From: a virus
Taxonomy: Duplodnaviria; Caudoviricetes
Virus record (IMG/VR): IMGVR_UViG_3300005611_000001
DNA: 64,000 nucleotides
Direction: 5' to 3' (one strand)
Part shown: positions 1 to 64,000 of the stretch, one piece after another
How positions within the stretch are numbered: position 1 is the first letter of the stretch
How the letters are laid out: every line of letters begins with the position of its first letter
Translations under genes and position numbers: made by a program
The notes under the pieces: generated by a model
Seen by the model: only the letters and a program-made list of their open reading frames with translations
Told to the model about the DNA's origin: nothing
Database searches by the model: none

Positions 1-1372
1 CTTCGTATACCTTCAGCGCATCGATGGTTGCGCCGGTATTTTGTACTGGGCCGATAATGTCTTTGGCGCGGTAATCGGAGGTGGTGTTATACCGAACTAG
101 CCCTCCGGTGCGATTGTAATCAATAGATCCGCGCTGAGTGCCGGAACCCCCCTCAGTATAAAAATCAACAAATAAATTATCGCCGCTTGTGGCTTGACTC
201 CATGATTGAAAAGTGGCGTTTGCAGCGTTTGTCACTGTTCCTTGAACTTGGCCGCCAGAAATTAACGCTCCTGCGGCAGTTATTGCCGTTTTCCCCACCA
301 ACAAGTTCCCACTCGCATCGAGCCGCATGGCTTCGTCGCCAGAGGCAGTGCCACCAATGTTAAATCTTATAAACCCGTTATCCGCTGCGTTTAATAGATT
401 TGAACCTGTAGAAAGTACAATGTCTCCCGTTTGGCCGTTGTGAGAATTGCCAGCGTTAATCAAAACACGTCCGCCTGACATGGCTTGGCTTCCGCTGGTG
501 CTGCTAGAGGCTTGAATTGTAATATTGCCTCTGTCGCCAGTGTTAAAAATATCAGCGGCTGCATCCGGCACACTAATCGTGTAATTAGATTGAGCCGCAG
601 TAAACTCTAAATCACCATCAGCAATTTTGACGTTGCCGCTGGAGTCGATGCGCATGGCTTCGGAGCCGTTGGTGTTAAAGATCATAGCGAGATAATCTGC
701 CCCGCCGTTGATGCTGTATTCAGTACTGGCCGAACCAAAGCGCAGAGTGCCTTGACTGTCGCCACCAGTTGACACAATAACGGGCGTTCCAGTGACCCCA
801 GTTTTCAAACGAGCGGAGCCAAGAACATCAAGGACATATGCAGGGCTACTCGTCCCAATCCCCACCGCATTTGCAGACGCATCGACAAACAACGTCCCGC
901 TATCAAAGTTAACGTCGCCGCTTGCGGTCAGCGTCGTAAAGCTCCCCGCCCCAGCACTCGACCCGCCGATGGTCACGCCGTCAATCGTGCCGCCGTTGAT
1001 GTCTACGGTCGTAACCGTGCCGCCGTTGGACACCGTAGCGCCGGAGAAAGACACCGTGCCGGAGGCGGTGAGGTCCGTGAAGGTGCCTGCTGCCGCAGAA
1101 GCCCCACCAATGATGGCCCCGTCAATCGTCCCGCCGTTGATGTCTACAGTGGTGACCGTGCCGAGGTCAGACCAAGTGCCGGTCAGGGCACCGCCGCCGG
1201 TAGCGTTAAGGGTGGTGAAGGTGCCTGCACCAGCGCTGGCCCCACCAATGGTCACGCCGTCAATCGTTCCGCCGTCAATATTTACAGCGTCTATAAGTAG
1301 AGTATCTCCACTTGGAAATTCTTTTATTTGTTGACTAGAAGAATCAACAATAAGAGGGTATCTGTTTGCCAT
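1..1372 (-). CDS. Tail fibre/spike, partial (runs off the window); start of a peptidase S74-type intramolecular chaperone at the edge
   Basis: Not in ORF track. Manual translation: MANRYPLIVDSSSQQIKEFPSGDTLLIDAVNIDGGTIDGVTIGG...AMRIDSSGNV...AMRLDASGNLLVG...RYNTTSDYRAKDIIGPV. ATG at 1372 overlaps the upstream TAA. Three (D/N)GGTIDG repeats; SDxRxK motif typical of S74 chaperones. Confidence 0.85.
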   Translation of the reverse strand, partial: MANRYPLIVDSSSQQIKEFPSGDTLLIDAVNIDGGTIDGVTIGGASAGAGTFTTLNATGGGALTGTWSDLGTVTTVDINGGTIDGAIIGGASAAAGTFTDLTASGTVSFSGATVSNGGTVTTVDINGGTIDGVTIGGSSAGAGSFTTLTASGDVNFDSGTLFVDASANAVGIGTSSPAYVLDVLGSARLKTGVTGTPVIVSTGGDSQGTLRFGSASTEYSINGGADYLAMIFNTNGSEAMRIDSSGNVKIADGDLEFTAAQSNYTISVPDAAADIFNTGDRGNITIQASSSTSGSQAMSGGRVLINAGNSHNGQTGDIVLSTGSNLLNAADNGFIRFNIGGTASGDEAMRLDASGNLLVGKTAITAAGALISGGQVQGTVTNAANATFQSWSQATSGDNLFVDFYTEGGSGTQRGSIDYNRTGGLVRYNTTSDYRAKDIIGPVQNTGATIDALKVYE

Positions 1373-1590
1373 TATGACACTCCTATAGAAATAGTTGCGC
1401 TATTTCTATCTATAACGTCTAAAAAACCGTTACTAATTGAAACGCTAGTATTTGCGGAGCGCCCAACGACAAGTAAAGAAGTTGGAACATTTGTAAGCGC
1501 AGAAGAAGCCACAACTCCAGAAGAGTTAATAACTTCTGTATCTCCTACAGTAAGTCCATTTTTGACTACAAAATTCTTATTAGTTGCCAT
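1372..1590 (-). CDS. Small virion/tail-fibre-associated protein
   Basis: 72 aa MATNKNFVVKNGL..., co-oriented and coupled within the fibre operon. Confidence 0.55.
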   Translation of the reverse strand: MATNKNFVVKNGLTVGDTEVINSSGVVASSALTNVPTSLLVVGRSANTSVSISNGFLDVIDRNSATISIGVS

Positions 1591-1609
1591 CGGATTTCAC
1601 TCTCCATCC

Positions 1610-3094
1610 TTATGCAGGAATAGCCGTTGCGACTACTCGTACTGTCATGCTTGTGGCACTTTCTGGAGTCATCTGAAGAAGAATATTTCCACCAGAAAGA
1701 GCTGCATCAAAAGTTCCAAGCACAGCGTTGTCAAAGATTGTACCATACTCAGTAATATATGCAGTTGTACCGTCGTGAATCAAATTAATTTCTGTTGCGT
1801 GATAGTCTGTTCCCTGCGTGCATTGAATTAAATACTTTACAGTGCGATAGGTCGAAGCAGAGTGTGTCGCAATTGTAGACTGACTTGTCGTAGCAAGAGT
1901 TGTAGAAGTTACACCTTGCGGAAGTACAGCAGTAGTGTCAAACTGATTCTCCGCATTGATTGCGCCTACACTCGGAGTCTGAATCTCAGTTGCTTTCGGA
2001 ATAATAACTTCAATCGAATCGTTTAAAGCGGGAGCAGTATTAAAACTAAGAGTTGTACCACTTACAGTATATTCAGATTTTTCCTGATAAACACCATCAA
2101 AGTAAACAAAGATATTATTTGCGTGAAGAGGGTCGACAGAAAGTGTAAAATCTGTTGTGCTGTCATCACCTGTAAAGTTATCGCGCTGAAGACTTGTACC
2201 TGTAATGACGGCACCCAGGCTATGTACTACGACTTCTGAACCGCTCGCAGGAGCAGCATCAAGAGTAAGAGTCGAGCCGCTGAGCGTAAAAGAGTTCTTA
2301 TTCTGATAGACACCTTCGATAAAGACAATAATATAGTCTTCAGAGGTGGGAGCGGTACTTAAAGTATAGTCAGTTTGGCTTGCGCTCGCCGTAAACAGAT
2401 CCGTTGTAAATTCAGTATAGGAGGTGTGTCCGTCAAAGGTAACAGTATCTGTAGTTGCATTCGTCGTAATTGTTACGCCGTTTTGCCCTACAAGAGTCAG
2501 CGTATCACTTGTGCTGTCTGCTTCTACTGTATCTTGGCCGCTAACAGCAATAAAACCAAAAGCGCTATCGCCGAGAGACGTATTCGTAAATGTAATCGTA
2601 TCGTTTGCAGCATCAGTAGTAATACTAAGACCCGTACCCGCTACAAGAGTAAGAGTATCATTTGACGCATCCGCTACAACACTCGATTGCCCTGACACAG
2701 CGATTGTTTGAAAAGCATCATCACCCGCCTTGCCCCAAGTAAGATTTCCGCTTCCATCCGTCTTGAGAGCTTCTCCCGCTGCACCGTCAGAGTCCGGAAG
2801 TACCCAAATTTGGTCTCCCGTAAGTGCAGGTGCACTAAACCCTACGTAATTACTTCCTTCGTAAAAACGCAGCTCTTCCCCAGTGCCCGTAAGAGAAAGA
2901 GTTCCGGTAATGCTCAGATCATCAATGTCTGAGATTGCCCGAAACTCCATAATGGTGGGAGTACCTGTTACCTCTTTCTTGAGAAAAAAGCGACCATCGT
3001 ATGTATTGATCGCAACTTCACCAAGCTCAAGTTGTGAGGTACTAGGCGCAGCGCCCTGCGTTGCAGAGCGCTTTAGTTTAATCGTCTGTGCCAT
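1610..3094 (-). CDS. Tail fibre/virion structural protein with repeated beta modules
   Basis: N-terminus MAQTIKLKRSATQGAAPSTSQLELGEVAINTYDG is a common fibre-attachment motif; duplicated IAVSGQ..V.AD..NDTLTLV and FT.....TD(Y/F)TLS..P modules. Confidence 0.7.
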   Translation of the reverse strand: MAQTIKLKRSATQGAAPSTSQLELGEVAINTYDGRFFLKKEVTGTPTIMEFRAISDIDDLSITGTLSLTGTGEELRFYEGSNYVGFSAPALTGDQIWVLPDSDGAAGEALKTDGSGNLTWGKAGDDAFQTIAVSGQSSVVADASNDTLTLVAGTGLSITTDAANDTITFTNTSLGDSAFGFIAVSGQDTVEADSTSDTLTLVGQNGVTITTNATTDTVTFDGHTSYTEFTTDLFTASASQTDYTLSTAPTSEDYIIVFIEGVYQNKNSFTLSGSTLTLDAAPASGSEVVVHSLGAVITGTSLQRDNFTGDDSTTDFTLSVDPLHANNIFVYFDGVYQEKSEYTVSGTTLSFNTAPALNDSIEVIIPKATEIQTPSVGAINAENQFDTTAVLPQGVTSTTLATTSQSTIATHSASTYRTVKYLIQCTQGTDYHATEINLIHDGTTAYITEYGTIFDNAVLGTFDAALSGGNILLQMTPESATSMTVRVVATAIPA

Positions 3095-3135
3095 CTGGCT
3101 CTCCTAGAATTGCGTATATACGCTGGAGAATTTTA

Positions 3136-5106
3136 TTAGAACGTGCCGCCGTCCAGAGTGTCCGCCCAAAGAGCGTTGCCGGAAGTATCCATGCTCAGTA
3201 AATATGTATTTGCTGTAGCACTGCCGGAGGTAGGAGCAACGTGACGAGAATAGCCACCATTTGTTGCCACACCAAGAAGAATGTCACCCTTTGCGGTTGC
3301 AGAAATTCCTTTAATACGAAGCTGATCAGAGTTAACTTCAATAGTAATGTTGTCATCATTTACGTCGAGACGATTACCCGTCTTGGAGAGTGCATCCCCA
3401 GCATCAATCTGACCTGCGCCAGAGAACTGAGTGAATGTAAGACCCGTTGTACCAAGAGTAATCGGACCATCCGTAGTAAGAACGTAACCATTGTCGCCGC
3501 CGTCAGTACCTTCTTCGACAAAGACGAACATTCCAGGAGTAACTTCTTCCGAAATGTTTGCATCATCTGCACGAGTAAGTACCCAGTTAGAAGCACCATC
3601 ACCAACTGTCGTAACAGTATAGACACCATTTTGCTCAGGAGCACTAGACTGATTCTTGACAAGAACGCGGTCACCCTGAGAAAGAGATACGCTGTCAACT
3701 GCAAAAGCCGCTTGAGTACCAGAGTTGGTAAGAGTACCAGCACCGTTATTGTAGTTTGCCGTAAGCTCCGTAGTAGTAGCGGCACGAGCGGAATCTTTAA
3801 TATCAAGAGCTTGCTTAACTGCATCGACGTAGGCTTTCGGAACAAGAGTGTTTGCATCAAAGTTTGCACGATTACGATAACCTGCGGGAACCTTGACAAC
3901 ACCTGTGCCATTCGGGCTAAGAAGAAGATCGCCATTTGCATCGGTTGTAGAAATCGTGTTACCATCAACGTCGATGTTATCAATGTTTGCCGAGCCGCTA
4001 ACAACGAGATTACCTGTACCAGAGTCAAACGTAAAGTTAGCACTGTCGACAAGCTCACCATCGGCTGCTGCAAACGTTACACGCCCCGAGGTAAGGTCTT
4101 CGACATTAAGAGACGCAACTTCAACTTGACCTGCAAAGTCACCAGTACCGCCCACAACGAGAGCATTACTAATATTAACCTCTGTGGAGGCATTAATATC
4201 AACAGTCGGAGCAGTAATTTCAAGCTCAACGTCTGCGTCAATATCAAGCTGACCATCCGCGCTAGAAGCAATCGACAGACCAGCATCACGAAACTGCATA
4301 CCCATCGTAGTATTAAAGCGAAGAGCAGCATCTGCAACGTGTGTAAGAGTTACGTCACCGTCAGCACCAAAGGCAAGAACTTGGGCATCCGTATTGAATT
4401 CAACTGTCGGAGCAGTAATTTCAAGCTCAACGTCCGCAATAATGTCAAGCTGGCCATCCGTACTGGAATTGATTGCAAGAGCTGCATCACGAAACTGGAA
4501 AGCGCTCGCACCATTCAGAAGTAGGCCGGTATCCGCAACATGAGTAAGGCTTACATCAGAGTCAGCACCAAAGTTGAGAACAGCGGCATCCGAAATAAGA
4601 GATACATCATTTGCAAAAGTAGCATTTTGACCGACAACAACGGCTTCGGAACCATTTGTAGTAACAAATTTAAGATAAGAATTTGCGTTTTCAGTAAATT
4701 CAACTGCCGCAGCCTGATTATCGGGAAGACTAAATTCGTTAGCCTGACCACTAATGTCAATAGTTCCGCCATGAGTAATTACAAGATTACTTGTAGGAGC
4801 AATTGTCAGGTTTCCAGAGCTTGTAGCAATCGTATCTGTGGAACCAGTAATCGAAATGTTACCAGTAAGAAGCTGATCGATTTTACTATTTGCATCAACA
4901 ATAACTGCGCTAGAAGCCGTAAGCGTTCCAGCGGTATGGTCGAGCATATCCGTATAAAGTTCACCAGCAATGTCAATTACAGCACCGTCATTGGGGCGAC
5001 CGATAAACAGCTTTCTGCTATCTTCCGAGTACGCTAACTCACCGGCAGAAAGAGTTGTCGGTGTTGCAGTCGTCGTACTGCGTTTAATTTTAATAATTTG
5101 AGCCAT
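3136..5106 (-). CDS. Tail fibre-like protein
   Basis: N-terminus MAQIIKIKRSTTTATPTTLSAGELAYSED; internal duplication FGAD.DV.LTHVAD...QFRDA...DGQLDI.ADVELEITAPTV; ends DGGTF. Confidence 0.7.
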   Translation of the reverse strand: MAQIIKIKRSTTTATPTTLSAGELAYSEDSRKLFIGRPNDGAVIDIAGELYTDMLDHTAGTLTASSAVIVDANSKIDQLLTGNISITGSTDTIATSSGNLTIAPTSNLVITHGGTIDISGQANEFSLPDNQAAAVEFTENANSYLKFVTTNGSEAVVVGQNATFANDVSLISDAAVLNFGADSDVSLTHVADTGLLLNGASAFQFRDAALAINSSTDGQLDIIADVELEITAPTVEFNTDAQVLAFGADGDVTLTHVADAALRFNTTMGMQFRDAGLSIASSADGQLDIDADVELEITAPTVDINASTEVNISNALVVGGTGDFAGQVEVASLNVEDLTSGRVTFAAADGELVDSANFTFDSGTGNLVVSGSANIDNIDVDGNTISTTDANGDLLLSPNGTGVVKVPAGYRNRANFDANTLVPKAYVDAVKQALDIKDSARAATTTELTANYNNGAGTLTNSGTQAAFAVDSVSLSQGDRVLVKNQSSAPEQNGVYTVTTVGDGASNWVLTRADDANISEEVTPGMFVFVEEGTDGGDNGYVLTTDGPITLGTTGLTFTQFSGAGQIDAGDALSKTGNRLDVNDDNITIEVNSDQLRIKGISATAKGDILLGVATNGGYSRHVAPTSGSATANTYLLSMDTSGNALWADTLDGGTF

Positions 5107-5125
5107 TTAAAAAACTCCGGTAGCC

Positions 5126-5491
5126 TCAAAAGGCACCTGCGTCTAGCGTGTCAGAATCCGGTGAAATGTTACCTATCATTATAGGCACCCACTCAAAAAC
5201 ACCAGCGCTAGTTTCGCGATATACTTTTAATTGATTATCATCAGTATCGTACCAGGTGTCTCCCTCTTCAATATTGCTACCTGTAGGAGTAGTGGTACCT
5301 CTAAAGTCTTGATCAGCGAGCTGTTGTAGCGCTCCCTGCACATTTGTTGCGGTGATAGTATTGTAAGGAGTAACCGTGACAAAATCCGCTGTAAGGGTAG
5401 GAAAAGCTGCACTTACCTCTACAACGGTAACATCAGTTTCAATGGTTACGTCGGTAACATTATTTGTGATCTCTAAAGTTAGTGTGCTCAT
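5126..5491 (-). CDS. Hypothetical tail-associated protein
   Basis: 121 aa, Thr/Asp-rich, ends DAGAF; within the fibre operon. Confidence 0.5.
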   Translation of the reverse strand: MSTLTLEITNNVTDVTIETDVTVVEVSAAFPTLTADFVTVTPYNTITATNVQGALQQLADQDFRGTTTPTGSNIEEGDTWYDTDDNQLKVYRETSAGVFEWVPIMIGNISPDSDTLDAGAF

Positions 5492-5826
5492 CGTGTCACT
5501 TCAGGGGTTACAGTAACCTCTCCTTGAAGAAGTCGACTTACAATTACTTCTCCACTAGTGTAGACTTCTAAGTCATAATAATATCGGCCTTCAGTGATTG
5601 CGGCGGATTGAGCAGGAGTTAGCTCCATCAAAATTACTCCTGTTGAAGGAGTAGCAATGGTACAGCTAAAGGTAGCCGTAAGCGTTGTGGAGGTTCTGGT
5701 AGGGCGCATCTGAGCCCGAGCACTATAACCCGTAAGATCCTTGACTGCCCCGTCTTCTTTCACAGTAATCTTCTGTGAGAAAGTAGAGCCTTGGTCAATG
5801 ATGATGTTATAAACTCCTGCCGCCAT
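5488..5826 (-). CDS. Fibre-adaptor/baseplate-upper-like beta-sandwich protein
   Basis: YNIIIDQGSTF...DLTGYSARAQMR...YYYDLEV...RLLQGEVTVTPEVTR pattern typical of phage fibre-attachment proteins. Confidence 0.6.
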   Translation of the reverse strand: MAAGVYNIIIDQGSTFSQKITVKEDGAVKDLTGYSARAQMRPTRTSTTLTATFSCTIATPSTGVILMELTPAQSAAITEGRYYYDLEVYTSGEVIVSRLLQGEVTVTPEVTR

Positions 5827-5849
5827 GAATATATTCTCCCAATTGTGGA

Positions 5850-5878
5850 ATTATAGCAACCTAAGGATGAGGTGTCAA
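5850..5878 (-). promoter_or_regulatory. sigma70-type promoter for the fibre operon
   Basis: TTGACA-17 nt-TATAAT on the minus strand upstream of ORF 5488..5826. Confidence 0.8.
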
Positions 5879-5891
5879 GTTGTAAATTTTC

Positions 5892-7040
5892 TTAGGTTTT
5901 AATATTCGGATAATACCGCTCTAAGCAAGACAAGTCAGAAAAATCATTATACCACCCTTTATTATTCGTTACCACATTCATTATATCAACAAAGACTTTT
6001 TCATACATGGCAGCGACTCGTTCCATACTGAAATTTTTCTCTGCCCATTCTCTACAAAACTTAGGGTCAATTTTATCTATATTTTTTACAGCTTCTACAA
6101 AATCCCCAAAAGTACGACAACGATAGCCAGTCAGTCCATGTAAATTATTTTCTACAAAAGCGCCCCAATCAGTAGTAATGGTGGGAGTCCCCGACAGTAA
6201 ATATTCAATTTGTACTCCACCGAAAGGTTCGTGATAAATAGAGGGCACAAACCCCGCTTTTGCGTTTGCCATGAGTCTCTTTCGAGTTTCAACATCAGCG
6301 TACCCTAATTCTTCAACATGGTCTGGAACAGAAGTATAGCCAAGATGGCTCATTTTTTCTACGATCCCACCTTGCCCAGCTACTTTTAATTTAACTCCTG
6401 CAGCTTCTGCCGCTTGAATTGCAATATGTACGCCTTTTCCTTCATAAACTCTACCTAGAAAGAGAAAATAGTCTTCTTTCTCTTCTTTAAATTCAAAATC
6501 TCCTAAATCGAAGTAATTTGGAACAACTACACTATACCAATCTGTTTGGCAACGTGAAGATGCTTCAATAGGAGAAACATTGTGCATAAGTGCATAAGAT
6601 TCAAAAATCTTAAATCTTGCAAAACTACCAGAACTATATCCAATGCCTGGTTCTACAGCAGTAAGATCTGGAAAAGCATCGCAAACTACCTTATGCCCCG
6701 CACCCCAGAAAGCAAGTACAAAATCATAGGGCTCCTTTCTTTTTCCTATCTCTCTTATTGAGTTAATATAAAAAGCTCTATAAGCAGCGTCTGATGTATC
6801 AAACTTAAAAAAGTCTTTTCGCCAATCATAGCTGCCGTAGGCCTCTTGTAAATCTTGGTTAGTAGTAACAGTAATATGTTCAGTACACTCTACTTCTGAA
6901 TCTTCATGCCCGTAATGAAAAATAGTATGTCCTCTATCCTTCATCATCTTACAAAATTTTAGTACTTTTTGTGTATAAGCACAAGCTACATAATCTTTGT
7001 TCGTCACAGTGTGAGGAACGCCTAAACAGTGAAATCTCAT
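5892..7040 (-). CDS. GT-B (family 4-like) glycosyltransferase
   Basis: FLFLGRVYEGKGVHIAI, EPFGGVQIEYLLSGTPTITTDWGA (E-x7-E motif). Confidence 0.85.
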   Translation of the reverse strand: MRFHCLGVPHTVTNKDYVACAYTQKVLKFCKMMKDRGHTIFHYGHEDSEVECTEHITVTTNQDLQEAYGSYDWRKDFFKFDTSDAAYRAFYINSIREIGKRKEPYDFVLAFWGAGHKVVCDAFPDLTAVEPGIGYSSGSFARFKIFESYALMHNVSPIEASSRCQTDWYSVVVPNYFDLGDFEFKEEKEDYFLFLGRVYEGKGVHIAIQAAEAAGVKLKVAGQGGIVEKMSHLGYTSVPDHVEELGYADVETRKRLMANAKAGFVPSIYHEPFGGVQIEYLLSGTPTITTDWGAFVENNLHGLTGYRCRTFGDFVEAVKNIDKIDPKFCREWAEKNFSMERVAAMYEKVFVDIMNVVTNNKGWYNDFSDLSCLERYYPNIKT

Positions 7041-7050
7041 AAATAAATCC

Positions 7051-7578
7051 TTAGTTATTAAAAGTTATAGTTATAATTGAATAATATCGGTCTTGATTAT
7101 TTGGATCTTGGTGCGGATCACTAATATTTCTTATCATATTTTCAGGGACAGCGTTATTTAAGTGATAGTTATATTCACTGCCCCCGTAAACAACTGGCAT
7201 TTTATAGCCTTTTACTTTAAAATGATCCCTTATAAACTCTGGGTCTTTATTCCCATATACCCAACCTTTAGAGCCATTTATATCGGGGCCTATAAGATCA
7301 TAAGCCCATACAATGTAGCCAGAATCTTCATCATCAAGTACTCCTGCAACTATTCTTACAAGTTTTCCGTCTTTTCTTACAATAAAGACTCTGCCATTTT
7401 CTATCTGAGCAAAAAGGTGAAACTTCTCTTTTAGAAAATTAAGTTTTTCTTCTTCTGTCTGTAAATCTCTATTCTCAAAATGATAATTTCCCGCATCTAA
7501 ATGAGGAAGAGAAGAATAAAAAACTTCGTCGAATCCTTCTACAGAATATACATCAAAAATCTCTTCAAAGTCTATCAT
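7051..7578 (-). CDS. Hypothetical protein
   Basis: 175 aa AT-rich ORF in operon context. Confidence 0.5.
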   Translation of the reverse strand: MIDFEEIFDVYSVEGFDEVFYSSLPHLDAGNYHFENRDLQTEEEKLNFLKEKFHLFAQIENGRVFIVRKDGKLVRIVAGVLDDEDSGYIVWAYDLIGPDINGSKGWVYGNKDPEFIRDHFKVKGYKMPVVYGGSEYNYHLNNAVPENMIRNISDPHQDPNNQDRYYSIITITFNN

Positions 7579-7581
7579 TAT

Positions 7582-8040
7582 TTAATTTCCCGCTAAAATT
7601 ACAAAAAATCTGTACCATGCAGAGCTACTAGATTTATGGAATAAGTTAATATCTGTTGCAGTTACATGAAAAGTAAATCCAAACTCATCATTAAACTGAC
7701 TAGATACAGTACTATTATGATACCCATAAATACTAAGCATACCTCCTGTTACTTCCTTAAAACCATAAACTAAGGGAGGATACGAGAGGGTGGTGCCAAA
7801 GCTAATTTGATTAGCTGTATTACTATATGTGCCGGTAGCGGAATTGAAAGTTGCAGCAGAGGCTTGCCTTCTATAATATCTCCATAAAGGTAAATGACCA
7901 ATAGGATTTATTGAATCAAAAGTGAGATTATCAAAAGAGGCTAGAGTTCCATTACTGTTTACTGCATCTAGGCCGGGCTTAGACACCCTAAGCCCATAGT
8001 TGCCGTTTCCTAAATTTCCTAAGACTACGCGATTCGCCAT
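7582..8040 (-). CDS. Tail-tip-associated protein, paralogue 3
   Basis: Starts MANRVVLGN..YGLRVSKPG.D; shares its N-terminus with two neighbours. Confidence 0.6.
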   Translation of the reverse strand: MANRVVLGNLGNGNYGLRVSKPGLDAVNSNGTLASFDNLTFDSINPIGHLPLWRYYRRQASAATFNSATGTYSNTANQISFGTTLSYPPLVYGFKEVTGGMLSIYGYHNSTVSSQFNDEFGFTFHVTATDINLFHKSSSSAWYRFFVILAGN

Positions 8041-8451
8041 TTAAGCCACCTCTCCTGTCGTAATAAAATAACCAATTGTAGGACTTGCACTCCCATATTT
8101 ATAAAATTGTACAGAACAATTATTCGTGGAAGGAAAACTGTAATTTACTACAACATTCAGGTTAAGACTTGATCCTGGAAAATAAGCGGGAGTTCCAAAG
8201 GTTACTATAGAATACCATATAACATAAGGTTTCACATTATTTACACAAGGTACTGTAACGGTATGAGTTGAGCCTGCTGTTGTTGGAAATGTATGGGTAC
8301 CTTGGGCAAGAATTTGAGCATACTTGTAATCTGAGGAAGAAGTACTAAAAAGTAAGTCTTGAACATTTGCTGTAGTTACATCTTTTCCTGGTTTAGAAAT
8401 CCATAAACCATATTCTGTGCCCTTTTTTCCTAATAATACTCGATTTGCCAT
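8041..8451 (-). CDS. Tail-tip-associated protein, paralogue 2
   Basis: Likely start MANRVLLGKKGTEYGLWISKPGKDV at 8451. Confidence 0.6.
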   Translation of the reverse strand: MANRVLLGKKGTEYGLWISKPGKDVTTANVQDLLFSTSSSDYKYAQILAQGTHTFPTTAGSTHTVTVPCVNNVKPYVIWYSIVTFGTPAYFPGSSLNLNVVVNYSFPSTNNCSVQFYKYGSASPTIGYFITTGEVA

Positions 8452-8452
8452 A

Positions 8453-8962
8453 TTAACTAGACGTTGCGCCTCCCAGTGCATAGACTATATAGTCAAATGT
8501 ATATGTAGAATTACTAACAATCAGATTCGGAGTAGCAATGGAGCTTCGGCCTTGACTTCCAAGAGCGTGTACTCTAAACCTACTTGCCTGAACTTCTACA
8601 TAGGTCTGAATAGTAGTTAAGCTGTAGCCATTTTTATTTGAATCAATACCTGCCGTAAAGTGAACCTCTGGGGAAGGATACAGTGTGTTGCTACCCACTT
8701 GACGAGTAATAGTGACAAGAGGGTAGTAAGACAAAGTAACTCCAAAATTTACCCAAGCACTGCTGCCTAGAGGGTTCGGAGGAGAGCTTGTAGAGCCTGT
8801 AGTTAGGTCTACTGTGCCAGTTTTTATGATAAAGGAAGACTCTGGCTTAGTAGAATCAAATACCAAATCATCGTCTCCCGCAGTCAGTACGTTTACTCCA
8901 GATTTTGAAACCTTGAGAACGTAATCGCTCCCATCTTGCCCTAATAATACTCGATTTGCCAT
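8453..8962 (-). CDS. Tail-tip-associated protein, paralogue 1
   Basis: Starts MANRVLLGQDGSDYVLKVSKSGVNV, directly downstream of J. Confidence 0.6.
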   Translation of the reverse strand: MANRVLLGQDGSDYVLKVSKSGVNVLTAGDDDLVFDSTKPESSFIIKTGTVDLTTGSTSSPPNPLGSSAWVNFGVTLSYYPLVTITRQVGSNTLYPSPEVHFTAGIDSNKNGYSLTTIQTYVEVQASRFRVHALGSQGRSSIATPNLIVSNSTYTFDYIVYALGGATSS

Positions 8963-8966
8963 AATA

Positions 8967-11900
8967 TTAATCCGCTATAATTATTCTACTATTAGAACCG
9001 TCAAAAATAATATTGCCGCCAGATACTACTCTATTATACTCACTGAAAGTAGGGGTTGACACGTTTGTTAAAACAAAAGCCCTATCAGTTGGAATATGCC
9101 AAAAAACATCATTTACTTTTGCGGGACTTTTTAGAGCTTCAATAGCTGATTTCATTTGTGCCGGGGTAGGATTGGTTGAATTTGGAGCAGTACCTGTTGT
9201 TCCAAAAGCAACAGTAACCCCAGCTTCCCCGGCAGGTCCGCTAGGTCCTGTTATGCCTTGAGGCCCAGTATCTCCCTCAGGCCCCACAACCCCCTGAGCC
9301 CCTTGAGGCCCTGTAGCTCCTTGAGGGCCTTGAGCACCCTGAGCACCCGTATTACCTTGGGGGCCTTGAACACCCTGAATACCTGTATTACCTTGAGGGC
9401 CTTGTGGGCCTTGAGGGCCTTGAGCACCTTGAGGGCCTTGAGCACCTGTATTACCTTGAGGGCCTTGAACACCTTGAGCACCTGTATTACCTTGGGGGCC
9501 TTGAACACCCTGAACACCCTGAATACCTGTATTACCTTGTGGGCCTTGAGCACCCGTATTACCTTGCGGTCCTTGAATACCTTGAACACCTGTAGCACCT
9601 TGAGGGCCTTGGGCCCCCGTTGCGCCTTGAGGTCCTTGTTCTCCTTTTTGCCCTTTTATTAGTACAGGGTCTTGAAAATCGTCCTGAGTAATTGCAGCAC
9701 TGTTTTGCTCAAGAGCTGCAATGGTCCACTTAATATTTGTAACTCCGGCTACTGTTGCGTCAATATACCATCTATATTGTGAATCAGATTGGCCACCTTC
9801 TACGGTTAGCCAGTATCCGCTGGTACTGATAAAAATAGTAGGAGTAAGCCGAGTAAAATCAGCAGTATTAGAAGAATTATCTGCACCCGCATATATTCTT
9901 ACCCAATAGCTTGTGTCGGCAGAAGGAGCTGTTGTTCTTCCCGTATGATTAAGTAGGGCAGCATAAACTCCCCCGGAATAAGAAACAACATTTCCTTGAG
10001 TATAAGCCCCGCCGCTGCTCCAAGCATTAATAGTAGGAGAAGAATTTAGGGTATCATCAGGAGCTGTAGAATAGAAAGTAAAGGTTTGATTACCGGCAGT
10101 GCCTGCAGCACCTGCAGGGCCTTGAACGCCTTGAACGCCTTGAACCCCTGTAGCCCCCGCCACGCCCTGGGCTCCAGTATTACCGATGGGCCCTTGAATC
10201 CCTTGAACACCTGTGGCACCTTGAGGCCCCGTAGCACCTTGAATACCAGTATCGCCTATAGGTCCCTGAACACCTTGAACACCGGTATTACCTTGAGGGC
10301 CTTGTACACCTTGAATACCAGTATTTCCGATAGGTCCTTGAGGACCCTGAACACCTGTGTCACCAACAGCACCTTGAACACCGGTATTACCTTGAGGGCC
10401 TTGTACACCTTGAACACCGGTATTACCTTGAGGGCCTTGTACACCTTGAATACCAGTATCACCTATAGGGCCTTGAGCACCTTGAACCCCTTGAGGCCCT
10501 GTATCCCCAATAGGGCCTGTATCCCCGATAGGACCTTGAACGCCCTGAACCCCTTGTATGCCTGTTGCGCCTTGGGGGCCGGTCTCTCCCTCCGCTCCTT
10601 GTTCTCCGCTTTTTAAAACAAAGTACTCAATACTGTAGGTACCCGCAGAGTTAGTTACTTCTGCCAAAATATTGTCATTAACAAAATCAGGCTTCAAAGA
10701 CTGTTTGTAAGCATAATCTCCGCTAAAAGTTTTTGTTAAGTTACCGCGAAGATGAAGAATCGTATCGCTTTCAACGCTTGCGACCTCAGAGTACTCTGCT
10801 CCAGCAACTTCTGTATGGGACCCATTAGGAGACAGCTTAATTAGATCTCCTTCAGAAAAATCAGTAGTAAAAGAGGTGCCGACTCCAGTAACTGTAGCAG
10901 AACCGGTGGCCACAGAAATAGTTCCGGAAATTAAAGCGAGTCCATTATTAGAGGCCCCGAGTTCTTTCCAGTACTGATAATCAATTGTACCGCCCGATAC
11001 ACTCTCAACCACAGAGTCTACATGAATTACTGCGGTTTTCCAAGGATCTACAGTATCACTATAATCAAAATACCAATATGCGCTTTGTCCACTTGAAAGA
11101 GAGGAAAAATTAATTTCGCTTTGAGCGGTTGTTGCACTTGCCACAGTGTAGGAACGACCCACAGACGACACAAACTTGTAGTCACTGTTGACAATACTAA
11201 CTAAGCCAGTACTAGTATTTAATGTTATAGGAGAATTTATGCTCCCGCCAAGAATGGCTCTTGTAACTCTATCAAAATAAGAAGCCGTTTGCTCAGTAGC
11301 TTTTACAAGCTGAGTAATAGAAATCCAAGGCGAACGCTGCCCTTGTATATTTCTAGTACGAAGTTTTACAGTATAATTTCCTGCCGTAACATTGTCAAAA
11401 ATAGCACTGTTTTGAGAGGCGGGTATCGGAATAGTTTCAAAACCTCCGTCATAGCCCGTACCTTTAAAATTATGCTGGATTTCATAGGTATCAATAAATT
11501 GATATTTACGAGTAGTAGAGTTACCGTTTGAGTCCGTAAAAGTTTCTACAGGTTCGTTCCAAGAAACTACAACTTTTTGTCCTACCCCTGCTGTCCCTTC
11601 TTCTGGGCTCGCAGTAGGTAATAGCTCTACTTTCAGCTCAGAAGGAGAAGGAACAGTCTCATTTCTAGATGGAGTAGGCTTATATTGCTCTACATATCTA
11701 GCATAATTCTTTTCTACCTCGTCGTATTTTTCAAAGATAACCTTAGAACCAACGATTGAAAATAGATTTTTTTGGTCTTCTGTGATTCCTAAAATTCTGT
11801 AACGAACAACTGCATCTTCTCTTTGGTATTCGTTAATATTAGAAACTGCCCAAATTACTTCAGTTCCAGGAGCTGAAGAAAAAGCGGAAGAAACAGTAAG

Positions 11901-14444
11901 AGTGCTAACAGTACCCGCACTTGTAGAAATTTGTTTTTTCTCTAGTCTAGAATTAGGGTTGAAAGAAGTGAATACTTTATTGCCGGAGTCATCTACAAGA
12001 TTTGCCGCATCTTCAGCAGTTTCAATGGCGCTTCCGCCAGCATCTAAAAGAATTAAATCACCTCTTTCATAAGAAGTGCTATTAATAGTTGCAGAAGCCT
12101 GCTGCAAATAACATCCAGGCTCTGGGTATATTAAATAAAGATTGTATGTTTCACCAGCCTGCAGTACCACACTTCTGTCTAGCTCAATCGAAGTGGTCGT
12201 GCTACCATTAGAAGTACGGCCACTAAATTCAACAGAATTTAGCTTAGCGTCCTGAATATTGATTATATCTCCGGGACGTAAAAAGCCTGCATTAATCGAA
12301 GTCTGAAACTTAACTATCTCAGTCTCAAGTGTATCGGTCAATAGATGCCAGCGGCCAACACGCAGCGCCTGTCCCTCTGAAGTACAACCAAAAGCAACAA
12401 CATCTTTTGCTACAATTCTTCCAGTTTCTGCTATGTTATCAATATCATCTACAGTAACTACTGATTGCTTGTATAATTCTTCTGGGTTATTCCAAGTAAC
12501 ATTTACTTGATTAATACGAGCCCGCTGGCCCGTAGTCTCATAGGAGAATAAACCATCAATTACATTACCTTGAGTAAAGGTGTATACCGGCTCTTTTGGA
12601 CGATCTTGAACAGGAGTAATCTGTCCATCAACCCAGTACATCATACCTCTAAAAACACTAGCAAGATCTTTTAGTACTTTATAGGCTTCTTGCTTAGTGC
12701 TAAAGTAAACATTACAGGTAAACCGAGGCTCTAGTCCACCGTTTCCATCGTCGACTAATTCATCACAATATCTAGCAATTTGATAAAGAGAATATTTATC
12801 AATATCTGACTCTTCTACAAAATCACCAATACCGTAGTTTTTATTAGTAAGAATATCGTAAAAAATCCAAGCAGGGTTATTCGTATAAACTAAAGGATAA
12901 TTAACAGAAGAAGCAGACAGAGAAAGATCGCCTCGGAATGTTCCATCCCAAGTTACGTATGCGCCTGTATCTGCTCCGGTAGTTTTATTTCGAGTGTACT
13001 TTGCTTCATTCGTTCCCGCCTCTTCTCGAGTAATATAGTTGGTAGGAACTTTTACTTTTTTACCACGAATATGATAACTACGATTAGGAGGCGTGTCAAA
13101 ATCTTCCGCAGAAAATTCAACAGCAGCATAAGCCGAATTCGGATAGCTAAAAATATTCTGAGTAGAAGCCTGGATTGTTTTTAGTCGAGTAACTCCGATA
13201 AAGTTGTAGCCGTCATCTAAGTTGGCAGACCCTACAAAATCTTTGGGGTCTTCTGGAGTGCGTCGGCGTATTCTGAGTCTCCATTCATAGAAAGGGGCAT
13301 AGTCAGAAATATTTAAGTCTATTTCTGTAACAAAAGAGCTACGGGTTGAAATAGTGCGAATAACACCTTCTTGGCCTAAACGATAGTCCTCTTCAAAGAT
13401 ACCAGTAATTCTTCTTGTACCTGAAGGCCAGGCAGGAGGGTTTGATCTTCCATAAATAAGAAAAGTCTCATAGGCAGTATCAGACGCAGCTCTCTTGTAA
13501 TCAATGAAAACTTGAAACTCTGCAACGCCTTGTTTAATGTCTCCATCTTTTTGTGCGATTAATAACCCGGCAGGAAACTCTAGCGTTAGTTTTACATTTG
13601 AGATTTCTTGAGAGCGTTCTCGTGTAAGTCCTAATCCTTGAGAGTCTAACGGATTGACTATAACCTCGTTTACACTATCTTTGTCATACCACTTTAATTC
13701 GCTTCCGTCTGCAACTATAAAGCTGTCGGTAGGTGCCCAGGCAATACTCGTTATAGGATTCTGATAGGTGTTTCCAGGGCGAAAAAATACTTTTGCATTT
13801 GAGAAATTCTTATAGTAGTCTCCCGTAACAGCTTGAGCGGCATAAATTTGACCTCGTACAGAAGTTGCAGTTCGAGGAACCACTCGAGATACGGTAGCCG
13901 TAGTGCTAGAAGTCACGTTCGAGATAGAGGCAACAAAGTCGATGGTTACTGCAGCGCCCGAAGATACGGCAGTAGTTGTTGCCGGCGTGATTAATACAGA
14001 AGTACCGGAATTAACTTTATAAATTCTACCACGATACTCTCCTCCGTCGGGACCAGCCCCAGCAATTCTAACATAAGCTGCGGAAGCCCCTCGAGCACTT
14101 GCTTCGATATAGGCGGCATTAAAAATGGAGGAAGAAGTAATTAAAGTAGTGGAGCCGGGAGTTAAAGACGCAGAGGTAGTGCTGGCAGCTTCCGCTCCAG
14201 GAATATTTATATTTTTTCCTACGTCAGTACTAAGAAAAGTTCCAGTAATATTAGCACTGCTCGCAGATGCAGAGACTGTGATAATTCTAGAGCCATAAAT
14301 TTCTACGGCAGAAGAATTAGTAATAGGAGTTTCATTAAGGTAGACGCTGGCTTCGCTGTTTACCAGACCTTCGATCGGTCCTTCCGAAATAAGATCATAT
14401 ACAGCACCATATTGTTGTCTATAAGGGATTGTTCTTATTGCCAT
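8967..14444 (-). CDS. Tail tip / host-specificity protein J-like with collagen repeats and a carbohydrate-binding-like module
   Basis: DLISEGPIEGLVN, YTNNPAWIFYDILTN..YGIG, YCDELV..G.GG.EPRFTCN, FGCTSEGQALRVGRW are lambda J-type motifs; FN3-like segment; C-terminal Gly-X-Y blocks. Confidence 0.9.
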   Translation of the reverse strand: MAIRTIPYRQQYGAVYDLISEGPIEGLVNSEASVYLNETPITNSSAVEIYGSRIITVSASASSANITGTFLSTDVGKNINIPGAEAASTTSASLTPGSTTLITSSSIFNAAYIEASARGASAAYVRIAGAGPDGGEYRGRIYKVNSGTSVLITPATTTAVSSGAAVTIDFVASISNVTSSTTATVSRVVPRTATSVRGQIYAAQAVTGDYYKNFSNAKVFFRPGNTYQNPITSIAWAPTDSFIVADGSELKWYDKDSVNEVIVNPLDSQGLGLTRERSQEISNVKLTLEFPAGLLIAQKDGDIKQGVAEFQVFIDYKRAASDTAYETFLIYGRSNPPAWPSGTRRITGIFEEDYRLGQEGVIRTISTRSSFVTEIDLNISDYAPFYEWRLRIRRRTPEDPKDFVGSANLDDGYNFIGVTRLKTIQASTQNIFSYPNSAYAAVEFSAEDFDTPPNRSYHIRGKKVKVPTNYITREEAGTNEAKYTRNKTTGADTGAYVTWDGTFRGDLSLSASSVNYPLVYTNNPAWIFYDILTNKNYGIGDFVEESDIDKYSLYQIARYCDELVDDGNGGLEPRFTCNVYFSTKQEAYKVLKDLASVFRGMMYWVDGQITPVQDRPKEPVYTFTQGNVIDGLFSYETTGQRARINQVNVTWNNPEELYKQSVVTVDDIDNIAETGRIVAKDVVAFGCTSEGQALRVGRWHLLTDTLETEIVKFQTSINAGFLRPGDIINIQDAKLNSVEFSGRTSNGSTTTSIELDRSVVLQAGETYNLYLIYPEPGCYLQQASATINSTSYERGDLILLDAGGSAIETAEDAANLVDDSGNKVFTSFNPNSRLEKKQISTSAGTVSTLTVSSAFSSAPGTEVIWAVSNINEYQREDAVVRYRILGITEDQKNLFSIVGSKVIFEKYDEVEKNYARYVEQYKPTPSRNETVPSPSELKVELLPTASPEEGTAGVGQKVVVSWNEPVETFTDSNGNSTTRKYQFIDTYEIQHNFKGTGYDGGFETIPIPASQNSAIFDNVTAGNYTVKLRTRNIQGQRSPWISITQLVKATEQTASYFDRVTRAILGGSINSPITLNTSTGLVSIVNSDYKFVSSVGRSYTVASATTAQSEINFSSLSSGQSAYWYFDYSDTVDPWKTAVIHVDSVVESVSGGTIDYQYWKELGASNNGLALISGTISVATGSATVTGVGTSFTTDFSEGDLIKLSPNGSHTEVAGAEYSEVASVESDTILHLRGNLTKTFSGDYAYKQSLKPDFVNDNILAEVTNSAGTYSIEYFVLKSGEQGAEGETGPQGATGIQGVQGVQGPIGDTGPIGDTGPQGVQGAQGPIGDTGIQGVQGPQGNTGVQGVQGPQGNTGVQGAVGDTGVQGPQGPIGNTGIQGVQGPQGNTGVQGVQGPIGDTGIQGATGPQGATGVQGIQGPIGNTGAQGVAGATGVQGVQGVQGPAGAAGTAGNQTFTFYSTAPDDTLNSSPTINAWSSGGAYTQGNVVSYSGGVYAALLNHTGRTTAPSADTSYWVRIYAGADNSSNTADFTRLTPTIFISTSGYWLTVEGGQSDSQYRWYIDATVAGVTNIKWTIAALEQNSAAITQDDFQDPVLIKGQKGEQGPQGATGAQGPQGATGVQGIQGPQGNTGAQGPQGNTGIQGVQGVQGPQGNTGAQGVQGPQGNTGAQGPQGAQGPQGPQGPQGNTGIQGVQGPQGNTGAQGAQGPQGATGPQGAQGVVGPEGDTGPQGITGPSGPAGEAGVTVAFGTTGTAPNSTNPTPAQMKSAIEALKSPAKVNDVFWHIPTDRAFVLTNVSTPTFSEYNRVVSGGNIIFDGSNSRIIIAD
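9219..9653 (-). repeat. Collagen-like Gly-X-Y block 2 within J
   Basis: Repeated GPQGNTGAQG/GVQG units and near-identical DNA repeats (ttgagggccttg...). Confidence 0.9.
10092..10607 (-). repeat. Collagen-like Gly-X-Y block 1 within J
   Basis: Repeated GVQGPQGNTG/GPIGDTG units. Confidence 0.9.
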
Positions 14445-14454
14445 GAATTATTTC

Positions 14455-15597
14455 CTATTTATTGTGAACAATAAACTTGTTCACAATATACGTATCGTCT
14501 CCGTCTACATTTAAGTTAAATATTGGAGTGGTTTTGTAAATTTTAGTAAATTTTTCCAGAACCTCTTCGCCTTCCGCCGTAACTAACGTATCACCAATGT
14601 TTAGTTGGCTAACTTCTAGCCCTGGGTGAATCTCTCTTGTTACCGAGGGATTAAAACTTTTCCACCCTTCTAAAGTCAGGAAAGGGTGAGTATCAGTTAC
14701 AAAATGAGAATTATTATTTATCGAATATAGCCTAGCTTTTCCAAGCTGAGCATTGTTTTCAATGACTGTGTTAAACCCACTTTGGCTTTTTACTTCCTCC
14801 CCCGGAACTATCTCTTGAATTCTTTTTTCTGTTCCGTCTTTCATTGTCACAAGAGCATCCGCTATGAAACAGTCTTGGTATGCGCCGCCCCCAGCAGTAT
14901 TCGGAGAGTCTAATTCCTGAGATTCGCTAGGGTTAGAAAATCCAGGACCAAAATTTGTAGATGCAGCCGGAGGTTGACGACTTGCAGTAAATGCAGCAGA
15001 AATGGCGGCACCACCAACAATAAGCTCACCATATGCAACAGGAACCGGCAATCCCTGCTTCGTAGTATTTATAGGTCCATTAAAAAGGTAGCCTTCATTT
15101 GTATCGGCACCGTCGGCTTCTGGGCCGGGGGCGATAAGCTGAGAAATTCCCGTTAAAGACAGATTAACAGCAACACTTGCGAGTGCAAGACCCGTCGCAT
15201 TAAGTCCAGTCGTTACCGTTACTGTTCCACTCTGACCAATGGCTGCTCCTGACATCTGAGTAGTAGTAGTAAAGGCCCCTCCAGGGTTGATTACCAAAAG
15301 TGCTACAATTGCGGCAGCTACTAAAAGTTTCGCACCTCCAGACTTTGATCCCGTAGGAACTTCCGTAATAATAATATCTTCTTTGCCCAAAGAGAGAAGT
15401 AGGTTTTCTTCGCTTACAAACTCTTCTCCTCGACGAATTTCATACTCAATACCGTTATCCGCTGCGTCAATAAGATACTTACGAAATCCCGGAGTTTGGC
15501 AGTCAATCAATTTAAAAATTTCAGGAATTGTTCTGCAAGAAGTTTCCCACACAGAACCAAACTTTGCAATATCTCCGTTTAAATAAACTTTTTGCAT
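14455..15597 (-). CDS. Tail assembly protein I-like fused to a C-terminal Hint (intein-like) domain
   Basis: N-terminus KVYLNGDIAKFG..., GSKSGG, YLFNGPINTTKQGLPVPVAYGELIVGG are lambda I-like; C-terminus CFIADALVTM...FVTDTHPF...FNLNVDGDDTYIVN.FIVHNK contains Hint blocks A, B, F and G. Confidence 0.85.
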   Translation of the reverse strand: MQKVYLNGDIAKFGSVWETSCRTIPEIFKLIDCQTPGFRKYLIDAADNGIEYEIRRGEEFVSEENLLLSLGKEDIIITEVPTGSKSGGAKLLVAAAIVALLVINPGGAFTTTTQMSGAAIGQSGTVTVTTGLNATGLALASVAVNLSLTGISQLIAPGPEADGADTNEGYLFNGPINTTKQGLPVPVAYGELIVGGAAISAAFTASRQPPAASTNFGPGFSNPSESQELDSPNTAGGGAYQDCFIADALVTMKDGTEKRIQEIVPGEEVKSQSGFNTVIENNAQLGKARLYSINNNSHFVTDTHPFLTLEGWKSFNPSVTREIHPGLEVSQLNIGDTLVTAEGEEVLEKFTKIYKTTPIFNLNVDGDDTYIVNKFIVHNK

Positions 15598-16253
15598 CGT
15601 ATATATCTCGTAACGTATCTACCCCAAAAGGAGTGTAGGGATTCTCGGCATGAAAGCCTATCAACTGCGTGGTGTATAAAAACGTCTTCGCCTAAGTAAA
15701 CCCCGCAGTGATTCGGAATATTTGAAATAACATTAAAAATAATCATATCATGCTTTTGTGGTTCGTCTACAGTAACAAATCCAAAAGCATCTTGCAGTTC
15801 ATCAAAATAGTTGATTCCTTTTAGCCAAAAATCATCTTCAAAAGGAATTGCAGGTAAATCAATATTTAAATCTTTATAGTAATCTCTTACAAGTGAATAA
15901 CAATCATTTACTCCAAACTTGTATTCTTTGCCTAGTAGCGGCTCTTTTTTTCTTTTCGGCTCATAAACATAAAGCTCACAACTAGGTATGGCGTATATCC
16001 AATAAGGAATCCCAAGAAAATCAGATGCTTGCTTATCTGCCTCACTTGGCTCAGGAGATGAGTCGGGATGGCTATGAACAATTGCATGAATATCTCCCTG
16101 CAAACTTGCTTTTATATAGTCATTTGCTGAAATGCGAAACTCTTCGTCACCTTCTGCTACATTCTCACAAGGAAACCATTCCAATTTTCCTCGCTTATTT
16201 AAAAGTATTCCGCAGGCTTCTCGCGGGTACTCATTCATTAAGTGCTCTATCAC
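15579..16253 (-). CDS. Tail assembly protein K-like (JAB/MPN + NlpC/P60)
   Basis: YPREACG, VHSHPD..PS.AD (JAB), DCYSLVRDYY, NHCGVYLG...HH (NlpC/P60); likely GTG start overlapping the stop of L. Confidence 0.9.
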   Translation of the reverse strand: MIEHLMNEYPREACGILLNKRGKLEWFPCENVAEGDEEFRISANDYIKASLQGDIHAIVHSHPDSSPEPSEADKQASDFLGIPYWIYAIPSCELYVYEPKRKKEPLLGKEYKFGVNDCYSLVRDYYKDLNIDLPAIPFEDDFWLKGINYFDELQDAFGFVTVDEPQKHDMIIFNVISNIPNHCGVYLGEDVFIHHAVDRLSCRESLHSFWGRYVTRYIRCKKFI

Positions 16254-17389
16254 TTGTAAATTCTCGAAGCTGGGAACCCTCCAAAAGGCAAGGCCACCTC
16301 TTTCGTCGTAGTTGTTAAAATACCTCCAGAACCATCTGGAGTGGCATGAAATCTTCGAGAACAAGAAGTTACTCTTTTTCCACAAGAATCCCCTCGAGTC
16401 CAGTAGTTATTTGACTGAGGAGTAGAAATGTGGCTATTTGCATCCTGTGTAATTGTTTTTACTTTCCAAATCTGGGAGCTGTATAAAACATAGTCATTGT
16501 AAGAAGTATCAGTAAACGCTTTATATGTGGTAGAAGCACTATAGATATAAAATATTCTAACCCTTCTCCAGTCCGTATTTGTGTCCGAAGGAGTACTAGA
16601 AGTGTTTGTCAAGCACTGCCAATAGTCATAAATCGTTCCAGAAGGAGTTGCATATTCTCCACTAGAATCTACTTGCGTGAGTCCCGTTTTTACAGTTCTG
16701 TAATAAGACCCCGCTGTGCCTGAACCCGAGAAGGTTGTAAAAGTGAGTGTAGAAGAAACTATGTACTCATCTTTTGAATTGACATAAATATTTCCACCTC
16801 TATAGTCGCCTTCTGCATGCCAAATACATCCGCCCTTTTTATCCTCTTCATTAAGGCTAGCAGAGGCTCCTTGGTATCTCCACGGGCAGCCGCCACTAAT
16901 TACTTGGCGACGAGGCAAAGTTATTCCAGCAATGTCAAAAGGTGCTGCTAGTTCAAAAGTAACTTGAATAATATTTTTGTCTTTAATACGATCAATTACA
17001 TAAGTTGTTCTTGGGTACTCTATAGGGGGATTAGAATCTCCGCTCTCTCCATATAAGTATTTTTTTAATGTTAATCTACGAGTAATTCTACGACCAATAA
17101 GCTCTTCAAAATCTATACCAATTGAATCAGCAAAAACACTATTCACATTTGCAACAGTTAGAGTAGGTCTGGAATAAGAACCGTCGGAGGAAATATCGAA
17201 ACCGTCAGCCTCCATTGGGAGAGAGACATAAGTTCTCGGAGTTCCGCCAGAGTCCCTAAATTCGACACTAGAGGCATCGTAATTAGAAGTAAAATAAGCT
17301 GTAGACCCGTCTGGTAGGGACAGGTCAAATAAAGTTATAAGCTCAGACCCGGGGTCCTGCTTCTGTACAGCTTCTATAATTTCACTCAC
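16250..17389 (-). CDS. Minor tail protein L-like
   Basis: FELAAPFD..G.TLPRRQV...CPWRYQG, D.CGK...SC..RF, LPFGGFPAS (Fe-S-cluster Cys pattern of gpL). Confidence 0.9.
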   Translation of the reverse strand: MSEIIEAVQKQDPGSELITLFDLSLPDGSTAYFTSNYDASSVEFRDSGGTPRTYVSLPMEADGFDISSDGSYSRPTLTVANVNSVFADSIGIDFEELIGRRITRRLTLKKYLYGESGDSNPPIEYPRTTYVIDRIKDKNIIQVTFELAAPFDIAGITLPRRQVISGGCPWRYQGASASLNEEDKKGGCIWHAEGDYRGGNIYVNSKDEYIVSSTLTFTTFSGSGTAGSYYRTVKTGLTQVDSSGEYATPSGTIYDYWQCLTNTSSTPSDTNTDWRRVRIFYIYSASTTYKAFTDTSYNDYVLYSSQIWKVKTITQDANSHISTPQSNNYWTRGDSCGKRVTSCSRRFHATPDGSGGILTTTTKEVALPFGGFPASRIYK

Positions 17390-17769
17390 GGCTCATATAC
17401 TCGTCTAAAGGTAGCATCACAGCTATAAAATTCATCGTTTGTATAGGTTAAAGAATAGTCTTCGCAAATGACTCGAATTGTAGTTTGGTTTGAAACCCCG
17501 TTAGAGTCCGGAATAGTAAAAGCAAAACTAGTAACTCCCTGCTTATCATCAAGAAAAGCAACAATATCATCAATCTCTTCGTTGTCTCTAGTAGAGAAAG
17601 CTACAGAATATGTCTGTTCAAGTGGATTAATCCCTTGTGCAAGTCTTTGCTCATATCCATCACCAAAAGCTGCTCGATATACTTTCGGTTTAGTACTTCT
17701 TTGCATTGTTTTATCAGGAGTTACTTGTCTATTACCGTAAGTAGCTCCAGTATTAAATCCAAGTGCCAT
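17386..17769 (-). CDS. Minor tail protein M-like (distal tail)
   Basis: AAFGDGYEQRLAQGIN, I.AFLD...GV..F.FT, ATFRRVYEP. Confidence 0.9.
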   Translation of the reverse strand: MALGFNTGATYGNRQVTPDKTMQRSTKPKVYRAAFGDGYEQRLAQGINPLEQTYSVAFSTRDNEEIDDIVAFLDDKQGVTSFAFTIPDSNGVSNQTTIRVICEDYSLTYTNDEFYSCDATFRRVYEP

Positions 17770-20700
17770 TATGCTGCTCCATACGGGCTAAGAATACCGC
17801 CGGGTCGTTTTTGTCTTTGAAGCTCTTCTTGAACTGCAAGAGAAATAACTTTGCCCAGGTTTCCAGCCTGTTGATTATCCATCTGAGTTTGTGAAGTGCC
17901 GTTTCCTTGATTGTCTACAGCTACATTAACGGTAACGTTATTTATGCCATTAGCACCAGAAGGCATAGAAACAGGAATAGATCTGCCGTCAGGAAGAGGA
18001 ACTACTGCTTCATTATGGCGACCTTCGCCCACAAGGAAAGTCGGCTCCTTTACGATACCGCCAGAGGCATACCCACGAGGCATAACTCCGCCCCGAGCAA
18101 GACCAAAGAAACCCCCCACCATTCCTAATACACCGGAACCTCCACCTCCGAAGATACCACCAAGTAGATCACTAAAAAGAGTACCAAACCCTTTGAGGCC
18201 GTTAGCGAACACGCCTCCCAAAGATTTCAAGAAAGGAGCATCTCCACTAAAAAGGTTGCTTAGGCTGTTAAGAAAAGGACCAAAAACACCGCCCATTCTT
18301 CCTGTGGTAGTTTGAGTATCGTTACCTTCTGAAACAGAAACTTGGCCTTGTGCACCAAACAAATACCTCTTCATGCTAAACCCAGACCCTTCTGTATTTA
18401 AATCCCCTATGGCTTTTGTTGCTTCAGGAGGCAGAGAACTTTGTGTAGGAGAAACTGGGGTCGTTTTGCCCATTGCTCTTGCAGCTACAGAACCAAAATA
18501 ATTTGCGCCGTCTACCATTGCATTTCTTATTTTTTCAGCAGGATCTTCCTTTTTGCCAAACATAAACTCACTAATTCTTGTAGTAAACTGTTTCGCAAGG
18601 CTATCTGCCACGGAGTTAAGCGTTGCTTCAGCAATATTCAAAACAAGAGTCTTAATATTTGTTTCTTGTCCTTTAATCAGTTGCTGTAAAGCAGTATTCA
18701 TAGACCCTTCAAATGCTTGAATAGCATTATCCCGCATTTGAATAAGCTCGTTGTTTTGTTGCCTTAAAATATCAAGTCTTTTTTCGTCAAGAGCTATTTC
18801 TCTTTCTAGAGCTTGAACTGTTCTTTCTGCATTCTCCACAGACAAAGGATCATTTTTATCTACAGATGCCATGGCAGCCCGAATCTGTAGCCGCTTTTGA
18901 TCAATTGCTAACGAGATTTCTTGTTCACGAAGTAATGCGCTCTGTCTTTGAGCGGCCATAGTTACTTGGCTTTCCAGACCGAGCTTTTTCAATGTTAAAG
19001 AATTTTGTCTATCTAATAGAGCAATCTCGTCGTCTCTAAGCTGTTGAAATTCTGTAGCAGTTGCGCGAGCAAGAGCCAAACTTCTAGCTGCTAATGCATA
19101 CTCTTTTAGCTTTTGCTCATAGTATTTATCATTCGCATTTAATTGGCTAGCTAGCACAGCCAGGTCTTTGGCGCGTGCCTTCGCTAATTTTTCATTTAAG
19201 TTTAGTACTGTTTGTATAGGTGTCGCATTAAATTGACTGTTTAAAGCATCCCTTGCTCTGGTTTCTTGCTGAATAAGTTCTTTAATTTCTGAACTTCTAG
19301 CAGCTTGCTCGGCATAAGTATCTACAAGCCTTCTTAAACTAGCAAGCTGCTCGTCAGTTACTCCAGTATTAATATCAATAGAATTAGCTAAATCCAAGAC
19401 TCCCGGAACTACTTGACCAACAGTATTTAAATAATCTTTTAATCCTTGATTAGCATCTTTGGCTTCTTGGCTAAGACCAACTACGGTTGTAACTGCCCCG
19501 GCTCCGGAGCCTCTTCCTGCCCTACCCCTTAATTTTGTATTAGTTTTCATAACTTCTTCGGGTAGTTGCCGAATAATAGCAATCTGATCTTCTAAAGTTT
19601 GTAGACTAATAGAGTTTGCTGCGTTTCCAATAAACTCGAGTTCTTCTCTTAGAGTACGAAAAGGTACTTCCTCAATACGACGACCCATTTTCTCAAAATC
19701 ATCTGCCGAACCTTGGAGAGCCTGACTGTTAGCTTCTGCGGCCTCTTTTAATTTTTCGTATTCTTCGTTAAACAGCCCAAGTTTTTTTCTTGCTACGTCA
19801 AATATTGCGGTAAGGAGTTCCCAAGCTACAATAGCGATACCAATAACACCTGCCATCCTAGATAAAGCTCGTGCTGCTCTGAGGGCACCGACCTTAAACT
19901 TTTCAACTGCTATACCTGCTTTCTGGAATCTAAGTTTTGTTTTTTCTACTTTTAAACCTAAAATATCTATAGACGTGCCTAACTTTTCCGTTGCTTTAGA
20001 ATTTCTATCTAAAGTCTCAGAAATTCCTACAATACCTCTGTCTAGGTTTTGCATTCTTTTATCCAAAAACTGGCTTTCGTCAGCTAGGTCTGTAACACTC
20101 GGAATAACGGAGCTAAGAATAGAAGAAGCAAAAAGACCGAAAGAAGCAGCCGCAGCAAAAACATTTTTAGTAAGCACATCAGCTATAAAGTTAGCTGGCC
20201 CTACGAGCGCAGTACCTATCTGACGAGCTACAGCTTCTAAAGACACAGCTAGCTTATTCATGGAGTTTCCTACAGGGTCCATGATAGCATTAATTTTTCC
20301 ATATCTTTCTTCTACCTGACGAAGAACGTCATTGGTTACAGCTTGAGTTCTTTGGTATGCAGTTAAATCATTTCTACCTACATTTAGAGCGCGAGCATAT
20401 TCGCGAGTTGCATCCTCCAGGCGAAGAATAATACCCAATTCGTCAAGTAGTTCCGGCTCTGCTTTGGTAACACCACGAATAAGACGATTGAAAGAATCTG
20501 TCAGGTCTCTACCGAGAGTTCTAGAAACTGTGAGAGCAGCGGAGCCGAGCTCTTTAAGTTGATCACCTGATAAGCCTGCCGCCAAAGAAATAGCAGTAGC
20601 TCTAGAGGCTTCTGTAAAAGTAATTTGATTATCGGTGGCTGCCTGTAGGCTTTTAGCCAGGGATTGATATGCGATACCCGTAGCCATTGTAAGAGCTTCT

Positions 20701-21011
20701 TGACCTTGCAATAATTGTAAATAGTCTGCGGACTCTCTTAAAAATGCAAAGGCGGCCTGGGCGGCAAAAAGATTAGCAGCAAGAGTTGCATAAGCAGGTA
20801 CAAGCCCGCTGGTAATTCCCTGGGCTTGTTTAGCAAAGTTTTTAGAAGAATTAGAGGAAGCCTTAGCTGTGCCCTTTAGTCGACGGTCAGCAGTTTGTGC
20901 GTTACTACTAACCCCACCCAGGGCCTTTCCTGCTGCTTGGGCTTCTTTGGTTACTAGCTTTAGGCTACCGTTATCATCGACAACAATACCAAGCTCAATT
21001 GTATTTGCCAT
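17769..21011 (-). CDS. Tape measure protein
   Basis: 1080 aa, helical and Ala-rich; RLIRGVTKAEPELLDELGI; C-terminal ASGGIV..PT.LVGEG..NEAVVPLPDGRSIPV. Confidence 0.9.
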   Translation of the reverse strand: MANTIELGIVVDDNGSLKLVTKEAQAAGKALGGVSSNAQTADRRLKGTAKASSNSSKNFAKQAQGITSGLVPAYATLAANLFAAQAAFAFLRESADYLQLLQGQEALTMATGIAYQSLAKSLQAATDNQITFTEASRATAISLAAGLSGDQLKELGSAALTVSRTLGRDLTDSFNRLIRGVTKAEPELLDELGIILRLEDATREYARALNVGRNDLTAYQRTQAVTNDVLRQVEERYGKINAIMDPVGNSMNKLAVSLEAVARQIGTALVGPANFIADVLTKNVFAAAASFGLFASSILSSVIPSVTDLADESQFLDKRMQNLDRGIVGISETLDRNSKATEKLGTSIDILGLKVEKTKLRFQKAGIAVEKFKVGALRAARALSRMAGVIGIAIVAWELLTAIFDVARKKLGLFNEEYEKLKEAAEANSQALQGSADDFEKMGRRIEEVPFRTLREELEFIGNAANSISLQTLEDQIAIIRQLPEEVMKTNTKLRGRAGRGSGAGAVTTVVGLSQEAKDANQGLKDYLNTVGQVVPGVLDLANSIDINTGVTDEQLASLRRLVDTYAEQAARSSEIKELIQQETRARDALNSQFNATPIQTVLNLNEKLAKARAKDLAVLASQLNANDKYYEQKLKEYALAARSLALARATATEFQQLRDDEIALLDRQNSLTLKKLGLESQVTMAAQRQSALLREQEISLAIDQKRLQIRAAMASVDKNDPLSVENAERTVQALEREIALDEKRLDILRQQNNELIQMRDNAIQAFEGSMNTALQQLIKGQETNIKTLVLNIAEATLNSVADSLAKQFTTRISEFMFGKKEDPAEKIRNAMVDGANYFGSVAARAMGKTTPVSPTQSSLPPEATKAIGDLNTEGSGFSMKRYLFGAQGQVSVSEGNDTQTTTGRMGGVFGPFLNSLSNLFSGDAPFLKSLGGVFANGLKGFGTLFSDLLGGIFGGGGSGVLGMVGGFFGLARGGVMPRGYASGGIVKEPTFLVGEGRHNEAVVPLPDGRSIPVSMPSGANGINNVTVNVAVDNQGNGTSQTQMDNQQAGNLGKVISLAVQEELQRQKRPGGILSPYGAA

Positions 21012-21427
21012 TAACCTTTCACGTTATGAGTAAAGTTTTTTCCTTTACTGCTTTCGCGCTTTCGTTTGCGCTCAGAATCTTCGTGTGCCTTTTGTACTGT
21101 GAATCTTTCAATATGCTTACAAAGTGTAAAAACTAGCTTTCTCTCTTGTATTTCGTAAATATTCAAAACTTCGCCTACACTAGACCAATCTTTGCCTAGA
21201 TAAGTGCTGCTCATACCTTCCCAACGATCCGGTAAAAATCCGTACACAAAAAATGCCAACTGGACTTCATACGGCATATCCGATAGGTCCATTGGCATTC
21301 TGTTGGGGTCGGGCTCTTGCCCTAATTCTTCACAAATTTTAAGATATTTATCTACATCAATTTGCGGAGACTTAATATACTTTTCAAGCAGACCGATTAT
21401 TCGCTCGATCTGCTCGTCGTAAAATTT
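21011..21427 (-). CDS. Tail assembly chaperone GT-type extension (reached by -1 frameshift)
   Basis: The -1 frame is open from the slippery site A AAT TTT (21427-21421) through ORF 21011..21298: FYDEQIERIIGLLEKYIKSPQIDVDKYLKICEELGQEPDPNRMP... Confidence 0.7.
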   Translation of the reverse strand, partial: KFYDEQIERIIGLLEKYIKSPQIDVDKYLKICEELGQEPDPNRMPMDLSDMPYEVQLAFFVYGFLPDRWEGMSSTYLGKDWSSVGEVLNIYEIQERKLVFTLCKHIERFTVQKAHEDSERKRKRESSKGKNFTHNVKG

Positions 21428-21825
21428 TCTAATTCTGCGACCGTCTCAGTTACCCAAGTGTCAAAATCGCTAGAATTCTTCATTAGAAGTTCTGCGTTTT
21501 CTTGGCTGTAACCAAGCTCATCTTCGGGGTCGAGATTAGAAGTATCCACCAACAGAAGCTCTTCTAGGATACGATACTTAAATCCTGACCATCCTTTGAT
21601 GACTGCTTTTACATATTCTGTAAGAAACTTTTCTTCATCAAGAACTTCGGTGGGCTGTCGGGTCTTACGGTCAAACTTCTGAGTAATACACTTTTTACGT
21701 AGTTTGAGCAGCTCTTCTCGGGCAAGATAGCAAAGAGATACTTTGAATCCTGTATGTCCGGGAAAATCAATCTCGACAGTTTTACTAGGAGTCATGAGAC
21801 TCGCGAGAGAAACGGGTTCTGTCAT
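21397..21825 (-). CDS. Tail assembly chaperone G-type
   Basis: 142 aa between major tail and tape measure genes; ends ELENFTTSRSSE. Confidence 0.75.
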   Translation of the reverse strand: MTEPVSLASLMTPSKTVEIDFPGHTGFKVSLCYLAREELLKLRKKCITQKFDRKTRQPTEVLDEEKFLTEYVKAVIKGWSGFKYRILEELLLVDTSNLDPEDELGYSQENAELLMKNSSDFDTWVTETVAELENFTTSRSSE

Positions 21826-21880
21826 AATTACCTCTTCTTAAAGTTAATTCGGGGGAGCGAACTCCCCCGATTTCCTAACT

Positions 21881-21909
21881 ATTATATCCATGTAACATCA
21901 AAATGTCAA
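21881..21909 (-). promoter_or_regulatory. sigma70-type promoter upstream of the chaperone; GC hairpin with UUCG loop at about 21849-21870 in the leader
   Basis: TTGACA-17-TATAAT; GGGGGAG-TTCG-CTCCCCC. Confidence 0.75.
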
Positions 21910-21927
21910 CAACTATTTTTTTATACC

Positions 21928-23040
21928 TTAGTAAGCTGTACCAGTGTATGTGATTGTTGCTTCGTCAGTTTCGCTAATATTGCTGGGAAGAGCATGGAAA
22001 TTAGCTTCAACAGAGATAACGTCATCAATTGAGTGTGTAGGAACTTCCAAGTGGCACTGAGGAAGAGCAATTGCTACTTTCGGAGCTGCCGAACCACCAA
22101 CGCTAAAAGTAAGATTAAACGAGTTCGTGATAGTAGAAGTAGCTTCGATAATATCTTCAAATAGGTCGGCACTGGAGTTTGTGTCCGCATTCAAATAGCA
22201 AGTAAAGTTACCAGAAATCGCACGAGTACCTGTAACGTGTCCAAGAGGCTGGTTCACAACACCAAGAGTCTCGGGCGTAAGAAACGTAATGTTGTTCTCG
22301 AAGGTAATGTTTCCGCCTGTCAGAACCAAATCATAACTAACGGAGGTACCACTCAAAGAGGAAGTAGCCACCAAGGAGGTCAAACGATTACGAATAAAGT
22401 TGCTAGTGGAAGTCAGGGCTTCTGTAATTGTTGCAGTCGGAGCGGTATCTTCAGTAATAATCTTACCAAAACCAGACCAGTTAATTGTAGCAATCCCATC
22501 AATATCGAAATCAATAGAGGCAGAGTTCGCTACACAGCCTTCTATTTTATAGGTAGTTTTGGTTCCGCTTCCAGCACCACCCATAACAAAGAAAAGATCA
22601 AAAGTGCCAAGAGTAACAGCATTAGAGCTATCAAAGTCAAAGGCAAGGCTAGAAGTGCCAAGAGTAACGCCATTGGTCCACGCAGAATCTCCCGAAGAAG
22701 GAGGAGTCCAGGCATTAACGGCAACAAAATTTGCCCAAAGCGCTTCTTCAACGCAGTGATGATTTGCATTTGTATCTTCCCACTGGCCCGCTGACGTGCT
22801 GGAAATGAACGGACGCATATATGTCGAAAAAGACCATTCTGCCGGAGCATAAGAGTCTGTAAACATCTGACGAGCACGACGACTGACGCCGGAGGCGTCC
22901 GACATTTCGTTCAGAGTAATTTCGGAAGCATTAGTTGCTTGCGAAAAGCTAAAACCATCAAGCACAGGGATTTCCCAAACATTGGAACCTTGCTTGAGGT
23001 AGACTTTAGTATCGCGACTAAAGTACAATGTATCGGCCAT
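21928..23040 (-). CDS. Major tail protein (T5 pb6-like)
   Basis: LYFSRDTKVY, EIPVLDGFSFSQATNASEITLNE, FTDSYAPAEWSFSTY.RP; position in the tail operon. Confidence 0.8.
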   Translation of the reverse strand: MADTLYFSRDTKVYLKQGSNVWEIPVLDGFSFSQATNASEITLNEMSDASGVSRRARQMFTDSYAPAEWSFSTYMRPFISSTSAGQWEDTNANHHCVEEALWANFVAVNAWTPPSSGDSAWTNGVTLGTSSLAFDFDSSNAVTLGTFDLFFVMGGAGSGTKTTYKIEGCVANSASIDFDIDGIATINWSGFGKIITEDTAPTATITEALTSTSNFIRNRLTSLVATSSLSGTSVSYDLVLTGGNITFENNITFLTPETLGVVNQPLGHVTGTRAISGNFTCYLNADTNSSADLFEDIIEATSTITNSFNLTFSVGGSAAPKVAIALPQCHLEVPTHSIDDVISVEANFHALPSNISETDEATITYTGTAY

Positions 23041-23091
23041 TTAGTATCTCCTAAACTGAGAAGGAAGAGAAACTTTTGTTTTCTTGCTTCT

Positions 23092-23544
23092 TCAGTAACG
23101 AACCTCGCATATGATTTCTCCTACGCCAAGAGGTTCCAAAACACCTTCGTCAGTGTCGACTGAAAGTATAGTAATTTGTTGAGTATAATTTGTTGCACCT
23201 AGCCGATCAGTGTAGGCTAGTCTGCTATTATCTTCAAGGACTGTTTCTACATCTTCTAACAGACCCTCTAGAGCTTTTACAGCATCTTCCTCGTTTACAT
23301 AACAACGAATAGTTACAGTTAAGTACCTGTCTTTGTATCCGCCGCCTTGATAATCTCTTCTTTCGCTTCCAGCATTTAGATGTACAGCAGGAAATTCTTC
23401 TACTTCATCCCAAAACTTTAGCCTAGGAAACACATTATCATTTAGCTCTGTTCTGAAGTTGCCGGTACCATTTATAACCTTCAATTTGCTTACCAGAGCA
23501 TCAACAATGGCAAGTCTTCTGCTAGTATAATCTCTAGATGCCAT
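23092..23544 (-). CDS. Tail terminator-like protein
   Basis: FWDEVEEFPAVH, TDEGVLEPLGVGEI; synteny with T5-like phages. Confidence 0.7.
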   Translation of the reverse strand: MASRDYTSRRLAIVDALVSKLKVINGTGNFRTELNDNVFPRLKFWDEVEEFPAVHLNAGSERRDYQGGGYKDRYLTVTIRCYVNEEDAVKALEGLLEDVETVLEDNSRLAYTDRLGATNYTQQITILSVDTDEGVLEPLGVGEIICEVRY

Positions 23545-24929
23545 TACTGTCTCCTAGTGTAGAATCTTCCTACTATAAACTGTGCCATAATTTCTCGTAT
23601 TGACTTATCAATTAAGGCTCTAGGATCCCTAGCTCCAGGAAAGGGATTCTGTGCTAAGGAGTTTCCTGACCCTGGATACTCAAAAACTTGGTACGGATTC
23701 TTCATATAGCTAAACCCAATACTTGGCAAGCCTTTTGATGTAGATGTTATATCTGTAACTCTTACGCTAGATGCAAATCTCCCGGTTCTATAATTAAGAG
23801 CAGGGCTTTCCATATTCTTCGCCACTTGTTGTGGTAGTCTTTCATTTAGTAAGCCAATTAAAGCTCTAATGTCTGGTAAAGAAGATCCTGACCTTACTCT
23901 TATTCTTGGCTTCGTTGGTGTTTTACCTTGAGTAAATTTTGCTTTTCCAGAACGCTTCCCTTTAGTTTTAGCTACTCCAGAAGTTTTTAATTTAGTAGTG
24001 TCTGGATTATAACTATTTTCTATTTTTAAAACTAAAGTCCCATTTTTGCCGGGTTTAATTGTCAATTTAAACTGTGCAATTATGCTTGCTAACGTCTTTT
24101 GTTCTAGACTACTAGAGCCGGGCATCTTAGCTATGTCTTTAGCTACTTGAGGTGCAAACTCTTTAAAAAATATACTTTTAAGTCTTTTTTCAAATACGGA
24201 ATCTTCTAAATTATCGGCCCCGTATTGATAAGTTATTTTTGAAATATAGTCCGCTTTTAATTTGCCTCTAGTAGTAACAAGCTGTCTGTAATTTGTTGTT
24301 ATTTCTTGAATTAGACTGTATTCTTCTCCGGATAATGTTCCGCCCTTTACGAACGAAGCAAAAGAATTTTCTAGAAATTGTTGAGGATTACTAACCCCTG
24401 CTTCCTTTAGAGTTTTCTCAATAAAGTTAGCGCCTGAAGCAATCTCGACCTGAGATACTGCGAAACCTCGTACACCATGACCTTTGTGAGTCATAGCAGC
24501 TAGCTTTTTTCCTTCATCTTCTGATATACCCGTGACTTTCTTTATTTCGTCAACAATATCAGATTTTATAGCATCTAGGCTATTTCTAAAAGTACTTACT
24601 ATAAATACTTTTGTGCCTATATCGGTAAGAGGAACTCCTAGCTCTTGTAACTTTCTAACCGCTTTATTGTATCTAGGCCTATTCTTTTTATAAAAAGCCG
24701 TATGAAGTTTTTTAGCTTTTTTACGCACCGCACGCAAAATAGAATCTACATTATCACTACTTAGCTCTTCTACACCTAAGGATTCTAGTGCTTTATTAAA
24801 ACCTACTAAGTTCTCTAGAAACAAAACCTGACCCGACTGACCCTCCAGGTCTTTTCTCATTTCTACATTGTTATTACTAATTCTAAGTAGTCTTTCGTTG
24901 AATAACTTTTCTACAAACTGCTTGCTCAT
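23544..24929 (-). CDS. Tail completion/neck protein
   Basis: C-terminal LNYRTGRFASSV...Y.KNPYQVFE...RDPRALIDKSIREI; T5-like synteny. Confidence 0.55.
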   Translation of the reverse strand: MSKQFVEKLFNERLLRISNNNVEMRKDLEGQSGQVLFLENLVGFNKALESLGVEELSSDNVDSILRAVRKKAKKLHTAFYKKNRPRYNKAVRKLQELGVPLTDIGTKVFIVSTFRNSLDAIKSDIVDEIKKVTGISEDEGKKLAAMTHKGHGVRGFAVSQVEIASGANFIEKTLKEAGVSNPQQFLENSFASFVKGGTLSGEEYSLIQEITTNYRQLVTTRGKLKADYISKITYQYGADNLEDSVFEKRLKSIFFKEFAPQVAKDIAKMPGSSSLEQKTLASIIAQFKLTIKPGKNGTLVLKIENSYNPDTTKLKTSGVAKTKGKRSGKAKFTQGKTPTKPRIRVRSGSSLPDIRALIGLLNERLPQQVAKNMESPALNYRTGRFASSVRVTDITSTSKGLPSIGFSYMKNPYQVFEYPGSGNSLAQNPFPGARDPRALIDKSIREIMAQFIVGRFYTRRQ

Positions 24930-25528
24930 TAGAAATTTTTATACATATCAAGAACGCGCTTTATGTGATCTGGAAAAGCCACGCTGTCTCGAAGGCTTGT
25001 AGACGACTGGTTCTGAATCGAAGCTCCTGCAATAGTTCTACGCTCTTTGTGCTCATCTTTTAAGTAGTAAGTAATCAGATCAATAACAGCAAGTTTCAAG
25101 TCTTCCGGAACATTTTCATAGCCAGCAGTATACACAACCTTTACTGATCCCGCGCCCTTGGGCCAGTACTTGTAAGAAGTGCTAGTAGTTCTGCGAATAG
25201 AGTCTGTGTTTGTATCGACATAGTAGTCATACTTACCATTTGTTCCGCCAGTATAAAGTTGAACATAACTCGCGGCTTGTCCGTCTCGCTCATATACTTC
25301 ACTTACAGTTCTTACAGGACTTTCCGTAAGCTGAACAATGTCAGTATCCCACTCCAAAGTAAAAAACTCAGTTTTTGCAGTAGAATAAAAATCAATAATA
25401 TTGTGACCACAATAAGTTTTTACAAGCTGACTCACAGAGGGGATAAGAATCTCAATTTTGGCGTCGTCTTTTACGCCTGAGATTCCCTCTGCTCGCTTAT
25501 AAGTATCAATGTCAATTAAGTTTGCCAT
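24929..25528 (-). CDS. Head-tail connector / head completion protein
   Basis: VKVVYTAGYE.VPEDLKLAV.DL..YY, FPDHIKRVLDMY (gp6-like). Confidence 0.8.
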   Translation of the reverse strand: MANLIDIDTYKRAEGISGVKDDAKIEILIPSVSQLVKTYCGHNIIDFYSTAKTEFFTLEWDTDIVQLTESPVRTVSEVYERDGQAASYVQLYTGGTNGKYDYYVDTNTDSIRRTTSTSYKYWPKGAGSVKVVYTAGYENVPEDLKLAVIDLITYYLKDEHKERRTIAGASIQNQSSTSLRDSVAFPDHIKRVLDMYKNF

Positions 25529-25543
25529 ATAGAATCAACTTGT

Positions 25544-25577
25544 AAAAACCGAGGGGGCTCGGTAGAGCCCCCAAGGT
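25544..25577 (-). terminator. Intrinsic terminator after the capsid gene
   Basis: GGGGGCTC-TACC-GAGCCCCC followed by a T-run on the minus strand. Confidence 0.75.
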
Positions 25578-25586
25578 CTATGCAAC

Positions 25587-27617
25587 TTAGTTAGCTGCGT
25601 ATTTCCAAGCCCACTTGGAGGTAGCGCTGTCGATGATATCGACGAAGCCAATGCGCTGAGAAGCAACCAGAACGCGGCGCTGATTCGCCACTTCGTAGTC
25701 TGCTTCCACCGTCACACCGCGAAGACGCGGAATAACGAAGTTGCGGGGGTTAACTGCAACAGCAGCGAACTTACCAGCAGCCTTAGCAGCAAACTCGTCG
25801 ACGAGAAGCACACGGCTACCGAACACCTGACCGATTTCACCAGTCAGTTTCGTTGCCATGTCACCAACAAGGTTGGCATCTTGGAATTCTGCGTCTTCGA
25901 GCAGGTTGTAGTAAGCGTCCTGAGACACGAGGTAGATGACTTCCTCGGGACGTACACCGTACTTACCCATGTTCTTACGCATTGCAAGAAGGTCAGCAGC
26001 CGTGAGAGCGTCCGTAGCTGCATAAGTGCCGCCAGAACCGCCACCAACGTCAGTAGTCGTGTCGGAGTCAGCAGCAGCAAGAGCAACGAGACCGTTGAAT
26101 GCAGCACCGCCGGTACCGAATGCGCCATCAGCGTGGTTGCCCACGAGAAGTGCGTTTTCAATCGCACGAGCGTGCGAACGGACCATCGACTCACGAATCA
26201 GGGGCAGAATGGGCAGAATTGCATCCTCTTCCGTCTCGTTGCCGAGATAGGACTGAGAAATGAGCTTCTTGACGGTGAGCGTACGCTCCGTCATGGTCAC
26301 ACCACCAAACGGAGAACCGTAGGTGTCGCCGCGAGTTGCGAGGTTGCCATTGGGAGCAGAACCTGCGGCGGTTTGTGCGGAAGCGAACTCAGCATAGCCT
26401 GCATCGGGAAGAATCGGAAGAATCATCGAAGCAGAGGTCATCTGAATTTCACGGAACAAGGGAGCCATCACAAGAGCGTTCTGAATGTCACGCTCGATGT
26501 TGGTGGACACAACTTGCTCGAAGTCAGCACTGGAAACCTGCACACCGGAGTGAGCATTCACTTTTTCCATCACGTTTTGAGCACGAGAGGTATTCCAGCC
26601 TTTGCCAGTTGCAAGACCGAGAACATAGCTGTCCACGATATCGCCTTCAAAGGTCTTCTGCCACTCGCCGTTGCCACGGTCAGCAAACACACGCTTGGAC
26701 TCGCGCATCTTCTCGATTTCACCAGCCTTCTCTTTGAGTTCGCCCTGAAGACCTTCAATGGTCTTTTCGAGGTCGCCCTTTTGCTCTTCAAAACGCTTTT
26801 CGATGTCTTGAACGAGTTTGGTAGCGTTGGACTCGACCGAGACGCGAACACGCTCTTCAAACTGCTTTTCTTCAGCCTCTAGGCGAGCAGCCTGCTCTTC
26901 AGCAGCCTTACGTTCAGCGGCCAGTTGCTCACTTACAGCCTTAGCAGCTTCAGCAGCGGCGGCCTTGGTGATAGCATCAAGATCGATGCTCTTTTCATTA
27001 TCCATGGTTTTCTCCTGTACTGTCGTTTCTTCAACGACTTTTGCCGTATCCCCAGCTGAATCTTGAGCTTTTGCTGAATCTTCAGCTAGGTGCTCGGCCG
27101 GTTCAACGCGTTTAAATTGATTGATAAAGTCTTTGTATTCATTCTCAGAATCAAAAGACTTTGCTAAAGAAAAGGTTGCAGCCTGATTTGCAGGAACGGA
27201 TACAACCGATACCTCAAACAGTTCCGCATCCTTAATGCGATATCCGTCAGTTTCCGCCATATAATCAGCATCCTTTACACGGAAACCAACGGAAAAAGCT
27301 CCGAGGATGCCTTCTTTCACCATATCTCGAATTGCACCAGCAGATTTCGAGATTTTAGCTTGAAGTTCTAGACCTTGTGGTGTAGCTTTCACACCGGTCG
27401 CACGACCAATAGGCTTATTGTAATCGTGATTAAAAAGAATAATCGGGTTATTATGAAAATTATCGAGGCCACCTTTCGTCCAAGCATCTACATCAATGAT
27501 GTCGCCGACACGGTCACGGTCCGCTGTGCTTGCAAAGCCACGAATTTCTACGGAACCGTCATCGCCTTCGCCGAGTGCCTTAAAGGTCGACCCCAGATGG
27601 AAAATTTTATTCTTCAT
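25587..27617 (-). CDS. HK97-type prohead protease fused in frame to the major capsid protein (internal MCP start at 27005)
   Basis: IRGFAST...DRVGDII, LFNHDYNKPIG, FSVGFRV, ELFEVSVVSVPANQAATF, then coiled-coil delta domain and HK97 fold; no stop between; AGGAG-N7-ATG at 27005. Confidence 0.9.
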   Translation of the reverse strand: MKNKIFHLGSTFKALGEGDDGSVEIRGFASTADRDRVGDIIDVDAWTKGGLDNFHNNPIILFNHDYNKPIGRATGVKATPQGLELQAKISKSAGAIRDMVKEGILGAFSVGFRVKDADYMAETDGYRIKDAELFEVSVVSVPANQAATFSLAKSFDSENEYKDFINQFKRVEPAEHLAEDSAKAQDSAGDTAKVVEETTVQEKTMDNEKSIDLDAITKAAAAEAAKAVSEQLAAERKAAEEQAARLEAEEKQFEERVRVSVESNATKLVQDIEKRFEEQKGDLEKTIEGLQGELKEKAGEIEKMRESKRVFADRGNGEWQKTFEGDIVDSYVLGLATGKGWNTSRAQNVMEKVNAHSGVQVSSADFEQVVSTNIERDIQNALVMAPLFREIQMTSASMILPILPDAGYAEFASAQTAAGSAPNGNLATRGDTYGSPFGGVTMTERTLTVKKLISQSYLGNETEEDAILPILPLIRESMVRSHARAIENALLVGNHADGAFGTGGAAFNGLVALAAADSDTTTDVGGGSGGTYAATDALTAADLLAMRKNMGKYGVRPEEVIYLVSQDAYYNLLEDAEFQDANLVGDMATKLTGEIGQVFGSRVLLVDEFAAKAAGKFAAVAVNPRNFVIPRLRGVTVEADYEVANQRRVLVASQRIGFVDIIDSATSKWAWKYAAN

Positions 27618-27942
27618 CTTTGCTCACCGGCTTGGGCGAGGGTTTCGCCACTGTTCTAGTAGGAGCGGGCTTCAGAGCTGGTTTCGGCTCGGGCTTGGGC
27701 GGCTCAGGCTTCGGCGGCTCGGAAGCGGGCTCCGGCTCTTGCATAATTTTTGCATAAATGTCGGGATGGCTGGCCTTAATAATGGAATCAAGACGTGACC
27801 AAACTGGAACATAGCGACGAAGAATAGCAAAACGAATTGGCGCCTCTTCATCCTTTGCATACTCATTGCGCGTCAGAATACGGCCTTTTTCGGCAAAATA
27901 TTCTGCAACTTGCTTAATGATTACACCTTTTCTACTTTTCAT
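27607..27942 (-). CDS. Hypothetical protein with a Pro/Lys-rich tail
   Basis: 111 aa; PEPPKPEP repeats; coupled between portal and protease. Confidence 0.5.
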   Translation of the reverse strand: MKSRKGVIIKQVAEYFAEKGRILTRNEYAKDEEAPIRFAILRRYVPVWSRLDSIIKASHPDIYAKIMQEPEPASEPPKPEPPKPEPKPALKPAPTRTVAKPSPKPVSKDEE

Positions 27943-29144
27943 ACATTGGTATCCTCTTGTGGCGGTCTGCCCCCTAACTCAGGATTGACAGCACTGCCGG
28001 CAATGTTTGCAGGAACACGAAGATCATCGTATCCCTCCATTGGTTCTTTTCCGAGCTTCACTCTTGCCTCGTTCGGCGTGAGAATTCCAGCATTTACAAG
28101 TGTTTGATAGTAAGCCGCTTGGTCACGAAGCTCGGGCTGTAGTGCTGGAATACTTGTTACATCTTCGCGGAGCTGGAATCCGAAGAAACGCTCAAACGCG
28201 TAGTTTATTTTCCGAACGATTGGAAGAATCGTTTCGAGGTAATATAGTCGATGATTCGGGCGAATATTTGCATTATTGCCACCATCCAGGAGGATCGGCG
28301 GAATCCCAAGAGCTTTGAGAATAACTTTTTCATTGTCCTCGATAGAACTCTGAAAGTCTAGATCCTTAAAGTTTACCTCAGTAATCGAATCTACTTCCAG
28401 CCCGCCATCAAGAATCATGGGACGGCGACCACCATTATCAGGACGGTAACGCACATTCCAACTTTGAATCATGCGCTCCTTAATCTTTTCACTAAGAGTA
28501 TTCGGTGTTTTGAGAACGAGTCCAGGAACTGCACCATTTTTAAAGAAGTTATCCTGAAACTTTCTCATCGACACCATTAGCTGCATGGTGCGATAGGCAG
28601 GGCGAAGCCGAGAGACCCCACGATAAATAGAGTAAAAAGAATTTTCCTTAACATGAATAATCTCTTGGGGAGAGTAATCTATGCTGGCATCAAATTCAAA
28701 ACGCTCAATATAAGTACGAGTGTCAGAATAGATTCTCATCTTCTCCGCTGGGAGGTGATAAAGATGAGCCCCGTCGAAATATACAAAAATGTTACCATCA
28801 ATTAGATAGTCAATGACGAGGTTACGCTTAAAAGCACTAATGTCCTGAAACGGATTCGGCTCGACATTGAGAAGTCTGCGAACGGTTTCAGCCCGTACAT
28901 TTTTTACAATCGGAGTAACATTTCTGTTCATTTCGCCGACCGCAGTCGGAATTTCAGCCGTATCGTCTACAATCATATTGACGCCACGGTTTACAACCTC
29001 TAAACTTTCGTATTGCCTACGATAGTTATCCGGAATTTCCCGAGTATCAATCGTAATGCCTTCATCACGAGAAATGACAAACTGGGCAGGATTCAGCTTC
29101 TCTTCGTCTACCTTTTTGTCCTGCCAGAAGTTATACCATGCCAT
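27939..29144 (-). CDS. Portal protein (HK97 family)
   Basis: DYLIDGNIFVY, FFKNGAVPGLVL, ILDGGLE, ALGIPPILL, GILTPNEAR. Confidence 0.95.
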   Translation of the reverse strand: MAWYNFWQDKKVDEEKLNPAQFVISRDEGITIDTREIPDNYRRQYESLEVVNRGVNMIVDDTAEIPTAVGEMNRNVTPIVKNVRAETVRRLLNVEPNPFQDISAFKRNLVIDYLIDGNIFVYFDGAHLYHLPAEKMRIYSDTRTYIERFEFDASIDYSPQEIIHVKENSFYSIYRGVSRLRPAYRTMQLMVSMRKFQDNFFKNGAVPGLVLKTPNTLSEKIKERMIQSWNVRYRPDNGGRRPMILDGGLEVDSITEVNFKDLDFQSSIEDNEKVILKALGIPPILLDGGNNANIRPNHRLYYLETILPIVRKINYAFERFFGFQLREDVTSIPALQPELRDQAAYYQTLVNAGILTPNEARVKLGKEPMEGYDDLRVPANIAGSAVNPELGGRPPQEDTNV

Positions 29145-29505
29145 GTTTTTCTCTTTGTTTGCTTACCCAGCTCATTTGCTTTTTCGCAGTGATCAACTGA
29201 GGGTTTCTACCATAAATGGAGTGCAGCTTCATGTGGTGAGTATGGCACAGAGTAACTGCGTGATCGTAAAGTTCAGCGTGATGCTCAGTAATAAAACGGT
29301 CTCTGAGTTCGTAGGCTTGGTCAACACTTTCTATGTTAAGTTTGTTTGTTTTTAACCAGCGATTTACTAGCTCAGCGACCGAGTAAAAGTGATGAAAGTC
29401 TAAATTTTCGGTAGACCCGCAAATTTCACAGGCGGTGCCCTTTGCATAAGCTGACTTAGCTCCGTCTCTAACCAATTTAGTAAAGTATCTTGGGAGCTGC
29501 ACCAT
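29131..29505 (-). CDS. HNH nicking endonuclease (T5-like, packaging-linked)
   Basis: CEICGSTENLDFHHF...VTLCHTHHMKLHSIYG; directly upstream of the portal as in T5. Confidence 0.8.
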   Translation of the reverse strand: MVQLPRYFTKLVRDGAKSAYAKGTACEICGSTENLDFHHFYSVAELVNRWLKTNKLNIESVDQAYELRDRFITEHHAELYDHAVTLCHTHHMKLHSIYGRNPQLITAKKQMSWVSKQREKHGMV

Positions 29506-30129
29506 TTAAAAGTTTCCGTATTTCCACTACTTAATTTATAGGTGTTATACAATGGTAGTTTCTTAAGAAGAGCTTGTTCTACTATATATGTCTCTTCAAA
29601 ATCTTCAAAATACCAATAACATATGCAATCTATAGTATATTTATTAGATAGATCATATACTCTTCGTTTAACGTTAGAACTAATACCTATTTTATATAGG
29701 TCTAATTCTTCTATCTTTAATAAATACAAGTAATTTTTGCCTGTATCAGAGCACTTTGGGCATCCTGCGAGTTTTCTTATATTGTTAGGTGATACCTTCC
29801 ACTTATAACCGCATTTTTTGTGTCTATGTAGTATTTTTTGGGAAGAAACAGTATAAGGCTCTAAAACTTCGTACTCGCTATATTTTATCTCCTCCCGGTA
29901 TTCTTTTGGAGACCTTCTACGGTCTTTATTCCTTTTCTAGTAACTTAATTTTTAATTTACTTGCTTTAAGAATTATAGCTTTCTTTGTTCTATTAGGAAG
30001 AAGTTTATTACAGAAGTCAGCCCCGTACTTTGGGTATAAACTAAACAAAATATCTGTTTCGACTTCTAACCATCTTTCCATTGTCGAGGTTCCGTTTTTC
30101 TTTTTTAAAATACCTTCTTGTATTGTCAT
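29400..30129 (-). pseudogene. GIY-YIG-like (T5orf172-type) homing endonuclease split by a frameshift
   Basis: The 67-aa N-part ends at TAA 29926. An adjacent frame is open from about 29940: ...HKKCGYKWKVSP...GCPKCS..NYLYLLKI...YKIGIS...EQALLK...GNTETF. Confidence 0.7.
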
Positions 30130-30138
30130 TTCAAAGAA

Positions 30139-30167
30139 ATTGTATCATCGAAGGTAGGTAAAGTCAA
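30139..30167 (-). promoter_or_regulatory. sigma70-type promoter of the homing endonuclease
   Basis: TTGACT-17-TACAAT, 10 nt upstream of the ATG at 30129; hairpin ACAGGTT..AACCTGT at the end of terL. Confidence 0.75.
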
Positions 30168-30189
30168 CAGTTATTTTTGAACAGGTTCA

Positions 30190-31488
30190 TCAGAAACCTG
30201 TTTGACTAGTTTCAAATGAGTAAAGAGCATAACGAAGCGCATCCGCAATGTGCGAGCTTTCATCATGTTTTGGTTTTTCGGTTTGCAGTCCTGGTCGATC
30301 ATCCCAGCGATACTGGTCGATGGATCTAAGGGTTTCTTTACACTCTTGGTGAATGACGAGCCGATCATTGTCAATAATAGAGGAGACATGCCCAATTCCA
30401 TCAATCACGGATTTCTTCGCATTTGTACAGCTAATATCGTAATTCTGAGCAAAGTCGAACTTCGTTTGCTGCGCTGCGGAGTCAATAAAAACAAAGTCTA
30501 CCTGATATTTGTCTAGAATTTCTCGAATATACTGAGCGTGCTGCTCTGTTGTGCGCTCAGCATGGTAATATTCTTCGAGAAGATAAAACTTTTCGGAATC
30601 CCAGTCGTACGCTATAACCACCAAGGCGGTAGGATCACGAAAGCCGACGTCGAGCCCAGCGATAATATCCATTCTCGATGTATCCAACTCAGAAAGGTTT
30701 TGGACGCAATCTTGAAAGTTGAAACTCCAGATTTGACCTTCATAAACATTAAAGTCTGCCATATATTCTTGAGCGAATTCAGCTTCACTCATTGTTCGTC
30801 TCGCCTCGTCAATGTCTGTTTGAGAAATACGAGGATTGTCTAAATAAGTTGCTTTGATTGATACCCATTCGGGGAATTCATCGGAAAAACCACGATAAAA
30901 GAATTCAGAAAACCAATTGTTTCTACCTCGAGGAGTAGAAATAAAGATCGCTTTTGAGTTATCTTTGTCCAGCGTTGGTCTGAGAGCCACATTAAATGCA
31001 TCTCTTCCATTTGCGAGGGCGGCTTCGTCAAAAATAATCAGATCATAGCTTCTACCCACGCTGGAATCGACCTGATTAATGGATCCCATTCTTACGGTCG
31101 AGCCATTTGTAAGCTCAATAACTTTGTCTTTTGCGTTGTCTCGTGCTACTTCTAGGTCAAAGTGCTTAATGAGGTTTCGCTGCAAATCAAAAGAGATCTG
31201 AGACAGCGAGTAGTTTGGAGACATGATAAGAATGTGGCAATTTGGAATCAACGAAATGAGTTGTCCAATGATATTAGCGATATAAGTCTTTCCTTGGCGT
31301 CGAGACAAAGCCGCACACACAAATCTATACTTTGGCGAATTGATTGCATTGATAAGAGCCACCTGAGAGGGAATAGGCTCAATGCCAAGAAGCTCAAGAT
31401 AGCCTTCGATTGGTAGTTTAATGAACCTACGAGGATCCTCGCTTTCCACAATGTGGTCAATAATTACATCTTTTCTGCTGACTTCCAT
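30190..31488 (-). CDS. terL: Terminase large subunit
   Basis: Walker A SRRQGKT, Walker B LIIFDEAA, FISTPRG, nuclease AGLDVGFRDPT, SHIADALRYA. Confidence 0.95.
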   Translation of the reverse strand: MEVSRKDVIIDHIVESEDPRRFIKLPIEGYLELLGIEPIPSQVALINAINSPKYRFVCAALSRRQGKTYIANIIGQLISLIPNCHILIMSPNYSLSQISFDLQRNLIKHFDLEVARDNAKDKVIELTNGSTVRMGSINQVDSSVGRSYDLIIFDEAALANGRDAFNVALRPTLDKDNSKAIFISTPRGRNNWFSEFFYRGFSDEFPEWVSIKATYLDNPRISQTDIDEARRTMSEAEFAQEYMADFNVYEGQIWSFNFQDCVQNLSELDTSRMDIIAGLDVGFRDPTALVVIAYDWDSEKFYLLEEYYHAERTTEQHAQYIREILDKYQVDFVFIDSAAQQTKFDFAQNYDISCTNAKKSVIDGIGHVSSIIDNDRLVIHQECKETLRSIDQYRWDDRPGLQTEKPKHDESSHIADALRYALYSFETSQTGF

Positions 31489-32192
31489 TCTTTAATTTTC
31501 CATTTTCCGTCGTAAATAATTGCTGTCATACTTTCGACCCAATCTCCAGTATTCAAGTAATGAATTCCTTCAATTTCTCGATTGCACGCAGAATGTATAT
31601 GCCCCGCGATGATTCCATCATACCCCTTGCTACGAGCATATTTTGCCATTTCGCCCTCAAAGTTACCAATATAGTTAGCAGCATTTTTTGCTTTACTTTT
31701 AAGGTACCTGCTAAGAGACCAATAATCTAAACCTAGCCATCTACGAATACGCGTAATCCATAAATTTATATAAGTTACAGCGTCATAAGCCTTATCGCCT
31801 AATTTCATAACTAATTGGCCAAACTGAGATCTCATAAGGTAATCAAAAAAGTCCCCATGAATCACAAGATACTTTTTTCCTTCTATTTCTAAATCTGCCC
31901 GATTAACAACTTTAATTTTTCCAACATCACAAGGCGCCCAACTACGAAGAAATTCATCATGATTACCCGTAACGTAAATTACTTCAGTACCTTTTTGAGA
32001 TAAAGTTACTATCTTTTTTAGAAGTTTTGTATGTTTCTGAGGCCAGTACCACTTCTTTTGTAGCCTCCAGCCGTCAATAATATCCCCAACAAGATACAAC
32101 TTTTCTGGTTGAACAGAGCACAAAAACTCATAGCATTGTTCAGCTTTTGCGTGTCGAGAACCTAAATGAATATCAGAAATAAAAACTATCAT
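31464..32192 (-). CDS. plcP: PlcP-like (LpxH2-type) metallophosphoesterase / phospholipase C
   Basis: SDIHLG, LYLVGDIIDGWRL..WYWPQ, GNHDEFLR, HGD.FD, YWSLS.YLK, AGHIH, NTGDWVES. Confidence 0.75.
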   Translation of the reverse strand: MIVFISDIHLGSRHAKAEQCYEFLCSVQPEKLYLVGDIIDGWRLQKKWYWPQKHTKLLKKIVTLSQKGTEVIYVTGNHDEFLRSWAPCDVGKIKVVNRADLEIEGKKYLVIHGDFFDYLMRSQFGQLVMKLGDKAYDAVTYINLWITRIRRWLGLDYWSLSRYLKSKAKNAANYIGNFEGEMAKYARSKGYDGIIAGHIHSACNREIEGIHYLNTGDWVESMTAIIYDGKWKIKEWKSAEKM

Positions 32193-32281
32193 AAGTAACC
32201 TTATAAAATGCTTCTTTCCCTACTCGAGGTTTACTAAGTCCCTGATTTTTTCAAGTATGAATAGGAAAAGAAGCAATACAT

Positions 32282-32587
32282 TTAATCTAATAAAGCGTTT
32301 AGAGGATCTTTTATCCATTTTTCAAAAAACTCCGTTTCCCTTCTGTTTTGTTCCAGCAAGTCATCTTCCAGAAGTTCTTTGCGCTGAGGAGGCATTTGTC
32401 TTAGTTGTATGAACTCAGCACTCGAAAATAGGGGTTTCTTGCCTGGATAAGTTCCACGGACTTCATAATAATAATTCATTGGGTCTGAGCGAGACCCTTC
32501 GGGATCGAGTAGTTCGAGCGACCCCGAGATAGAGCATCCGCCTAGCAACGCAAATCCTAAGAGGTATGCTTTGCTACAGCTTGACAT
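32282..32587 (-). CDS. Putative lipoprotein
   Basis: Hydrophobic N-terminus with lipobox LLGGC. Confidence 0.5.
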   Translation of the reverse strand: MSSCSKAYLLGFALLGGCSISGSLELLDPEGSRSDPMNYYYEVRGTYPGKKPLFSSAEFIQLRQMPPQRKELLEDDLLEQNRRETEFFEKWIKDPLNALLD

Positions 32588-33069
32588 AGTTTAATAAAGT
32601 ATTTATTATCATAATGTTGTTTCATCATATTAATATGTTTATGAACAACTTGAACATTTCCTTCTACATAACCCTTAGAAGAATCAATTCTATCCAAAGA
32701 TACTGTAATATTATTAACAGGAATACCTTCCCAGTCAATTGGCACGCCTGAAAGAGCGCAGCAGCAATTATTCTTTTCCCATAACTCTTGCACATATTCT
32801 GGAGTTATAGAGAACTCTAATCCTCTGGTTTCTGCGCCTACCTTAAACTTATTAAAGTGGGATATTCTAACCTTACCTACAAAACCTCTATGGCAGTTCT
32901 CAGTTTTTCTATTAGAACACTTTTTGCAGGTTTTTCCTAGCCGAAAAGATTCAATGGCATAATTTCTTCTTAGGTAATCTTGCATTTCTCCGCATTCTGG
33001 GCACGGCTTACACCATCTTCCATCTTCTCTTTGAAAAACTTCAGGCGGTAATTCTAGTGCTTTTGGCAT
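32557..33069 (-). mobile_element. HNH-like homing endonuclease with a Zn ribbon
   Basis: WCKPCPEC, CKKCSN, CCCALSG, SLDRIDSSKGYVEGNVQVV...INMMK; own promoter TTGACA-17-TATTAT at 33117-33145. Confidence 0.75.
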
Positions 33070-33189
33070 ATTTAGTCTCCTTTTTTATGCTATTTTGATT
33101 AATTTACCACTTTACCATAATAGCACAATAGACTAAAAATGTCAAAGAATATTTTTGCTTAGTTAGTAATAAAAACCTATACAGCGGGG

Positions 33190-33480
33190 CTACCATTTAA
33201 TTTTGTTGGCCCACCAGGCTGCACTCATTTTGCCCTTTGCGATATTTCTGGCATGCCGAGCTTTGAAAGAGGCGCGCTTCTTTTTCATTGCTTCGCTTTC
33301 GCCTTTCTTAGGCTTGCCTGCTGTTTTTGCGCCTTGCTGACCGAATCGAATGGTTTTTACCTTGCTACCCACCTTTGCAACCACAATGTGAGATTTTTTG
33401 GGATGGCTGGGAGTGCGCTTCGGCTTGTTGTAGCCTTTTACGCCTGCTCGCTTCAATCTGGAGTCTGCTTTACGAGGCAT
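33190..33480 (-). CDS. Small very basic protein
   Basis: 96 aa Lys/Arg-rich; KTIRFGQQG...SFKARHA...SAAWWANK.KW. Confidence 0.7.
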   Translation of the reverse strand: MPRKADSRLKRAGVKGYNKPKRTPSHPKKSHIVVAKVGSKVKTIRFGQQGAKTAGKPKKGESEAMKKKRASFKARHARNIAKGKMSAAWWANKIKW

Positions 33481-33734
33481 TATCTTCTCAATTTTGCTCT
33501 ATTTGTACGTTTGTTGTACTTATAGGCCCTTGCAGGACGTCCAGAGGCTTTTGCAGCCCTTGCTTTTGCTCTCTGGCCTGGAGTCATTGCGTTTCTTCGT
33601 CGTCCTTTTGCAGTAAGTTTAGTACCTTTGAGTAATCCAGCTTTATTTAAAAGGCCATACGCGGCAGTTTTGGGGTTCTTGACCCCCTTTCCGCGCAGCT
33701 GGCGCATAAGGCGAGTTACAATTTTAGCGGGCAC
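33480..33734 (-). CDS. Small very basic protein
   Basis: 84 aa Arg/Lys-rich, stop/start-coupled. Confidence 0.6.
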   Translation of the reverse strand: MPAKIVTRLMRQLRGKGVKNPKTAAYGLLNKAGLLKGTKLTAKGRRRNAMTPGQRAKARAAKASGRPARAYKYNKRTNRAKLRR

Positions 33735-33870
33735 GCTTCTTTCTTTTCATAATTGCTCGCTGAAGAGCCATCGGCAGCTTTTTCTGCTTTGCTGTCAAGC
33801 CCATAGACTTCTTGCCGCCTTTCCGCTTTTTGCCGCCCATCGGCTTTTTGTTACCATAATGTCCTGGCAT
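33724..33870 (-). CDS. Small very basic protein (48 aa, not in track)
   Basis: MPGHYGNKKPMGGKKRKGGKKSMGLTAKQKKLPMALQRAIMKRKKRAR; RBS GGAG upstream. Confidence 0.65.
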   Translation of the reverse strand: MPGHYGNKKPMGGKKRKGGKKSMGLTAKQKKLPMALQRAIMKRKKRAR

Positions 33871-33880
33871 TTACTTTCTC

Positions 33881-34654
33881 CTAAGCTCCGTCGACGAGAA
33901 TAATGTCGAACGCACAAGTAACTTTAAAGTTATTATTTGCTGTAGTAAAGCGAATGTCAATATCCGATTTTTCTGAAATTCTTAAAGGTACGGGAAAGTC
34001 ATAACGATAAGAGTTATCATATAGTTCTGCTATATGAGCGACTCGAAAACCTCCTTCTCCGAAAATTCGAGCCATCATCGTAATTTGCCCGTCGCCGCCC
34101 TTGGAAATGGAAGAGTCTCCGCAAAGAAGATACCCCGTCTTGCCTGCGGGAACTGTATAAACTCCCATAAGACTTTGCCCTCGTCCAGCAGCAATCTGTG
34201 CTACGACGGTTGCTCCGATGCTGGCATTTACAGTTCCTGCTACTCCCCCATTTGAAGTTCCGTACATACGAAAGACTCGAATAAAACTATTTTGAGTAGT
34301 AGCATTCGTGGGGGTACCGTCAGCCGCAGTAAGAACTACAACTTCTCGAAGAGGATTATAGTTTGCATCGAGACCTTCAATTGCTACGCTCTCTCCAGTA
34401 TCGTCATCCGTAGAAGAAATTACATCCAACGCAGTAGCGGTAGCTAAAGTTCCCCAAGGATAAATACCCCCAACCGTCCAAAGAGTCTCCGTTCCTTGAT
34501 CACAGTCAAAATTTGCACCAAACTTATGAATAATACTTGCACCAGGAACGAGCCCTCTTGCAATGTTGAGATAATTCCACTCTACAAAACTATTTCTTGA
34601 CACCTGAATCTCCGTATTCAAACATTTCCAGGTCTTTGGCAAATTTCTCTGCAA
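33881..34654 (-). CDS. Hypothetical (probably virion) protein; true start probably near 34605
   Basis: YLNIARGLVPGASIIHKFGAN..., NSFIRVFRMY, YTVPAGKTGYL. Confidence 0.55.
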   Translation of the reverse strand: MQRNLPKTWKCLNTEIQVSRNSFVEWNYLNIARGLVPGASIIHKFGANFDCDQGTETLWTVGGIYPWGTLATATALDVISSTDDDTGESVAIEGLDANYNPLREVVVLTAADGTPTNATTQNSFIRVFRMYGTSNGGVAGTVNASIGATVVAQIAAGRGQSLMGVYTVPAGKTGYLLCGDSSISKGGDGQITMMARIFGEGGFRVAHIAELYDNSYRYDFPVPLRISEKSDIDIRFTTANNNFKVTCAFDIILVDGA

Positions 34655-35189
34655 CCTTCAAAGCGGTTTGTATGCTATAATACTCTCGCCAAGGGCGATG
34701 AGTAGAAGAGTTAATAAGTTTTAACTTTGGAAGACCAAACCATTTCATCATATTCTCCCAGTCTTGTTCTAGTGTCTCAAACTTAATGAGATAATCCCAG
34801 CAGGGAATATGAAGATGCATTGGCCTAAAATGAATATTGTGTTCCTCAAAAGGGAGTTCACACACTCGATCAATAAATTCATCAAAAGGCATCTTTGCGT
34901 AAAAACCCTTCGTGTCTGTGATACTGCTTTTACCGCCTTCCCAGAGTTTTTGTTTCCAGCAAGACACTAAGCGATCATAAGGATTTCTTACGCAAGCTAC
35001 CTTAAAAAGAGGGCTGAAAGGAATCTCTTCAAGAGGGACTCTTTTCCAGCCTCCATGTAGCTTGTCTGGGTGAGTACTTCCGCCTGCCCACTCACGAATA
35101 GCTGTTTTCATAGCGCTATTCGCAGCTTTCGGCGTAAACATCAAAAGAAACTTATTTTCTGCGACGAGGTTTAAATCCGCCATATTCAA
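34590..35189 (-). CDS. Sulfotransferase (Sulfotransfer_2-like)
   Basis: 5'-PSB-like TPKAANSAMK, 3'-PB-like VRNPYDRLVS, HFRP, DYLIKFETLEQDW. Confidence 0.8.
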   Translation of the reverse strand: MNMADLNLVAENKFLLMFTPKAANSAMKTAIREWAGGSTHPDKLHGGWKRVPLEEIPFSPLFKVACVRNPYDRLVSCWKQKLWEGGKSSITDTKGFYAKMPFDEFIDRVCELPFEEHNIHFRPMHLHIPCWDYLIKFETLEQDWENMMKWFGLPKLKLINSSTHRPWREYYSIQTALKVAEKFAKDLEMFEYGDSGVKK

Positions 35190-35298
35190 TTGCTCTTAGT
35201 AGACGAACCATTTTACCTGCACTGCTTTTAGATTTGGCTGTCGCTATTTTCTTTCCGGTTTTCTTGTAAACGGTCTTACCTCTTACGACGTAGGGCAT
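35152..35298 (-). CDS. Small basic protein (48 aa, not in track)
   Basis: MPYVVRGKTVYKKTGKKIATAKSKSSAGKMVRLLRAIEYGGFKPRRRK. Confidence 0.6.
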   Translation of the reverse strand: MPYVVRGKTVYKKTGKKIATAKSKSSAGKMVRLLRAIEYGGFKPRRRK

Positions 35299-35671
35299 CT
35301 TTTAATTCCAATACTAAAGACCAGAAAAGTTTTCCGATGAGTATGAAACGAGGGTAGACCCCTTTAAAATCATGAAGTTTCATTTCTGGAACTAGAGCTC
35401 GATAAAAGTTATCGATGTATTTACCTTGGACTTCAAGAACCGCGTGACCTCGGCCTTTCTTAGTAGTAACGTACCACATTTTGTAGTACCCGGTCATCCA
35501 ACGCCAAAAGAAAGTTTTCCAGCTTCCAGAGTGCAGATAAGAAATTGTAAGAGCATAGTCCTCACAATCTCCTTGCATATCGGAACCCATTACTTCCCAG
35601 CGATCAATACCTTCGTCTTTTTTATATTTAAACTTAGCGTTTACTGCGTCGATTGCGTCTTGAAGTTCCAA
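35276..35671 (-). CDS. Transglutaminase-like cysteine peptidase (BTLCP/C93, LapG-like)
   Basis: VN..FKY..D, GDCEDYALT, GHAVL, IDN give a C-H-D triad. Confidence 0.75.
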   Translation of the reverse strand: MELQDAIDAVNAKFKYKKDEGIDRWEVMGSDMQGDCEDYALTISYLHSGSWKTFFWRWMTGYYKMWYVTTKKGRGHAVLEVQGKYIDNFYRALVPEMKLHDFKGVYPRFILIGKLFWSLVLELKDALRRKR

Positions 35672-35849
35672 GCCTCACCCTTTCATTTACCAGCGCTTGA
35701 GGAATGCGTTTTCCCTCTTTATATAATTTGGCAATTCTTTTAATTACAGACGCAAGGCGAACTCGTTCTCCGCCCTTTACTCCGCTAAGATACTTCTTCG
35801 GAATTTTACTTTTTGCGTCTTTTGGTACGCGTCTTCTTTTTTGCGGCAC
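35634..35849 (-). CDS. Small basic protein
   Basis: 71 aa; RRVPKD.KSKIPKKYLSG. Confidence 0.55.
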   Translation of the reverse strand: MPQKRRRVPKDAKSKIPKKYLSGVKGGERVRLASVIKRIAKLYKEGKRIPQALVNERVRLGTSRRNRRSKR

Positions 35850-36075
35850 TTTTGTTTCTCGTACGACGAATATCGGTGTCGTGCTTGCGAGAACCTCGCA
35901 AAAACGAATTCACACGAGCATAGGCCCATCTCTGCATTGTCATGCCTGGACGAGACCCACTCGAAAGAAAGGCACCTTGCCCACGACTATATACTTTTAC
36001 AAGATCTCCGGTCGTAAACTTGGTGCCCTTTGCTTTTTGTGCGAGTGTCTTTCGTACAGTCGCGGAAACAGCCAA
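35806..36075 (-). CDS. Small basic protein
   Basis: KVYSRGQGAFLSSGSRPG...WAYARVNSFL...HDTD. Confidence 0.65.
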   Translation of the reverse strand: MAVSATVRKTLAQKAKGTKFTTGDLVKVYSRGQGAFLSSGSRPGMTMQRWAYARVNSFLRGSRKHDTDIRRTRNKSAAKKKTRTKRRKK

Positions 36076-36360
36076 TTAGCCTCTCCGAACCATCCGAGTA
36101 CGACGGCGACGGCGAGCAGGTGCAGCACCGATGCCCCGTACAGAAGTTTTAAAGCTGCCGGTCCGGGGGGTCGCTGCTTTCGTCGTCCGAGTGTTCCGAC
36201 GCACTGCTGTCGAGCCCGTCGAGGCCACTGAGGTCACTTGCGTCCCCGCTGCTCGGTTCATCTCCCGAGAGAGGCCCCGACCCTGCGTGTGCTTCGGTAG
36301 TTTCAGAGAGACGTGCGGACGAGGAACCCCCGTCAGAACTCCGCCTGTTCGTGTTGCCAT
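36076..36360 (-). CDS. Small basic Arg/Thr-rich protein
   Basis: 94 aa; AGGAG RBS; ends RRRRTRMVRRG. Confidence 0.6.
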   Translation of the reverse strand: MATRTGGVLTGVPRPHVSLKLPKHTQGRGLSREMNRAAGTQVTSVASTGSTAVRRNTRTTKAATPRTGSFKTSVRGIGAAPARRRRRTRMVRRG

Positions 36361-36450
36361 TGTATTCTCCTAAAAAGGCTTCAGCCTCTTTCTTTGTAGG
36401 AAATCTATATAGGCGGTCAGTGCGAACGCGCCAGTATCCTCTACGATAAA

Positions 36451-36654
36451 TCATTGTTTCACCAGTATTTCGAGTTGTGCATGAACTCTAGCAACATCGA
36501 CTTGAAGCTGGTTTACTTTTTCAAGCATTACTTCTTGCTTGTTGAGAGCTTCTTCATGAGCCTCTACTTTTTCGGAAAGTGCAGAAGCCCACCAAATTAC
36601 AGCAGCAAACTCAAGAGTAAAGCCCAGAAGTAGGCTAAGACTTAGTTTCTCCAT
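36451..36654 (-). CDS. Small membrane-anchored coiled-coil protein
   Basis: N-terminal TM (..AAVIWWASAL) followed by a coiled coil. Confidence 0.55.
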   Translation of the reverse strand: MEKLSLSLLLGFTLEFAAVIWWASALSEKVEAHEEALNKQEVMLEKVNQLQVDVARVHAQLEILVKQ

Positions 36655-36661
36655 GAAGTAA

Positions 36662-37297
36662 TTACCCTACAACAAACTTGTTGCTCTTAGCCAAATTTTC
36701 CTTGGCGGGAAGGTATTGTAAGTTACTCAAAACATGAAGACCGCTCACTAGAGGGTTCTGTAGCGGAACGATGTGGTCTACATGGTGTCCCTTCGGGCAG
36801 TTAGCGTAAAAGAGACGTATTTGTTCTTCTTGAGAAGGAATCACCATTCTATTCAACAAGATTGCTTTTCTTTTTGACGCATGGTGTTTTGATACTTCTG
36901 GATGTCTTTTATAGTACTTTTTTGACCTTTCATTGTCGCACTTAGAGCACCAAATACTAAGACCGTTAGACGTAGAGCTCCAGTTACCGAAAGCGTTGTT
37001 TTCTTTGTATTTATTACAGCTTCCACAATATTTGAAATCGCTCAAGTCTAAAAAATAAGTTTTCCAGCTTTTTCCTTTTTCTTTGTTTGCATCGGGGAAA
37101 GTTTTGTTAGTTATTCTTGAAACTGTGTCTTTATTAACATACAGCTTTTTTGATATACTTTCAATATCCCCTTCGTTTAAGTACAAAGAAACTAACTCGT
37201 ATAAAGTGACTTCGGGGCTCTTTCCGCGTTTTCTTTTTACAACCTCTTTTCCAGAACGGCTTAGACAGGTTAAAATATTATTTATTACTTGATTCAT
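36662..37297 (-). mobile_element. HNH homing endonuclease
   Basis: [27 protein letters not shown]...[23 protein letters not shown]. Confidence 0.85.
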
Positions 37298-37733
37298 CTA
37301 TACCACCCAGCAATTTTGTCATAAGTTTGCCGTAGTTGCCTTGCCCAAATGGAGTTTCATTTATCTGGACATTTGTCTGATTTTTAATCGTTGTTTGCTG
37401 TTGCTGAGCCTTTAGCTCATCCATTCTCATCTTGTGCGCAAGTTGAATGAGGTCCACAAGGTCTTTGCTGGTATACATATCCGATTCTTGCGCTTCTTCA
37501 AACTTTTTCTCAATAATCTCATCCAGAAGGCTACCTAAACGAAAACGATTGCGATAGCCTAGGTCAAGATAAACTTGATCAATATAAGAACGCACTTCTC
37601 GACGATCAAGAATCTCAGCAGCCTTATCTGGAGAGATCGCCAGAGAGGACGCCGCCTCTTTTAGCGATCCAAACGACAGATAAGCGTTGGCCAGCTCGAG
37701 ACCTTCTGGAGAGATCGTCGGGAGTTTATTCAT
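37278..37733 (-). CDS. terS: Terminase small subunit (T5-like)
   Basis: [55 protein letters not shown]...GNYGKLM.KLL. Confidence 0.8.
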
Positions 37734-38041
37734 TACCAGGGCAGACCTGTTGCAGTCTTGGGAGCTTTTTGCTCTTCGATTTGTGCGGCGAGAGAGGTCT
37801 CTGTTGCTTCTTTGTCAATGGTCTGGAAGCACCAGTCGAGAACATCACTTTCAGTAAGGCTTTCAAAAGCAACAAAGCCATCAGCATCTGCATCGGGAGT
37901 GAATCCACAGGTACCGTAGGAAGAAGCATAAAACTTATCTTCGCCTACAGTTTCTGTTGCGTCTACACGCCAATGGGCTACGGTGACTCCACCGTCTGCG
38001 GTATTTCTTTCAAGCTGAGCGATGCTCCAGGTAACTTCCAT
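37733..38041 (-). CDS. Acidic protein of the type usually found next to tail-fibre genes
   Basis: MEVTWSIAQLER...VAHWRV...F..LTE.DVLDW...GLPW; own promoter TTGACC-17-TACAAT at 38086-38114. Confidence 0.55.
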   Translation of the reverse strand: MEVTWSIAQLERNTADGGVTVAHWRVDATETVGEDKFYASSYGTCGFTPDADADGFVAFESLTESDVLDWCFQTIDKEATETSLAAQIEEQKAPKTATGLPW

Positions 38042-38142
38042 TTCTTATCTCCAAAAAATCGAATTAAAATTCGGTTATGTTGTATATTGTAATCTGTTGT
38101 GTGGCCTAGGTCAAGTGATATTTTTTAGAACCTTCGGCCGAA

Positions 38143-38340
38143 CTATAATACTTTTGCTCTTGCCCACGCATTACACTGATGAATGGCAGATACTCTTATC
38201 ATTGGTGAGGGAACAGCACGATTGCTAAAAGAATTCATGCACTGTTCCCGTAAATGACGAACTTGAGCGAGTTGTGCTTCTTCCACTATTGAAGTCGAAG
38301 CACACCCGCCGAGAAGAAATATAATTAAATACTTAGCCAT
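38143..38340 (-). CDS. Secreted operon ORF7: small lipoprotein
   Basis: MAKYLIIFLLGGC lipobox; two further Cys. Confidence 0.6.
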   Translation of the reverse strand: MAKYLIIFLLGGCASTSIVEEAQLAQVRHLREQCMNSFSNRAVPSPMIRVSAIHQCNAWARAKVL

Positions 38341-38872
38341 CTGACAAAGGATTATCCAGCGCTTTTTGTAGGGTATCTCTTAAATCTTCGTCTAGCTTTT
38401 GCATCTTCATATCAATACGATCTTCTACTTCTCGCATTGTATTTCTAACATCTTTTTCTGACTCTCGAGAAAGGTCAGATACTTGTCGTAGTCGAGAATC
38501 AATCTCGTCTTGTACATCTTTCATTCGCTTGCTTGTATCTTCTGTCACTCTTTCTACTCGAAGAATGTCGTCTCTGAGACTATTCTTAATATCTCTTGTA
38601 TAATCAATTGCATCATCAAGTTTACGCTCAATTGCAACATTGCGAGCTTCTACAGCTTCGATGTCAAGTACCTCTAGCTTTTCTGCCATTTCCTGAAAAG
38701 CCTTATAGGACTCGAAACCTGCGTAAAGTGTTCCTAGCAGAGAGCCAAGAAGTGCAAATGCTGCTCCAATCGTGGTAGGCGTCATCGAAATACCTGCCAC
38801 TGTAAATTTTGTGTTTTTGAGATTTTCAATCTCTTCTTCGACTTTCTCTACTCCGTCCCCCAGATCAGCCAT
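38333..38872 (-). CDS. Secreted operon ORF6: single-TM coiled-coil protein
   Basis: TM IGAAFALLGSLLGTLYAGF followed by long heptads. Confidence 0.65.
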   Translation of the reverse strand: MADLGDGVEKVEEEIENLKNTKFTVAGISMTPTTIGAAFALLGSLLGTLYAGFESYKAFQEMAEKLEVLDIEAVEARNVAIERKLDDAIDYTRDIKNSLRDDILRVERVTEDTSKRMKDVQDEIDSRLRQVSDLSRESEKDVRNTMREVEDRIDMKMQKLDEDLRDTLQKALDNPLSDG

Positions 38873-38874
38873 AT

Positions 38875-39282
38875 TTAGTTCTCAAACTTGAGGTTATTGA
38901 GGGCGTTTATTTCCGCTCTCAACTTCTGCACCTCCAATCGTCGTCTTTCCAGCTCTAACTGGTAAAGAGTATTACAATTTAATCTCTCTGCGGGTGCTCC
39001 AATCGGTATCGTTATCTTGCCGTACACACCCACATCTTTCATCTGGTCATTTGTAATTACAGGATCCACAAAAGTGTTTCCAAGTTGATTTCCCTGATTA
39101 ATAATACCCACTACTCCAAACTCAACATTCGTCGCGGACCCAATGGCACTAGAGCAATCTAAGTCGCCCGCTCGAAATCTATCTGTTTGAAAACTTTGCT
39201 GAGTCTGAGGAATTGCAAGGTTCAAAGAACTTGTCTGTGCAAATACGCTCAAAGGTAGCAAAAAAAGTATTAATCTTTTCAT
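38875..39282 (-). CDS. Secreted operon ORF5: exported protein with a Cys pair and C-terminal coiled coil
   Basis: Signal peptide MKRLILFLLPLSVFA/Q (ATGA overlap); DLDCSS...RLNCN.LYQLELE. Confidence 0.65.
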   Translation of the reverse strand: MKRLILFLLPLSVFAQTSSLNLAIPQTQQSFQTDRFRAGDLDCSSAIGSATNVEFGVVGIINQGNQLGNTFVDPVITNDQMKDVGVYGKITIPIGAPAERLNCNTLYQLELERRRLEVQKLRAEINALNNLKFEN

Positions 39283-39716
39283 TTTACCTTGGAACAAATT
39301 TTAGAAGAAATTACAGTACCTTTTACCCCGCGCAGAATCTTGGACATTGAGCAAATATACATTACACGCGTCGAGTCAATCTCTCTTATATAAATGTCAA
39401 TCTTACGTCGACCTAGATGCGGTATTTTTACAATTCGTTCTGCTGTTGCAAAAGGTACTGGAAGCCAGTCTGCGTCATAAACATCAAACTGGTAGTATTC
39501 AATCTCTCGTCGACTGTTAAACAGCTCCATACGAGTTTGCAGTATGCCCGGCATGTAAGAGGGCAAAAGCTGCGGATAGGTAGGAGTAAACTGATGTGCG
39601 CTAGCACTCGATGCGATTAAAGCGCAACACACTCCGCATTTACCACGGAGGTATATTCGCCTCCAGGAAACGCCTTGTCCGCACCATAGTCTGCTTGTGA
39701 ACTTACTCCAAACCAT
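39279..39716 (-). CDS. Secreted operon ORF4: exported, pilus-chaperone-like beta protein (start probably GTG 39632)
   Basis: ALIASSASA/HQFTPTYP...MELFNSRREIEYY...YICSMSK...SSKICSK. Confidence 0.55.
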   Translation of the reverse strand: MVWSKFTSRLWCGQGVSWRRIYLRGKCGVCCALIASSASAHQFTPTYPQLLPSYMPGILQTRMELFNSRREIEYYQFDVYDADWLPVPFATAERIVKIPHLGRRKIDIYIREIDSTRVMYICSMSKILRGVKGTVISSKICSKVK

Positions 39717-40108
39717 ACTGTACCTGCTACTGTGAGATCAAATTCTGACACATTGTTGTATGTACGCTTATTCGTGTCATAGTCCGCCTGAAGAGGATCT
39801 GTAACTTCTGCAACGCTCACCGACCCCGTCCAGTTTACAACGTCACTCAACGCGGGGCTGGAAGAAAACACTTCGGGTGTGGAAATCACAGCCTTGTAGA
39901 AGTTCGCACTGATTACATCAAACCGAATCACCGGCTCCACACCTCCGTCTGCCGCAGCAGTGCTCAAGCGACTCGGAGTCGGGTTGCCATACACGCCGGG
40001 AGTATCTGTTACAATTACACACTTGGAAGCAACCGTTCCCATAATGGGGGTGTCTTCCGCTAGCACAGGCCCCGCCAAGAAAGCGATTGCCAAAGCCAAC
40101 TTTTTCAT
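39617..40108 (-). CDS. Secreted operon ORF3: exported fimbrial-subunit-like protein
   Basis: Signal peptide MKKLALAIAFLAGPVLA; I.GTVASKC near the N-terminus; C-terminal FPGGEYTSVVNAEC strand. Confidence 0.55.
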   Translation of the reverse strand: MKKLALAIAFLAGPVLAEDTPIMGTVASKCVIVTDTPGVYGNPTPSRLSTAAADGGVEPVIRFDVISANFYKAVISTPEVFSSSPALSDVVNWTGSVSVAEVTDPLQADYDTNKRTYNNVSEFDLTVAGTVWFGVSSQADYGADKAFPGGEYTSVVNAECVAL

Positions 40109-40891
40109 TTATTTCTCCTCATACTGTGCGTTTACCATTTCATCATGTAAACGCTGTTGGGCAAAGTTCATTCTACGTCCTTGCCTATTATCAGAAATGT
40201 CCTTCCCAGGAAGAAAAGAGTCTTGTATTGATCCACCCGGCATCGCAACGTAGTAGCTCGCTGGAACAATATCGAGTGCAAAAAATTGTGCTGCAAGCTC
40301 CGCTTGAGCAACGGCGTTCGACCCCGCTTCTCTTGTTCTTTCTTTTACCTGCATCTGGCGGCGCTCGAGATCCTCTTGATTCTGATCTCGTAGAGCGTCC
40401 AGAGTATACTCAACCGAAGGAATCTCTACCGAAGGCGCTGGAGGAATATAGTTAGGACATCCAAGAGTCGGCTCAGCGCAGGAATCGTACTGATAGGTAT
40501 AGACGATGTTTTCGTTGAATACAGTTCCCTGGCCTTGTAGGCTCAAAGCACCAGCACCCATAGTCTCCCCTAAAATATTCAGAGGTGCGCCTCTTGTAAT
40601 TGTGTTGCCTGGCAATCCATTCCAGTTATCTGTGAAAGTAAATAGTCGAGAACCGGCTACTGAGTTCTGCTCAATATTGACTTGAAAATCGTCTGCGGGG
40701 TTTTTGCTCACGGCATAACGCCAGGCGATTCCATTTACGACAAGTCCTGTCTCTGGAGGAAGCACATTCTGCATATTCCAGGTTCGGCCGAGCGCGACGA
40801 CATTCGGCGTACTCTCGAAAACCTCAGATTGCGAGTAGCAGTGCGAGGAGGCTAGCAATGCCAATACCACCAAATGCAGTCTTCTTACCAT
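40109..40891 (-). CDS. Secreted operon ORF2: exported protein
   Basis: Signal-like N-terminus; YDSCAEPTLGCP; C-terminal LHDEMVNAQY. Confidence 0.6.
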   Translation of the reverse strand: MVRRLHLVVLALLASSHCYSQSEVFESTPNVVALGRTWNMQNVLPPETGLVVNGIAWRYAVSKNPADDFQVNIEQNSVAGSRLFTFTDNWNGLPGNTITRGAPLNILGETMGAGALSLQGQGTVFNENIVYTYQYDSCAEPTLGCPNYIPPAPSVEIPSVEYTLDALRDQNQEDLERRQMQVKERTREAGSNAVAQAELAAQFFALDIVPASYYVAMPGGSIQDSFLPGKDISDNRQGRRMNFAQQRLHDEMVNAQYEEK

Positions 40892-41330
40892 TTGAAATTT
40901 CCTTCTCCGGCTGCTCTTCTTCGTGTGCGAGCCATGCAGCTTTTGCCTCTGGACCGATTAGCCCATCGTAGGGGCAGGGTGTCCCGGCATTCATCATGGC
41001 GTCGAACACACGCTTATCCTGGCACATCGTAGAGACGGCGGCAACTTTCATACCCATATCATAGAGCGTCTTTGCGTTCTTGAGGCGCTCGCAGTTCATG
41101 TCTCGTACAGTTGCGCCTGCACTGAGACCAAGAATTTGTGTCTGGACTGCGCCTGCCACTCCGACTGTGCAAAGATCCGAATTACTGAAGTTCATTGTCG
41201 GAATGATTGCGGACGGAGGCGGACTCTCTACGGTTGTCCGAACTGTACTATCTGTTGTGGCCTCCGTCACGATGGGCGCTTCTTGTGCGAGAGCGGTAAT
41301 CGGAAGAAGAAGTAAAATTAGTTTTTTCAT
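40824..41330 (-). CDS. Secreted operon ORF1: exported Cys-rich protein with a C-terminal membrane anchor
   Basis: MKKLILLLLPITALA/Q; SPPPSAI.P, DLCTVG, NCERLK, MCQD, GTPCP; hydrophobic C-terminus. Confidence 0.7.
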   Translation of the reverse strand: MKKLILLLLPITALAQEAPIVTEATTDSTVRTTVESPPPSAIIPTMNFSNSDLCTVGVAGAVQTQILGLSAGATVRDMNCERLKNAKTLYDMGMKVAAVSTMCQDKRVFDAMMNAGTPCPYDGLIGPEAKAAWLAHEEEQPEKEISNGKKTAFGGIGIASLLALLLAI

Positions 41331-41364
41331 AATTTGTTTTGGGGGTGGTCCTATCATGTATCAA

Positions 41365-41393
41365 ATTATAAGGGGTTGTGGGGCGGTTGTCAA
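41365..41393 (-). promoter_or_regulatory. sigma70-type promoter of the secreted operon
   Basis: TTGACA-17-TATAAT. Confidence 0.85.
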
Positions 41394-41491
41394 GGATTGT
41401 TTTTGCTTGGGTTCGGTTTTGTAGGCTATAGCGCCTTTTTGGAAGAAGAATTTCTTGCGTGTTACACGTGTGGGTGTGTGGCGAGCAACTA

Positions 41492-41510
41492 AATGAGAAT
41501 GAGTCTCATT
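41492..41510. promoter_or_regulatory. Fur-box-like 9-1-9 inverted repeat
   Basis: AATGAGAAT-G-AGTCTCATT (one mismatch from a perfect palindrome). Confidence 0.5.
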
Positions 41511-41820
41511 ACCGCCCCCCGTTATAATATATAACTAGCCCCCGTTATATATTATAACGGGGGCGCGTTATTACTTGCGGTAATCACGCCTTATATATGT
41601 AACTAGATGCCCTTTATAATAATAAGAACGCCATGCTACAACGGGCGACTTATAATAATAAGCGTTAGTTATTAGGCGCATTATTTTCTCCAAATAATCG
41701 GATCAGTTATAATTGCGTAAACAAGCGCGCCTAGGGGGATTAAAACCATAATAGCCATAATAATATAAAGCATATTTAAACCCTGTTATAAGGCGCCTTA
41801 TAAGGCGCCTTTATTATATA
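41511..41820. repeat. AT-rich palindrome cluster; candidate genome end or packaging-related site
   Basis: GCCCCCGTTATA-TAT-TATAACGGGGGC (41538-41564) with an upstream copy of the left arm; tandem TAAGGCGCCTT palindromes at about 41787-41812. Confidence 0.55.
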
Positions 41821-42418
41821 GAAACTGCGCAATAGGTAATTCATAATCACGCGCATCTTCCAAAGCTGTATGCGGCTCCGCTTCTAATTGTTCGCCTATA
41901 ATATAGCGCGCTACATTGTCGGCGGTCATTTTAGGCTTACCCGTTTTAGTTAACGCATTATTAGCATGGCAATATTTAATATAATTCGCGTCATTACTAA
42001 AATAAGCGCGAGCCTTTTGAAGCAAACAAAAACGCTTTCTGAATAATCCTAAATTAATATCTGTCGCCATACACTTTGGATAATCAAAAGAGATATTAAA
42101 TGCGGTGACTGCCGGATTATAGCGCCCCACATTTTTAGATAACCAAATATTAATTAAATGATTAGATGCAATAGAACGCGAACCGGATTCAATGCGTGAC
42201 ATATAATGTTTACGGCGTGCCCTAACATTTTGAATTGACCAAAACTCGCCAGGCTTAGAATGGGGATTGGACCATAATTCCATTTTATCAAACTGATTAT
42301 ATATAAGCGTTCCAATTTCATCTAATACTTCACCGGAATTTAAATCGGCAATTACTGCTCCGAAATCGGCAACAGTATTCCCCGAGGTTGTTTCCGTATC
42401 CACTAAACAGATAATCAT
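41798..42418 (-). CDS. DEDDh-type 3'-5' exonuclease
   Basis: VDTETT, FNISFD, HTALEDA. Confidence 0.75.
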   Translation of the reverse strand: MIICLVDTETTSGNTVADFGAVIADLNSGEVLDEIGTLIYNQFDKMELWSNPHSKPGEFWSIQNVRARRKHYMSRIESGSRSIASNHLINIWLSKNVGRYNPAVTAFNISFDYPKCMATDINLGLFRKRFCLLQKARAYFSNDANYIKYCHANNALTKTGKPKMTADNVARYIIGEQLEAEPHTALEDARDYELPIAQFLYNKGAL

Positions 42419-42858
42419 TTTAAAGCCTCATTTATTAAGGTTGCATCTAGGGCGTTGATGCCCAACTCTCGGGCCATTGCTAGAACCGAGTGATTGTCAT
42501 CATAGAACGTAACGCCGCGCAGGTCCACTCCCAAGGAAAGCAGTTTTTCTCGCTTCAATTCTGCATCCGAACGATTGTCCCCTTCACTGCGCGCCAGAAT
42601 TACTGGCGCTTCTAGGCCATGCTTGCGAAGGTATGCCCTGTCAGCATCACCTAAAACTCGAGCGGTACATATTGCCACCTGCTTATCCGTGGCGAGAGCA
42701 TGGCGCATGAGGCGAGCCAGGGGAAGCAGCGAATCCTGCTCAATTTTTTCCGGCGTGGAATGTTCGCGCCATGCGTCTAGGTCCAGGGAACCATCGGGGC
42801 ACGCCAGCTGGCGATGGCGAGAGCAAACCACGGTCCCATCTAAATCAAAAATAAGCAT
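42415..42858 (-). CDS. dmp: HAD phosphatase, T5 Dmp-like (deoxynucleoside 5'-monophosphatase)
   Basis: Start MLIFDLDGTVVCSRHR (TAATG overlap); DGSLDL, QDSLLPL..LMR, ICTAR, FYDDN. Confidence 0.75.
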   Translation of the reverse strand: MLIFDLDGTVVCSRHRQLACPDGSLDLDAWREHSTPEKIEQDSLLPLARLMRHALATDKQVAICTARVLGDADRAYLRKHGLEAPVILARSEGDNRSDAELKREKLLSLGVDLRGVTFYDDNHSVLAMARELGINALDATLINEALK

Positions 42859-43055
42859 TATATTAGGCTCCAGTAGCCAACAATGGAAACAATATTTAGG
42901 CCCACCAAATTCCAAGCCCGGAGCCTGGCTGCTTGCGTGGTGAGTAGGGCGAGCCCTACGCAAGCGAGCCAGTAACCCCTGACCCCTGGCATATGGTAGG
43001 GAGCGAGGGCGAGCGCGCAAGCGCCCACCCACCCCATAACGTTATCCCAGCGCAT
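42858..43055 (-). CDS. Small membrane protein (pre-early)
   Basis: 65 aa, hydrophobic; coupled between A2-like and dmp. Confidence 0.55.
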   Translation of the reverse strand: MRWDNVMGWVGACALALAPYHMPGVRGYWLACVGLALLTTQAARLRAWNLVGLNIVSIVGYWSLI

Positions 43056-43341
43056 TGAAAAGCGCTCCCAGGCTTTCTTTAGTAGCCTTTTCCAAGCCGG
43101 GAAGGCTAACGCCTAGCCTGTCAGAAATGGCTCGCACGATATCTTCCTTCGATTGAACCGGCGAGCCGTCCTTGCTACGCTTTGCTGCGCGCTCGTATTG
43201 AATACCGGCGCGAACTGCTGCAGCAATAATGGCACGCGGCTTTTCCCCGAATTGTTCGGCGATAGCCGTAGCTTTCGCCATATCCAAGGGCGCAGCTGCT
43301 ACCATAGCAGCCATCACCTCACCTTCAAACTTGCTAGCCAT
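43042..43341 (-). CDS. T5 A2-like DNA-binding protein, copy 1 (leftward)
   Basis: IAEQFGEKPRAIIAAAVRAGIQYER..R.KDGSPV.SKED.V..I...LG..L.GLEKATKE.L; AAGGAG RBS; next to dmp. Confidence 0.6.
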   Translation of the reverse strand: MASKFEGEVMAAMVAAAPLDMAKATAIAEQFGEKPRAIIAAAVRAGIQYERAAKRSKDGSPVQSKEDIVRAISDRLGVSLPGLEKATKESLGALFNALG

Positions 43342-43905
43342 ATTGAAACTCCTTAATTGAAACGTTTTCCTTTACTGCCCGAGCATTATGGCCCCCGAGA
43401 GCGAGAAAGGCAAGGTTTTTATCATTGAAATTTTCGATGATAAAAGCGCTTTTCATCGAAAAAAACTGCTTGACAGCCCGGCACCAAAAAATGTTATAAT
43501 GGAAATAGCGGCTTCGCCGCGCGCCAAAATAGCATACTTCGGAAGCTAGGTCAAGCCGAGCCGACGAATGGTCGCAAGCAATTTTCATGCCAGGTCTGTT
43601 TGTCCAATTGATTATTTGAATGGGTCCGGGCCTTTCGATAGAAAAAAACAATTGGACAAATGGGCGGGCGGGCTGCTATAATAAAGGTAGCGACCAGGGG
43701 TCGCGCCAAAATTTTACCCGCACCCCTCTTGGGAGATTTTACGCGAGCGGGCGGGGGTCTGTCAATAGGTTTTTTAGTCTTTTTTGTTATATGCTTATTC
43801 CAAAATAATCCTTGACTTTTGAGATTGGCACGGTTCTTGCATAAGAGCGGGGCCTGCAATATCCATGCCAATTTCAAAAGTCAAGCCCGAGCCGACGAAC
43901 GGTCT

Positions 43906-43924
43906 TTTGCGAATGATTCTCATT
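43906..43924. promoter_or_regulatory. Fur-box-like site 2
   Basis: TTTGCGAAT-G-ATTCTCATT (reverse complement AATGAGAATCATTCGCAAA). Confidence 0.5.
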
Positions 43925-43935
43925 CCGCAAATTAG

Positions 43936-44070
43936 TTGCATTCAACAACTATTACATTCAACAACTATTGCATTCAACAACTATTACATTCAACAACTAT
44001 TGCATTCAACAACTATTGCATTCAACAACTATTGCATTCAACAACTATTGCATTCAACAACTATTGCATT
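43936..44070. repeat. Tandem array of a 16-bp unit (8 full copies plus a partial)
   Basis: TT(G/A)CATTCAACAACTA repeated without spacers. Confidence 0.95.
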
Positions 44071-44365
44071 TGACAATCAAATGCGCGCTTCGCGCCAAAG
44101 TGCAAAGTCAACAATCTATTGAGTTTGCGCTCCGCGCCAAAGTGCGAAAGTGATAAACCTAAAAAACGTGCCGCAGGCACCAAAGTGCGAAACCTAGCCC
44201 ATTATATTGTACCACGAAAGCACGCGCGTTGTCAAGAAAAACTTTCGATGTCTCTCGACAGACGGTCGAAAATTTTTCTTGCTTTTTTGCTCGGCCCTCC
44301 GTATAATATCTTTTCAAACATAGGGGAAGCAATGGGCATCCCCGGAGACTCTAGGAAAAACTATT

Positions 44366-44662
44366 ATGGCATCTCGTTTCGACGACGCAGTACTCGCAGC
44401 AATGCAGGCAGCAGCTCCTCTCAACCTGGAAAAAGCAGAAGCACTTGCTGAGCAGTTTGGTGAAAAGCCGCGTGCTATTATCGCTGCCGCAGTTCGTGCT
44501 GGCATTCAATATGAGCGCAAGGCTCGTATGTCCAAGAATGGCGGTCCGGCTGTCTCGAAGGAGGACCTGGTTGCGCAGATTTCGGAGAAGGTTGGCGCTA
44601 ACCTGTCCGGGCTTGAGAAAGCTACGAAGCAGTCGCTACAGGCCCTTCTCTCAGCCGTGTAG
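44366..44662 (+). CDS. T5 A2-like protein, copy 2 (rightward, inverted relative to copy 1)
   Basis: Shares a 24-aa identical stretch AEQFGEKPRAIIAAAVRAGIQYER with 43042..43341. Confidence 0.6.
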   Translation: MASRFDDAVLAAMQAAAPLNLEKAEALAEQFGEKPRAIIAAAVRAGIQYERKARMSKNGGPAVSKEDLVAQISEKVGANLSGLEKATKQSLQALLSAV

Positions 44663-44670
44663 TCCGAACC

Positions 44671-44700
44671 AAGCCGGGGCAACTGCCCCGGCTTTTTTAT
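44671..44700 (+). terminator. Intrinsic terminator
   Basis: AAGCCGGGGC-AACT-GCCCCGGCTT-TTTT. Confidence 0.85.
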
Positions 44701-44985
44701 GCTTTACAAAAATGGGCAGCGTAGCTGCGCCAAATAAAGTGCGAAAGCTAACTGAAATTTGCGCGCCTGCGCCGAACCGCACGTTCTCCCCCATTTTCAT
44801 ATATTATACGCGGGCCGGCAAGGTTTGTCAAGGCTTATTTTCGGTTGTCTCGGGGTAAGCCGGGGCGGGGCAACATAATTTTTGAAAATTTAGTTTAATT
44901 GCAAATAATTCTTGACAATTTTAGGTCGTGTGTGGCCCCCCGAAATACAGTGCGTTCTGCTTCCGACATACCCCGAAAATAAATC

Positions 44986-45014
44986 TTGACTCCAAAGACT
45001 CCTTTGCGTATAAT
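44986..45014 (+). promoter_or_regulatory. Early sigma70 promoter (first of a series)
   Basis: TTGACT-17-TATAAT with an A-rich UP region; similar sites at 45998-46026, 46758-46786, 47438-47466, 49637-49665. Confidence 0.85.
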
Positions 45015-45045
45015 ATGCGCATACTTTGGAAAAGCGGAGAAGATT

Positions 45046-45988
45046 ATGACGAAGGCCCAGTTAGATATGCTAACGGCTTATTACGGTATGGTTCAGGACG
45101 GCTGCTCCAAAGAGCAAGCCCTAAGCTATATTCTGCTCATGAAGTTTGATGCCAAAGATGTGGTGTGGCTTGTGGAGAAAGTAAAATGAAGCGTCCTACT
45201 CGAAAGCAGTTAAACGGTTACTCTTTGAGTGAGCTTAAAACTATGCTCAAACGAGCAGGCCACAAAGTTCCTCGAAACCTAGAGCGAGAGGCATATGTCA
45301 CTGAATGTGATGGGCGTTTGTTTCGGTGGCGTTGGTGGGCGGAAGAATTCGTAGTTGATCGCAGCGAGCCTATTGAAGATTTCGACCGTTGGGCAAATAG
45401 TGTAGAGGGTAGTTTCCCGGTTAGTTCGTTATTTGGAGAAAAAGCATGATTGTACGAGTAATGTTTGACGCAGCTGACGCGCAGTTCTCTTTCTTTCAGC
45501 CGATGGAATGGACGGAGAAAGTGCGTCGGCATCGTGAGTCGCTGATTGATGCAGGCGAGCTGAATGAAATTGTAGCTGAGCAGTTGTACGACTTTGAAGT
45601 TGTCGAGATGTTCTATGGCGATGAAGTGTTTACTGATGCTTTCCATGTTGAGCGCAACACCAACTACATGATGTTCTTTGATCAAGAGACGAATGATCTC
45701 AATGTTTTCACGCTACATGAGTGGGATAATGTGCTGCAAGAGTTGGCCGACGAAGATGCTGATATGAATCAAATTTTCTATGCGCCTCTGATTGTCTAAG
45801 GAGTGATGAATATGGTTGAGCAGAGAATAACTTGGACATACCAGTACGGAAATGAAAAAGTCGTCTTTAAGTTTAACATGGATGACAAGACTCACAAAGA
45901 AGTGTTTATGAAATGGGTTGACTTCATGAACGCTATCGGTTATACCGTAGATCCGACTGAAATGGAAGCAATGTGGAATGGTGAGTAA
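45046..45988 (+). CDS. Cluster of four small early hypothetical ORFs
   Basis: Coupled ORFs about 45046-45189, about 45186-45449, 45446-45799 and 45803-45988, with GGAG RBSs. Confidence 0.6.
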
Positions 45989-45997
45989 AAATAATTC

Positions 45998-46498
45998 TTG
46001 ACAACACACCTCCAACACCGTATAATATGTACATATTTTGAAATGGAGCAATACGCAATGCGAGCAAAAGTTTTTTGGGAACGGTGCTGGAGTACGGAAG
46101 ATGCTCTGCTTACGGAACAGCTGGTTGACTTTGCTATTCGTTATTTTGATCTCGGCAAAGGTAAGCTAGAAGTTCTGATGGATGAGGAAATTGAAAGCGG
46201 TAGTATTGCAGAAGCTCTGAAACTCGGCAAGAAGAAGTTCATGATTGTTCTCTCAAAAAATCAGATTGACTCAGATGAAAGTCTTGCTCGCAGTGTCTTT
46301 CATGAGATGACGCATATCAAGCAGTATATGAAAGACGATTTTAAGATTGGTGCCAAGAAAGTAAGCTGGCAAGGTGAAAAATTCAATGTGAGGTCGGAGA
46401 AAGACTATTGGCTATCTCCGTGGGAAATGGAAGCACGAGCAATGGAAGAGGCTATGCTTCGATTCTGGGAGATTGATTGTGAAGAGCGTGGTGCATAA
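45998..46498 (+). CDS. Putative Zn metallopeptidase (start probably ATG near 46058)
   Basis: VFHEMTHIKQY (HExxH), SPWEMEARAME. Confidence 0.75.
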   Translation: MTTHLQHRIICTYFEMEQYAMRAKVFWERCWSTEDALLTEQLVDFAIRYFDLGKGKLEVLMDEEIESGSIAEALKLGKKKFMIVLSKNQIDSDESLARSVFHEMTHIKQYMKDDFKIGAKKVSWQGEKFNVRSEKDYWLSPWEMEARAMEEAMLRFWEIDCEERGA

Positions 46499-46821
46499 AG
46501 ATTGTCGGAGTCCGAAGTATCGGGCTCGAGTAGAACGCAACAAGAAAAAATATCATCGACCTGCGGAGAAACGAAATGACCGAAATGGATATGATCGTCG
46601 AGAAGATTAATGAGCAGCTTCGTACTGCTCGTAGTAATTGTGACTTCTTTAATTATGACGAAGATATGCTAGGCTTTCTTCGTGGACGTATTGACGCGCT
46701 AATGGATGCAAAGCGCCTCGTTCGAGAAGCCCAGTTCGAGATTATGAAAAATAGTTCTTGCATGGAATACTGAAAAGCCCTATAATATATTTTTAAATCA
46801 AAGAGCCACTGGAGGCACGAC

Positions 46822-47139
46822 ATGAGCGAAGTTAAGTACACTGAAGAAATGGTTGAGCGTATGGTCCAGCTTTACACCGCGAATCCTACTCGTGAGACGG
46901 TGGACGCGATTGCAGAGGAGTTCGACAAGCCTGCTCGTTCGATTATCGCCAAGCTCACTCGCGAAGGCGTTTACCAGGCGCAGCCCCGTACTTCTAAGAC
47001 CGGCGAGCCTGTGATTCGTAAGGAGCAGCTTGTGGCATTCATCGCAAACAAACTCGCAGTTGAGCTGCCTTCTCTTGCAAAAGCTACGAAAGCAGACCTC
47101 ACGAAGCTGGCTGCTGCTATTCAGCGAGATGTTGCATGA
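46822..47139 (+). CDS. A2-like paralogue 3
   Basis: YTEEMVERM...AIAEEFDKPARSIIAKLTREGVYQAQPRTSKTGEPVIRKEQLV...LAKATKADL. Confidence 0.6.
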   Translation: MSEVKYTEEMVERMVQLYTANPTRETVDAIAEEFDKPARSIIAKLTREGVYQAQPRTSKTGEPVIRKEQLVAFIANKLAVELPSLAKATKADLTKLAAAIQRDVA

Positions 47140-47385
47140 TGCTTCCTAGCACCAAGTGGACGGAACTGGGCGCTTGGGAAAACAGGCACGACACGAAAGT
47201 GTTCGTGTCTGTTTGTACTCAAGATATTGTTGACTATCTCAAGGAGCAGGGACTTTTTGCTGCCAAAAGCGATATTGTGGATGCTATCGACGAAGCCTGG
47301 GACGAGGACGACATGTCCGAGCTCTACGAAGAAATCTACGATTCGGTAGTAAAAAAGCTATCGAATAAAGTACAAAAAGTATAGT

Positions 47386-47418
47386 GAAAGGGGTGGCACT
47401 GTCCACCCTTTTTCTTTA
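47386..47418 (+). terminator. Intrinsic terminator
   Basis: AGGGGTGG-CACTG-TCCACCCT followed by a T-run. Confidence 0.7.
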
Positions 47419-47934
47419 TAGGTTCAAAAAATAAATCTTGACATTTTTTCTCTGCTATGGGATAATATGTTCTTCGCGCAGGAGTATAAGTGTGGGCGAC
47501 ATAATAAAGTTTCCAAACTCAGCTAAAAAGCACGGGCAGCAAGCACAACAAAGACTCAATGAGTTGATTGATATTGTGCATGACTACAGTGTAAAAAACA
47601 GCGAGGCTTGGGTTAATCTTGCGATCAGTTTTACTGAATATCAGCAAGCATTTATGGCCTATGCCTACCTTGTAGGCGAAGATAACGTCGAGGAAGAATA
47701 CTGGGAACTCTTTCTTGGCGGTGAGTATAACTCCCAGGACACATTTCAGTGGGACTTTGAATATGTCTATGACTGGTGATTATTATATGGACGGCTACGA
47801 TCTTGCTTGTGCATATGCTAACGAAGAGGATGCTCTTTCCGCTCTTCGTGCACAAGGCTACTCGCAGTCTGACATTCAAGCATTTATGGAATACCGCTAC
47901 ACTCTCGATGGGTTTTACGAGGGAGACGTAGAGG

Positions 47935-48291
47935 ATGTCTATTAATTACACTGCAGAGCAGACTACTTACGTTATTGACGAGTACCTGAAGAACAAAGAC
48001 GATGATGAAGTAATTAAGCGTCTAGCCCAGGAACTCAACAAGAGTGAGAAGTCGATTATTGGTAAACTCTCCAAGGAGAATGTTTACGAAAAACGTGTTT
48101 ATCGCAGCAAGTCGGGCGAACTTCCTGTGACGAAAAAAGAGTTAGTTGCAAATCTATCTTCTTTGATTAGTGCAGACCCCGAGAGACTGCAAGGGTTGGA
48201 AAAAGCACCTAAGCTAGAGCTTAAATATCTTATCCAACGATTAGAGGACACACTGCGTGAAACAAGTACTTGCGACGGTCAAGTATTATGA
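47935..48291 (+). CDS. A2-like paralogue 4
   Basis: NYTAEQT...LAQELNKSEKSIIGKLSKENVYEKRVYRSKSGELPVTKKELV...GLEKAPKLEL. Confidence 0.6.
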   Translation: MSINYTAEQTTYVIDEYLKNKDDDEVIKRLAQELNKSEKSIIGKLSKENVYEKRVYRSKSGELPVTKKELVANLSSLISADPERLQGLEKAPKLELKYLIQRLEDTLRETSTCDGQVL

Positions 48292-48477
48292 AACTGCAAA
48301 CGGTAGAGACTGGAATTATAGAGGTCTCAGAGAAGTAGACCTTGGCTATGTCCATGACGAGGATCTGGAAGATGACATGGAAGAGTGGGCTCGTGGCAAG
48401 TTATATCGCTATGGTAACACTCTGACCTGTAAACAAAAACAAGAACTTGTAGGATGGACAGTTAGGGACTCTTACTA

Positions 48478-48951
48478 ATGCTTGCAGATGCGGTCATGTG
48501 TTTGGCTTTAAATATTTATTGGGAAGCTCGTAATCAGCCGATTAAGGGGAAGAGGGCGGTTGCAGAAGTAGTGATCAATCGATCATATTCTCCAAAGTTT
48601 CCTAATCATCCGTGTGATGTTATTTACCAAGCTAAAACCTGGCCGAGCGGTCATCCCAAGAAGCACCGGTGCCACTTTAGCTGGTATTGTGATGGCCTGT
48701 CAGACTACCCAACCGATTGGCGAGCATATGCTGAAGCGCTAATACTTGCTAATCGTATTTGGAGCGGGCAAGAAGATAGAGTAGCCCCGTGCGAATTATA
48801 TTATCATACAATTCAAGTGGACCCCGATTGGGCTATGAGATTTGAGCCTACACAAATAATCGGCGACCATATATTCTATAGAGAAAAAGATGAAAAAGAT
48901 TGTACTTCCCCTAGTTTTCGCAAGTTTGATTTCCACGGCCAACGCTGGTGA
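48478..48951 (+). CDS. Cell-wall hydrolase (SleB/Hydrolase_2)
   Basis: CLALNIYWEARNQ...AVAEVVINR...C.VIYQ...CHFSWYCDG..D, YYH..V.P.WA, IGDHIFYR. Confidence 0.9.
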   Translation: MLADAVMCLALNIYWEARNQPIKGKRAVAEVVINRSYSPKFPNHPCDVIYQAKTWPSGHPKKHRCHFSWYCDGLSDYPTDWRAYAEALILANRIWSGQEDRVAPCELYYHTIQVDPDWAMRFEPTQIIGDHIFYREKDEKDCTSPSFRKFDFHGQRW

Positions 48952-49119
48952 TGACACCAAAGATTATAACGCTTGTCTTCAATCCATTAAGCATGAGTAT
49001 CAAGATGTTGCTAAAACCCGCATTTCTCGTATGAACCGGCACAAGATTAAGATTATTGTGTGGGATTTGACTGGCAAGCACGTTGTTTACTGTGATCGTA
49101 AGACGAAAGAGGTGCATGA

Positions 49120-49653
49120 GTGATCGGTGAGAAAGTACCAAATGTTACTCTCTACACGAGAGTTCGTGATGAAAGTATTGAAGGACCAAATCCGTTTCGT
49201 TGGGAACTTGTGCAGACAGGCGAGCTTTTTACAGGAAAGACTGTAGTAGTCTTTTCTCTGCCTGGAGCATTTACTCCAACGTGCAGCACTTATCAGCTTC
49301 CGAACTTTGAGAAGCTGTATAATAAGTTTCAGTTGCAAGGAGTGGACGAGGTCTATGTGTGCAGTGTAAATGATGCGTTTGTCATGAATAAATGGCTAGA
49401 GCATCAAGACGTGAAAAACGTTAAGGCACTTCCTGATGGAAATGGTGACTTCACTCGCGCTATGGGTATGCTCGTGGATAAAGAAAATCTTGGTTTTGGA
49501 AAACGAAGCTGGAGATATGCCTTTATCGCTCGAGACGGCAATATCTCGCATTGGTTTGTGGAGCCTGGTTTCCGTAACAATGCTGACGACGATCCTTATG
49601 GTGAAACAGATCCTGAACATATCTTGAAAATTTTTCTTGATTCTTTGGACTAA
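49120..49653 (+). CDS. Peroxiredoxin (Prx5/type II)
   Basis: VVFSLPGAFTPTCS..QLP, VNDAFVM, PDGNGDFT..MGM, RSWRYA. Confidence 0.9.
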   Translation: MIGEKVPNVTLYTRVRDESIEGPNPFRWELVQTGELFTGKTVVVFSLPGAFTPTCSTYQLPNFEKLYNKFQLQGVDEVYVCSVNDAFVMNKWLEHQDVKNVKALPDGNGDFTRAMGMLVDKENLGFGKRSWRYAFIARDGNISHWFVEPGFRNNADDDPYGETDPEHILKIFLDSLD

Positions 49654-49867
49654 AAGCCATATAATATATAAGAAATGGGGGCAGCCGGACCCATAAATCC
49701 GGCATTATAGAGCCCTCCAAGCCTCTTAACAATGCTCAAATCGTGAGGGCCGTTTACCGGTTGTTGGTTCGCCCGGTCTGTCGTTAGCAAGCGCCATCAG
49801 CCACGATTAAGTTGCGTATAGGGGTGGTGCCCAAGGGCGAGATGCAGATAAAAACCATCATTTTTCT

Positions 49868-49942
49868 GCCTCCTTGGCCGAATGGTAAGGCAACTGATTT
49901 GTAATCAGTAGATTGGGAGTTCGATTCTCTCAGGAGGCACCA
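49868..49942 (+). tRNA. trnT: tRNA-Thr(UGU)
   Basis: Acceptor GCCTCCT/AGGAGGC, anticodon arm ACTGA-TTTGTAA-TCAGT, TTCGA loop, encoded CCA. Confidence 0.9.
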
Positions 49943-50112
49943 GTTTTTGGAGTGGCTATGTTTACGGAAAAAGAATTATTTCTTATTTTAAAAAATCTAA
50001 GAAGTCAGGAAACGATACTTAACTTTAAGTACGTTGACGATGATAGTGCTGACGTAATTGAAGAGTTGTCTGAAGTTCGTAGTCTAATCAATAAAGTTCA
50101 AGAACTCATTCT

Positions 50113-50189
50113 GCCCGCTTAGCTCAGCTGGATAGAGCATCTGCCTTCTAAGCAGACGGTCGGGAGTTCGAGCCTCTCAGCGGGTACCA
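50113..50189 (+). tRNA. trnR: tRNA-Arg(UCU)
   Basis: GCCCGCT/AGCGGGT, TCTGC-CTTCTAA-GCAGA, GTTCGAG, encoded CCA. Confidence 0.92.
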
Positions 50190-50462
50190 ATTATGACGAA
50201 AGAAGAAATCACGGCGGGGTTGCTCAAAGCCCTTGAAAACGAAAACAAAGCAGAAGCTAGAAGATATTTGCGTCTGCTACGAAAAGCAGGAGAAGAGGAA
50301 TGGGAACTCGAGGCATACGAAGTAATCCTGGAGAGCGAGTAGCTCTTGCAAAATGTCATGCGTTGCTAAGATACCTGGAAACGCATAAAGACCCCGTAGT
50401 GGGGCAAAAAGCTCGAATACTCCAGCGTGAGATTGAAGATTTGATACCGGGGCTGCCCCGCT

Positions 50463-50487
50463 AAACCCGCCTAGAGCGGGTTTTTAT
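50463..50487 (+). terminator. Intrinsic terminator ending the tRNA-containing unit
   Basis: AAACCCGC-CTAGA-GCGGGTTTTT. Confidence 0.8.
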
Positions 50488-51157
50488 TGCCGGCGGGGTC
50501 ATCGTAAGACCTACTGAGCTAGAAAATATAGACAGTCACGGCGGGGCCTTCCTCACAATTTTCGTTTACGTAAGCTAGGAGAAACTTCGTGTGAAAGAGG
50601 GATAACTTTGAGTAATTTTATTACTTATTCTCTTAAATACGTCCCTTACGAAGGTAACGACTCATATTAGACTTATGGGCTTCAACAAGTGGGAGTGAAG
50701 TATAACCCCGCTTTAGTTTCGTTGAGAAAATCGCGAATTGTCGCATACCCGTCTTAAAAAGTAAATTACATATGGAAGTTTGGTTTCTTCCAGTTATTAT
50801 GCAATAACGGGGATTTAGAGAACCATGCAATTAACTCTAGAGCATTCCAACGATATATCGAAAAAGAAAGGTTTTTATTACACCTGGAGAGAAAGGGTTC
50901 CGCTAAGGCTACACCTTTCGCTCCGACGCTGTAAAAAACGATTTCAATTGCGATATCACTTTGGAGGATTTCACTCTAGGCTTAAGCGCAGCTTCTCATC
51001 AGATTTTAGCTCGGCAGTAGCGAGGCAGAAGTAACTAACATAGCTGCTTCTAAAGAATATAAATATTTTATCATACATCTATTTGAATGTAAAGAATTAT
51101 TTTTGAGCAGGTATGACTACTTTCAGCTGTGTGCTTCGATAGCCATAAAAAAGGCTC

Positions 51158-51532
51158 TTAAAAGGGCCTTAGTGAGTAAGTAAATTTTCTTATCTTTCCT
51201 GCCGCTTTTGAATCGATTTCTTCTGCATTATAGTGCGCAAGCAATGCATTTCCGTACATACATTTCCAGGGAACTTCCCCGGGGTCAGTGCGCGTTGTAT
51301 GTAACTTCCAGATTTCACTCGTAGGACGTTTCATACAGGTCAAATAAAGCCATACGTTCGGAGTCTTCTCAAGTTTACACATTTTACAATGCCCTCTCTG
51401 TAGTAGTGCTCGAGGACTCTCTTTCCAGCGATGTCCTCGCTCACACTCATGTTCGATCGGTCGATTCATACTCCAGTATCGACCTACCGGCCACATTCCT
51501 TCAAGTCGTAAAGTGTATTCTCGTGTATTCAT
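51158..51532 (-). CDS. Zn-ribbon protein resembling a homing-endonuclease DNA-binding module
   Basis: IEHECERGHRW..SP..LL..GHCKMC. Confidence 0.5.
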   Translation of the reverse strand: MNTREYTLRLEGMWPVGRYWSMNRPIEHECERGHRWKESPRALLQRGHCKMCKLEKTPNVWLYLTCMKRPTSEIWKLHTTRTDPGEVPWKCMYGNALLAHYNAEEIDSKAAGKIRKFTYSLRPF

Positions 51533-52058
51533 AGTTTTATTGCTACCATTACTATAAGAGCAATCAGTAGAATATTGACCATCAATAACTCAAGTGCGAG
51601 TATCGTATGATACCAGATCCATCGCGTTTTGTACGCGTTATCAACAGTCAAGTCCTCTGGATCAGGAGACTTGAAAATGTACTTTCGTATATTCATACAT
51701 TATCTCGTTCAGACTGAGACAGTGTTTGCTCTCAAAGTTCTCAATAAAGTTTTCAAATCTTGGAGTATAACTCGTGAAATACTCTCTCACGGGGTCGACG
51801 CAAAGTGGATCAAAGCACAATATAAACCACCCCTCTTTTCTTTTCTCTAGACTATATCTCCACATTGGGGGAAATCCATCATTACTACCCAGGGCCATTA
51901 ATGAACAGGGCTCCAGTTAAACAATTCAGGAAACATATTTAAAGTGCGGTACATAGAATTAGGATCAAGCTCCCAGAACTCTTTCCACTCAGGATCTTCA
52001 TTCATCGAAACTACGTAACGAACATATGGTTCAGTAGGATGCTTTAGATAGAAGAGTC

Positions 52059-52451
52059 TTATTTCCATATGCAGGGTTCCAGATTCGGCTCACGATAGTT
52101 AGGGCCTTTCATTACTTTACCATCTTCACGCCGCAGAGGCTTACCGTCAGCCCCGAGCTTACTCATGTTGCTTGAATGTACTTCTTCAAAGCAAGAGTCT
52201 AGATCAATACCGAAAGCATGACCGGCTCCTAGGGTGACATAAAGAATGTCCGTAAGAGCGTCGGCCACTTCAATAAGTGCTTCTTTCTCATCAATAAGCC
52301 CCTGCTCGTACTTATACAGGCCGTCTCGAAGTTCCTGAACTTCTTCCTCAATAAGATGAAGTCGAAGTTCTAGCGGGCGATTCTTTAGCGCCGGTTCTTC
52401 GTGAACGTGCTGCCCGAAAGAGCGCATAAACTCTGCTACTTTGTTAAACAT
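52059..52451 (-). CDS. MazG-like / all-alpha NTP pyrophosphohydrolase
   Basis: LIEEEVQEL, EVADALTDILYVT.G, FEEVHSSNMSK...REDGKVMKGPNY; promoter TTGACT-17-TATAAT at 52475-52503. Confidence 0.85.
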   Translation of the reverse strand: MFNKVAEFMRSFGQHVHEEPALKNRPLELRLHLIEEEVQELRDGLYKYEQGLIDEKEALIEVADALTDILYVTLGAGHAFGIDLDSCFEEVHSSNMSKLGADGKPLRREDGKVMKGPNYREPNLEPCIWK

Positions 52452-52522
52452 AATAATCCTCCACTTGGAAGAATATTATAGCTTACACCACACAGAAAGT
52501 CAAGTAGTATTTTTTAGCACAT

Positions 52523-52546
52523 AAAAAAGCCCTCTTCGTGAGGGCC
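52523..52546 (-). terminator. Intrinsic terminator after glutaredoxin
   Basis: GCCCTC-ACGAA-GAGGGC followed by TTTTTT on the minus strand. Confidence 0.75.
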
Positions 52547-52601
52547 TTACTGCAGCTGCGCCGAACACGCTTTTTCAGTATATAAAAACGTTTTCCGTGT
52601 G

Positions 52602-52835
52602 TCAATCCGCAGCCTGACCCAGAATCTTTACTAACTCATCATAGCCACCAATCCAGTGCCCGTCGATAAGTATCTTCGGATAAGTACGACTTCTAGGAAA
52701 CTCCTCACGAGCCTCGCTTTCATCAAAGTCATAATGAAGAAGCCGGTACTTATAAGGTAGTCCGGCTTCTTCAAGTAATATTTTGCTTTCTTCGCAGAAC
52801 TTACAGAAGTTCTTGCCCCAGATTTCTATGTCCAT
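52602..52835 (-). CDS. Glutaredoxin
   Basis: CKFC active site, RTYPKI..DGHWIGGYDEL. Confidence 0.85.
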   Translation of the reverse strand: MDIEIWGKNFCKFCEESKILLEEAGLPYKYRLLHYDFDESEAREEFPRSRTYPKILIDGHWIGGYDELVKILGQAAD

Positions 52836-53257
52836 AGCGTCGCCAAGTATTTCCCGAAGAGTTCGTAACCTCTTTGAATTCTAGCTTCGTACTCTTCCGT
52901 TAAGTTTACGCCCCCTTCAAACAGAGTGCCGGGCTCACGATATATGGGAGCTTCCAGAGTTACCTGTTCAAAGGTCCAAATTAATTCATTAAGAAGCCAT
53001 TGCCAGCGATCATAATCGTACTCGTTCATGTTTCTTAGATCCACGGGTACGTCAGAATTGTCGACTGTGCCGAAACTCACATCGTTTTCCTGCAACTTGA
53101 GTAACATGGCATAGACTAAAGGAGCAAGTGTACTTTCAAAAGACATGATGTCTTCATCTTCTACATTTAACTCTTTTACTTGCAGATTATGTCTTCGGTA
53201 AATCATATGTGAGCCAGCCTTTCCATAAAGGTGGAATAACATTTTTCCCAGGACCAC
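52826..53257 (-). CDS. Conserved phage hypothetical protein
   Basis: STLAPLVYAMLLKLQE...RWQWLLNELIWTF...RIQRGYELFGKY..LW. Confidence 0.55.
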   Translation of the reverse strand: MVLGKMLFHLYGKAGSHMIYRRHNLQVKELNVEDEDIMSFESTLAPLVYAMLLKLQENDVSFGTVDNSDVPVDLRNMNEYDYDRWQWLLNELIWTFEQVTLEAPIYREPGTLFEGGVNLTEEYEARIQRGYELFGKYLATLWT

Positions 53258-54183
53258 TCAGGTCCGGAAACTCGTCCAAGACTTTTGCATTTTTCTATAG
53301 CTTCTTCTAAGTTATTGCTGAGATATCCTGTTTTATTTATCTCTACAATATCGCAGGGTCCGGGTACTGGATAAGCTGCAACCGGAGTTCCTAGTGCTAA
53401 ACTTTCGATAAGTACAATTCCAAAGGTATCGGAGCGGCTGGGAAAGCAAAAAACTTCAGAAGAAGCATATTCATCTGCAAGTTCTTGACCTTTTTTGTAC
53501 CCAACAAAATTTACATTAGAATATTTTTGTTCGAGTATTTTTCTCTCGGGGCCGTCGCCTACAATATGAATGTCATACTTCGATCCCAATACACATAGGT
53601 CTTCTAAGTTTTTCTCTTTGCTAACTCTTCCAACGTACAGCACACGATTTTTAACTGGCTTTTTATTACTGATAAATTGAGCCTTATCTACCCCACGGCT
53701 CCATAATATTAAACTACCATTAAATTTTTTATCACGAAGCTGCAAGCGAATGGACTCTGTAGGAACCAAAGTATTTGCCGCTCTAGAGTGAAACCATCTT
53801 AGATACTTCCACGTAATACCAGAGGGAATTTTATACATCTTTTCTAAAAACATAGGAAATTGAGTATGATAGCTAGTAGTAAATTTCCAGTTTTTCTTAA
53901 TACAATAAAGTCGAGTTAAAAGCCCAAGAGGCCCTTCTGTAGCGATATGAATATGAGTAGGCTTATAGGAAGAAATTTCTTGAAAAACCTTCAAAGGCTG
54001 AACCGTAAGCCTTACTTCGGGGTACCCAAAAGCAGAAACATTGCGAAAGTCATCAGGAGTAAGAAGCCGAAGCTCCGCATAGTCTGGCATAAAAACTTTG
54101 GCAAGTTCTTGAATTTTATTTAGAGTTATTGCAACTCCGTTGACTTGACTTGTTAAGTTGTCACTTACTACTAAAACTCGCAT
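53203..54183 (-). CDS. Agt-like GT4 glycosyltransferase (glycosyl-diacylglycerol synthase-like)
   Basis: Start MRVLVVSD...QVNGV..TL; YPEVRL, HIATEGPLGL, FTTSYHTQFP, YLRWFH, WSRGVD, GRVSKEKNL, FPSRSDTFG.VLIESLA.GTPVAAYPV.GP. Confidence 0.8.
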   Translation of the reverse strand: MRVLVVSDNLTSQVNGVAITLNKIQELAKVFMPDYAELRLLTPDDFRNVSAFGYPEVRLTVQPLKVFQEISSYKPTHIHIATEGPLGLLTRLYCIKKNWKFTTSYHTQFPMFLEKMYKIPSGITWKYLRWFHSRAANTLVPTESIRLQLRDKKFNGSLILWSRGVDKAQFISNKKPVKNRVLYVGRVSKEKNLEDLCVLGSKYDIHIVGDGPERKILEQKYSNVNFVGYKKGQELADEYASSEVFCFPSRSDTFGIVLIESLALGTPVAAYPVPGPCDIVEINKTGYLSNNLEEAIEKCKSLGRVSGPEWSWEKCYSTFMERLAHI

Positions 54184-54347
54184 TTCTTCTTGTTCCATCT
54201 TTTAATAGCAGCCTTACGAGCACGACGACGAGCGTCACTCGGTTTCTCATAAAACTGGCGCTCACGATATTCCTGGAGCTTCTCGCTCACACCGCGTTTT
54301 AGCTTTCTTAGTGCGCGATCAACATTGTTCTTCACTTGTACTTTCAA
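54171..54347 (-). CDS. rpsU: Ribosomal protein bS21 (58 aa, TTG start, not in track)
   Basis: MKVQVKNNVDRALRKLKRGVSEKLQEYRERQFYEKPSDARRRARKAAIKRWNKKKCEF; AGGA RBS. Confidence 0.85.
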   Translation of the reverse strand: MKVQVKNNVDRALRKLKRGVSEKLQEYRERQFYEKPSDARRRARKAAIKRWNKKKCEF

Positions 54348-54614
54348 ACTGTAGTCCTAGTTGGCTGTCCACGAGACAGCGCATTGTCTGCAATACTTGC
54401 CCCGCATTGACGAGAAAATCGTCATCCTCAAGTGAACAGCCATACTCCAGACATTTTTTCGTAAATTCGGTAAACAGCTCGTCTACCATATCCTCTCTAC
54501 GGTCAAGAACCGTATACTTCTCACGAGGGAATTGAATAACCATATATTACTCTCAAAGGAAGTTATGCCTCTTGCTTAATAAAAAGCGGCTTAAATAACC
54601 CTCCATACTCGCGT

Positions 54615-54703
54615 ATTGTAGCTCACTTTCGTCTGGCTGTCAACAAACATTTTTAGGTAGCTTAAAAATAAGTGTTGACACGGCGGGGTCTTTCCCGTAT
54701 AAT
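54615..54703. promoter_or_regulatory. Divergent sigma70 promoter pair
   Basis: Minus TTGACA-17-TACAAT (54615-54643); plus TTGACA-17-TATAAT (54675-54703). Confidence 0.85.
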
Positions 54704-54895
54704 ATATCCATAATTTAGGAGAAATCCCATGAAAATTTTACCCGCTTCTCCCGTGTTTCCCATCAATCCGTTTCAAGAGAGAGTCGAGATTACGACTTAT
54801 CGAGTATCGAACGAGGATGTGCGAGAAGTAACCTACGTGTATGATTCCGAAGGAAATCTAGAAACAACTCGTGTTGTAACTGTGGATGTAGAAGT

Positions 54896-55141
54896 ATGAA
54901 AGTAAAGATACCGGAACAAGAAACTCTCACTCAGACTCTTATTGATTGGGCCTGGGAAAAAAAGAAAGCTGGAATCACATTTAAAAAGACTCAAGAGCTA
55001 ATTAAATGTGATGCTACAGAATTTTCTCATCTTCGCAAAGGAAAAAGAAATTTCTCTCTAGAGCGTCTCATTGCAATGCTACGACGTACAGGTGAGTTTG
55101 AAATCGAAGTTATCGTGAGGAGAAAAAATGAAACACTGTAA
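54896..55141 (+). CDS. XRE-like HTH protein
   Basis: ITFKKTQELIKCDATEFSHLRKGKRNFSLERLIAML. Confidence 0.55.
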   Translation: MKVKIPEQETLTQTLIDWAWEKKKAGITFKKTQELIKCDATEFSHLRKGKRNFSLERLIAMLRRTGEFEIEVIVRRKNETL

Positions 55142-55198
55142 GTTTTGGTCCTTTCATCAGCGCAAGTTTCTTTCCTATGACGAGTGGATTAAGGAGAC

Positions 55199-56798
55199 TT
55201 GGTAATGATCATTTTTGATCTTGAACAAGAAATTATGAAAGCCTGGAGTGTCGTAGACGATCTCAAGGATGCGGTAGAGTTTTTAAATGAGTGGCAAGGC
55301 GATGCTCTGAATCCTGAAGATAAGCGAGATAATCTTCTTCTGGGCATGGCAGCTCTCTATCAGATGCGCTTTGAACGTCTCTGGAACACTTTTGAAAAAG
55401 TTACGAAAGAACATCACGCTTTGCGTAGGAATCAAGCAGATGAAAAATAGATACGGCGACGAGTATCATTGGGAAAAACTCAATGACAAAGAATACAAGT
55501 TTGTGATGGAAGGCGAGTCGATGGATTACTGTCTTTGGGGCGCGAAAGAAGGCCAAGATAAAATCGATATGAATGATCTTGGTATGTTCGATCCAAGTGG
55601 GGGCCCGTATGTTGCAATTGGATCTTTAGTAGAAGGTAAAGCCATCGAACACATTCGTAGAGCTGAAGAAGGTTTTATCGTAAAGGTAAAGCTATGAGCA
55701 ATAAGAAACTGTTGGAAGGACTTGACGAACTGCGCGAATCACTGCAAGAAGCACATGCTGAGTACGAAGCCGAGAACGATGCATGGTGGAACGGTCTCAC
55801 TGAAGAAGAACGTGAAGATGCGTTCTATGCGGTAATCAAGCGAATGTATCAAGCAGAAGTAATAAATCGCCGTACTTATCGTGGTGCACTGTATGATGTG
55901 TTTGGATTTGATATGGGTATGTACGGCCAAGGCATGAGTTGTGGATACTTTAACCTACACAATATGATCTTCGATAGTTTTGAGTTGAGTGCTATGAAGA
56001 ATGTAACTCGCTTTGAAGTGATTGATGATAAAGGTCGTACTTATGTTAAGTATCTAAAGGACGACGAAGTAATCAAGTATAGTTTACAAGATGATGACCG
56101 TACACTCAAAGTGTTTATTGACAACCTAAGGTGGAAAGAAGATTTATGAACGAACGAATCCAAGACCTGTATCGAGAAGCAGAGAAATCTGTTGCGTTCG
56201 TGAGTAACTCAACGGAATCTAAACAACTGATCATACGGGAAAAGTTCGCCGAGTTGATTGTACAAGAATGTGCTAGTATTGTGTATAAAACTTGTCAAGA
56301 TGGTGATGCTGGTGCCCAGGCTATTTTGTATGAATTTGATATTGACAATGCCAGAAGTCAAAAATAAACATTTCGGAGTTGAAGAATGAACCGTTTAGAA
56401 ATCTTTCAAGAAGTATATGGCAAGGACTATGTGTTTACTGAAACCGAACTAAGCCAGTTACAACAAGTCGCCGAGTTGATTGTGCGAGAGTGTGCTGCTG
56501 TATTGGATAAACGAATTGCGCCACCCAATCATCCCATGAACAGTTTGGGATATGAATTGAAACAACATTTCGGAGTTGAAGCATGAGCATTAAAGTAGAT
56601 CAAAGACGAGCAGTATTCGCAAAACTCAAAGACTATTGTATGCATAGTGGCGACCATGACTACATGGAAGTCACTGAGTGGTCGAACGGTGAAGGGTACG
56701 ACATCTGTATTGATCGCAAGAATGGCGGCGAGAAGTTCAGTCTCACTTACGGTGAGTGGGAACTGTTACAAGTGCTGATAAACTATAAGGGTGAGTGA
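55199..56798 (+). CDS. Cluster of small coupled hypothetical ORFs
   Basis: 55199-55450, about 55440-55697, 55694-56149, about 56146-56367, 56386-56586, 56583-56798; ATGA overlaps. Confidence 0.6.
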
Positions 56799-57244
56799 TT
56801 TTAAGTGGAGCTGATATTGTTAAAGTCGGCATTGATCTTGGTGGTGTGTGTGCTGCTCGTATTAAAACTGGCGTGGGATACCCACAACTATCTGCAGTCA
56901 TTGAATGCGCTGATGCTGCGTATGGCCTTAGTGGACACATTATTGCTGACGGTGGTTGTACTTGTCTTGGCGATGTGGCCAAAGCCTTCGGCGCTGGAGA
57001 TGCTAAGGTCCGAGAGTTTTTTGGAGCAGCAAAGCAGGTCGGAAGCAAATTGAGGGAGAGTGATGAACCAATGAATAACGTAGTTCAGTTTCCGATCCAA
57101 GGCGTCAGCACCATCGACGCCTTACGCCACTGCGTTTTATATGCTCGTGAGCATGGGGAGATTGATGTTGTAGCCGGCGCTCATTTGCTAAATGCGCTTG
57201 ACACTGTTGAACAACTGTATCTGTCTCTTACAGAAGGAGAGTGA
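56795..57244 (+). pseudogene. GMP reductase (GuaC)-like internal fragment run into an unrelated small ORF
   Basis: [59 protein letters not shown]; the rest of the TIM barrel is absent. Confidence 0.75.
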
Positions 57245-57271
57245 GTGATATATACTAAATTCAAAAGTTAT

Positions 57272-57347
57272 GCCGTCATAGCTCAGTAGGTAGAGCGTCT
57301 GATTTGTAATCAGAATGTCCGGGGTTCGATTCCTCGTGACGGCACCA
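57272..57347 (+). tRNA. trnT: tRNA-Thr(UGU), second, divergent copy
   Basis: GCCGTCA/TGACGGC, TCTGA-TTTGTAA-TCAGA, GTTCGATT, encoded CCA. Confidence 0.92.
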
Positions 57348-57364
57348 ATTCCGAGAAGAGTAAC

Positions 57365-57985
57365 ATGATTACAAAAACCAAGTTTCTTTTTATTCTTGTA
57401 GCCATGTATTGTTTTCTCACATGGGCAATAGAACCTAGTGACGGTAAAGTAAATCAACTTCACCCGATGATTCAAAGCCCGACAAAGAGTATTCCTCTGG
57501 AGCAGCCGCTTTCTCCTCCTCTCTCTTCAAGCAAAGCTGCTCCAGAGGAACCTATCTACGAAGAGCGCGAGATCGAATGCCTCGCGCTCAATTCTTATTT
57601 TGAAGCCCGCAATCAATCCCTTGCGGGCCAAATCGCAGTGGCTCAGGTAGTGCTGAATCGTGTACGCAGCAAAGACTATCCCGACACCATCTGTGAAGTG
57701 ATACAGCAAGGTCCTACCTACGAAAACTGGAAAGGCAACATTCTTCCAGTTCGCAATCAGTGTCACTTTTCTTGGTGGTGTGACGGCAAAAGTGACATAC
57801 CGCAAGACGAAGAAACATATCAAAACATTTTAAATCTTGTAACTCAAATTATACAAGACAAGCCTATTGACATTACAGAAGGAAGTCTGTATTATCATGC
57901 AGACTATGTAAAACCTTTCTGGGCACCTACATTAAAAAGAACACTTGTAATCGATAATCATATTTTTTATAAAAACATTCTGTGA
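57365..57985 (+). CDS. Cell-wall hydrolase (SleB/Hydrolase_2) with an N-terminal TM
   Basis: CLALNSYFEARNQ...AVAQVVLNRV...QCHFSWWCDGKSD...YYHADYV.P.W...IDNHIFY. Confidence 0.9.
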   Translation: MITKTKFLFILVAMYCFLTWAIEPSDGKVNQLHPMIQSPTKSIPLEQPLSPPLSSSKAAPEEPIYEEREIECLALNSYFEARNQSLAGQIAVAQVVLNRVRSKDYPDTICEVIQQGPTYENWKGNILPVRNQCHFSWWCDGKSDIPQDEETYQNILNLVTQIIQDKPIDITEGSLYYHADYVKPFWAPTLKRTLVIDNHIFYKNIL

Positions 57986-57993
57986 GGTAAACT

Positions 57994-58644
57994 ATGAGTG
58001 AAGTGAATCTAATTGCGCTGAGCAAGCCTAGCGCAATGACGGGTTGCCATACTGCAGAAGAACTGGTCGCGTATGCTGCGCGCGTGAGCAACCCTGGCAA
58101 TCAGAACAATGCAAAGACTGCACCCAAGTTGCTGAAGTATCTGATTCAAAACGAGCATTGGTCGCCTCTTGAGATGGTGCATATTACCATGGAGATCAAG
58201 ACCACACGCGACATCTCACGGCAGGTATTGCGGCACAGGAGTTTTTCCTTTCAAGAGTTTAGTCAGCGCTATGCTGTATCGGAAAACTTCACCACGCGCG
58301 AATCTCGGCTTCAAGACCCTAAGAATCGACAGAACTCCATTGAGACTGACGACAAGCACCTTGCTGAGAAGTGGAATATGCTTCAGCAAAATGTAATCAA
58401 TCATGCTAAAAACGCCTATCAGTGGGCACTGATGAACGGCATTGCCAAAGAGCAAGCACGAGCAGTGTTACCCGAAGGCAACACCGAGACAACTCTGTAC
58501 ATGGCTGGTTCGCTTCGCTCGTGGATTCACTACTGCCAGTTGCGCATGGCAAACGGTACTCAGAAAGAGCATATGGAAGTGGCTCGCAAGTGTTGGGAGA
58601 TTATCGTTGGTCACTTTCCCGCTATCAAAGAGGCTCTAGAATGA
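57994..58644 (+). CDS. thyX: Flavin-dependent thymidylate synthase
   Basis: HWSPLEM, RQVLRHRSFSFQEFSQRY, ARAVLPEG, RSWIHY. Confidence 0.95.
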   Translation: MSEVNLIALSKPSAMTGCHTAEELVAYAARVSNPGNQNNAKTAPKLLKYLIQNEHWSPLEMVHITMEIKTTRDISRQVLRHRSFSFQEFSQRYAVSENFTTRESRLQDPKNRQNSIETDDKHLAEKWNMLQQNVINHAKNAYQWALMNGIAKEQARAVLPEGNTETTLYMAGSLRSWIHYCQLRMANGTQKEHMEVARKCWEIIVGHFPAIKEALE

Positions 58645-58789
58645 ACGGAAAGAAAGCAAAGTTGTTGCGTAAAGTAGGTAAAGTTGTACGACGAGAAAAA
58701 AAACTGTATAATACGCTGTCGCATCAAGAGAAAGCCATTCTCAGTGAAATTTATGAATCCGTTTTAGAGAAAAACAAGCCGAGCGAATA

Positions 58790-59392
58790 ATGAATGTATT
58801 TTATTTACATCCTGATCCAGTAGTTTGTGCTGAGCAACACTGCGATAAGCATGTGGTCAAAATGGTTGTTGAGTACGCGCAGCTAATGTCTACTGCCCAT
58901 CGTGTTGCTGACGGGCAGCTATGGTATGGTCGTTCAACTAACGGGCGACGAATCCAAAGATTCTTTCATCCAGACACTGCGATGAATCAAGAATTGTATA
59001 AAGCTTGCCATATAAATCACCCTTCAGCCATATGGGTTCGACACTCTGCAGAGAACTACAATTGGCTTCAAAACTTATGGGTCGCACTTGCAAGCGAATA
59101 CCAGTATAGATATGGTCGCGTTCATGAATCGTTTCACAAGCTTGAGTATTATCTGCTGTTTCCTCCTGCAAACTTGAAGTCGATTGGTTTTACACAACCA
59201 ACTCCTGCTATGGCGCAGTATCCTCATTGCATTGTTGAAGACGATTCATTAACTTCTTATCGACAATTTTACTGGGAAGATAAACGCCCATTTGCAAAGT
59301 GGACTAAACGAGATAAACCTGAATGGTGGAAAGAATATGAGCGGAAAGGGAAGCAAACCGAGACCTTTATCAGTAGATCAGAAGACATTTGA
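58790..59392 (+). CDS. Pyrimidine-dimer DNA glycosylase (DenV-like family)
   Basis: MNVFYL...CAEQHCDKHVVKMVVEYAQLMSTAH, HINHPSAIWVR. Confidence 0.8.
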   Translation: MNVFYLHPDPVVCAEQHCDKHVVKMVVEYAQLMSTAHRVADGQLWYGRSTNGRRIQRFFHPDTAMNQELYKACHINHPSAIWVRHSAENYNWLQNLWVALASEYQYRYGRVHESFHKLEYYLLFPPANLKSIGFTQPTPAMAQYPHCIVEDDSLTSYRQFYWEDKRPFAKWTKRDKPEWWKEYERKGKQTETFISRSEDI

Positions 59393-59657
59393 CGAGAACT
59401 GGGATCGCATCTTTGGTGTCAATAAGCCAGAGCCTGCGATTGAAGTCAGCAGTTATTGGTCAGACGACAGTCAGATTGAAGCCCTTGTTATGCAAGGCAA
59501 AGATAAGTCTTACTTCGTCGAAATTTATTCTGATGGCAAGTTCGTATCTAAAATAACAAAGGGCATTTATTGCCTTAAAGATGCAGAAGAAATTGCTGAA
59601 AATGCAGCCCATGAAAAATGGTGGCTTGAGGACATTTATGCCGAAGAATACAACTAA
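59337..59657 (+). CDS. Hypothetical protein
   Basis: MSGKGSKPRPLSVDQKTFDENWDRIFG N-terminus. Confidence 0.55.
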   Translation: MSGKGSKPRPLSVDQKTFDENWDRIFGVNKPEPAIEVSSYWSDDSQIEALVMQGKDKSYFVEIYSDGKFVSKITKGIYCLKDAEEIAENAAHEKWWLEDIYAEEYN

Positions 59658-60381
59658 GCGAAAGAAGTTCACACCTCGCCCAAAGAAGACTCTGACGCCT
59701 GCGCCTGACTGGAAAAAACTCCAGCAAGCAAAGACTGAAGATGAACAGATTGCTGCTTGGCTAGAATGTGATGCTTTTGTCCATACTGAAGTTACAGACA
59801 AAGAGTATCTTCATTCTACCAAGAAGTGGATTCGCGACATAAGCGGCTGGGGTCTTTATGAGCAAGCGATTCGTATTCCTGACGTATACCTAGCTACGAT
59901 AGGTAAAAACGGCTGGAAAGCGTACAGACTTGGTTTCATGCCTGATCGTGTTAAAGAGCAGTTCAAAAAAGAATTGCTTGACATGATACGAGACGTTGAA
60001 AAACTTCGCGAGTCTATGGTATACGAAGCACCGATCCATCCTTCCTTAAGTGAACTAGAAGATGATCATCATCTTCATCCTTCGAAGGTCAAAGTTTGGC
60101 TAGAAGCGTGGAAAAAATATCTTTCTTCTTTTAAAAAGAATGAAACGGCGACTAGAGAACAGACGATTGCTCAAGTTTATGTTTACAATATGCAGATTTA
60201 TTTGAAGTCTGGTGTCTGGCTAGATTCTCATTATGGAGAGAAAAGAGAAAACAAAATTATGCCTGTATGCTCTTCTTTGGCGTATGATAAATATGGGGTA
60301 GTGAAAAGAAACGTCGGTGTTTACTATCCCGATATTCATAAAATCTGGACAAAGGAGTTAGAATGTCAATCACAGGATTAA
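59581..60381 (+). CDS. Hypothetical protein upstream of gp33 (start probably MPKNTT)
   Basis: Long open frame; YNMQIYLKSGVWLD..YGE. Confidence 0.55.
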   Translation: MQKKLLKMQPMKNGGLRTFMPKNTTKRKKFTPRPKKTLTPAPDWKKLQQAKTEDEQIAAWLECDAFVHTEVTDKEYLHSTKKWIRDISGWGLYEQAIRIPDVYLATIGKNGWKAYRLGFMPDRVKEQFKKELLDMIRDVEKLRESMVYEAPIHPSLSELEDDHHLHPSKVKVWLEAWKKYLSSFKKNETATREQTIAQVYVYNMQIYLKSGVWLDSHYGEKRENKIMPVCSSLAYDKYGVVKRNVGVYYPDIHKIWTKELECQSQD

Positions 60382-60596
60382 TGATGACGAAGACCAAGTT
60401 CTCTAAACATATAGAAGAACTGGTCTCTTATAAACAATTTGGTTACATTGATGCCATTTTATATTTCTGTGAGCAGAATAATCTTGATGAGCAAGATATT
60501 AAAAAATACATTTCGGAACCCATTAAAAATAAAATTGAAGTAGAAGCTATGAAACTTAATTTCATTCCAAAAAGAAACGAGTTACCGTTTGAATAA
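60363..60596 (+). CDS. 33: T4-like late-promoter co-activator gp33
   Basis: FSKHIEELV...YIDAILYFCEQNNLD..DIKKYISEPIKNKIEVEAMKLNFI; upstream of gp32. Confidence 0.85.
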   Translation: MSITGLMMTKTKFSKHIEELVSYKQFGYIDAILYFCEQNNLDEQDIKKYISEPIKNKIEVEAMKLNFIPKRNELPFE

Positions 60597-61126
60597 TGGA
60601 ACTTGGAACTTATGAAAAAAGAATCGTCTTTTCTTGGTCTAGTATTGAAGAACTGAGAAATACTGAATTTCCTTATGAAGATGCTGGTGTTTATGGTAAA
60701 GAAGGCGCTTCCAGTGTCAATCATAAAAGTAGAAAAACTCATATAAAACATCTACCCACAGGTCATCCAATTTATAAAGATATTATGTTAGACACTAGAC
60801 TTTTATATCCAGAATATAGAATTTCACAAATGGATATTCTGTTATATGAAGTAGGCGAGTTTTTCATGAAGCACAAAGATTATAGTAAACATGCCCCTCA
60901 AAGGGAATTAAGTCTTATCACTCTTTTAGATCGATCAGATGATTTAGAAGGAGGAGACTTATTGATATATCATCAGCGCGATGATAAAATACACAGAGGA
61001 AAATCAATTCCTAAGCTAAATATAGGTGAGTCGATAATTTTTAATTCTTCGACTTATCACGAAGTAACCAAAGTTACTCGTGGATGGAGAAAATCTTCGA
61101 TAACTTGGTTGTACAAAGACTCTTGA
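60596..61126 (+). CDS. 2OG-Fe(II) oxygenase
   Basis: Y..GEFFMKHKD (HxD), LEGGDL, IIFNSSTYHEVTKVT.GWRKS. Confidence 0.85.
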   Translation: MELGTYEKRIVFSWSSIEELRNTEFPYEDAGVYGKEGASSVNHKSRKTHIKHLPTGHPIYKDIMLDTRLLYPEYRISQMDILLYEVGEFFMKHKDYSKHAPQRELSLITLLDRSDDLEGGDLLIYHQRDDKIHRGKSIPKLNIGESIIFNSSTYHEVTKVTRGWRKSSITWLYKDS

Positions 61127-61250
61127 AATTTAGAGTCTTATTTGTTATACTACAAGACTATATTATGCATCAAGTGGACAAAACTAAAATACTCTGAATA
61201 TAAAAAGAAACACAAAGCTATCTTTTGTGTACATACAAGGAAACATACAT

Positions 61251-62156
61251 ATGTCTTTTGCAAATCTCAAGCGTAATCGCAACTCTATCTCCGATCTAGT
61301 ATCTGCTGCAAGCGCAGACAATGGACCCAAAGACACCAAGTCTTACGTTGACGAGCGTCAATGGAAGCCCACTGTCGATAAAGCTGGCAACGGCTATGCT
61401 GTTCTTCGTTTTCTTCCCGCTGCTGAAGGTAATGAACTGCCCTGGGTTCGTTACTGGGATCACGGCTTCAAAGGTCCGACTGGTCAATGGTACATTGAGC
61501 GTTCGCTGACTTCTATCGGTCAACAAGATCCTGTCTCTGAAGCAAACTCTAAGCTTTGGAACAGTGGTAATGAAGATGACAAGAACATTGCTCGCGACCG
61601 CAAGCGTCGTCTGCACTATGTTGCAAATGTTCTTGTCGAGTCTGATCCTGCAAATCCTGCAAACGAAGGCAAAGTTTTTCTTTTCACTTTTGGTAAGAAA
61701 ATCTTTGACAAGATCATGGATGTCATGCAGCCTCAGTTTGCTGACGAAGCACCTGTCAATCCCTTTGACTTCTGGGAAGGTGCGTCTTTCAAGCTGAAGA
61801 TTCGTAATGTCGAAGGTTATCGTAATTACGACAAGTCTGAGTTTGCATCACCTGCGCCTCTTGCTGGTGGTGACGACTCTGAGCTTGAGCAGATTTACGA
61901 GCAACTGCACGATCTGAATGAGTTTACCGATCCTGCAAACTACAAGTCCTATGATGAACTGAAAGCCCGGCTTGCATTGGTGCTCGGTGAGTCTGCTCCT
62001 CGTACAGTTCGTCAAGAAGTGTCGATGGACACTGTGCAAGCACCTGCACCAGTCAAGTCTGCAGAGCCTACTCTACCGCCTGCTACTGATACTGGTGATG
62101 ATATGGAAGAGGAAGATACTCTGTCTTACTTTGCGAAACTCGCTGCTGAAGACTAA
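61251..62156 (+). CDS. 32: T4-like ssDNA-binding protein gp32
   Basis: MSFANLKR, DKAGNGYAVLRFLPA, WVRYWDHGF.GP.GQWYIE.SLTSIG..DPVSE, FGKKIFDKI, YRNYDKSEF, LSYFAKLA. Confidence 0.95.
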   Translation: MSFANLKRNRNSISDLVSAASADNGPKDTKSYVDERQWKPTVDKAGNGYAVLRFLPAAEGNELPWVRYWDHGFKGPTGQWYIERSLTSIGQQDPVSEANSKLWNSGNEDDKNIARDRKRRLHYVANVLVESDPANPANEGKVFLFTFGKKIFDKIMDVMQPQFADEAPVNPFDFWEGASFKLKIRNVEGYRNYDKSEFASPAPLAGGDDSELEQIYEQLHDLNEFTDPANYKSYDELKARLALVLGESAPRTVRQEVSMDTVQAPAPVKSAEPTLPPATDTGDDMEEEDTLSYFAKLAAED

Positions 62157-62169
62157 ACTGTCTGAAACG

Positions 62170-62196
62170 AAAAGGGCGCTTCGGCGCCCTTTTTTT
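62170..62196. terminator. Bidirectional terminator between convergent units
   Basis: AAAAGGGCGC-TTCG-GCGCCCTTTTTTT. Confidence 0.9.
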
Positions 62197-63526
62197 ATGC
62201 TCCCGCGTAAGCGTCTGCGCGCGTACCGTTTGACTGAGTAGGAGAAGGTAGAGACATATCACCGCCCATCATTGTCTGATTGCTGACGCTTGTAGGTGCG
62301 TTAGTGTTGTTATTGATAACAGTGATGTTACCTACAGAAGCTGCTTGTTCAGCCACATTTCGTTCCATTTGTTCTCTTCTCGCGGCTGCTCGTGTGCGAG
62401 GTCTTCTTATTTGAGCTTGAACTTCTTCGGGCGTAATTGCTGGAGTAGCAGCAATTGGGGTGCCGATGTCTTCAGCAGCAACAGCTGTTGCACCCGGAAC
62501 AGTTGGCGCACCAGCAGTATTAGCAGGAAGTGTTGCAGCCGCAGCAGTAGCAGCTGCGGCTTTTCTTTGACCGCGCCCTGTAATTGTTGCGCTAGCATTT
62601 GGGTCGTAGTCAATTTCAAAGCCAAATGATCGAAGCTTTTCAGCAAAGCCATCAAATCCAAACTTGTCTGCTACCCATGCAATACCATCTTTGATAAGGT
62701 CAAGCGGCATCATGATCAGCCCATTGATCAGACCAATTATTCCGCCTATAGCACCTGAAATTACTTTTTCACCAAAGTTGCCTTCTTTCTCTTGAAACCC
62801 TTTTACCGCACCGTTGACTATATCAACAATACTCAATAAAAATCCTAAAGGAACAAAGAGTCTACCGACTGCTGCACCAAATGCACGAATAGCACCGAAG
62901 AATTTTCCAAACGTTGCGCCTATCTTACTAAAAACACCACCAACGGCTTCTGCACCATCAGTGATTGGTCTAAAAATTTTCGCTAAAGCACCATCTGGAT
63001 CAAAGAAATTTTTTAATGCAGTGAACTTTTCACTTACAAAATTACCAAACTTTGTGAAAGGCTTGACAATATAATCATCGAAGTAAACATACGTTGTCGT
63101 AACAAGGTCATCAAGCATCGTGAAAAGTCTTGAGCCTCTTCCAAATTTAGTCTCTAACATTTCGGAGATTGGTCTGAAAAGATTTGGAATTTTGACTGCT
63201 CTGAAGATTGCTCGTACAGAATCGAAAACACCTTCAACAAATCCTAAAGCAAGTGCAGGCAAAGTAACTAAGCCACCAATAGCCAGCCCACCGAGCCCAC
63301 CGAATGTTGGTGTCGGCGCGGGTCCACCTGCGTCTGGTGCTGCTCCTGGAACAGGCGCTAGAGAAGGTGCAGGTGTAGCAACTGTTTTTATTTCGCGCAT
63401 CATTTCAAGCATGTCTAGCTTGTCTGCGCGGAGCATTGCGAAAAACTCTAAGAAACGATTATCGATTTCGTCTAATCGTAGATTCGTTTCTTCTTGTTCT
63501 TCAATTAAGTCTCTAAGCGTTGCCAT
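62195..63526 (-). CDS. T4-like gp29-type tape-measure/baseplate hub protein
   Basis: Helical, Gly/Phe-rich, ends NITVINNNTNAP...; follows the gp26/gp51-like pair. Confidence 0.5.
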   Translation of the reverse strand: MATLRDLIEEQEETNLRLDEIDNRFLEFFAMLRADKLDMLEMMREIKTVATPAPSLAPVPGAAPDAGGPAPTPTFGGLGGLAIGGLVTLPALALGFVEGVFDSVRAIFRAVKIPNLFRPISEMLETKFGRGSRLFTMLDDLVTTTYVYFDDYIVKPFTKFGNFVSEKFTALKNFFDPDGALAKIFRPITDGAEAVGGVFSKIGATFGKFFGAIRAFGAAVGRLFVPLGFLLSIVDIVNGAVKGFQEKEGNFGEKVISGAIGGIIGLINGLIMMPLDLIKDGIAWVADKFGFDGFAEKLRSFGFEIDYDPNASATITGRGQRKAAAATAAAATLPANTAGAPTVPGATAVAAEDIGTPIAATPAITPEEVQAQIRRPRTRAAARREQMERNVAEQAASVGNITVINNNTNAPTSVSNQTMMGGDMSLPSPTQSNGTRADAYAGA

Positions 63527-63710
63527 TGGCTGCCTCTCTCGCTTGTTTTTCTTCTTCTAAAGCCTGCAGTAACAGAATAATGTATATCTCTCGCTCCCAA
63601 ACCATCATGTTTTCTAATTCTGTTAGTGAGTATTTATGATGCCTTTGTAATAAAAAGTTAGTTTTAAAATGATTTGCTAAATCATCATGAGAGAGGCATA
63701 CTAAAAAAAA
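63513..63710 (-). CDS. gp51-like extension reachable by -1 frameshift from the gp26-like ORF
   Basis: -1 frame LVCLSHDDLANHFKTNFLLQRHHKYSLTELENMMVWEREIYIILLLQALEEEK...; no in-frame ATG before the late MM; T TTT TTT heptamer at the gp26 stop. Confidence 0.65.
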   Translation of the reverse strand, partial: FFLVCLSHDDLANHFKTNFLLQRHHKYSLTELENMMVWEREIYIILLLQALEEEKQAREAANGNA

Positions 63711-64000
63711 CTTTGAAGACCTTTCAATTCAAGTGTGTTGTGTTCTCCACATTTTTCACAATCAAACCCAATCGTGTGTTTGACTTGTGGCATTTCTAGT
63801 AGAAAAGAAGAGACGCTTTCGAACTGTTCTTTTGTCATAGACTCAAGAAATGCCCGAACATTTTCTGGTGTTTCATCTTCAATGTCAATTCTCTCATCTT
63901 CTGTTATTACCGCACTCAAGCTATTCGCTAGAACATTAAATCCCATTTCATTTTCATCACCATTAAGATCGATATTTCTGTAGCTAGGGTATTTCATTTC
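63701..64000 (-). CDS. T4-like gp26-type baseplate hub/chaperone protein, partial
   Basis: MKYPS...FLESMTKEQF..V..F..EMPQVKHTI.F.CEKCG..N...LKGLQSFF. Confidence 0.75.
   Translation of the reverse strand, partial: EMKYPSYRNIDLNGDENEMGFNVLANSLSAVITEDERIDIEDETPENVRAFLESMTKEQFESVSSFLLEMPQVKHTIGFDCEKCGEHNTLELKGLQSFF

Follow-up and report, generated by a model that had tools for sequence, protein, structure and literature searches.

A PlcP-family metallophosphoesterase gene and an Agt-family glycosyltransferase gene in a marine T5-like phage, with a predicted role in host lipid remodelling

The window, by which we mean the whole stretch of DNA analysed (64,000 nucleotides, IMG/VR record IMGVR_UViG_3300005611_000001), comes from a marine phage and is, by its gene content, a T5-like (Demerecviridae-like) siphovirus. 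The T5-like markers are terL, with 49–50% identity, a nicking endonuclease (PF26848, Phage_T5_Nicking_endo), and the genes for portal, major tail, tape measure and tail fibre J. With 24 kb of the window as query, megablast found no nucleotide-level match among deposited phages, indicating a distant relative of the T5-like phages. Pieces identical to the window are present in one marine run (X1), the only run whose habitat label was taken into account; the labels of runs that share just small parts were left aside. The region around terL has the following features, all on the minus strand:

30190..31488, minus strand: terL, T5-like large terminase (Pfam Terminase_6N and Terminase_6C; 49–50% identity to T5-like terL)
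31464..32192, minus strand: plcP, predicted phospholipase C, a PlcP-family metallophosphoesterase of 242 aa (ATG-to-stop ORF, Pfam Metallophos)
32282..32587, minus strand: 101-aa ORF upstream of plcP, whose translation has a signal peptide and a lipobox (LLGGC)
32557..33069, minus strand: HNH/endonuclease VII-like homing endonuclease (phrog_3322, phrog_1035)
33117..33145, minus strand: sigma-70-like promoter TTGACA-17-TATTAT with TG (consensus scan, 11/12; pattern match only)
31489..37277, minus strand: variable accessory island, from terL to the conserved gene at 37278–37733 (comparison with contig L067, Pfam on the island genes, indels in a close relative)

A preliminary description, made from the letters alone, had placed a complete metallophosphoesterase here and coupled it to the start of terL. 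Both points hold, as the 242-aa ORF lies exactly at 31464–32192 and its last 25 nt overlap the start (ATG) of terL. A host origin of the contig at this locus, which would have refuted the description, is not the case, as plcP lies inside phage genes; both plcP and the agt gene described below are embedded among genes for portal, protease/capsid, tail, tape measure, large terminase, endolysin and SSB. The promoter upstream of the homing endonuclease gene could drive that gene, the lipoprotein-like ORF, plcP and terL, and the 101-aa ORF has no family match in Pfam or PHROG.

Besides plcP the accessory island contains the HNH endonuclease gene, genes for a sulfotransferase and for a BTLCP-like protein, and small ORFs with basic products. 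In a relative from run X2, about 88–92% identical, plcP is absent and the 101-aa ORF is joined almost directly to terL (joint 31488->32307), and the HNH gene is missing as well (joint 32539->33218). In L067, a related T5-like contig, plcP comes directly after the homologue of the 37278–37733 gene and is followed by a GT2 gene, two ORFs and terL. The absence of plcP in the one relative, and the plcP-GT2 pair at the same place upstream of terL in the other, support an accessory (AMG-like) nature of the gene. In the nearest PlcP relative (P0002, 66% identity) the ORF after plcP, which overlaps it and lies at the end of the contig, is not confirmed as terL. A search of RNA runs gave only small shares of the window; contigs with pieces of plcP at 93–97% identity were found in two metatranscriptome studies, and since these are relatives, and DNA carry-over is not excluded, they are no evidence of transcription.

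The product of plcP matches Pfam Metallophos and Metallophos_2, both above cut-off, and the motifs quoted in the preliminary description (GDIIDGWRL..WYWPQ, GNHDEFLR, YWSLSRYLK and GHIH) are all found in the translation. The metal-binding and catalytic motif set of the metallophosphoesterases (DxH, GD, GNH[D/E], H, GHxH) is complete, and in an alignment with characterised PlcPs residues D7, H9, D37, N77, H78, H112, H198 and H200 are invariant. The identity is 48% to PA3219 of P. aeruginosa (E 1e-78) and 45% to SMc00171 of S. meliloti (E 4e-72), which is the level found among characterised PlcPs (46–47%, PMC8528852) and supports membership of the family. A published criterion for PlcP is a BLASTP E value below 1e-40 to the MED193 protein (PMC4796936), and the values above are far past it, with the reservation that PA3219 and SMc00171, not the MED193 PlcP, were used for the comparison. 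On a profile built from 55 cellular PlcPs, each with agt as the next gene downstream, the window protein scores 308 bits and E. coli LpxH 35 bits. In the tree the window PlcP falls in an all-viral clade, on a long terminal branch (0.75), within the family whose limits are marked by PA3219, SMc00171 and the SAR11 PlcPs, and has LpxH, represented by a single sequence, as a very distant outgroup.

The protein is not LpxH, judged from the profile, the tree and the following data. The NCBIfam equivalog models for LpxH stay far below their cut-offs on the window protein (NF003743, 49.7 bits against 134; TIGR01854, 39.5 bits against 190), GNHDE is found where E. coli LpxH has GNRD, and the alignment to the E. 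coli enzyme has 19% identity, with a BLAST match covering the N-terminal 116 residues only, at 26%. The AlphaFold model (pLDDT 84.5) has an LpxH-like core with a helical lid, and structure searches with it matched only LpxH and generic metallophosphoesterases; as no PlcP structure has been solved, the fold cannot tell the two apart. The public annotation of the relatives is in all cases UDP-2,3-diacylglucosamine diphosphatase LpxH (Pelagibacter phage Mosig and Synechococcus phage S-SRM01 are examples), and the same automatic label is carried by the experimentally characterised PlcPs PA3219 and SMc00171. The gene at 31464–32192 accordingly encodes a PlcP-family protein and not LpxH, which confirms by phylogeny and HMMs, the two checks proposed in the preliminary description, the subfamily that it had assigned from the motifs. 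The release of diacylglycerol (DAG) from PE, PG or PC is inferred, with no activity data.

The second gene of interest is found 21 kb away, in an operon with these features:

52826..53257, minus strand: 143-aa ORF overlapping the 3' end of agt (phrog_11543, unknown function)
53203..54198, minus strand: agt, Agt-family GT4 of 331 aa, predicted DAG glycosyl- or glucuronosyl-transferase (Pfam Glyco_transf_4 and Glycos_transf_1)
54171..54347, minus strand: phage-encoded ribosomal protein bS21, overlapping the start of agt (Pfam Ribosomal_S21, E 3.3e-12, 46.4 bits, cut-off 27)
54319..54543, minus strand: 74-aa ORF of unknown function, first gene of the agt operon
54615..54643, minus strand: near-consensus sigma-70 promoter TTGACA-17-TACAAT at the head of orf74-bS21-agt (consensus scan; pattern match only)
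54675–54703, plus strand: divergent promoter facing the agt promoter, 12/12 (consensus scan; pattern match only)

The 143-aa ORF probably closes the operon, ahead of a terminator-like site at 52526–52548. The inferred protein of agt, foreseen as an Agt-like gene at 53.2–54.2 kb in the preliminary description, shows 37% identity over its full length (E 3e-74) to Agt1 (PA3218) of P. aeruginosa, which has been shown experimentally to make MGDG (PMC8528852). It scores 336 bits on a profile built from 55 cellular plcP-adjacent Agts, and in the tree it lies in an all-viral Agt clade with a long branch (1.17). The GT4 at 53203–54198 is thus, judged from these comparisons, a true relative of Agt; synthesis of MGDG or GADG is inferred, and the sugar donor is unknown. 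Heterologous expression combined with lipidomics is the approach by which such synthesis has been studied (PMC4796936, PMC8528852). As an Agt2-like partner we considered another glycosyltransferase of the window, a GT4-type protein at 5892–7040, but rejected it, as it has no meaningful similarity and scores only 9 bits on the profile of Agts.

Scanning IMG/VR with a single sequence found nothing, and it took an alignment-based scan to reveal plcP relatives, in at least 565 stretches. Among the 80 best viral loci a GT4 or GT2 gene stands directly beside plcP in 55, which bears on the survey of co-occurrence suggested in the preliminary description, and the remaining 25 have no glycosyltransferase in the sequenced flank. 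The GT4 directly after plcP matches the window GT4 in 58 of 80 cellular genomes and in 35 of the 80 best viral contigs, and the relatives of the window Agt found here lie nearly all directly downstream of a plcP. Cassettes of plcP and a glycosyltransferase are common in uncultured phages, and the window exemplifies this more general pattern and is not unique. The window PlcP and Agt belong to different viral sub-clades in the trees. In Pelagibacter phage Mosig the homologue, gene 120 with the label LpxH, is divergent from a phage pstS, providing a link to phosphorus stress, and the SAR11 host plcP homologues are also close to pstS. A literature search found no paper on phage-encoded PlcP or Agt, which is no proof of absence, with most subscription journals outside its coverage.

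With regard to regulation, the preliminary description had seen no Pho box, and this agrees with our search. A consensus search of the window gave six matches with at most three mismatches where 4.7 are expected by chance, none of them upstream of plcP, and no E. coli-type Pho box above chance is found upstream of plcP or its operon. The test is insensitive, the known P. aeruginosa box itself having four mismatches, and the host is unknown. One three-mismatch match, at 54626–54643, was discarded, being the reverse complement of the -35 box of the agt promoter, in the wrong position and orientation. With no Pho box found there is no direct tie of this phage to phosphate stress, which counts against the phosphorus-supply reading given below, and neither phoH nor pstS is found among the about 45 window proteins scanned.

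By homology to the bacterial pathway, the metal-dependent PlcP would act on the cytoplasmic side of the inner membrane, where it would remove the phosphorylated head group of host glycerophospholipids (PE, PG) and leave DAG, which the phage GT4 would then glycosylate with a UDP-sugar to give phosphorus-free glycolipids of the MGDG/GADG type. The membrane would stay intact, and the lipid phosphorus would be released for nucleotide and DNA synthesis. We hold with moderate confidence that such a conversion takes place during infection and frees phosphorus for the phage, where substrates, products, expression timing and benefit are all inferred. The preliminary description had inferred that the phage carries both steps; this stands for the two gene families, the catalytic residues and the phage locus, but the biochemistry and the benefit remain inference, and for no phage PlcP or Agt do we know of enzyme assays or lipid data. 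The DAG-consuming partner gene is in the same genome, 21 kb off and in another operon, whereas the homologues are mostly adjacent, and a functional pairing of genes in different transcription units is thus inferred from their co-occurrence and from the adjacency seen elsewhere. Two further points count against this reading: if plcP and terL are both expressed late, DNA replication would receive the freed phosphate late, and the long branches of both proteins make some change of specificity possible. A tentative extension, which might well be wrong, is a lipid renovation that is independent of the host and split in time, with Agt made early together with bS21 and PlcP from the terminase unit, turning phospholipid into glycolipid whatever the Pho status of the host and directing membrane phosphorus to DNA.

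The same enzymes and chemistry might have been selected for remodelling of the envelope instead of phosphorus supply, i.e. for a block to superinfection, for receptor display or for membrane stability until lysis. The lack of a detected Pho box and the position of agt with bS21 behind a constitutive-type sigma-70 promoter would fit such a benefit, and the lipoprotein-like ORF adjoining plcP, the sulfotransferase and the second glycosyltransferase suggest a wider repertoire for surface modification. Lipid renovation has also been linked to phage attachment and predation trade-offs in bacteria (PMC9938194, PMC9804370, PMC9457565). The targets of PlcP and Agt are, however, inner-membrane glycerolipids and not outer-surface receptors, and the homologues beside pstS in Mosig and close to it in SAR11 point to phosphorus economy, so that we consider this benefit unlikely but not negligible.

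PlcP might also work alone, in a late weakening of the inner membrane or in the supply of DAG or head groups for another purpose, in which case the distant GT4 would be unrelated and there would be no two-step pathway. The two genes are unlinked and in separate transcription units, terL, to which plcP is coupled, is of a late type, the proteins come from different viral sub-clades, and a glycosyltransferase is lacking in the sequenced flank of 25 of the 80 best viral loci, all of which would be in line with this; but the GT4 is specifically a member of the Agt family linked to plcP and not just any GT4, nearly all of its relatives found here directly follow a plcP, and the phage has an endolysin of its own, which makes this option improbable. 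Very improbable is a hydrolase of the LpxH/PlcP superfamily with another substrate (CDP-diacylglycerol, lipid-linked sugars or UDP-2,3-diacylglucosamine), affecting LPS or phospholipid synthesis without phospholipid degradation, for the LpxH annotation of all relatives, the solved structures with this fold, which are LpxH only, and the long terminal branch are outweighed by the low and partial similarity to E. coli LpxH, the failed LpxH models, GNHD in place of GNRD, the PlcP profile score and the automatic character of a label that characterised PlcPs also bear.

The exchange of phospholipids for phosphorus-free lipids is a major phosphorus economy of marine bacteria, with PlcP-Agt as the established bacterial route, and the known phosphorus auxiliary genes of phages (pstS, phoA, phoH) act on uptake and not on the lipid store of the cell. 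A marine T5-like phage with relatives of both enzymes can probably rebuild the host membrane and free phosphorus during infection, where activity and benefit are inferred from sequence. If this is true, viruses with a PlcP-Agt pair can directly liquidate host membrane phosphorus while the membrane is kept intact, and infected cells could account for part of the glycolipid measured where seawater is low in phosphate. If the tentative extension given above holds as well, then, in view of hundreds of plcP-glycosyltransferase cassettes in uncultured phages, viral lipid remodelling would be a widespread and as yet undescribed route of phosphorus flow and glycolipid formation at sea. Viral plcP genes are hidden in the databases under the wrong name LpxH, and the X2 relative, a natural variant without plcP, offers a ready-made comparison.

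Compared with the bacterial PlcPs (S. meliloti SMc00171, P. aeruginosa PA3219, Phaeobacter sp. MED193 MED193_17359 and SAR11 HTCC7211) the window protein is of the same family by identity (45–48%), profile and tree, with a common catalytic motif set including GNHD, length class and predicted core-plus-lid fold, and a partner Agt gene is likewise present in the same genome. It lacks the N-terminal extension of 15–17 residues and the C-terminal tail of the cellular PlcPs, and its gene, unlike the bacterial ones, is on a lytic-type T5-like phage, translationally coupled to terL, in an all-viral clade, without a detectable Pho box and not in an operon with agt or btaAB. The window Agt shares the GT4 architecture and the N-terminal motifs SD..QVNGV, H[IL]ATEGPLG and HT.FP with the bacterial enzymes (A. 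tumefaciens Agt, SAR11 PB7211_960, P. aeruginosa Agt1/PA3218), and has 38–40% identity to the plcP-adjacent Agts of SAR11; its gene differs in its distance of 21 kb from plcP, in sharing an operon and its sigma-70-type promoter with a phage bS21 gene, and in its long branch in a viral clade. LpxH, the UDP-2,3-diacylglucosamine diphosphatase of lipid A synthesis, belongs to this superfamily too and offers the closest fold with a solved structure (TM about 0.6), but is set apart by the 19% identity, GNRD, the two failed curated models and its outgroup position. The plcP-glycosyltransferase cassettes of uncultured phages (IMG/VR; Mosig gene 120) are likewise host-derived phosphorus-economy genes carried by marine phages, as are the phosphate-stress genes pstS, phoA and phoH of cyanophages and pelagiphages, whereas the window differs from these in being a T5-like siphovirus, not T4-like or jumbo, with plcP and agt at two loci and from different viral sub-clades.

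The plcP gene (31464-32192, minus strand) is an intact 242-aa reading frame from ATG to stop, whose product scores above the cut-offs of both Pfam Metallophos and Metallophos_2 and contains every motif quoted in the preliminary description. Its final 25 nt overlap the ATG of terL (30190-31488; Terminase_6N/6C, 49-50% identity to terL of T5-like phages), in agreement with the coupling to terL noted there, and the GT4 placed at 53.2-54.2 kb is a 331-aa GT4 glycosyltransferase (agt, 53203-54198, minus strand). The window is clearly phage DNA. Downstream of terL follow genes for a T5-type nicking-endonuclease-like protein, portal, protease/major-capsid protein, neck protein, major tail protein, tape measure, tail assembly protein, an 1825-aa central fibre and tail fibres, and the other arm carries endolysin, SSB, ThyX, MazG, three tRNAs (two tRNA-Thr(tgt) and one tRNA-Arg(tct)) and ribosomal protein bS21. 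Phage genes lie on either side of plcP, and likewise of agt, and the host origin that had been considered for the plcP locus is excluded. The region recurs in identical form in an independent ENA assembly, and identical short contigs, one of them crossing the plcP/terL junction, are found in a 2015 marine metagenome; a megablast with 24 kb of the window gave no nucleotide-level match among deposited phages. The 676-aa ORF at 25587-27617 (minus strand) matches a head maturation protease (residues 10-266) as well as major head protein families, and is apparently a fused protease-capsid gene. Further features are:

5892-7040, minus strand: second GT4-type glycosyltransferase, among the tail-fibre genes (phrog_3408, E 6.5e-163)
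32282-32587, minus strand: 101-aa ORF directly upstream of plcP, with signal peptide and lipobox (LLGGC)
34590-35189, minus strand: Sulfotransfer_2-family sulfotransferase, in the plcP accessory island
35276-35671, minus strand: BTLCP-like transglutaminase/cysteine protease fold (weak), in the same island
49120-49653: peroxiredoxin, auxiliary-type
52059-52451: MazG-like pyrophosphohydrolase, auxiliary-type
54171-54347, minus strand: ribosomal protein bS21 (Pfam S21, E 3.3e-12), its 3' end overlapping the agt start
56795-57244: short fragment with IMPDH/GMP-reductase domain, auxiliary-type
57994-58644: ThyX, auxiliary-type
60596-61126: 2OG-Fe(II) oxygenase, auxiliary-type

Relatives of plcP are annotated as LpxH throughout public records. 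The phylogeny and profile comparison with canonical LpxH, suggested earlier as a check, groups the window protein with the PlcPs. Over its whole length it is 48% identical to PA3219 of P. aeruginosa (E 1e-78) and 45% to SMc00171 of S. meliloti (E 4e-72), and PA3219 itself shows only 46-47% identity to other characterised PlcPs (PMC8528852). Identity to E. coli LpxH is 19% in the alignment, BLAST covering the N-terminal 116 residues only, and the two curated LpxH equivalog models are not reached, with 49.7 bits (cut-off 134) and 39.5 bits (cut-off 190). A profile built from 55 cellular homologues, each with an Agt gene directly after, gives 308 bits for the window protein, 374 for PA3219 and 390 for SMc00171, versus 35 for E. 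coli LpxH. All metal and catalytic residues are kept, and the third motif is the GNHD of PlcPs in place of the GNRD of LpxH. The maximum-likelihood tree places the protein within the family bounded by PA3219, SMc00171 and SAR11 PlcPs, with LpxH as a very long outgroup branch. The AlphaFold model (pLDDT 84.5) is a metallophosphoesterase sandwich with a helical lid (about residues 113-188), and the solved structures sharing this architecture are LpxH only (TM about 0.6); the structure search found no solved PlcP, and because none exists the fold cannot tell the two apart. Identity, profile and tree thus uphold the PlcP-subfamily reading, and the protein is PlcP and not LpxH, its enzyme activity being inferred.

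Both reference sequences were drawn from plasmid-collection records, neither of which resembles a true plasmid. The 3.7-Mb S. meliloti 'pSymB' (L006, CP090106.1), with a homoserine-lactone synthase/LuxR locus, looks chromosomal, as does the 96-kb P. aeruginosa 'plasmid' (L007, NZ_CP137508.1) with PA3217-PA3219. SMc00171 adjoins genes for an acyl-homoserine-lactone synthase and a LuxR-type regulator, which we take to be sinI and sinR. PA3219 is followed by the glycosyltransferase gene Agt1/PA3218 and then a convergent adenylate cyclase gene, and its identity was confirmed against PMC8528852.

The window GT4 is 37% identical to Agt1/PA3218 over the full length (E 3e-74), with N-terminal motifs in common, and Agt1 makes MGDG in E. 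coli (PMC8528852). In 58 of 80 cellular genomes, mostly Alphaproteobacteria with Pelagibacteraceae among them, the GT4 that comes next after plcP matches it at 34-43% identity, and a GT4 in 35 of 80 viral contigs does so at up to 47%. Scored against a profile of the Agts encoded next to cellular plcP, it reaches 336 bits. The glycosyltransferase at 5892-7040 was rejected as an Agt relative, with 9 bits and no useful pairwise similarity. The Agt-like identity is thereby supported, and from these similarities the phage is read as encoding both steps of the PlcP-Agt route, as had been proposed; family membership is confirmed for both, while activity remains a prediction.

PlcP cuts phospholipids (for example PG, PE and PC) to diacylglycerol (DAG) and a phosphorylated head group, and Agt transfers glucose or glucuronate from UDP-sugar to DAG (PMC4796936, PMC8528852, PMC9239053). 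Given this established chemistry, phage PlcP and Agt are proposed to convert host phospholipid to glycolipid during infection, so that phosphorus would be released and the bilayer kept intact, under phage and not PhoB control. The main rival explanation has the same chemistry, the benefit being envelope remodelling (for example superinfection exclusion or membrane properties). Lesser ones are that PlcP acts alone, the Agt-family gene being 21 kb away, or that its substrate is some other lipid or a nucleotide.

As to control, agt stands third in an operon headed by a near-consensus σ70 promoter (TTGACA-17-TACAAT, 54643-54615), which is faced by a divergent 12/12 promoter and followed by a 74-aa ORF and the bS21 gene. 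The HNH-lipoprotein-plcP-terL string is also preceded by σ70-like sites. All these promoters rest on pattern matching alone, and the timing of expression is an inference. The absence of a Pho box noted earlier holds, the window scan giving 6 matches with at most 3 mismatches against 4.7 expected, and the best match upstream of plcP having 5 mismatches, which is background. Upstream of cellular plcP genes such matches are enriched (22 of 79 regions with at most 3 mismatches, versus about 3% of random windows) and at viral plcP loci they are not (2 of 80), by an insensitive test in which the known P. aeruginosa box has 4 mismatches.

plcP sits in an island of variable content, bounded by terL and by the conserved gene 37278-37733. 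A contig from a marine plankton metagenome, with flanks about 88-92% identical to the window, joins the first base of terL (31488) to 32307 through 114 bases of unrelated sequence, and this relative is therefore without plcP; the same contig lacks the HNH endonuclease (joint 32539 to 33218, 54 nt in its place). Because of this close relative and the variable site, plcP is a dispensable, mobile accessory gene, as an auxiliary metabolic gene should be, although the absence rests on a single contig at depth 5. The relative offers a natural knock-out comparator. The lipobox ORF at 32282-32587 has no family match; its product may be an exclusion lipoprotein like T5 Llp, or else part of a spanin. 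For the island sulfotransferase, glycolipid, LPS or a virion protein were considered as targets, none being established.

An alignment-based scan of IMG/VR found at least 565 stretches encoding plcP relatives. The survey of plcP and agt co-occurrence, proposed earlier, covered the best 80 of these: 35 have an Agt-like GT4 no more than 3 kb past plcP, mostly directly after it, 20 have a GT2 beside plcP, and 25 have neither within the available flank. The survey shows plcP-glycosyltransferase cassettes to be common in phages. Spot checks showed viral contigs, two (L081, L068) by strong PHROG-only families, virion structural protein, ligase and nucleases, and three (L001, L003, L004) by UvsX-type RecA and T4-type RNA ligase. 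The window PlcP falls in an all-viral, GT2-linked, T4-like clade (22 rows, SH-aLRT 99), and its Agt in an all-viral clade of agt genes from plcP-agt cassettes (16 rows, SH-aLRT 99), whose PlcPs belong to another viral clade; from this difference the pathway seems to have been assembled from two viral sources. A conserved pair of 237-aa GT2 and plcP occurs at L001:5310-6738 and L003:1577-3005, where the genes overlap with GT2 first, in L012 and at about 20 IMG/VR loci; its carriers are T4-like or large phages with UvsX-type RecA and T4-type RNA ligase nearby.

Only a handful of deposited phages have a plcP homologue, including Pelagibacter phage Mosig and Synechococcus phage S-SRM01, and none has a close Agt. 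The Mosig gene (L005:4885-6720, MT647606.1; 45.6% identity) is labelled LpxH or 'UDP-2,3-diacylglucosamine hydrolase', and is divergent from phage pstS. With a PlcP-profile score of 332 bits it is a PlcP, and the deposited label is probably wrong. No paper on phage-encoded PlcP/Agt was found in a literature search that left most subscription journals outside its coverage; 'lpxH' is given as an LPS-related auxiliary metabolic gene in a few phage papers, from automatic annotation, and a virocell study states that lipid remodelling in infected cells is little known. The related T5-like contig L067 (IMGVR_UViG_3300008120_000245), with terL 57.5% identical and portal, capsid and tail genes in common, carries at 4719-8659 a plcP overlapped by a GT2, and two further ORFs separate this pair from terL; the homologue of 37278-37733 lies directly before plcP. 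It shares the cassette site whereas the partner enzyme differs. What is new in the window is that the carrier is T5-like, that the pathway is split between two loci, coupled to terL at one and to bS21 at the other, and that a relative without plcP occurs naturally.

Follow-up and report, generated by a model that had tools for sequence, protein, structure and literature searches.

A conserved cassette of exported proteins in marine phages, with a predicted chaperone–subunit pair and a possible role at lysis

What would a tailed phage do with seven consecutive genes whose products all appear to be bound for the cell envelope? The question is raised by an operon at positions 38143-41393 of a 64,000-nucleotide stretch of DNA from a marine, T5-like virus (Caudoviricetes; IMG/VR record IMGVR_UViG_3300005611_000001), referred to here in its full length as the window. 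The genes are called O1 to O7, and no published description of the O1–O6 module was found in the literature.

A compact operon of exported proteins

The operon is headed by a predicted sigma70-type promoter, TTGACA-17-TATAAT, on the minus strand (41365..41393), which matches the consensus hexamers at 12 of 12 positions and is the top site within 37500-42000. Seven tightly packed ORFs follow in the same direction, all on the minus strand. O1 (40824-41330, with an upstream ATG at 41357 as an alternative start) overlaps O2 (40109-40891) by 68 nt in the window, O2 abuts O3 (39617-40108), and the signal peptide coding sequence of O4 (39279-39716; start codon uncertain, mature protein from 39596) overlaps the 3′ end of O3. 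O4 and O5 (38875-39282) share an ATGA, O5 and O6 (38333-38872) are spaced by 2 nt, and O6 overlaps the 65-aa O7 (38143-38340) by 8 nt. The start of O2 lies out of frame over the codons for the O1 membrane anchor, and this overlap spans 62-86 nt in 73 of the 73 loci measured. Beyond O7, a predicted promoter-like site on the minus strand (TTGACC-17 nt-TACAAT, 38086..38114, 10/12 matches) marks the end of the operon and precedes a phrog_7802 gene and terS (37278-37733; phrog_3802, 7e-36).

Every ORF from O1 to O7 carries a signal peptide, a membrane anchor or a lipobox. Hydropathy places N-terminal hydrophobic cores in O1, O2, O3, O5 and O7 and finds export signals in nearly all homologues of the module proteins. 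Cysteines are paired in most of the mature proteins (four in O1, two each in O2, O3, O4 and O5, none in O6), and O7 has two besides its lipid Cys. The full-consensus promoter, the coupling of the seven ORFs, their shared export signals and the paired cysteines all agree with the first-pass annotation, made from the sequence alone. So does its remark that no usher is visible: none of O1–O7 approaches the length of that ~800-aa beta-barrel (PF00577) or matches it in Pfam, and the 69 complete modules described below are compact, with no additional large gene to encode one. In a Pfam scan of O1–O7 no family was reached at or above its cut-off, and no module member has a sequence link to Pfam or the PDB.

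The pilin-like O3 and its predicted one-domain partner O4

O3 is an exported beta-sandwich of ~146 aa. The motifs first noticed at its two ends, I.GTV..KC and G.Y...V..EC, are present and conserved in alignment A1, as PIMGTVASKC near the mature N terminus and GGEYTSVVNAEC at the C terminus. In the N-terminal extension I5, G7 and V9 are conserved ahead of an invariant C13, and in the C-terminal strand G133, Y135, A141 and C143 are conserved. The AlphaFold2 model is confident overall (pLDDT 93.6), with residues 1-12 free of secondary structure and the pLDDT falling to a mean of 74 over residues 1-10; this extension, unstructured in the monomer, also lies outside the O4 interface in the complex model.

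Foldseek against the PDB gave CfaB, FimG, the PapG pilin domain and CsuA/B as top matches, with E values of 2e-3 and above. The top matches in AFDB were DUF4402 (2e-4) and SCPU, and language-model neighbours include an SCPU cluster at 0.95. The fold is generic by VIA Z (at most 7.7), and by sequence O3 reaches no SCPU, DUF4402 or Fimbrial Pfam family. The models thus place O3 weakly closest to the DUF4402/SCPU pilins. Its original description as a fimbrial subunit holds for the pilin-like sandwich with a conserved N-terminal extension, while the fold matches are weak and membership of a pilin family finds no backing in sequence.

O4 is an exported single domain, 105 aa when mature, and can be described as a PapD-like "half chaperone." A hydrophobic core detected by hydropathy sits just ahead of an invariant His (39596), which is the first residue of the mature protein, and two Cys are likewise invariant. 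Its fold matches are to chaperone-usher chaperones and to MSP domains, and it corresponds to domain 1 of a chaperone-usher chaperone, a PapD-like Ig fold that carries the donor G1 strand. No match to the PapD Pfam families (PF00345/PF02753) at E 0.1 or better was found in the 51 O4 homologues scanned, and a PDB profile search with O4 did not find the two-domain chaperone. The proposal that O4 is a small Ig-like periplasmic chaperone is therefore borne out in its fold and not in its architecture, because O4 has one domain and real chaperones have two.

Modeling the two proteins together, a check that had been suggested for donor-strand complementation, returned the docking geometry in question. 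The O3–O4 complex scored an ipSAE of 0.69, and the best control scored 0.00; the mark that the pair passes is one that 58 of 80 solved complexes attain, against 2 of 110 mismatched pairs. Contacts are at least 91% the same from run to run, and partner pLDDT is at least 87. In the model, O4 residues 96-102 pair with two stretches of O3, in parallel with 138-145 and in antiparallel fashion with 13-17. Donor-strand complementation has this geometry, with the last strand of O4 predicted to lie flanked by the first strand of O3 on one side and its last strand on the other. The pass may stem from the model's memory of solved chaperone–subunit complexes. All the same, O3 and O4 are probably a real chaperone–subunit-type pair inside an envelope assembly.

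The obvious comparison is the chaperone-usher pilus pathway, represented by PapD-PapK, FimC-FimA/FimH, Caf1M-Caf1, CfaA-CfaB and the archaic CsuC-CsuA/B. As in those systems, O3 is an exported sandwich with a phi-x-G-x-phi pattern before its first Cys and a G-x-Y... C-terminal strand, and the modelled last strand of O4 runs parallel to that of its subunit. Unlike those systems, the present module has no usher, its chaperone has one domain rather than two, and neither O3 nor O4 reaches PapD_N, SCPU, DUF4402 or Fimbrial by sequence. In classical pilins the Cys pair joins strands A and B, whereas in O3 it joins the region of the first and last strands. The setting differs as well, with the O3–O4 pair residing in lytic phages alongside four proteins of no known family. 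Whether the module acts at lysis or builds a fibre, the pair (146 + 105 residues) offers a small, tractable system for minimal chaperone–subunit chemistry.

The other members and the spread of the cassette

O1 consists of a signal peptide, a Thr/Ser-rich stretch, a conserved 4-Cys domain and a C-terminal membrane anchor. Alignment A4 has 43 invariant columns, the four Cys among them. O1 matches phrog_20531 (6.6e-13), has relatives ~50% identical in Pelagibacter and Roseobacter phages, and belongs to a family of at least 8000 members, all unnamed and without Pfam assignment. Thousands of these come from marine metagenomes, where O1, like every module member, is annotated as hypothetical.

O2 has a signal peptide, a beta-rich N-domain, one C-x6-C-P-N-Y motif, an acidic linker and a conserved C-terminal domain (alignment A5). 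Loci lacking O3–O5 have long forms of O2 (415-853 aa), in which the Cys motif is repeated up to 13 times. The heads are swapped among relatives and are adhesin-like, including NIDO-like and CBM-like domains. Judged by its sequence, O2 is secreted and modular, its head variable and its tail conserved. O5 begins with a signal peptide and a conserved N-terminal SSLNL.LP, continues with a Cys43...Cys103 loop in which two conserved amphipathic strands flank a variable tip, and ends in a coiled coil (alignment A6). It matches phrog_37374 (8.8e-6) and has 5463 relatives, none of them named; scanning its homologues against Pfam gave no consistent family. As a guess, O5 is a candidate outer-membrane or oligomeric element.

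O6 has a single N-terminal transmembrane segment (about residues 35-53 by hydropathy), continues as a periplasmic coiled coil whose length varies between relatives, and closes with an invariant D-N-P-L motif at the C terminus (alignment A7). This layout resembles that of an i-spanin, a likeness of topology only. Gp49 of HTVC115P is a relative (7e-20). The C-terminal anchor of O1, the transmembrane coiled coil of O6 and the lipoprotein nature of O7, with its lipobox LLGGC, had all been read from the sequence at the outset, and the hydropathy profiles, alignment A7 and the lipobox itself agree.

The O1–O6 arrangement is not a product of chance, because 69 other loci, fetched from viral or MAG contigs, have the complete set with its gene order unchanged, on T5-like and on unrelated backbones. 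A shorter module of O1, a long O2 and O6, with O3–O5 absent, is found in Pelagibacter phages. All occurrences lie in viral contigs and MAG contigs, and none was found in an isolate bacterial genome. Carriers include cultured phages of SAR11 and Roseobacter, which are among the most abundant virus–host systems in the ocean.

O7 does not share this distribution. No homologue was found in 83 loci, it is missing in the closest relative (L004), and in T5-like relatives terS directly follows O6. The claim that the genes are conserved as a block stands for O1–O6 and not for all seven, and O7 is a lineage-specific addition outside the conserved module. The contrary outcomes named in the first-pass annotation (no Ig or pilin folds, no conservation as a block, cytoplasmic virion components) did not appear.

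Among 78 loci, the genes lying no more than 3 kb from the module include GH19 plus PG_binding_1 (10 loci), Hydrolase_2 (8), GTA_holin_3TM (6, and 4 similar) and Lipase_3 (6), and a tail-fibre assembly chaperone lies upstream in 11. A recognised endolysin or holin falls within 3 kb in 18 of the 61 loci with sufficient flank. In CRP-810 an O1-like gene comes after the tail fibre gene and two genes ahead of a lysozyme gene. In HTVC023P an O6-type gene, called by eye from its transmembrane segment, coiled coil and C-terminal NPL and having no BLAST match, sits directly ahead of a peptidase M15 gene. Adjacency to endolysin or holin genes is frequent in phages that are not T5-like; no adjacent lysis gene was found in the window or in 14 of 14 T5-like contexts, and the window's endolysin candidate (57365-57985) is 16 kb away. 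The link first drawn to the T5 pb5/llp position does not hold up, as many different phage backbones carry the module as a cassette, often beside lysis genes.

Possible roles: lysis, a surface fibre and lesser alternatives

The frequency of lysis-gene neighbors across many backbones makes a role in the envelope or at lysis at least as likely as one in a pilus, an adhesin or exclusion. A lysis role comes out as the most likely, because the cassette adjoins endolysin, holin and lipase genes elsewhere and O6 has an i-spanin-like topology. Tentatively, and with rather less than even confidence, O1–O6 are seen as the exported proteins of a conserved cassette, specific to phages, which assemble in the envelope of the infected cell and act at lysis. 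O1, with its C-terminal anchor, and O6, with its N-terminal anchor and coiled coil, would both be inner-membrane proteins facing the periplasm. O4 would clasp O3 and keep it assembly-competent, and O3 would then be passed on by strand exchange, with no usher involved, to other proteins of the module or to further copies of O3. What results would be an inner-membrane-anchored structure reaching the outer membrane, its distal part formed by O2, plus O3–O5 where O2 is short, and this structure would take the place of spanins in the step of lysis or release that concerns the outer membrane. The alternation between a short O2 with O3–O5 and a long, repeat-rich O2 alone fits an arrangement in which O3–O5 may extend or replace the distal part of O2.

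Several points weigh against a lysis role. No outer-membrane anchor or pore is recognised among the module proteins, and no precedent is known for a pilin–chaperone pair in lysis. The adhesin-like heads of O2 fit a surface protein equally well, and a full consensus promoter in a T5-like phage would suggest early expression. If the module does act at lysis, it would account for the breach of the outer membrane by the many marine phages in which no spanin can be recognised, and would represent a third class of outer-membrane disruptors.

A surface structure on the infected cell, in line with the first-pass annotation, is the most serious competitor, judged somewhat less likely than the lysis role; O3 would polymerise by donor-strand exchange into a thin fibre and O2 would serve as a head-and-stalk adhesin. 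The structure would mask receptors, block superinfection or stick infected cells to neighbors or particles, with export across the outer membrane through O5 or a host pore. The predicted pilin–chaperone pair and the conserved N-terminal extension of O3 speak for such a fibre, O2 is built like a fibrillar adhesin (variable head, Cys-motif stalk repeats, Ser/Thr or acidic linker, conserved tail), and O5 presents a variable loop amid conserved amphipathic strands. T5 keeps its receptor-binding and receptor-blocking genes (pb5, llp) at the equivalent position, and in the window the operon has its own strong predicted promoter and ends in the lipoprotein O7. However, no usher or recognised outer-membrane channel was found in the module, and the second chaperone domain, which helps the chaperone dock at the usher in known systems, is missing from O4. 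The pelagiphage core form lacks O3–O5 altogether, and very broad spread over phage types with frequent lysis-gene neighbors is less like an accessory trait than like something basic to the infection cycle.

There is a precedent for such a fibre in the complete curli (T8SS) system of pelagiphages (PMC9599517), likewise a multi-gene set for an exported fibre in abundant marine phages that moves as a block between phage families, with aggregation or exclusion as its supposed effect (Wittmers et al. 2022, PMC9599517). The O1–O6 set resembles it in being exported, marine and mobile as a block. It differs in its genes: CsgG, CsgF and CsgA/B of pelagiphages are recognisable by sequence and come from Alphaproteobacteria (PMC9599517), while O1–O7 match no Csg Pfam family at E 1 or better, with none among O5 or O4 homologues, and the module was not found in isolate bacterial genomes. 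If the module builds a fibre, it would be a second phage-borne fibre system beside curli, and strand-exchange assembly would prove workable without an usher. A bolder formulation spans both roles and is doubtful, if possible: that the module is a new envelope machine, independent of an usher, whose one-domain chaperone delivers a pilin-like subunit to partners anchored in the inner membrane. The resulting structure would span the periplasm or stand on the surface, and abundant ocean phages, those of SAR11 and Roseobacter among them, would use it either to open the outer membrane in place of spanins or to display a fibre. Donor-strand exchange would in that case have been recruited outside the chaperone-usher pathway.

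It is improbable that O6 and O7 are simply an ordinary two-component spanin of the present phage, with O1–O5 as unrelated neighbors. The resemblance to the lambda Rz/Rz1 type is real in that O6 has the N-terminal transmembrane segment and periplasmic coiled coil, the module is often beside endolysin and holin genes, and in the window the start of a small lipoprotein gene overlaps the O6 stop. Near the endolysin candidate no other spanin-like pair was seen, and O7 is the only good lipoprotein candidate in the window, where a strict regex scan returned one doubtful ORF and by its hydropathy cut-off excluded O7 too. Against this, O6 always accompanies O1 and O2 and never a lipoprotein; the few lipoprotein ORFs seen following O6 or within it, in 1 of 65 and 4 of 80 relatives, looked spurious. 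The invariant DNPL motif implies a partner conserved in all forms, which O7 is not, O6 has no Cys, and a PHROG search matched no spanin family to O6 or O7. The conserved module also comprises three to six proteins rather than two, a chaperone–subunit pair included. O7 itself could be an exclusion factor by analogy with the receptor-blocking lipoproteins Llp of T5 and Cor of T1/phi80, or a local partner of O6. Like them it is a small lipoprotein with extra Cys, and its gene is placed similarly, close to where the late region of a T5-like genome ends and next to pre-early-type genes; O7 had no PHROG match that would link it to them.

More remote still is periplasmic metal or nutrient handling, with the module as an auxiliary metabolic set and the N-terminal His of O4 as a CopC or histidine-brace copper site. 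O4 is a small beta-sandwich, and in 55 of 55 homologues signal-peptide cleavage would leave the His as the first residue. The fold matches point to chaperones and MSP domains, with no CopC or LPMO among the matches listed, a second conserved His is absent in the homologues, and His1 lies within the predicted O3 interface. Least credible is the notion that these are cytoplasmic virion or assembly proteins with hydrophobic N termini that are not signal peptides, since, for all that the module sits at the edge of the structural gene block and elsewhere comes after tail-fibre and tail-fibre-chaperone genes, five consecutive proteins carry signal peptides of canonical form, positions -1 and -3 being taken by small residues, two more are membrane-anchored, and the Cys pairs are conserved, across dozens of homologues.

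An exported-protein operon in a T5-like siphovirus

The source of the window is a marine siphovirus with a T5-like layout. Its tail, head and packaging genes lie on the minus strand from position 1 to about 37.7 kb, and include those for the central fibre (8967-14444), the tape measure (17769-21011), the major tail protein (21928-23040), a fused protease/capsid protein (25587-27617), the portal (27939-29144), TerL (30190-31488) and TerS (37278-37733). An HNH/endonuclease VII-like gene (36662-37297, minus strand; phrog_1035, 1.9e-17) is found directly downstream of terS. Past 41.8 kb there are an exonuclease-like gene, a phosphatase or kinase-like gene and small pre-early-type genes. A blastn search of 37000-42500 against phage records gave no match. 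The public sequencing runs listed as containing the window's sequence are all marine metagenome DNA, with small shares, and no RNA run is among the matches listed.

The operon comprises seven minus-strand ORFs, O1 (40824-41330), O2 (40109-40891), O3 (39617-40108), O4 (39279-39716, mature from 39596), O5 (38875-39282), O6 (38333-38872) and O7 (38143-38340). They follow one another without real gaps downstream of a sigma70 promoter that agrees with the consensus at 12/12 (41393..41365, minus strand), and a second promoter-like site (38114..38086) closes the operon. Hydropathy and cleavage-site patterns identify signal peptides in O1, O2, O3, O4 and O5. Hydropathy also indicates a C-terminal anchor in O1 and a single internal transmembrane segment followed by a coiled coil in O6, while O7 has a lipobox. 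The number of cysteines is even in every mature protein but O6, the lipid cysteine not being counted. The promoter, the gapless arrangement and the export signals together confirm the seven-ORF exported-protein operon proposed in the first-pass annotation.

The proteins resist naming by sequence. Pfam searches gave scattered sub-threshold matches only, both for O1-O7 themselves and for the homologue sets of O3, O4 and O5, and sequence profile searches of the PDB with O1-O4 found nothing. The possibility that some members are paralogues was rejected, as profile-profile comparisons of O2 with O3, O5 with O1 and O5 with O3 aligned signal peptides only.

A conserved cassette in two forms

Relatives of O1 with about 50% identity occur in the Pelagibacter phages HTVC115P, HTVC202P, HTVC023P, Mosig, HTVC033P and Baldr, and weaker ones in the Roseobacter phages CRP-207 and CRP-810 and the Ralstonia phage RSP15. 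A scan of IMG/VR returned at least 599 relatives, from which 80 loci were taken for comparison. The order O1, O2, O3, O4, O5, O6 is kept across the fetched loci, and profile searches find all six genes in 69 loci. Flanking genes vary: in one group terS comes after O6, as in the window, and elsewhere there is no further likeness to it. O1-O6 therefore constitute a mobile cassette and do not belong to the T5 backbone, and the earlier tie to the T5 pb5/llp position falls away with the differing flanks. Profile searches of a 5.8-billion protein set give at least 8000 relatives for O1 and 5463 for O5, all unnamed and without Pfam domains.

The block of seven genes first described stands for O1-O6 and loses O7, which has no relative in any locus examined. 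Spanin partners were sought as lipoprotein ORFs downstream of or within O6 homologues and were essentially absent, and the closest relative, locus L004, has small basic proteins where the window has O7. These observations argue that O7 is an addition in the window's lineage. That O6 and O7 are an ordinary spanin pair, as a membrane coiled coil beside a lipoprotein could suggest, is unlikely.

Among 185,579 species-representative genomes, 26 loci matched O1, all on MAG contigs and none in an isolate genome. Many of these contigs are short and implausibly labelled, and they were binned into MAGs assigned to Melainabacteria, Bifidobacterium, Bacteroides, Methanobacteriota, Trichodesmium and others. 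They are almost certainly misplaced phage contigs.

A constant feature of the cassette is an overlap of 62-86 nt between O1 and O2, found in all 73 loci measured (40824-40891 in the window; L004-L083 among relatives). The start and signal peptide of O2 are encoded, in another frame, within the codons for the C-terminal membrane anchor of O1, so that a single stretch of DNA encodes two hydrophobic segments.

The cassette exists in two forms. Where all six genes are present, O2 is short, with a median of 290 aa and a single C-x(6-8)-C-P-G-Y motif. The other form, seen in 9-11 fetched loci and in pelagiphages, has three genes: O1, a long O2 and O6. Here O2 is 415-853 aa long, repeats a C..NPL...CPGY motif in tandem as many as 13 times, and has varied heads and long Ser/Thr or acidic linkers. 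Long O2 shares its conserved C-terminal 60 residues with short O2. The core of the cassette is therefore O1, O2 and O6, with O3-O5 accompanying short O2. The repeat was not matched to any named family. A regular-expression search located 3-13 tandem copies in the long O2 genes L097:10579-12720, L098:9117-11225, L078:8368-10728 and L075:8449-9705, and the heads of the first two appear nidogen-like by eye. Language-model neighbours of O2 included FlhE at 0.81, which was taken as a lead only and not adopted.

The coiled coil of O6 varies in length, and the protein ends in an invariant D-N-P-L motif. In O5 the N-terminal stretch SSLNL.LP is conserved, a coiled coil lies at the C-terminus, and two conserved amphipathic strands flank the variable tip of a Cys-closed loop.

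A predicted chaperone-subunit pair

The fimbrial-type motifs quoted for O3 in the first-pass annotation are present, and the O3 model is a beta-sandwich (pLDDT 93.6). Fold evidence for pilin identity is mixed. The best Foldseek matches (CfaB, FimG/FimF, the PapG pilin domain and CsuA/B) are weak, with E values of 2e-3 and above. Searches of the AlphaFold database put clusters of DUF4402 (2e-4), SCPU and type 1 fimbrial proteins at the top, and an SCPU cluster (0.95) is also among the language-model neighbours. The family is small (117 representatives in 1.84 billion by profile), tblastn against phage records gave no match, and distant full-length relatives carry no Pfam family and provide no sequence bridge to SCPU or DUF4402. 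O3 is pilin-like, yet outside the known pilin families. For O4, the modelled fold identifies a PapD-type domain.

The predicted complex of O3 and O4 has a score of 0.69, and the best of three controls has 0.00. Of 80 solved complexes 58 attained that mark, as did 2 of 110 mismatched pairs. The many chaperone-subunit complexes already solved may have contributed to the pass. Separate runs agreed in at least 91% of contacts, with partner pLDDT of at least 87. In the contact list, O4 residues 96-102 run alongside two O3 segments, 138-145 in parallel and 13-17 antiparallel, and O4 residues 1-7, R29 and Y80 are close to the C-terminus of O3. The predicted strand arrangement has the geometry of donor-strand complementation, in agreement with what had been proposed for this pair; the model shows likeness, not binding. 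The position of the first O4 strand at the interface recalls Caf1M-type chaperones, in which the chaperone's first strand takes part. O3 residues 1-12 are unstructured in the single-chain model, although they include I5, G7 and V9, each invariant or almost so. Residues 1-10 remain outside the O4 interface, which matches the expectation for a free donor strand.

Mature O4 begins, right after the signal-peptide cleavage site, with a histidine (39594-39596) that is invariant in 55/55 homologues and sits in the predicted O3 interface. This residue prompted comparison with CopC/histidine-brace copper proteins. The fold matches give that identity no support, and a metal-binding role for O4 is unlikely.

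Genome neighbourhood and possible function

Open reading frames within 3 kb of the module at 78 loci were clustered and their representatives named by Pfam. The commonest neighbour is an EF-hand-like protein with transmembrane segments (27 loci, mostly right after O6). Next in frequency come terS (16 loci), a chaperone for tail-fibre assembly (11, upstream), a GH19-like enzyme with PG_binding_1 (10), Hydrolase_2 (8), GTA_holin_3TM (6, plus 4 similar) and Lipase_3 (6). Of the 61 loci with enough flank, 18 have a recognised endolysin or holin no more than 3 kb away; of the 14 T5-like contexts, none has. Among cultured phages, HTVC023P has a peptidase M15 gene directly after the O6-type gene, and CRP-810 carries an O1-like gene, annotated as an OmpA family protein, between tail fibre and lysozyme genes. 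The census and the cultured phages place the usual home of the cassette at the border of tail-fibre and lysis genes. In T5-like genomes the lysis genes are elsewhere and the cassette comes before terS.

In the mechanism we tentatively favour, O1 and O6 would anchor an assembly in the inner membrane. The assembly would reach outward through O2, joined by O3-O5 when O2 is short, and O4 would hold O3 ready for strand exchange with no usher. This whole reading, in which the cassette serves an outer-membrane step of lysis, is ranked first with somewhat less than even confidence, because the lysis neighbourhood recurs, O6 has an i-spanin-like topology and the cassette is spread very widely over phage types. 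A role as a surface fibre, adhesin or exclusion system is ranked second, with rather lower confidence; in its favour are that O2 is built like an adhesin, that O5 has a variable loop, that the window's operon has a strong promoter of its own and that curli systems in phages offer a precedent (PMC9599517). A virion role for these export-targeted proteins is unlikely.

That pelagiphage T8SS paper concerns genes other than O1-O6 (PMC9599517), and no description of the O1-O6 module was found in the literature searched. The modelled O3-O4 pair would be chaperone-subunit chemistry carried by a phage, and it differs from the chaperone-usher pathway in that the usher is absent. There is a fair chance that the assembly as a whole is a machine of a new kind.

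Several neighbouring genes merit description. The EF-hand-like protein (L067:8040-8477 and its relatives in the 27 loci) is small, with weak sub-threshold EF-hand matches in Pfam and TM-like segments by eye; its role in the membrane may be holin-like or regulatory. The class 3 lipase gene (Lipase_3, 3.7e-20) adjoins O6 in its six loci, for example L091:7561-8307, L067:6627-7382 and L073:9473-10204, and could speculatively be a lysis enzyme that degrades outer-membrane lipid. The window's own endolysin candidate (57365-57985, plus strand; phrog_938), to which the Hydrolase_2 neighbours are homologous, has a hydrophobic N-terminus of either signal or signal-anchor-release type. Its homologues lie a few kb from the module in other phage backbones, and the one at locus L062 matches Pfam Hydrolase_2. 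Finally, 36451-36654 (minus strand) encodes a 67-aa protein with one transmembrane segment and a coiled coil, a build shared with small proteins after the O6-like and O2-like genes of HTVC115P (gp48, gp52) and locus L081; it is possibly a small lysis or membrane regulator.

What the first reader, a model, noticed from the sequence alone, without database searches (positions are those of the whole stretch)
53203..54183. Agt-like glycolipid synthase in an early operon: second half of the PlcP/Agt pair
Seen: a GT4 with QVNGV..TL, HIATEGPLG, TSYHT.FP, WSRGVD and DTFG..L.E.LA.GTPVAAYPV.GP, coupled to bS21 under a sigma70 promoter. Established: bacterial agt usually lies next to plcP and makes glucuronosyl/glucosyl-DAG. 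Inference: the cellular plcP-agt pair has been split between early (agt) and late (plcP) phage regions. This suggests timed host-membrane remodelling, which I am not aware of as a described phage system.
Basis: partly seen in the sequence, partly recalled or inferred. Interest (0 to 1): 0.8.

Follow-up and report, generated by a model that had tools for sequence, protein, structure and literature searches.

The report
Phage-borne Agt-type glycolipid synthase gene
A marine T5-like phage carries a close relative of the bacterial enzyme Agt, which turns diacylglycerol into phosphorus-free sugar lipids. The partner phospholipase gene plcP sits 21 kb away on what appears to be the same phage DNA, so the phage can probably rebuild its host's membrane.

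Summary
Window 53203-54183/54198 (-) encodes a 326/331-aa GT4 glycosyltransferase. Its start overlaps the stop of a bS21 gene, behind a sigma70-type promoter whose hexamers are conserved in relatives.

It passes every Agt/GTcp test I could run:
- All residues shown by mutagenesis to be essential in SAR11 GTcp are present.
- It has one strong full-length match per bacterial genome, always the plcP-linked gene.
- Its nearest reviewed structural neighbours are diacylglycerol-glycolipid synthases.

plcP directly followed by agt is the rule in 63/80 bacterial and 77/80 viral loci. Many viral loci lie in T4-like genomes. I found no paper describing this in phages.

Here the two genes are 21 kb apart. 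plcP is a 713-nt insert fused to the front of the terminase gene. The 'early versus late' timing is only a positional inference, because sigma70-type promoters occur throughout the window.

The window record is composite: T5-like up to about 56.8 kb, T4-like beyond. Both genes lie on the T5-like side. They are separated by a 16-nt x 8 tandem array where another assembly breaks, so linkage is supported but not proven.

This scan had already noted the plcP/agt pair on this same record (e1-5388294, e1-5388305, e1-5388355).

The parts
54615..54643 (-). sigma70-type promoter of the operon (-35 TTGACA, 17-nt spacer, -10 TACAAT). It is paired with a divergent 12/12 promoter at 54675-54703 (+).
   Evidence: The hexamers are conserved and the spacer has diverged in relatives L264/L265.
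54319..54543 (-). orf74, first gene of the operon, no family match
   Evidence: Conserved in L163-L165 and L264-L267.
54171..54347 (-). ribosomal protein bS21 homologue (58 aa). Its stop overlaps the GT start.
   Evidence: PF01165 and TIGR00030 above cut-off, phrog_21469. 95% identical in L264-L267.
53203..54198 (-). Agt/GTcp-type GT4 glycosyltransferase (331 aa; probable start at 54183, giving 326 aa)
52826..53206 (-). orf126 (phrog_11543, unknown function). Its ATG overlaps the GT stop (ATGA).
52602..52835 (-). glutaredoxin-like protein, last gene of the unit
   Evidence: PF00462, phrog_22
52526..52548 (-). terminator-like hairpin with a T run, closing the unit. New sigma70-like sites follow, ahead of MazG.
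31464..32192 (-). PlcP-type metallophosphoesterase (242 aa), the presumed upstream enzyme of the pathway. It overlaps the terL start by 25 nt.
   Evidence: Pfam Metallophos. All motif residues are conserved: D7, H9, D37, N77-H78, H112, H198, H200. Homologues lie directly upstream of GT homologues. It is a 713-nt insertion relative to L169.
30190..31488 (-). terminase large subunit, T5-like, immediately downstream of plcP
   Evidence: phrog_2. 49-50% identical to T5-like phages.
43936..44070 (.). 16-nt x 8.4 tandem array between plcP and the GT. It is the point where an independent assembly splits into two contigs.

Best explanation
The gene encodes a retaining GT-B glycosyltransferase of the Agt/GTcp clade of family GT4. 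During infection it most likely transfers glucose and/or glucuronic acid from host UDP-sugars onto sn-1,2-diacylglycerol at the inner membrane. The products would be monoglucosyl- and/or glucuronosyl-diacylglycerol.

Its substrate is probably supplied, at least in part, by the phage's own PlcP (31464-32192), which would cleave the phosphorylated head group from host phospholipids. The pair would therefore replace phospholipid with phosphorus-free glycolipid without waiting for the host Pho regulon. That would free phosphate for phage DNA synthesis and keep diacylglycerol from accumulating.

Shown here:
- family membership by residues, orthology pattern, gene neighbourhood in relatives and fold;
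- an intact PlcP in the window;
- a conserved promoter and operon;
- the gene order.

Inferred:
- the sugar donor and the products;
- the phosphorus-scavenging purpose;
- that the two genes act together;
- that they are expressed at different times (the GT with bS21 and nucleotide-metabolism genes, plcP with the packaging genes).
For: Residues:
- Every residue whose mutation abolishes SAR11 GTcp activity (PMC8231724) is present. These are G21, G89, G92, H111, R168, R191, K196, D257, T258, F259, G260, E265 and W317, with S167 at the Thr162 position (Ser in 40/75 bacterial homologues).
- This includes the clade-typical Asp in place of the usual GT4 Glu.

Orthology:
- In five bacterial genomes there is exactly one strong full-length match (246-259 bits, 43-46% identity).
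- It is always the plcP-adjacent gene. The next GT4 paralogue scores 72 bits or less.

Neighbourhood:
- A homologue of the window's PlcP lies directly upstream on the same strand in 63/80 bacterial loci. These include Erythrobacteraceae and Rhizobiales, the groups in which agt was defined (PMC4796936).
- The same holds in 77/80 IMG/VR loci; in the other three the GT gene starts within 180 nt of the contig end.

Fold:
- The AlphaFold model has pLDDT 90.6.
- The best reviewed structural neighbours are glycolipid-forming GT4s: MgtA, alpha-monoglucosyl-DAG synthases and SQD2, at TM 0.82-0.83.

Partner and linkage:
- PlcP keeps all metallophosphoesterase motif residues.
- Both genes join viral clades.
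- The two flanks of the array carry inverted paralogues of one T5-type gene. The ends of contigs A and B carry the same repeat with the same TTGC/TTAC variants.
Against: - No activity, product or transcript data exist.
The residue mapping rests on motif positions.
- The FPSxTDTFG motif reads FPSRSDTFG here. Ser replaces a Thr that is invariant in 75 bacterial homologues but variable in viral ones.
- plcP is absent from the closest T5-like relative (L169, TerL 97% identical) and from all 80 terL-relative loci. The GT may therefore often work without a phage PlcP.
- The GT was found identical in three assemblies, the PlcP in only one.
- Linkage across the tandem array is not proven.
- Timing is unsupported by any data. 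Sigma70-type sites precede both gene blocks.
Confidence: 0.72

Rival explanations
1. Same chemistry, different purpose. The glycolipid is made to change the properties of the infected cell's envelope rather than to recover phosphorus. Possible aims are exclusion of other phages, altered receptor display, membrane stability until lysis, or resistance to cationic agents.
For: Lipid head-group composition changes phage attachment in Ruegeria (PMC9938194, listed). Glyceroglycolipids raise polymyxin resistance in P. aeruginosa (PMC9804370). The GT lineage is found more widely than the phage PlcP, so the GT is kept even where no phage PlcP is seen.
Against: In 77/80 viral loci the GT travels with PlcP. 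Some of those loci sit near phoH, which fits a phosphorus-stress module. No data link these lipids to exclusion in any phage.
Confidence: 0.2
2. The GT is Agt-like, but it and the PlcP belong to different molecules. On this view the record is mis-joined at the tandem array (43936-44070), so there is no phage-borne pair in this virus.
For: The record is demonstrably composite further on, at about 56.8 kb. In ENA ERZ27252103 the two genes lie on separate contigs that both end in the array. Exact-match scans for either flank found no public contig spanning it. bS21, MazG and glutaredoxin are typical of T4-like marine phages (PMC7029224).
Against: Both contig ends carry the same 16-mer with the same TTGC/TTAC alternation. 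The array's 30-mer has no exact match in 2.9 million IMG/VR contigs. The array is flanked by inverted paralogues (43042-43341 and 44366-44662). Both have homologues in T5-like relatives' contigs, and the right-hand copy is the closer one to G003 (40% against 36%). Contig B's cell-wall hydrolase is closer to a T5-like relative (45%) than to the T4-like phage Melnitz (38%).
Confidence: 0.15
3. The protein is a GT4 with another acceptor, such as LPS core or O-antigen, a capsule or teichoic-type polymer, a protein, or DNA. This is what is usually assumed for phage glycosyltransferases.
For: The pelagimyophage survey assigns phage GTs to O-chain modification (PMC7029224). JGI names the homologues 'glycosyltransferase involved in cell wall biosynthesis'. 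NCBIfam gives only weak C-terminal-domain hits to many GT4 families.
Against: There is one-to-one correspondence with the plcP-linked gene and a gap of at least 170 bits to all other GT4 paralogues. The DAG-contacting His, Arg and Trp are conserved. No LPS or sugar-nucleotide genes lie in the operon. T4-type DNA glucosyltransferases are not GT4, which I state from my own knowledge.
Confidence: 0.08

Closest known systems
Agt of Agrobacterium tumefaciens (atu2297) and GTcp/Agt of 'Candidatus Pelagibacter' HTCC7211 (PB7211_960, WP_008545403.1); Agt1/Agt2 of P. aeruginosa
   Same: Similar size (326-331 aa against 334). GT4 GT-B fold, His-Asp catalytic dyad, GRVxxEKN and FPSxxDTFG motifs, DAG-contacting Arg and Trp. 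Homologues are genetically coupled to plcP.
   Different: It is encoded by a phage and is only 38-46% identical to the bacterial members sampled. It belongs to a separate, well-supported viral clade with its own signature residues (N14, S193, K194, W315, C320). It is not next to plcP, and it is driven by a constitutive-looking sigma70 promoter in an operon with bS21 rather than by a Pho-box promoter. No activity has been measured.
plcP-agt cassettes on uncultured viral contigs (IMG/VR and ENA), many from T4-like myoviruses
   Same: Same two genes and the same viral clades. At least 479 IMG/VR contigs carry a relative. Four of five large records carry a T4-type Gp23 capsid gene, and two of them are complete genomes of 164-170 kb.
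   Different: In those contigs plcP sits directly upstream of agt (64/77 within 200 nt). Here the genes are 21 kb apart in a T5-like siphovirus. Both are long-branch members (GT 45-51% identical to other viral copies), and plcP is fused to the front of terL. I found no publication on these cassettes.
Other diacylglycerol glycolipid synthases of GT4: alpha-monoglucosyl-DAG synthases of Acholeplasma laidlawii and S. pneumoniae, plant SQD2, corynebacterial/mycobacterial MgtA
   Same: Best reviewed structural neighbours (TM by query 0.73-0.83, 19-25% identity). All act on DAG or on a DAG-glycolipid at the membrane.
   Different: They belong to different sub-families, are longer, and have no plcP linkage. 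NCBIfam models for them match only the C-terminal domain, far below their cut-offs.
Phosphate-stress auxiliary genes of marine phages (pstS, phoA, phoH)
   Same: Host-derived genes carried by marine phages that bear on phosphorus supply. phoH lies near the plcP-agt cassette in L002 and in the T4-like phage Melnitz region. The role of pstS and phoA is stated from my own knowledge.
   Different: Those genes import or release external phosphate, or are of unknown function. This pair would mine the host's own membrane.

Membership tests
Agt/GTcp clade of GT4 (DAG glycosyltransferases) | GT-B fold with GT4 N- and C-terminal domains | tested here: met
   Pfam PF13439 and PF00534 above cut-off. AF2 model with pLDDT 90.6 shows two Rossmann-like halves. 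Foldseek matches GT4 structures at E 1e-14 to 1e-23.
Agt/GTcp clade of GT4 (DAG glycosyltransferases) | Catalytic dyad His104-Asp256 (GTcp numbering), with Asp in place of the usual GT4 Glu | tested here: met
   H111 and D257. Both are invariant in 75 bacterial and 84 viral homologues. The criterion comes from PMC8231724. The mapping is by motif position, not by direct alignment to GTcp.
Agt/GTcp clade of GT4 (DAG glycosyltransferases) | UDP-sugar motifs GRVAxEKN and FPSxTDTFG plus Glu264, and the Gly residues G16, G82 and G85 | tested here: met
   GRVSKEKN (190-197), FPSRSDTFG (252-260), E265, G21, G89, G92. One deviation: S256 where bacteria have Thr. Viral copies vary at this position (T38/N12/S11).
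Agt/GTcp clade of GT4 (DAG glycosyltransferases) | DAG-contacting residues His104, Thr162, Arg163, Trp320 | tested here: met
   H111, S167 (Ser in 40/75 bacterial copies), R168, and W317 (the only C-terminal Trp conserved in bacteria, 74/75).
Agt/GTcp clade of GT4 (DAG glycosyltransferases) | High identity within the clade and low identity to other GT4s (<25% according to PMC8231724) | tested here: met
   38-46% identical to plcP-linked bacterial genes. In five genomes the next GT4 scores 72 bits or less against 246-259 bits.
Agt/GTcp clade of GT4 (DAG glycosyltransferases) | Gene directly downstream of plcP (typical, not obligatory: 'type 2' context of PMC4796936) | tested here: not met
   In this window plcP is 21 kb away and in another transcription unit. 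In relatives the adjacency holds in 63/80 bacterial and 77/80 viral loci.
Agt/GTcp clade of GT4 (DAG glycosyltransferases) | Synthesis of MGlc-DAG and/or GlcA-DAG from DAG and UDP-sugar | not testable with these tools
   Needs expression and lipid analysis.
Agt/GTcp clade of GT4 (DAG glycosyltransferases) | Direct alignment or tree including the characterised proteins Atu2297, PB7211_960 and PA Agt1/2 | not tested
   Their sequences could not be fetched: the control genomes lack these species and the genome scan kept only the best 80 loci. Family-level stand-ins were used instead (Erythrobacteraceae, Phyllobacteriaceae, Rhizobiaceae).
Ribosomal protein bS21 | Match to the curated family models over the whole protein | tested here: met
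   PF01165 46.4 bits (cut-off 27). TIGR00030 50.5 bits (cut-off 28.95).
PlcP (metallophosphoesterase phospholipase C) | Calcineurin-type metal-binding motifs and linkage to agt in relatives | tested here: met
   D7-x-H9, G36-D37, G76-N77-H78, H112 and G197-H198-x-H200 are all conserved. Pfam Metallophos. Homologues lie upstream of agt homologues. Phospholipase activity was not tested.

The most novel reading that the evidence does not exclude
Phage-encoded PlcP-Agt lipid renovation is a widespread class of auxiliary metabolism in aquatic phages that I could not find described. It would be present in hundreds of T4-like genomes as a two-gene cassette. In this T5-like lineage the two steps would have been placed in separate transcription units: agt with bS21 in an early-type operon, and plcP fused to the terminase gene. 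On this reading the glycolipid synthase is in place before phospholipid breakdown starts, and membrane phosphorus is released when DNA is being made and packaged.
Probability: 0.3. Interest if true: 0.75.

Novelty: new variant of a known kind. Interest (0 to 1): 0.6.

Why it matters
Replacing phospholipids with glycolipids is a major way for marine bacteria to lower their phosphorus needs, and PlcP abundance tracks low-phosphate waters (PMC4796936). If phages carry and express both enzymes, three things follow.

- **Metagenomic signal:** part of the plcP/agt signal in ocean metagenomes would be viral.
- **Regulation:** infected cells may remodel their membranes regardless of the Pho regulon.
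- **Phosphorus source:** phages would gain a new internal phosphorus source for DNA synthesis, in addition to pstS/phoA-type uptake.

It also gives a compact, testable two-enzyme system. Annotation needs correcting too: databases call the GT a 'cell wall biosynthesis' enzyme and the PlcP 'LpxH'.

Tried and rejected
- **T4 late-promoter motif:** TATAAATA is not enriched (5 found against 3.4 expected), so it cannot be used to class plcP as late.
- **Whole-genome search:** not possible, because no genome is held for this window.
- **Named Agt references:** I sought them through the control genomes, but Agrobacterium, Pseudomonas and Pelagibacter are not among them.
- **Public contig spanning the tandem array:** exact scans found nothing for the array 30-mer in IMG/VR, or for the left flank and right flank in JGI metagenome contigs.
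- **Sequencing runs:** no RNA holder is listed. The DNA holders have small shares apart from one marine metagenome at 0.27-0.30. I did not lay reads, because k=31 contigs cannot bridge a 135-nt array.
- **GT or PlcP in T5-like relatives:** none in five long records that are 31-60% complete, and none in 80 terL-centred loci. These are fragments, so absence from the phages is not shown.
- **GenBank phages:** the best match to the GT is 29% identical and there is no close DNA match.
- **PF20706 'GT4 in conflict systems':** 20 bits, below the cut-off of 26, so rejected.
- **PDB sequence search:** only distant C-terminal-domain matches.
- **Closest PlcP relative (P0177, 66% identical):** its contig DNA could not be fetched, so whether it also precedes a terminase gene is unknown.

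Full report
**1. What is there.**
- On the minus strand, an ORF at 53203-54198 encodes 331 aa.
- Pfam assigns Glyco_transf_4 and Glycos_transf_1 above their cut-offs.
- The ORF just upstream, 54171-54347, is bS21 by Pfam, NCBIfam and PHROGs. Its stop codon lies inside the GT start region.
- The GT stop overlaps the ATG of a 126-aa ORF of unknown function (ATGA). A glutaredoxin-like gene and a terminator-like hairpin follow.
- Ahead of the first gene (orf74) lies TTGACA-17-TACAAT at 54643-54615, back to back with a perfect divergent promoter.
- In contigs from four other runs, whose GT is about 92% identical, the order orf74-bS21-GT-orf126-Grx-MazG is kept. Both hexamers are also kept while the spacer has changed, which argues for a working promoter.

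**2. Is it Agt?**
- The protein has thousands of relatives (7748 with E <= 1e-10 among the candidates scored).
- I fetched 80 bacterial and 80 viral loci encoding relatives and asked where homologues of the window's own PlcP (31464-32192) lie.
- In 63 of 80 bacterial loci, PlcP is directly upstream on the same strand, within 345 nt. In 77 of 80 viral loci it is upstream on the same strand, 64 of them within 200 nt. In the three viral exceptions the GT gene starts within 180 nt of the contig end.
- The bacterial loci include Erythrobacteraceae and Rhizobiales. These are the groups in which the plcP-agt 'type 2' arrangement and the lipids MGDG and GADG were described (PMC4796936).
- In five bacterial genomes the window protein has a single strong full-length match (246-259 bits). 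It is always the plcP-linked gene, and the next GT4 paralogue scores at most 72 bits.
- Wei et al. (PMC8231724) defined the clade biochemically in SAR11 GTcp:
  - a His104-Asp256 dyad, with Asp instead of the usual Glu;
  - the motifs GRVAxEKN and FPSxTDTFG;
  - essential residues G16, G82, G85, R190, K195, T257, F258, G259 and E264;
  - DAG-contacting residues H104, T162, R163 and W320.
- The window protein has the corresponding G21, G89, G92, H111, S167, R168, R191, K196, D257, T258, F259, G260, E265 and W317.
- An AlphaFold model built on 27 sequences is confident (pLDDT 90.6).
- Its best reviewed structural neighbours are glycolipid-forming GT4 enzymes: MgtA, alpha-monoglucosyl-DAG synthases and SQD2. 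In the PDB, BshA, PimB' and PimA lead.
- I could not align to Atu2297 or PB7211_960 themselves, and no activity can be tested here.

**3. The viral context is much wider than this window.**
- In a maximum-likelihood tree, all 45 non-redundant viral rows group on one side of a 100% SH-aLRT branch, apart from 70 bacterial rows. The window sequence and two Methylophilaceae MAG contigs fall on the viral side.
- The window sequence sits on a long branch. It shares viral signature residues N14, S193, K194, W315 and C320.
- Four of five large viral records with the adjacent cassette carry a T4-type Gp23 capsid gene. Two of them are complete genomes of 164-170 kb.
- Other contexts show RNR, PhoH and 2OG oxygenases typical of marine T4-like phages.
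- The window's PlcP also joins the viral PlcP clade, with SH-aLRT 89 and a very long branch, so its placement is unsure.
- Seven literature searches found no description of phage-borne plcP or agt. The pelagimyophage survey treats phage GTs as O-antigen enzymes.

**4. What kind of phage, and are the two genes on one molecule?**
- *Left part, T5-like siphovirus.*
  - The terminase is 49-50% identical to T5-like phages.
  - There are Pfam hits to T5 small terminase, T5 nicking endonuclease and T5 dNMPase.
  - It also has a protease-capsid fusion, portal, major tail protein, tape measure and a J-type fibre.
- *From about 57.3 kb, T4-like.* The genes are gp32 (56-61% to Kyanoviridae-type phages), ThyX, the gp33 late-transcription coactivator and a baseplate protein, collinear with phage Melnitz.
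- *Evidence that the record is mis-joined at about 56.8 kb.*
  - An ENA contig (k141_442085) matches the window at 99.65% from 43936 to 56163 and then diverges completely.
  - A JGI contig has the same called genes as the ENA contig on that side.
  - At 56795 the window begins a 5'-truncated IMPDH/GMP-reductase fragment.
  - tRNA-Thr(tgt) occurs on both sides of the junction.
I did not test that.
- *Linkage of the two genes.*
  - Both plcP and the GT lie on the T5-like side, but a 16-nt x 8.4 tandem array (43936-44070) lies between them.
  - In the ENA assembly, contig A (window 857-44029, 100% identical over the 20.7 kb compared) ends in the array and contig B starts in it.
  - Both contig ends show the same TTGC/TTAC alternation.
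  - The array is flanked by inverted paralogues of a roughly 98-aa gene, and homologues of that gene occur in T5-like relatives.
  - I therefore judge linkage likely (about 85%), but it is unproven. No public contig spanning the array was found.

**5. The 'split pair' and the timing.**
- Compared with the closest IMG/VR relative (L169, TerL 97% identical), the window has exactly 713 extra nucleotides between orf101 and terL. This insert is the plcP gene, and its last 25 nt overlap terL.
- An HNH-type gene just upstream is also an insertion.
- None of 80 terL-relative loci has plcP or the GT. A 66%-identical PlcP on another small contig is likewise followed by an overlapping gene, but its DNA could not be read.
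- plcP is therefore an accessory gene placed in the packaging block, while the GT sits in a conserved bS21 operon. Whether they came from one cassette is open.
- For timing, strong sigma70-type sites are spread over the whole window. Six are perfect 12/12 matches, including two in the tail region, and an 11/12 site at 33145 precedes the HNH-orf101-plcP-terL run.
- To my knowledge, T5-type phages use sigma70-type promoters for all temporal classes. 'Early' and 'late' therefore rest on gene neighbourhood only.

**6. Verdict.**
- The pairing with a phage PlcP on one genome is probable.
- The timed-remodelling idea is a reasonable but untested inference.
- The enzyme is a known kind. The new elements are its carriage by phages, apparently undescribed although common, and the unlinked arrangement in a T5-like phage.

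Noticed in passing
window 56163-57350: The record looks like a mis-join of two phages, T5-like to the left and T4-like (Kyanoviridae-type) to the right. Independent ENA and JGI contigs follow the window to 56163 and then diverge. A 5'-truncated IMPDH/GMP-reductase fragment starts at 56795. tRNA-Thr(tgt) occurs on both sides (49868 and 57272). The break lies in a run of paralogous ORFs of about 70 aa.
   Followed up: partly
window 43936-44070 (flanks 43042-43341 and 44366-44662): A 16-nt x 8.4 tandem array (TTGCATTCAACAACTA, with TTAC variants) lies between divergent promoters and is flanked by inverted paralogous genes of about 98 aa. It lies beside a T5-type dNMPase gene. It could be an iteron or origin, or an analogue of the T5 injection-stop region. 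It breaks a k=141 assembly.
   Followed up: partly
window 54171-54347: bS21 is here carried by what appears to be a T5-like siphovirus. In the literature read here it is reported as a core gene of pelagimyophages (PMC7029224).
   Followed up: no
window 29505-30112, 31489-32201, 32541-33191: Three insertions relative to the closest relative L169, in the terminase region: an unannotated stretch of about 640 nt, the plcP gene, and an HNH/endonuclease VII-like gene.
   Followed up: partly
window 5892-7040: A second glycosyltransferase (382 aa; phrog_3408, E 6.5e-163; the Glycos_transf_1 domain only). It lies in a low-GC stretch (36%) among the tail-fibre genes. It is unrelated to the Agt clade.
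   Followed up: no
L004 and L006 (Methylophilaceae MAG contigs): Two 'bacterial' contigs carry viral-clade Agt genes without an adjacent plcP. These could be phage-to-host transfer, a prophage, or binning contamination.
   Followed up: no
L268 (ENA ERZ27249278, 273.6-kb contig): A PlcP that is 56% identical to the window's is overlapped by an upstream GT2-family glycosyltransferase instead of a GT4. The contig is large and phage-like, with UvsX/RecA-like and RNA ligase genes. This may be a second kind of viral lipid-remodelling pair.
   Followed up: no
L001 7004-7729; L002 5965-6681; L166 4894-5331: In T4-like contigs the plcP-agt cassette is followed by a fatty-acid desaturase (L001), lies near phoH and 2OG oxygenases (L002), or is followed by an APS-kinase-like gene (L166).
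   Followed up: no
window 5878, 21909, 41393, 44831 (-) and 45998, 54675 (+): Six perfect TTGACA-17-TATAAT promoters occur in 64 kb, where about 0.02 would be expected by chance. Some lie inside the structural block.
   Followed up: partly
window 34590-35189: A sulfotransferase-like ORF (Sulfotransfer_2 / phrog_3347) lies between the small-terminase region and plcP.
   Followed up: no
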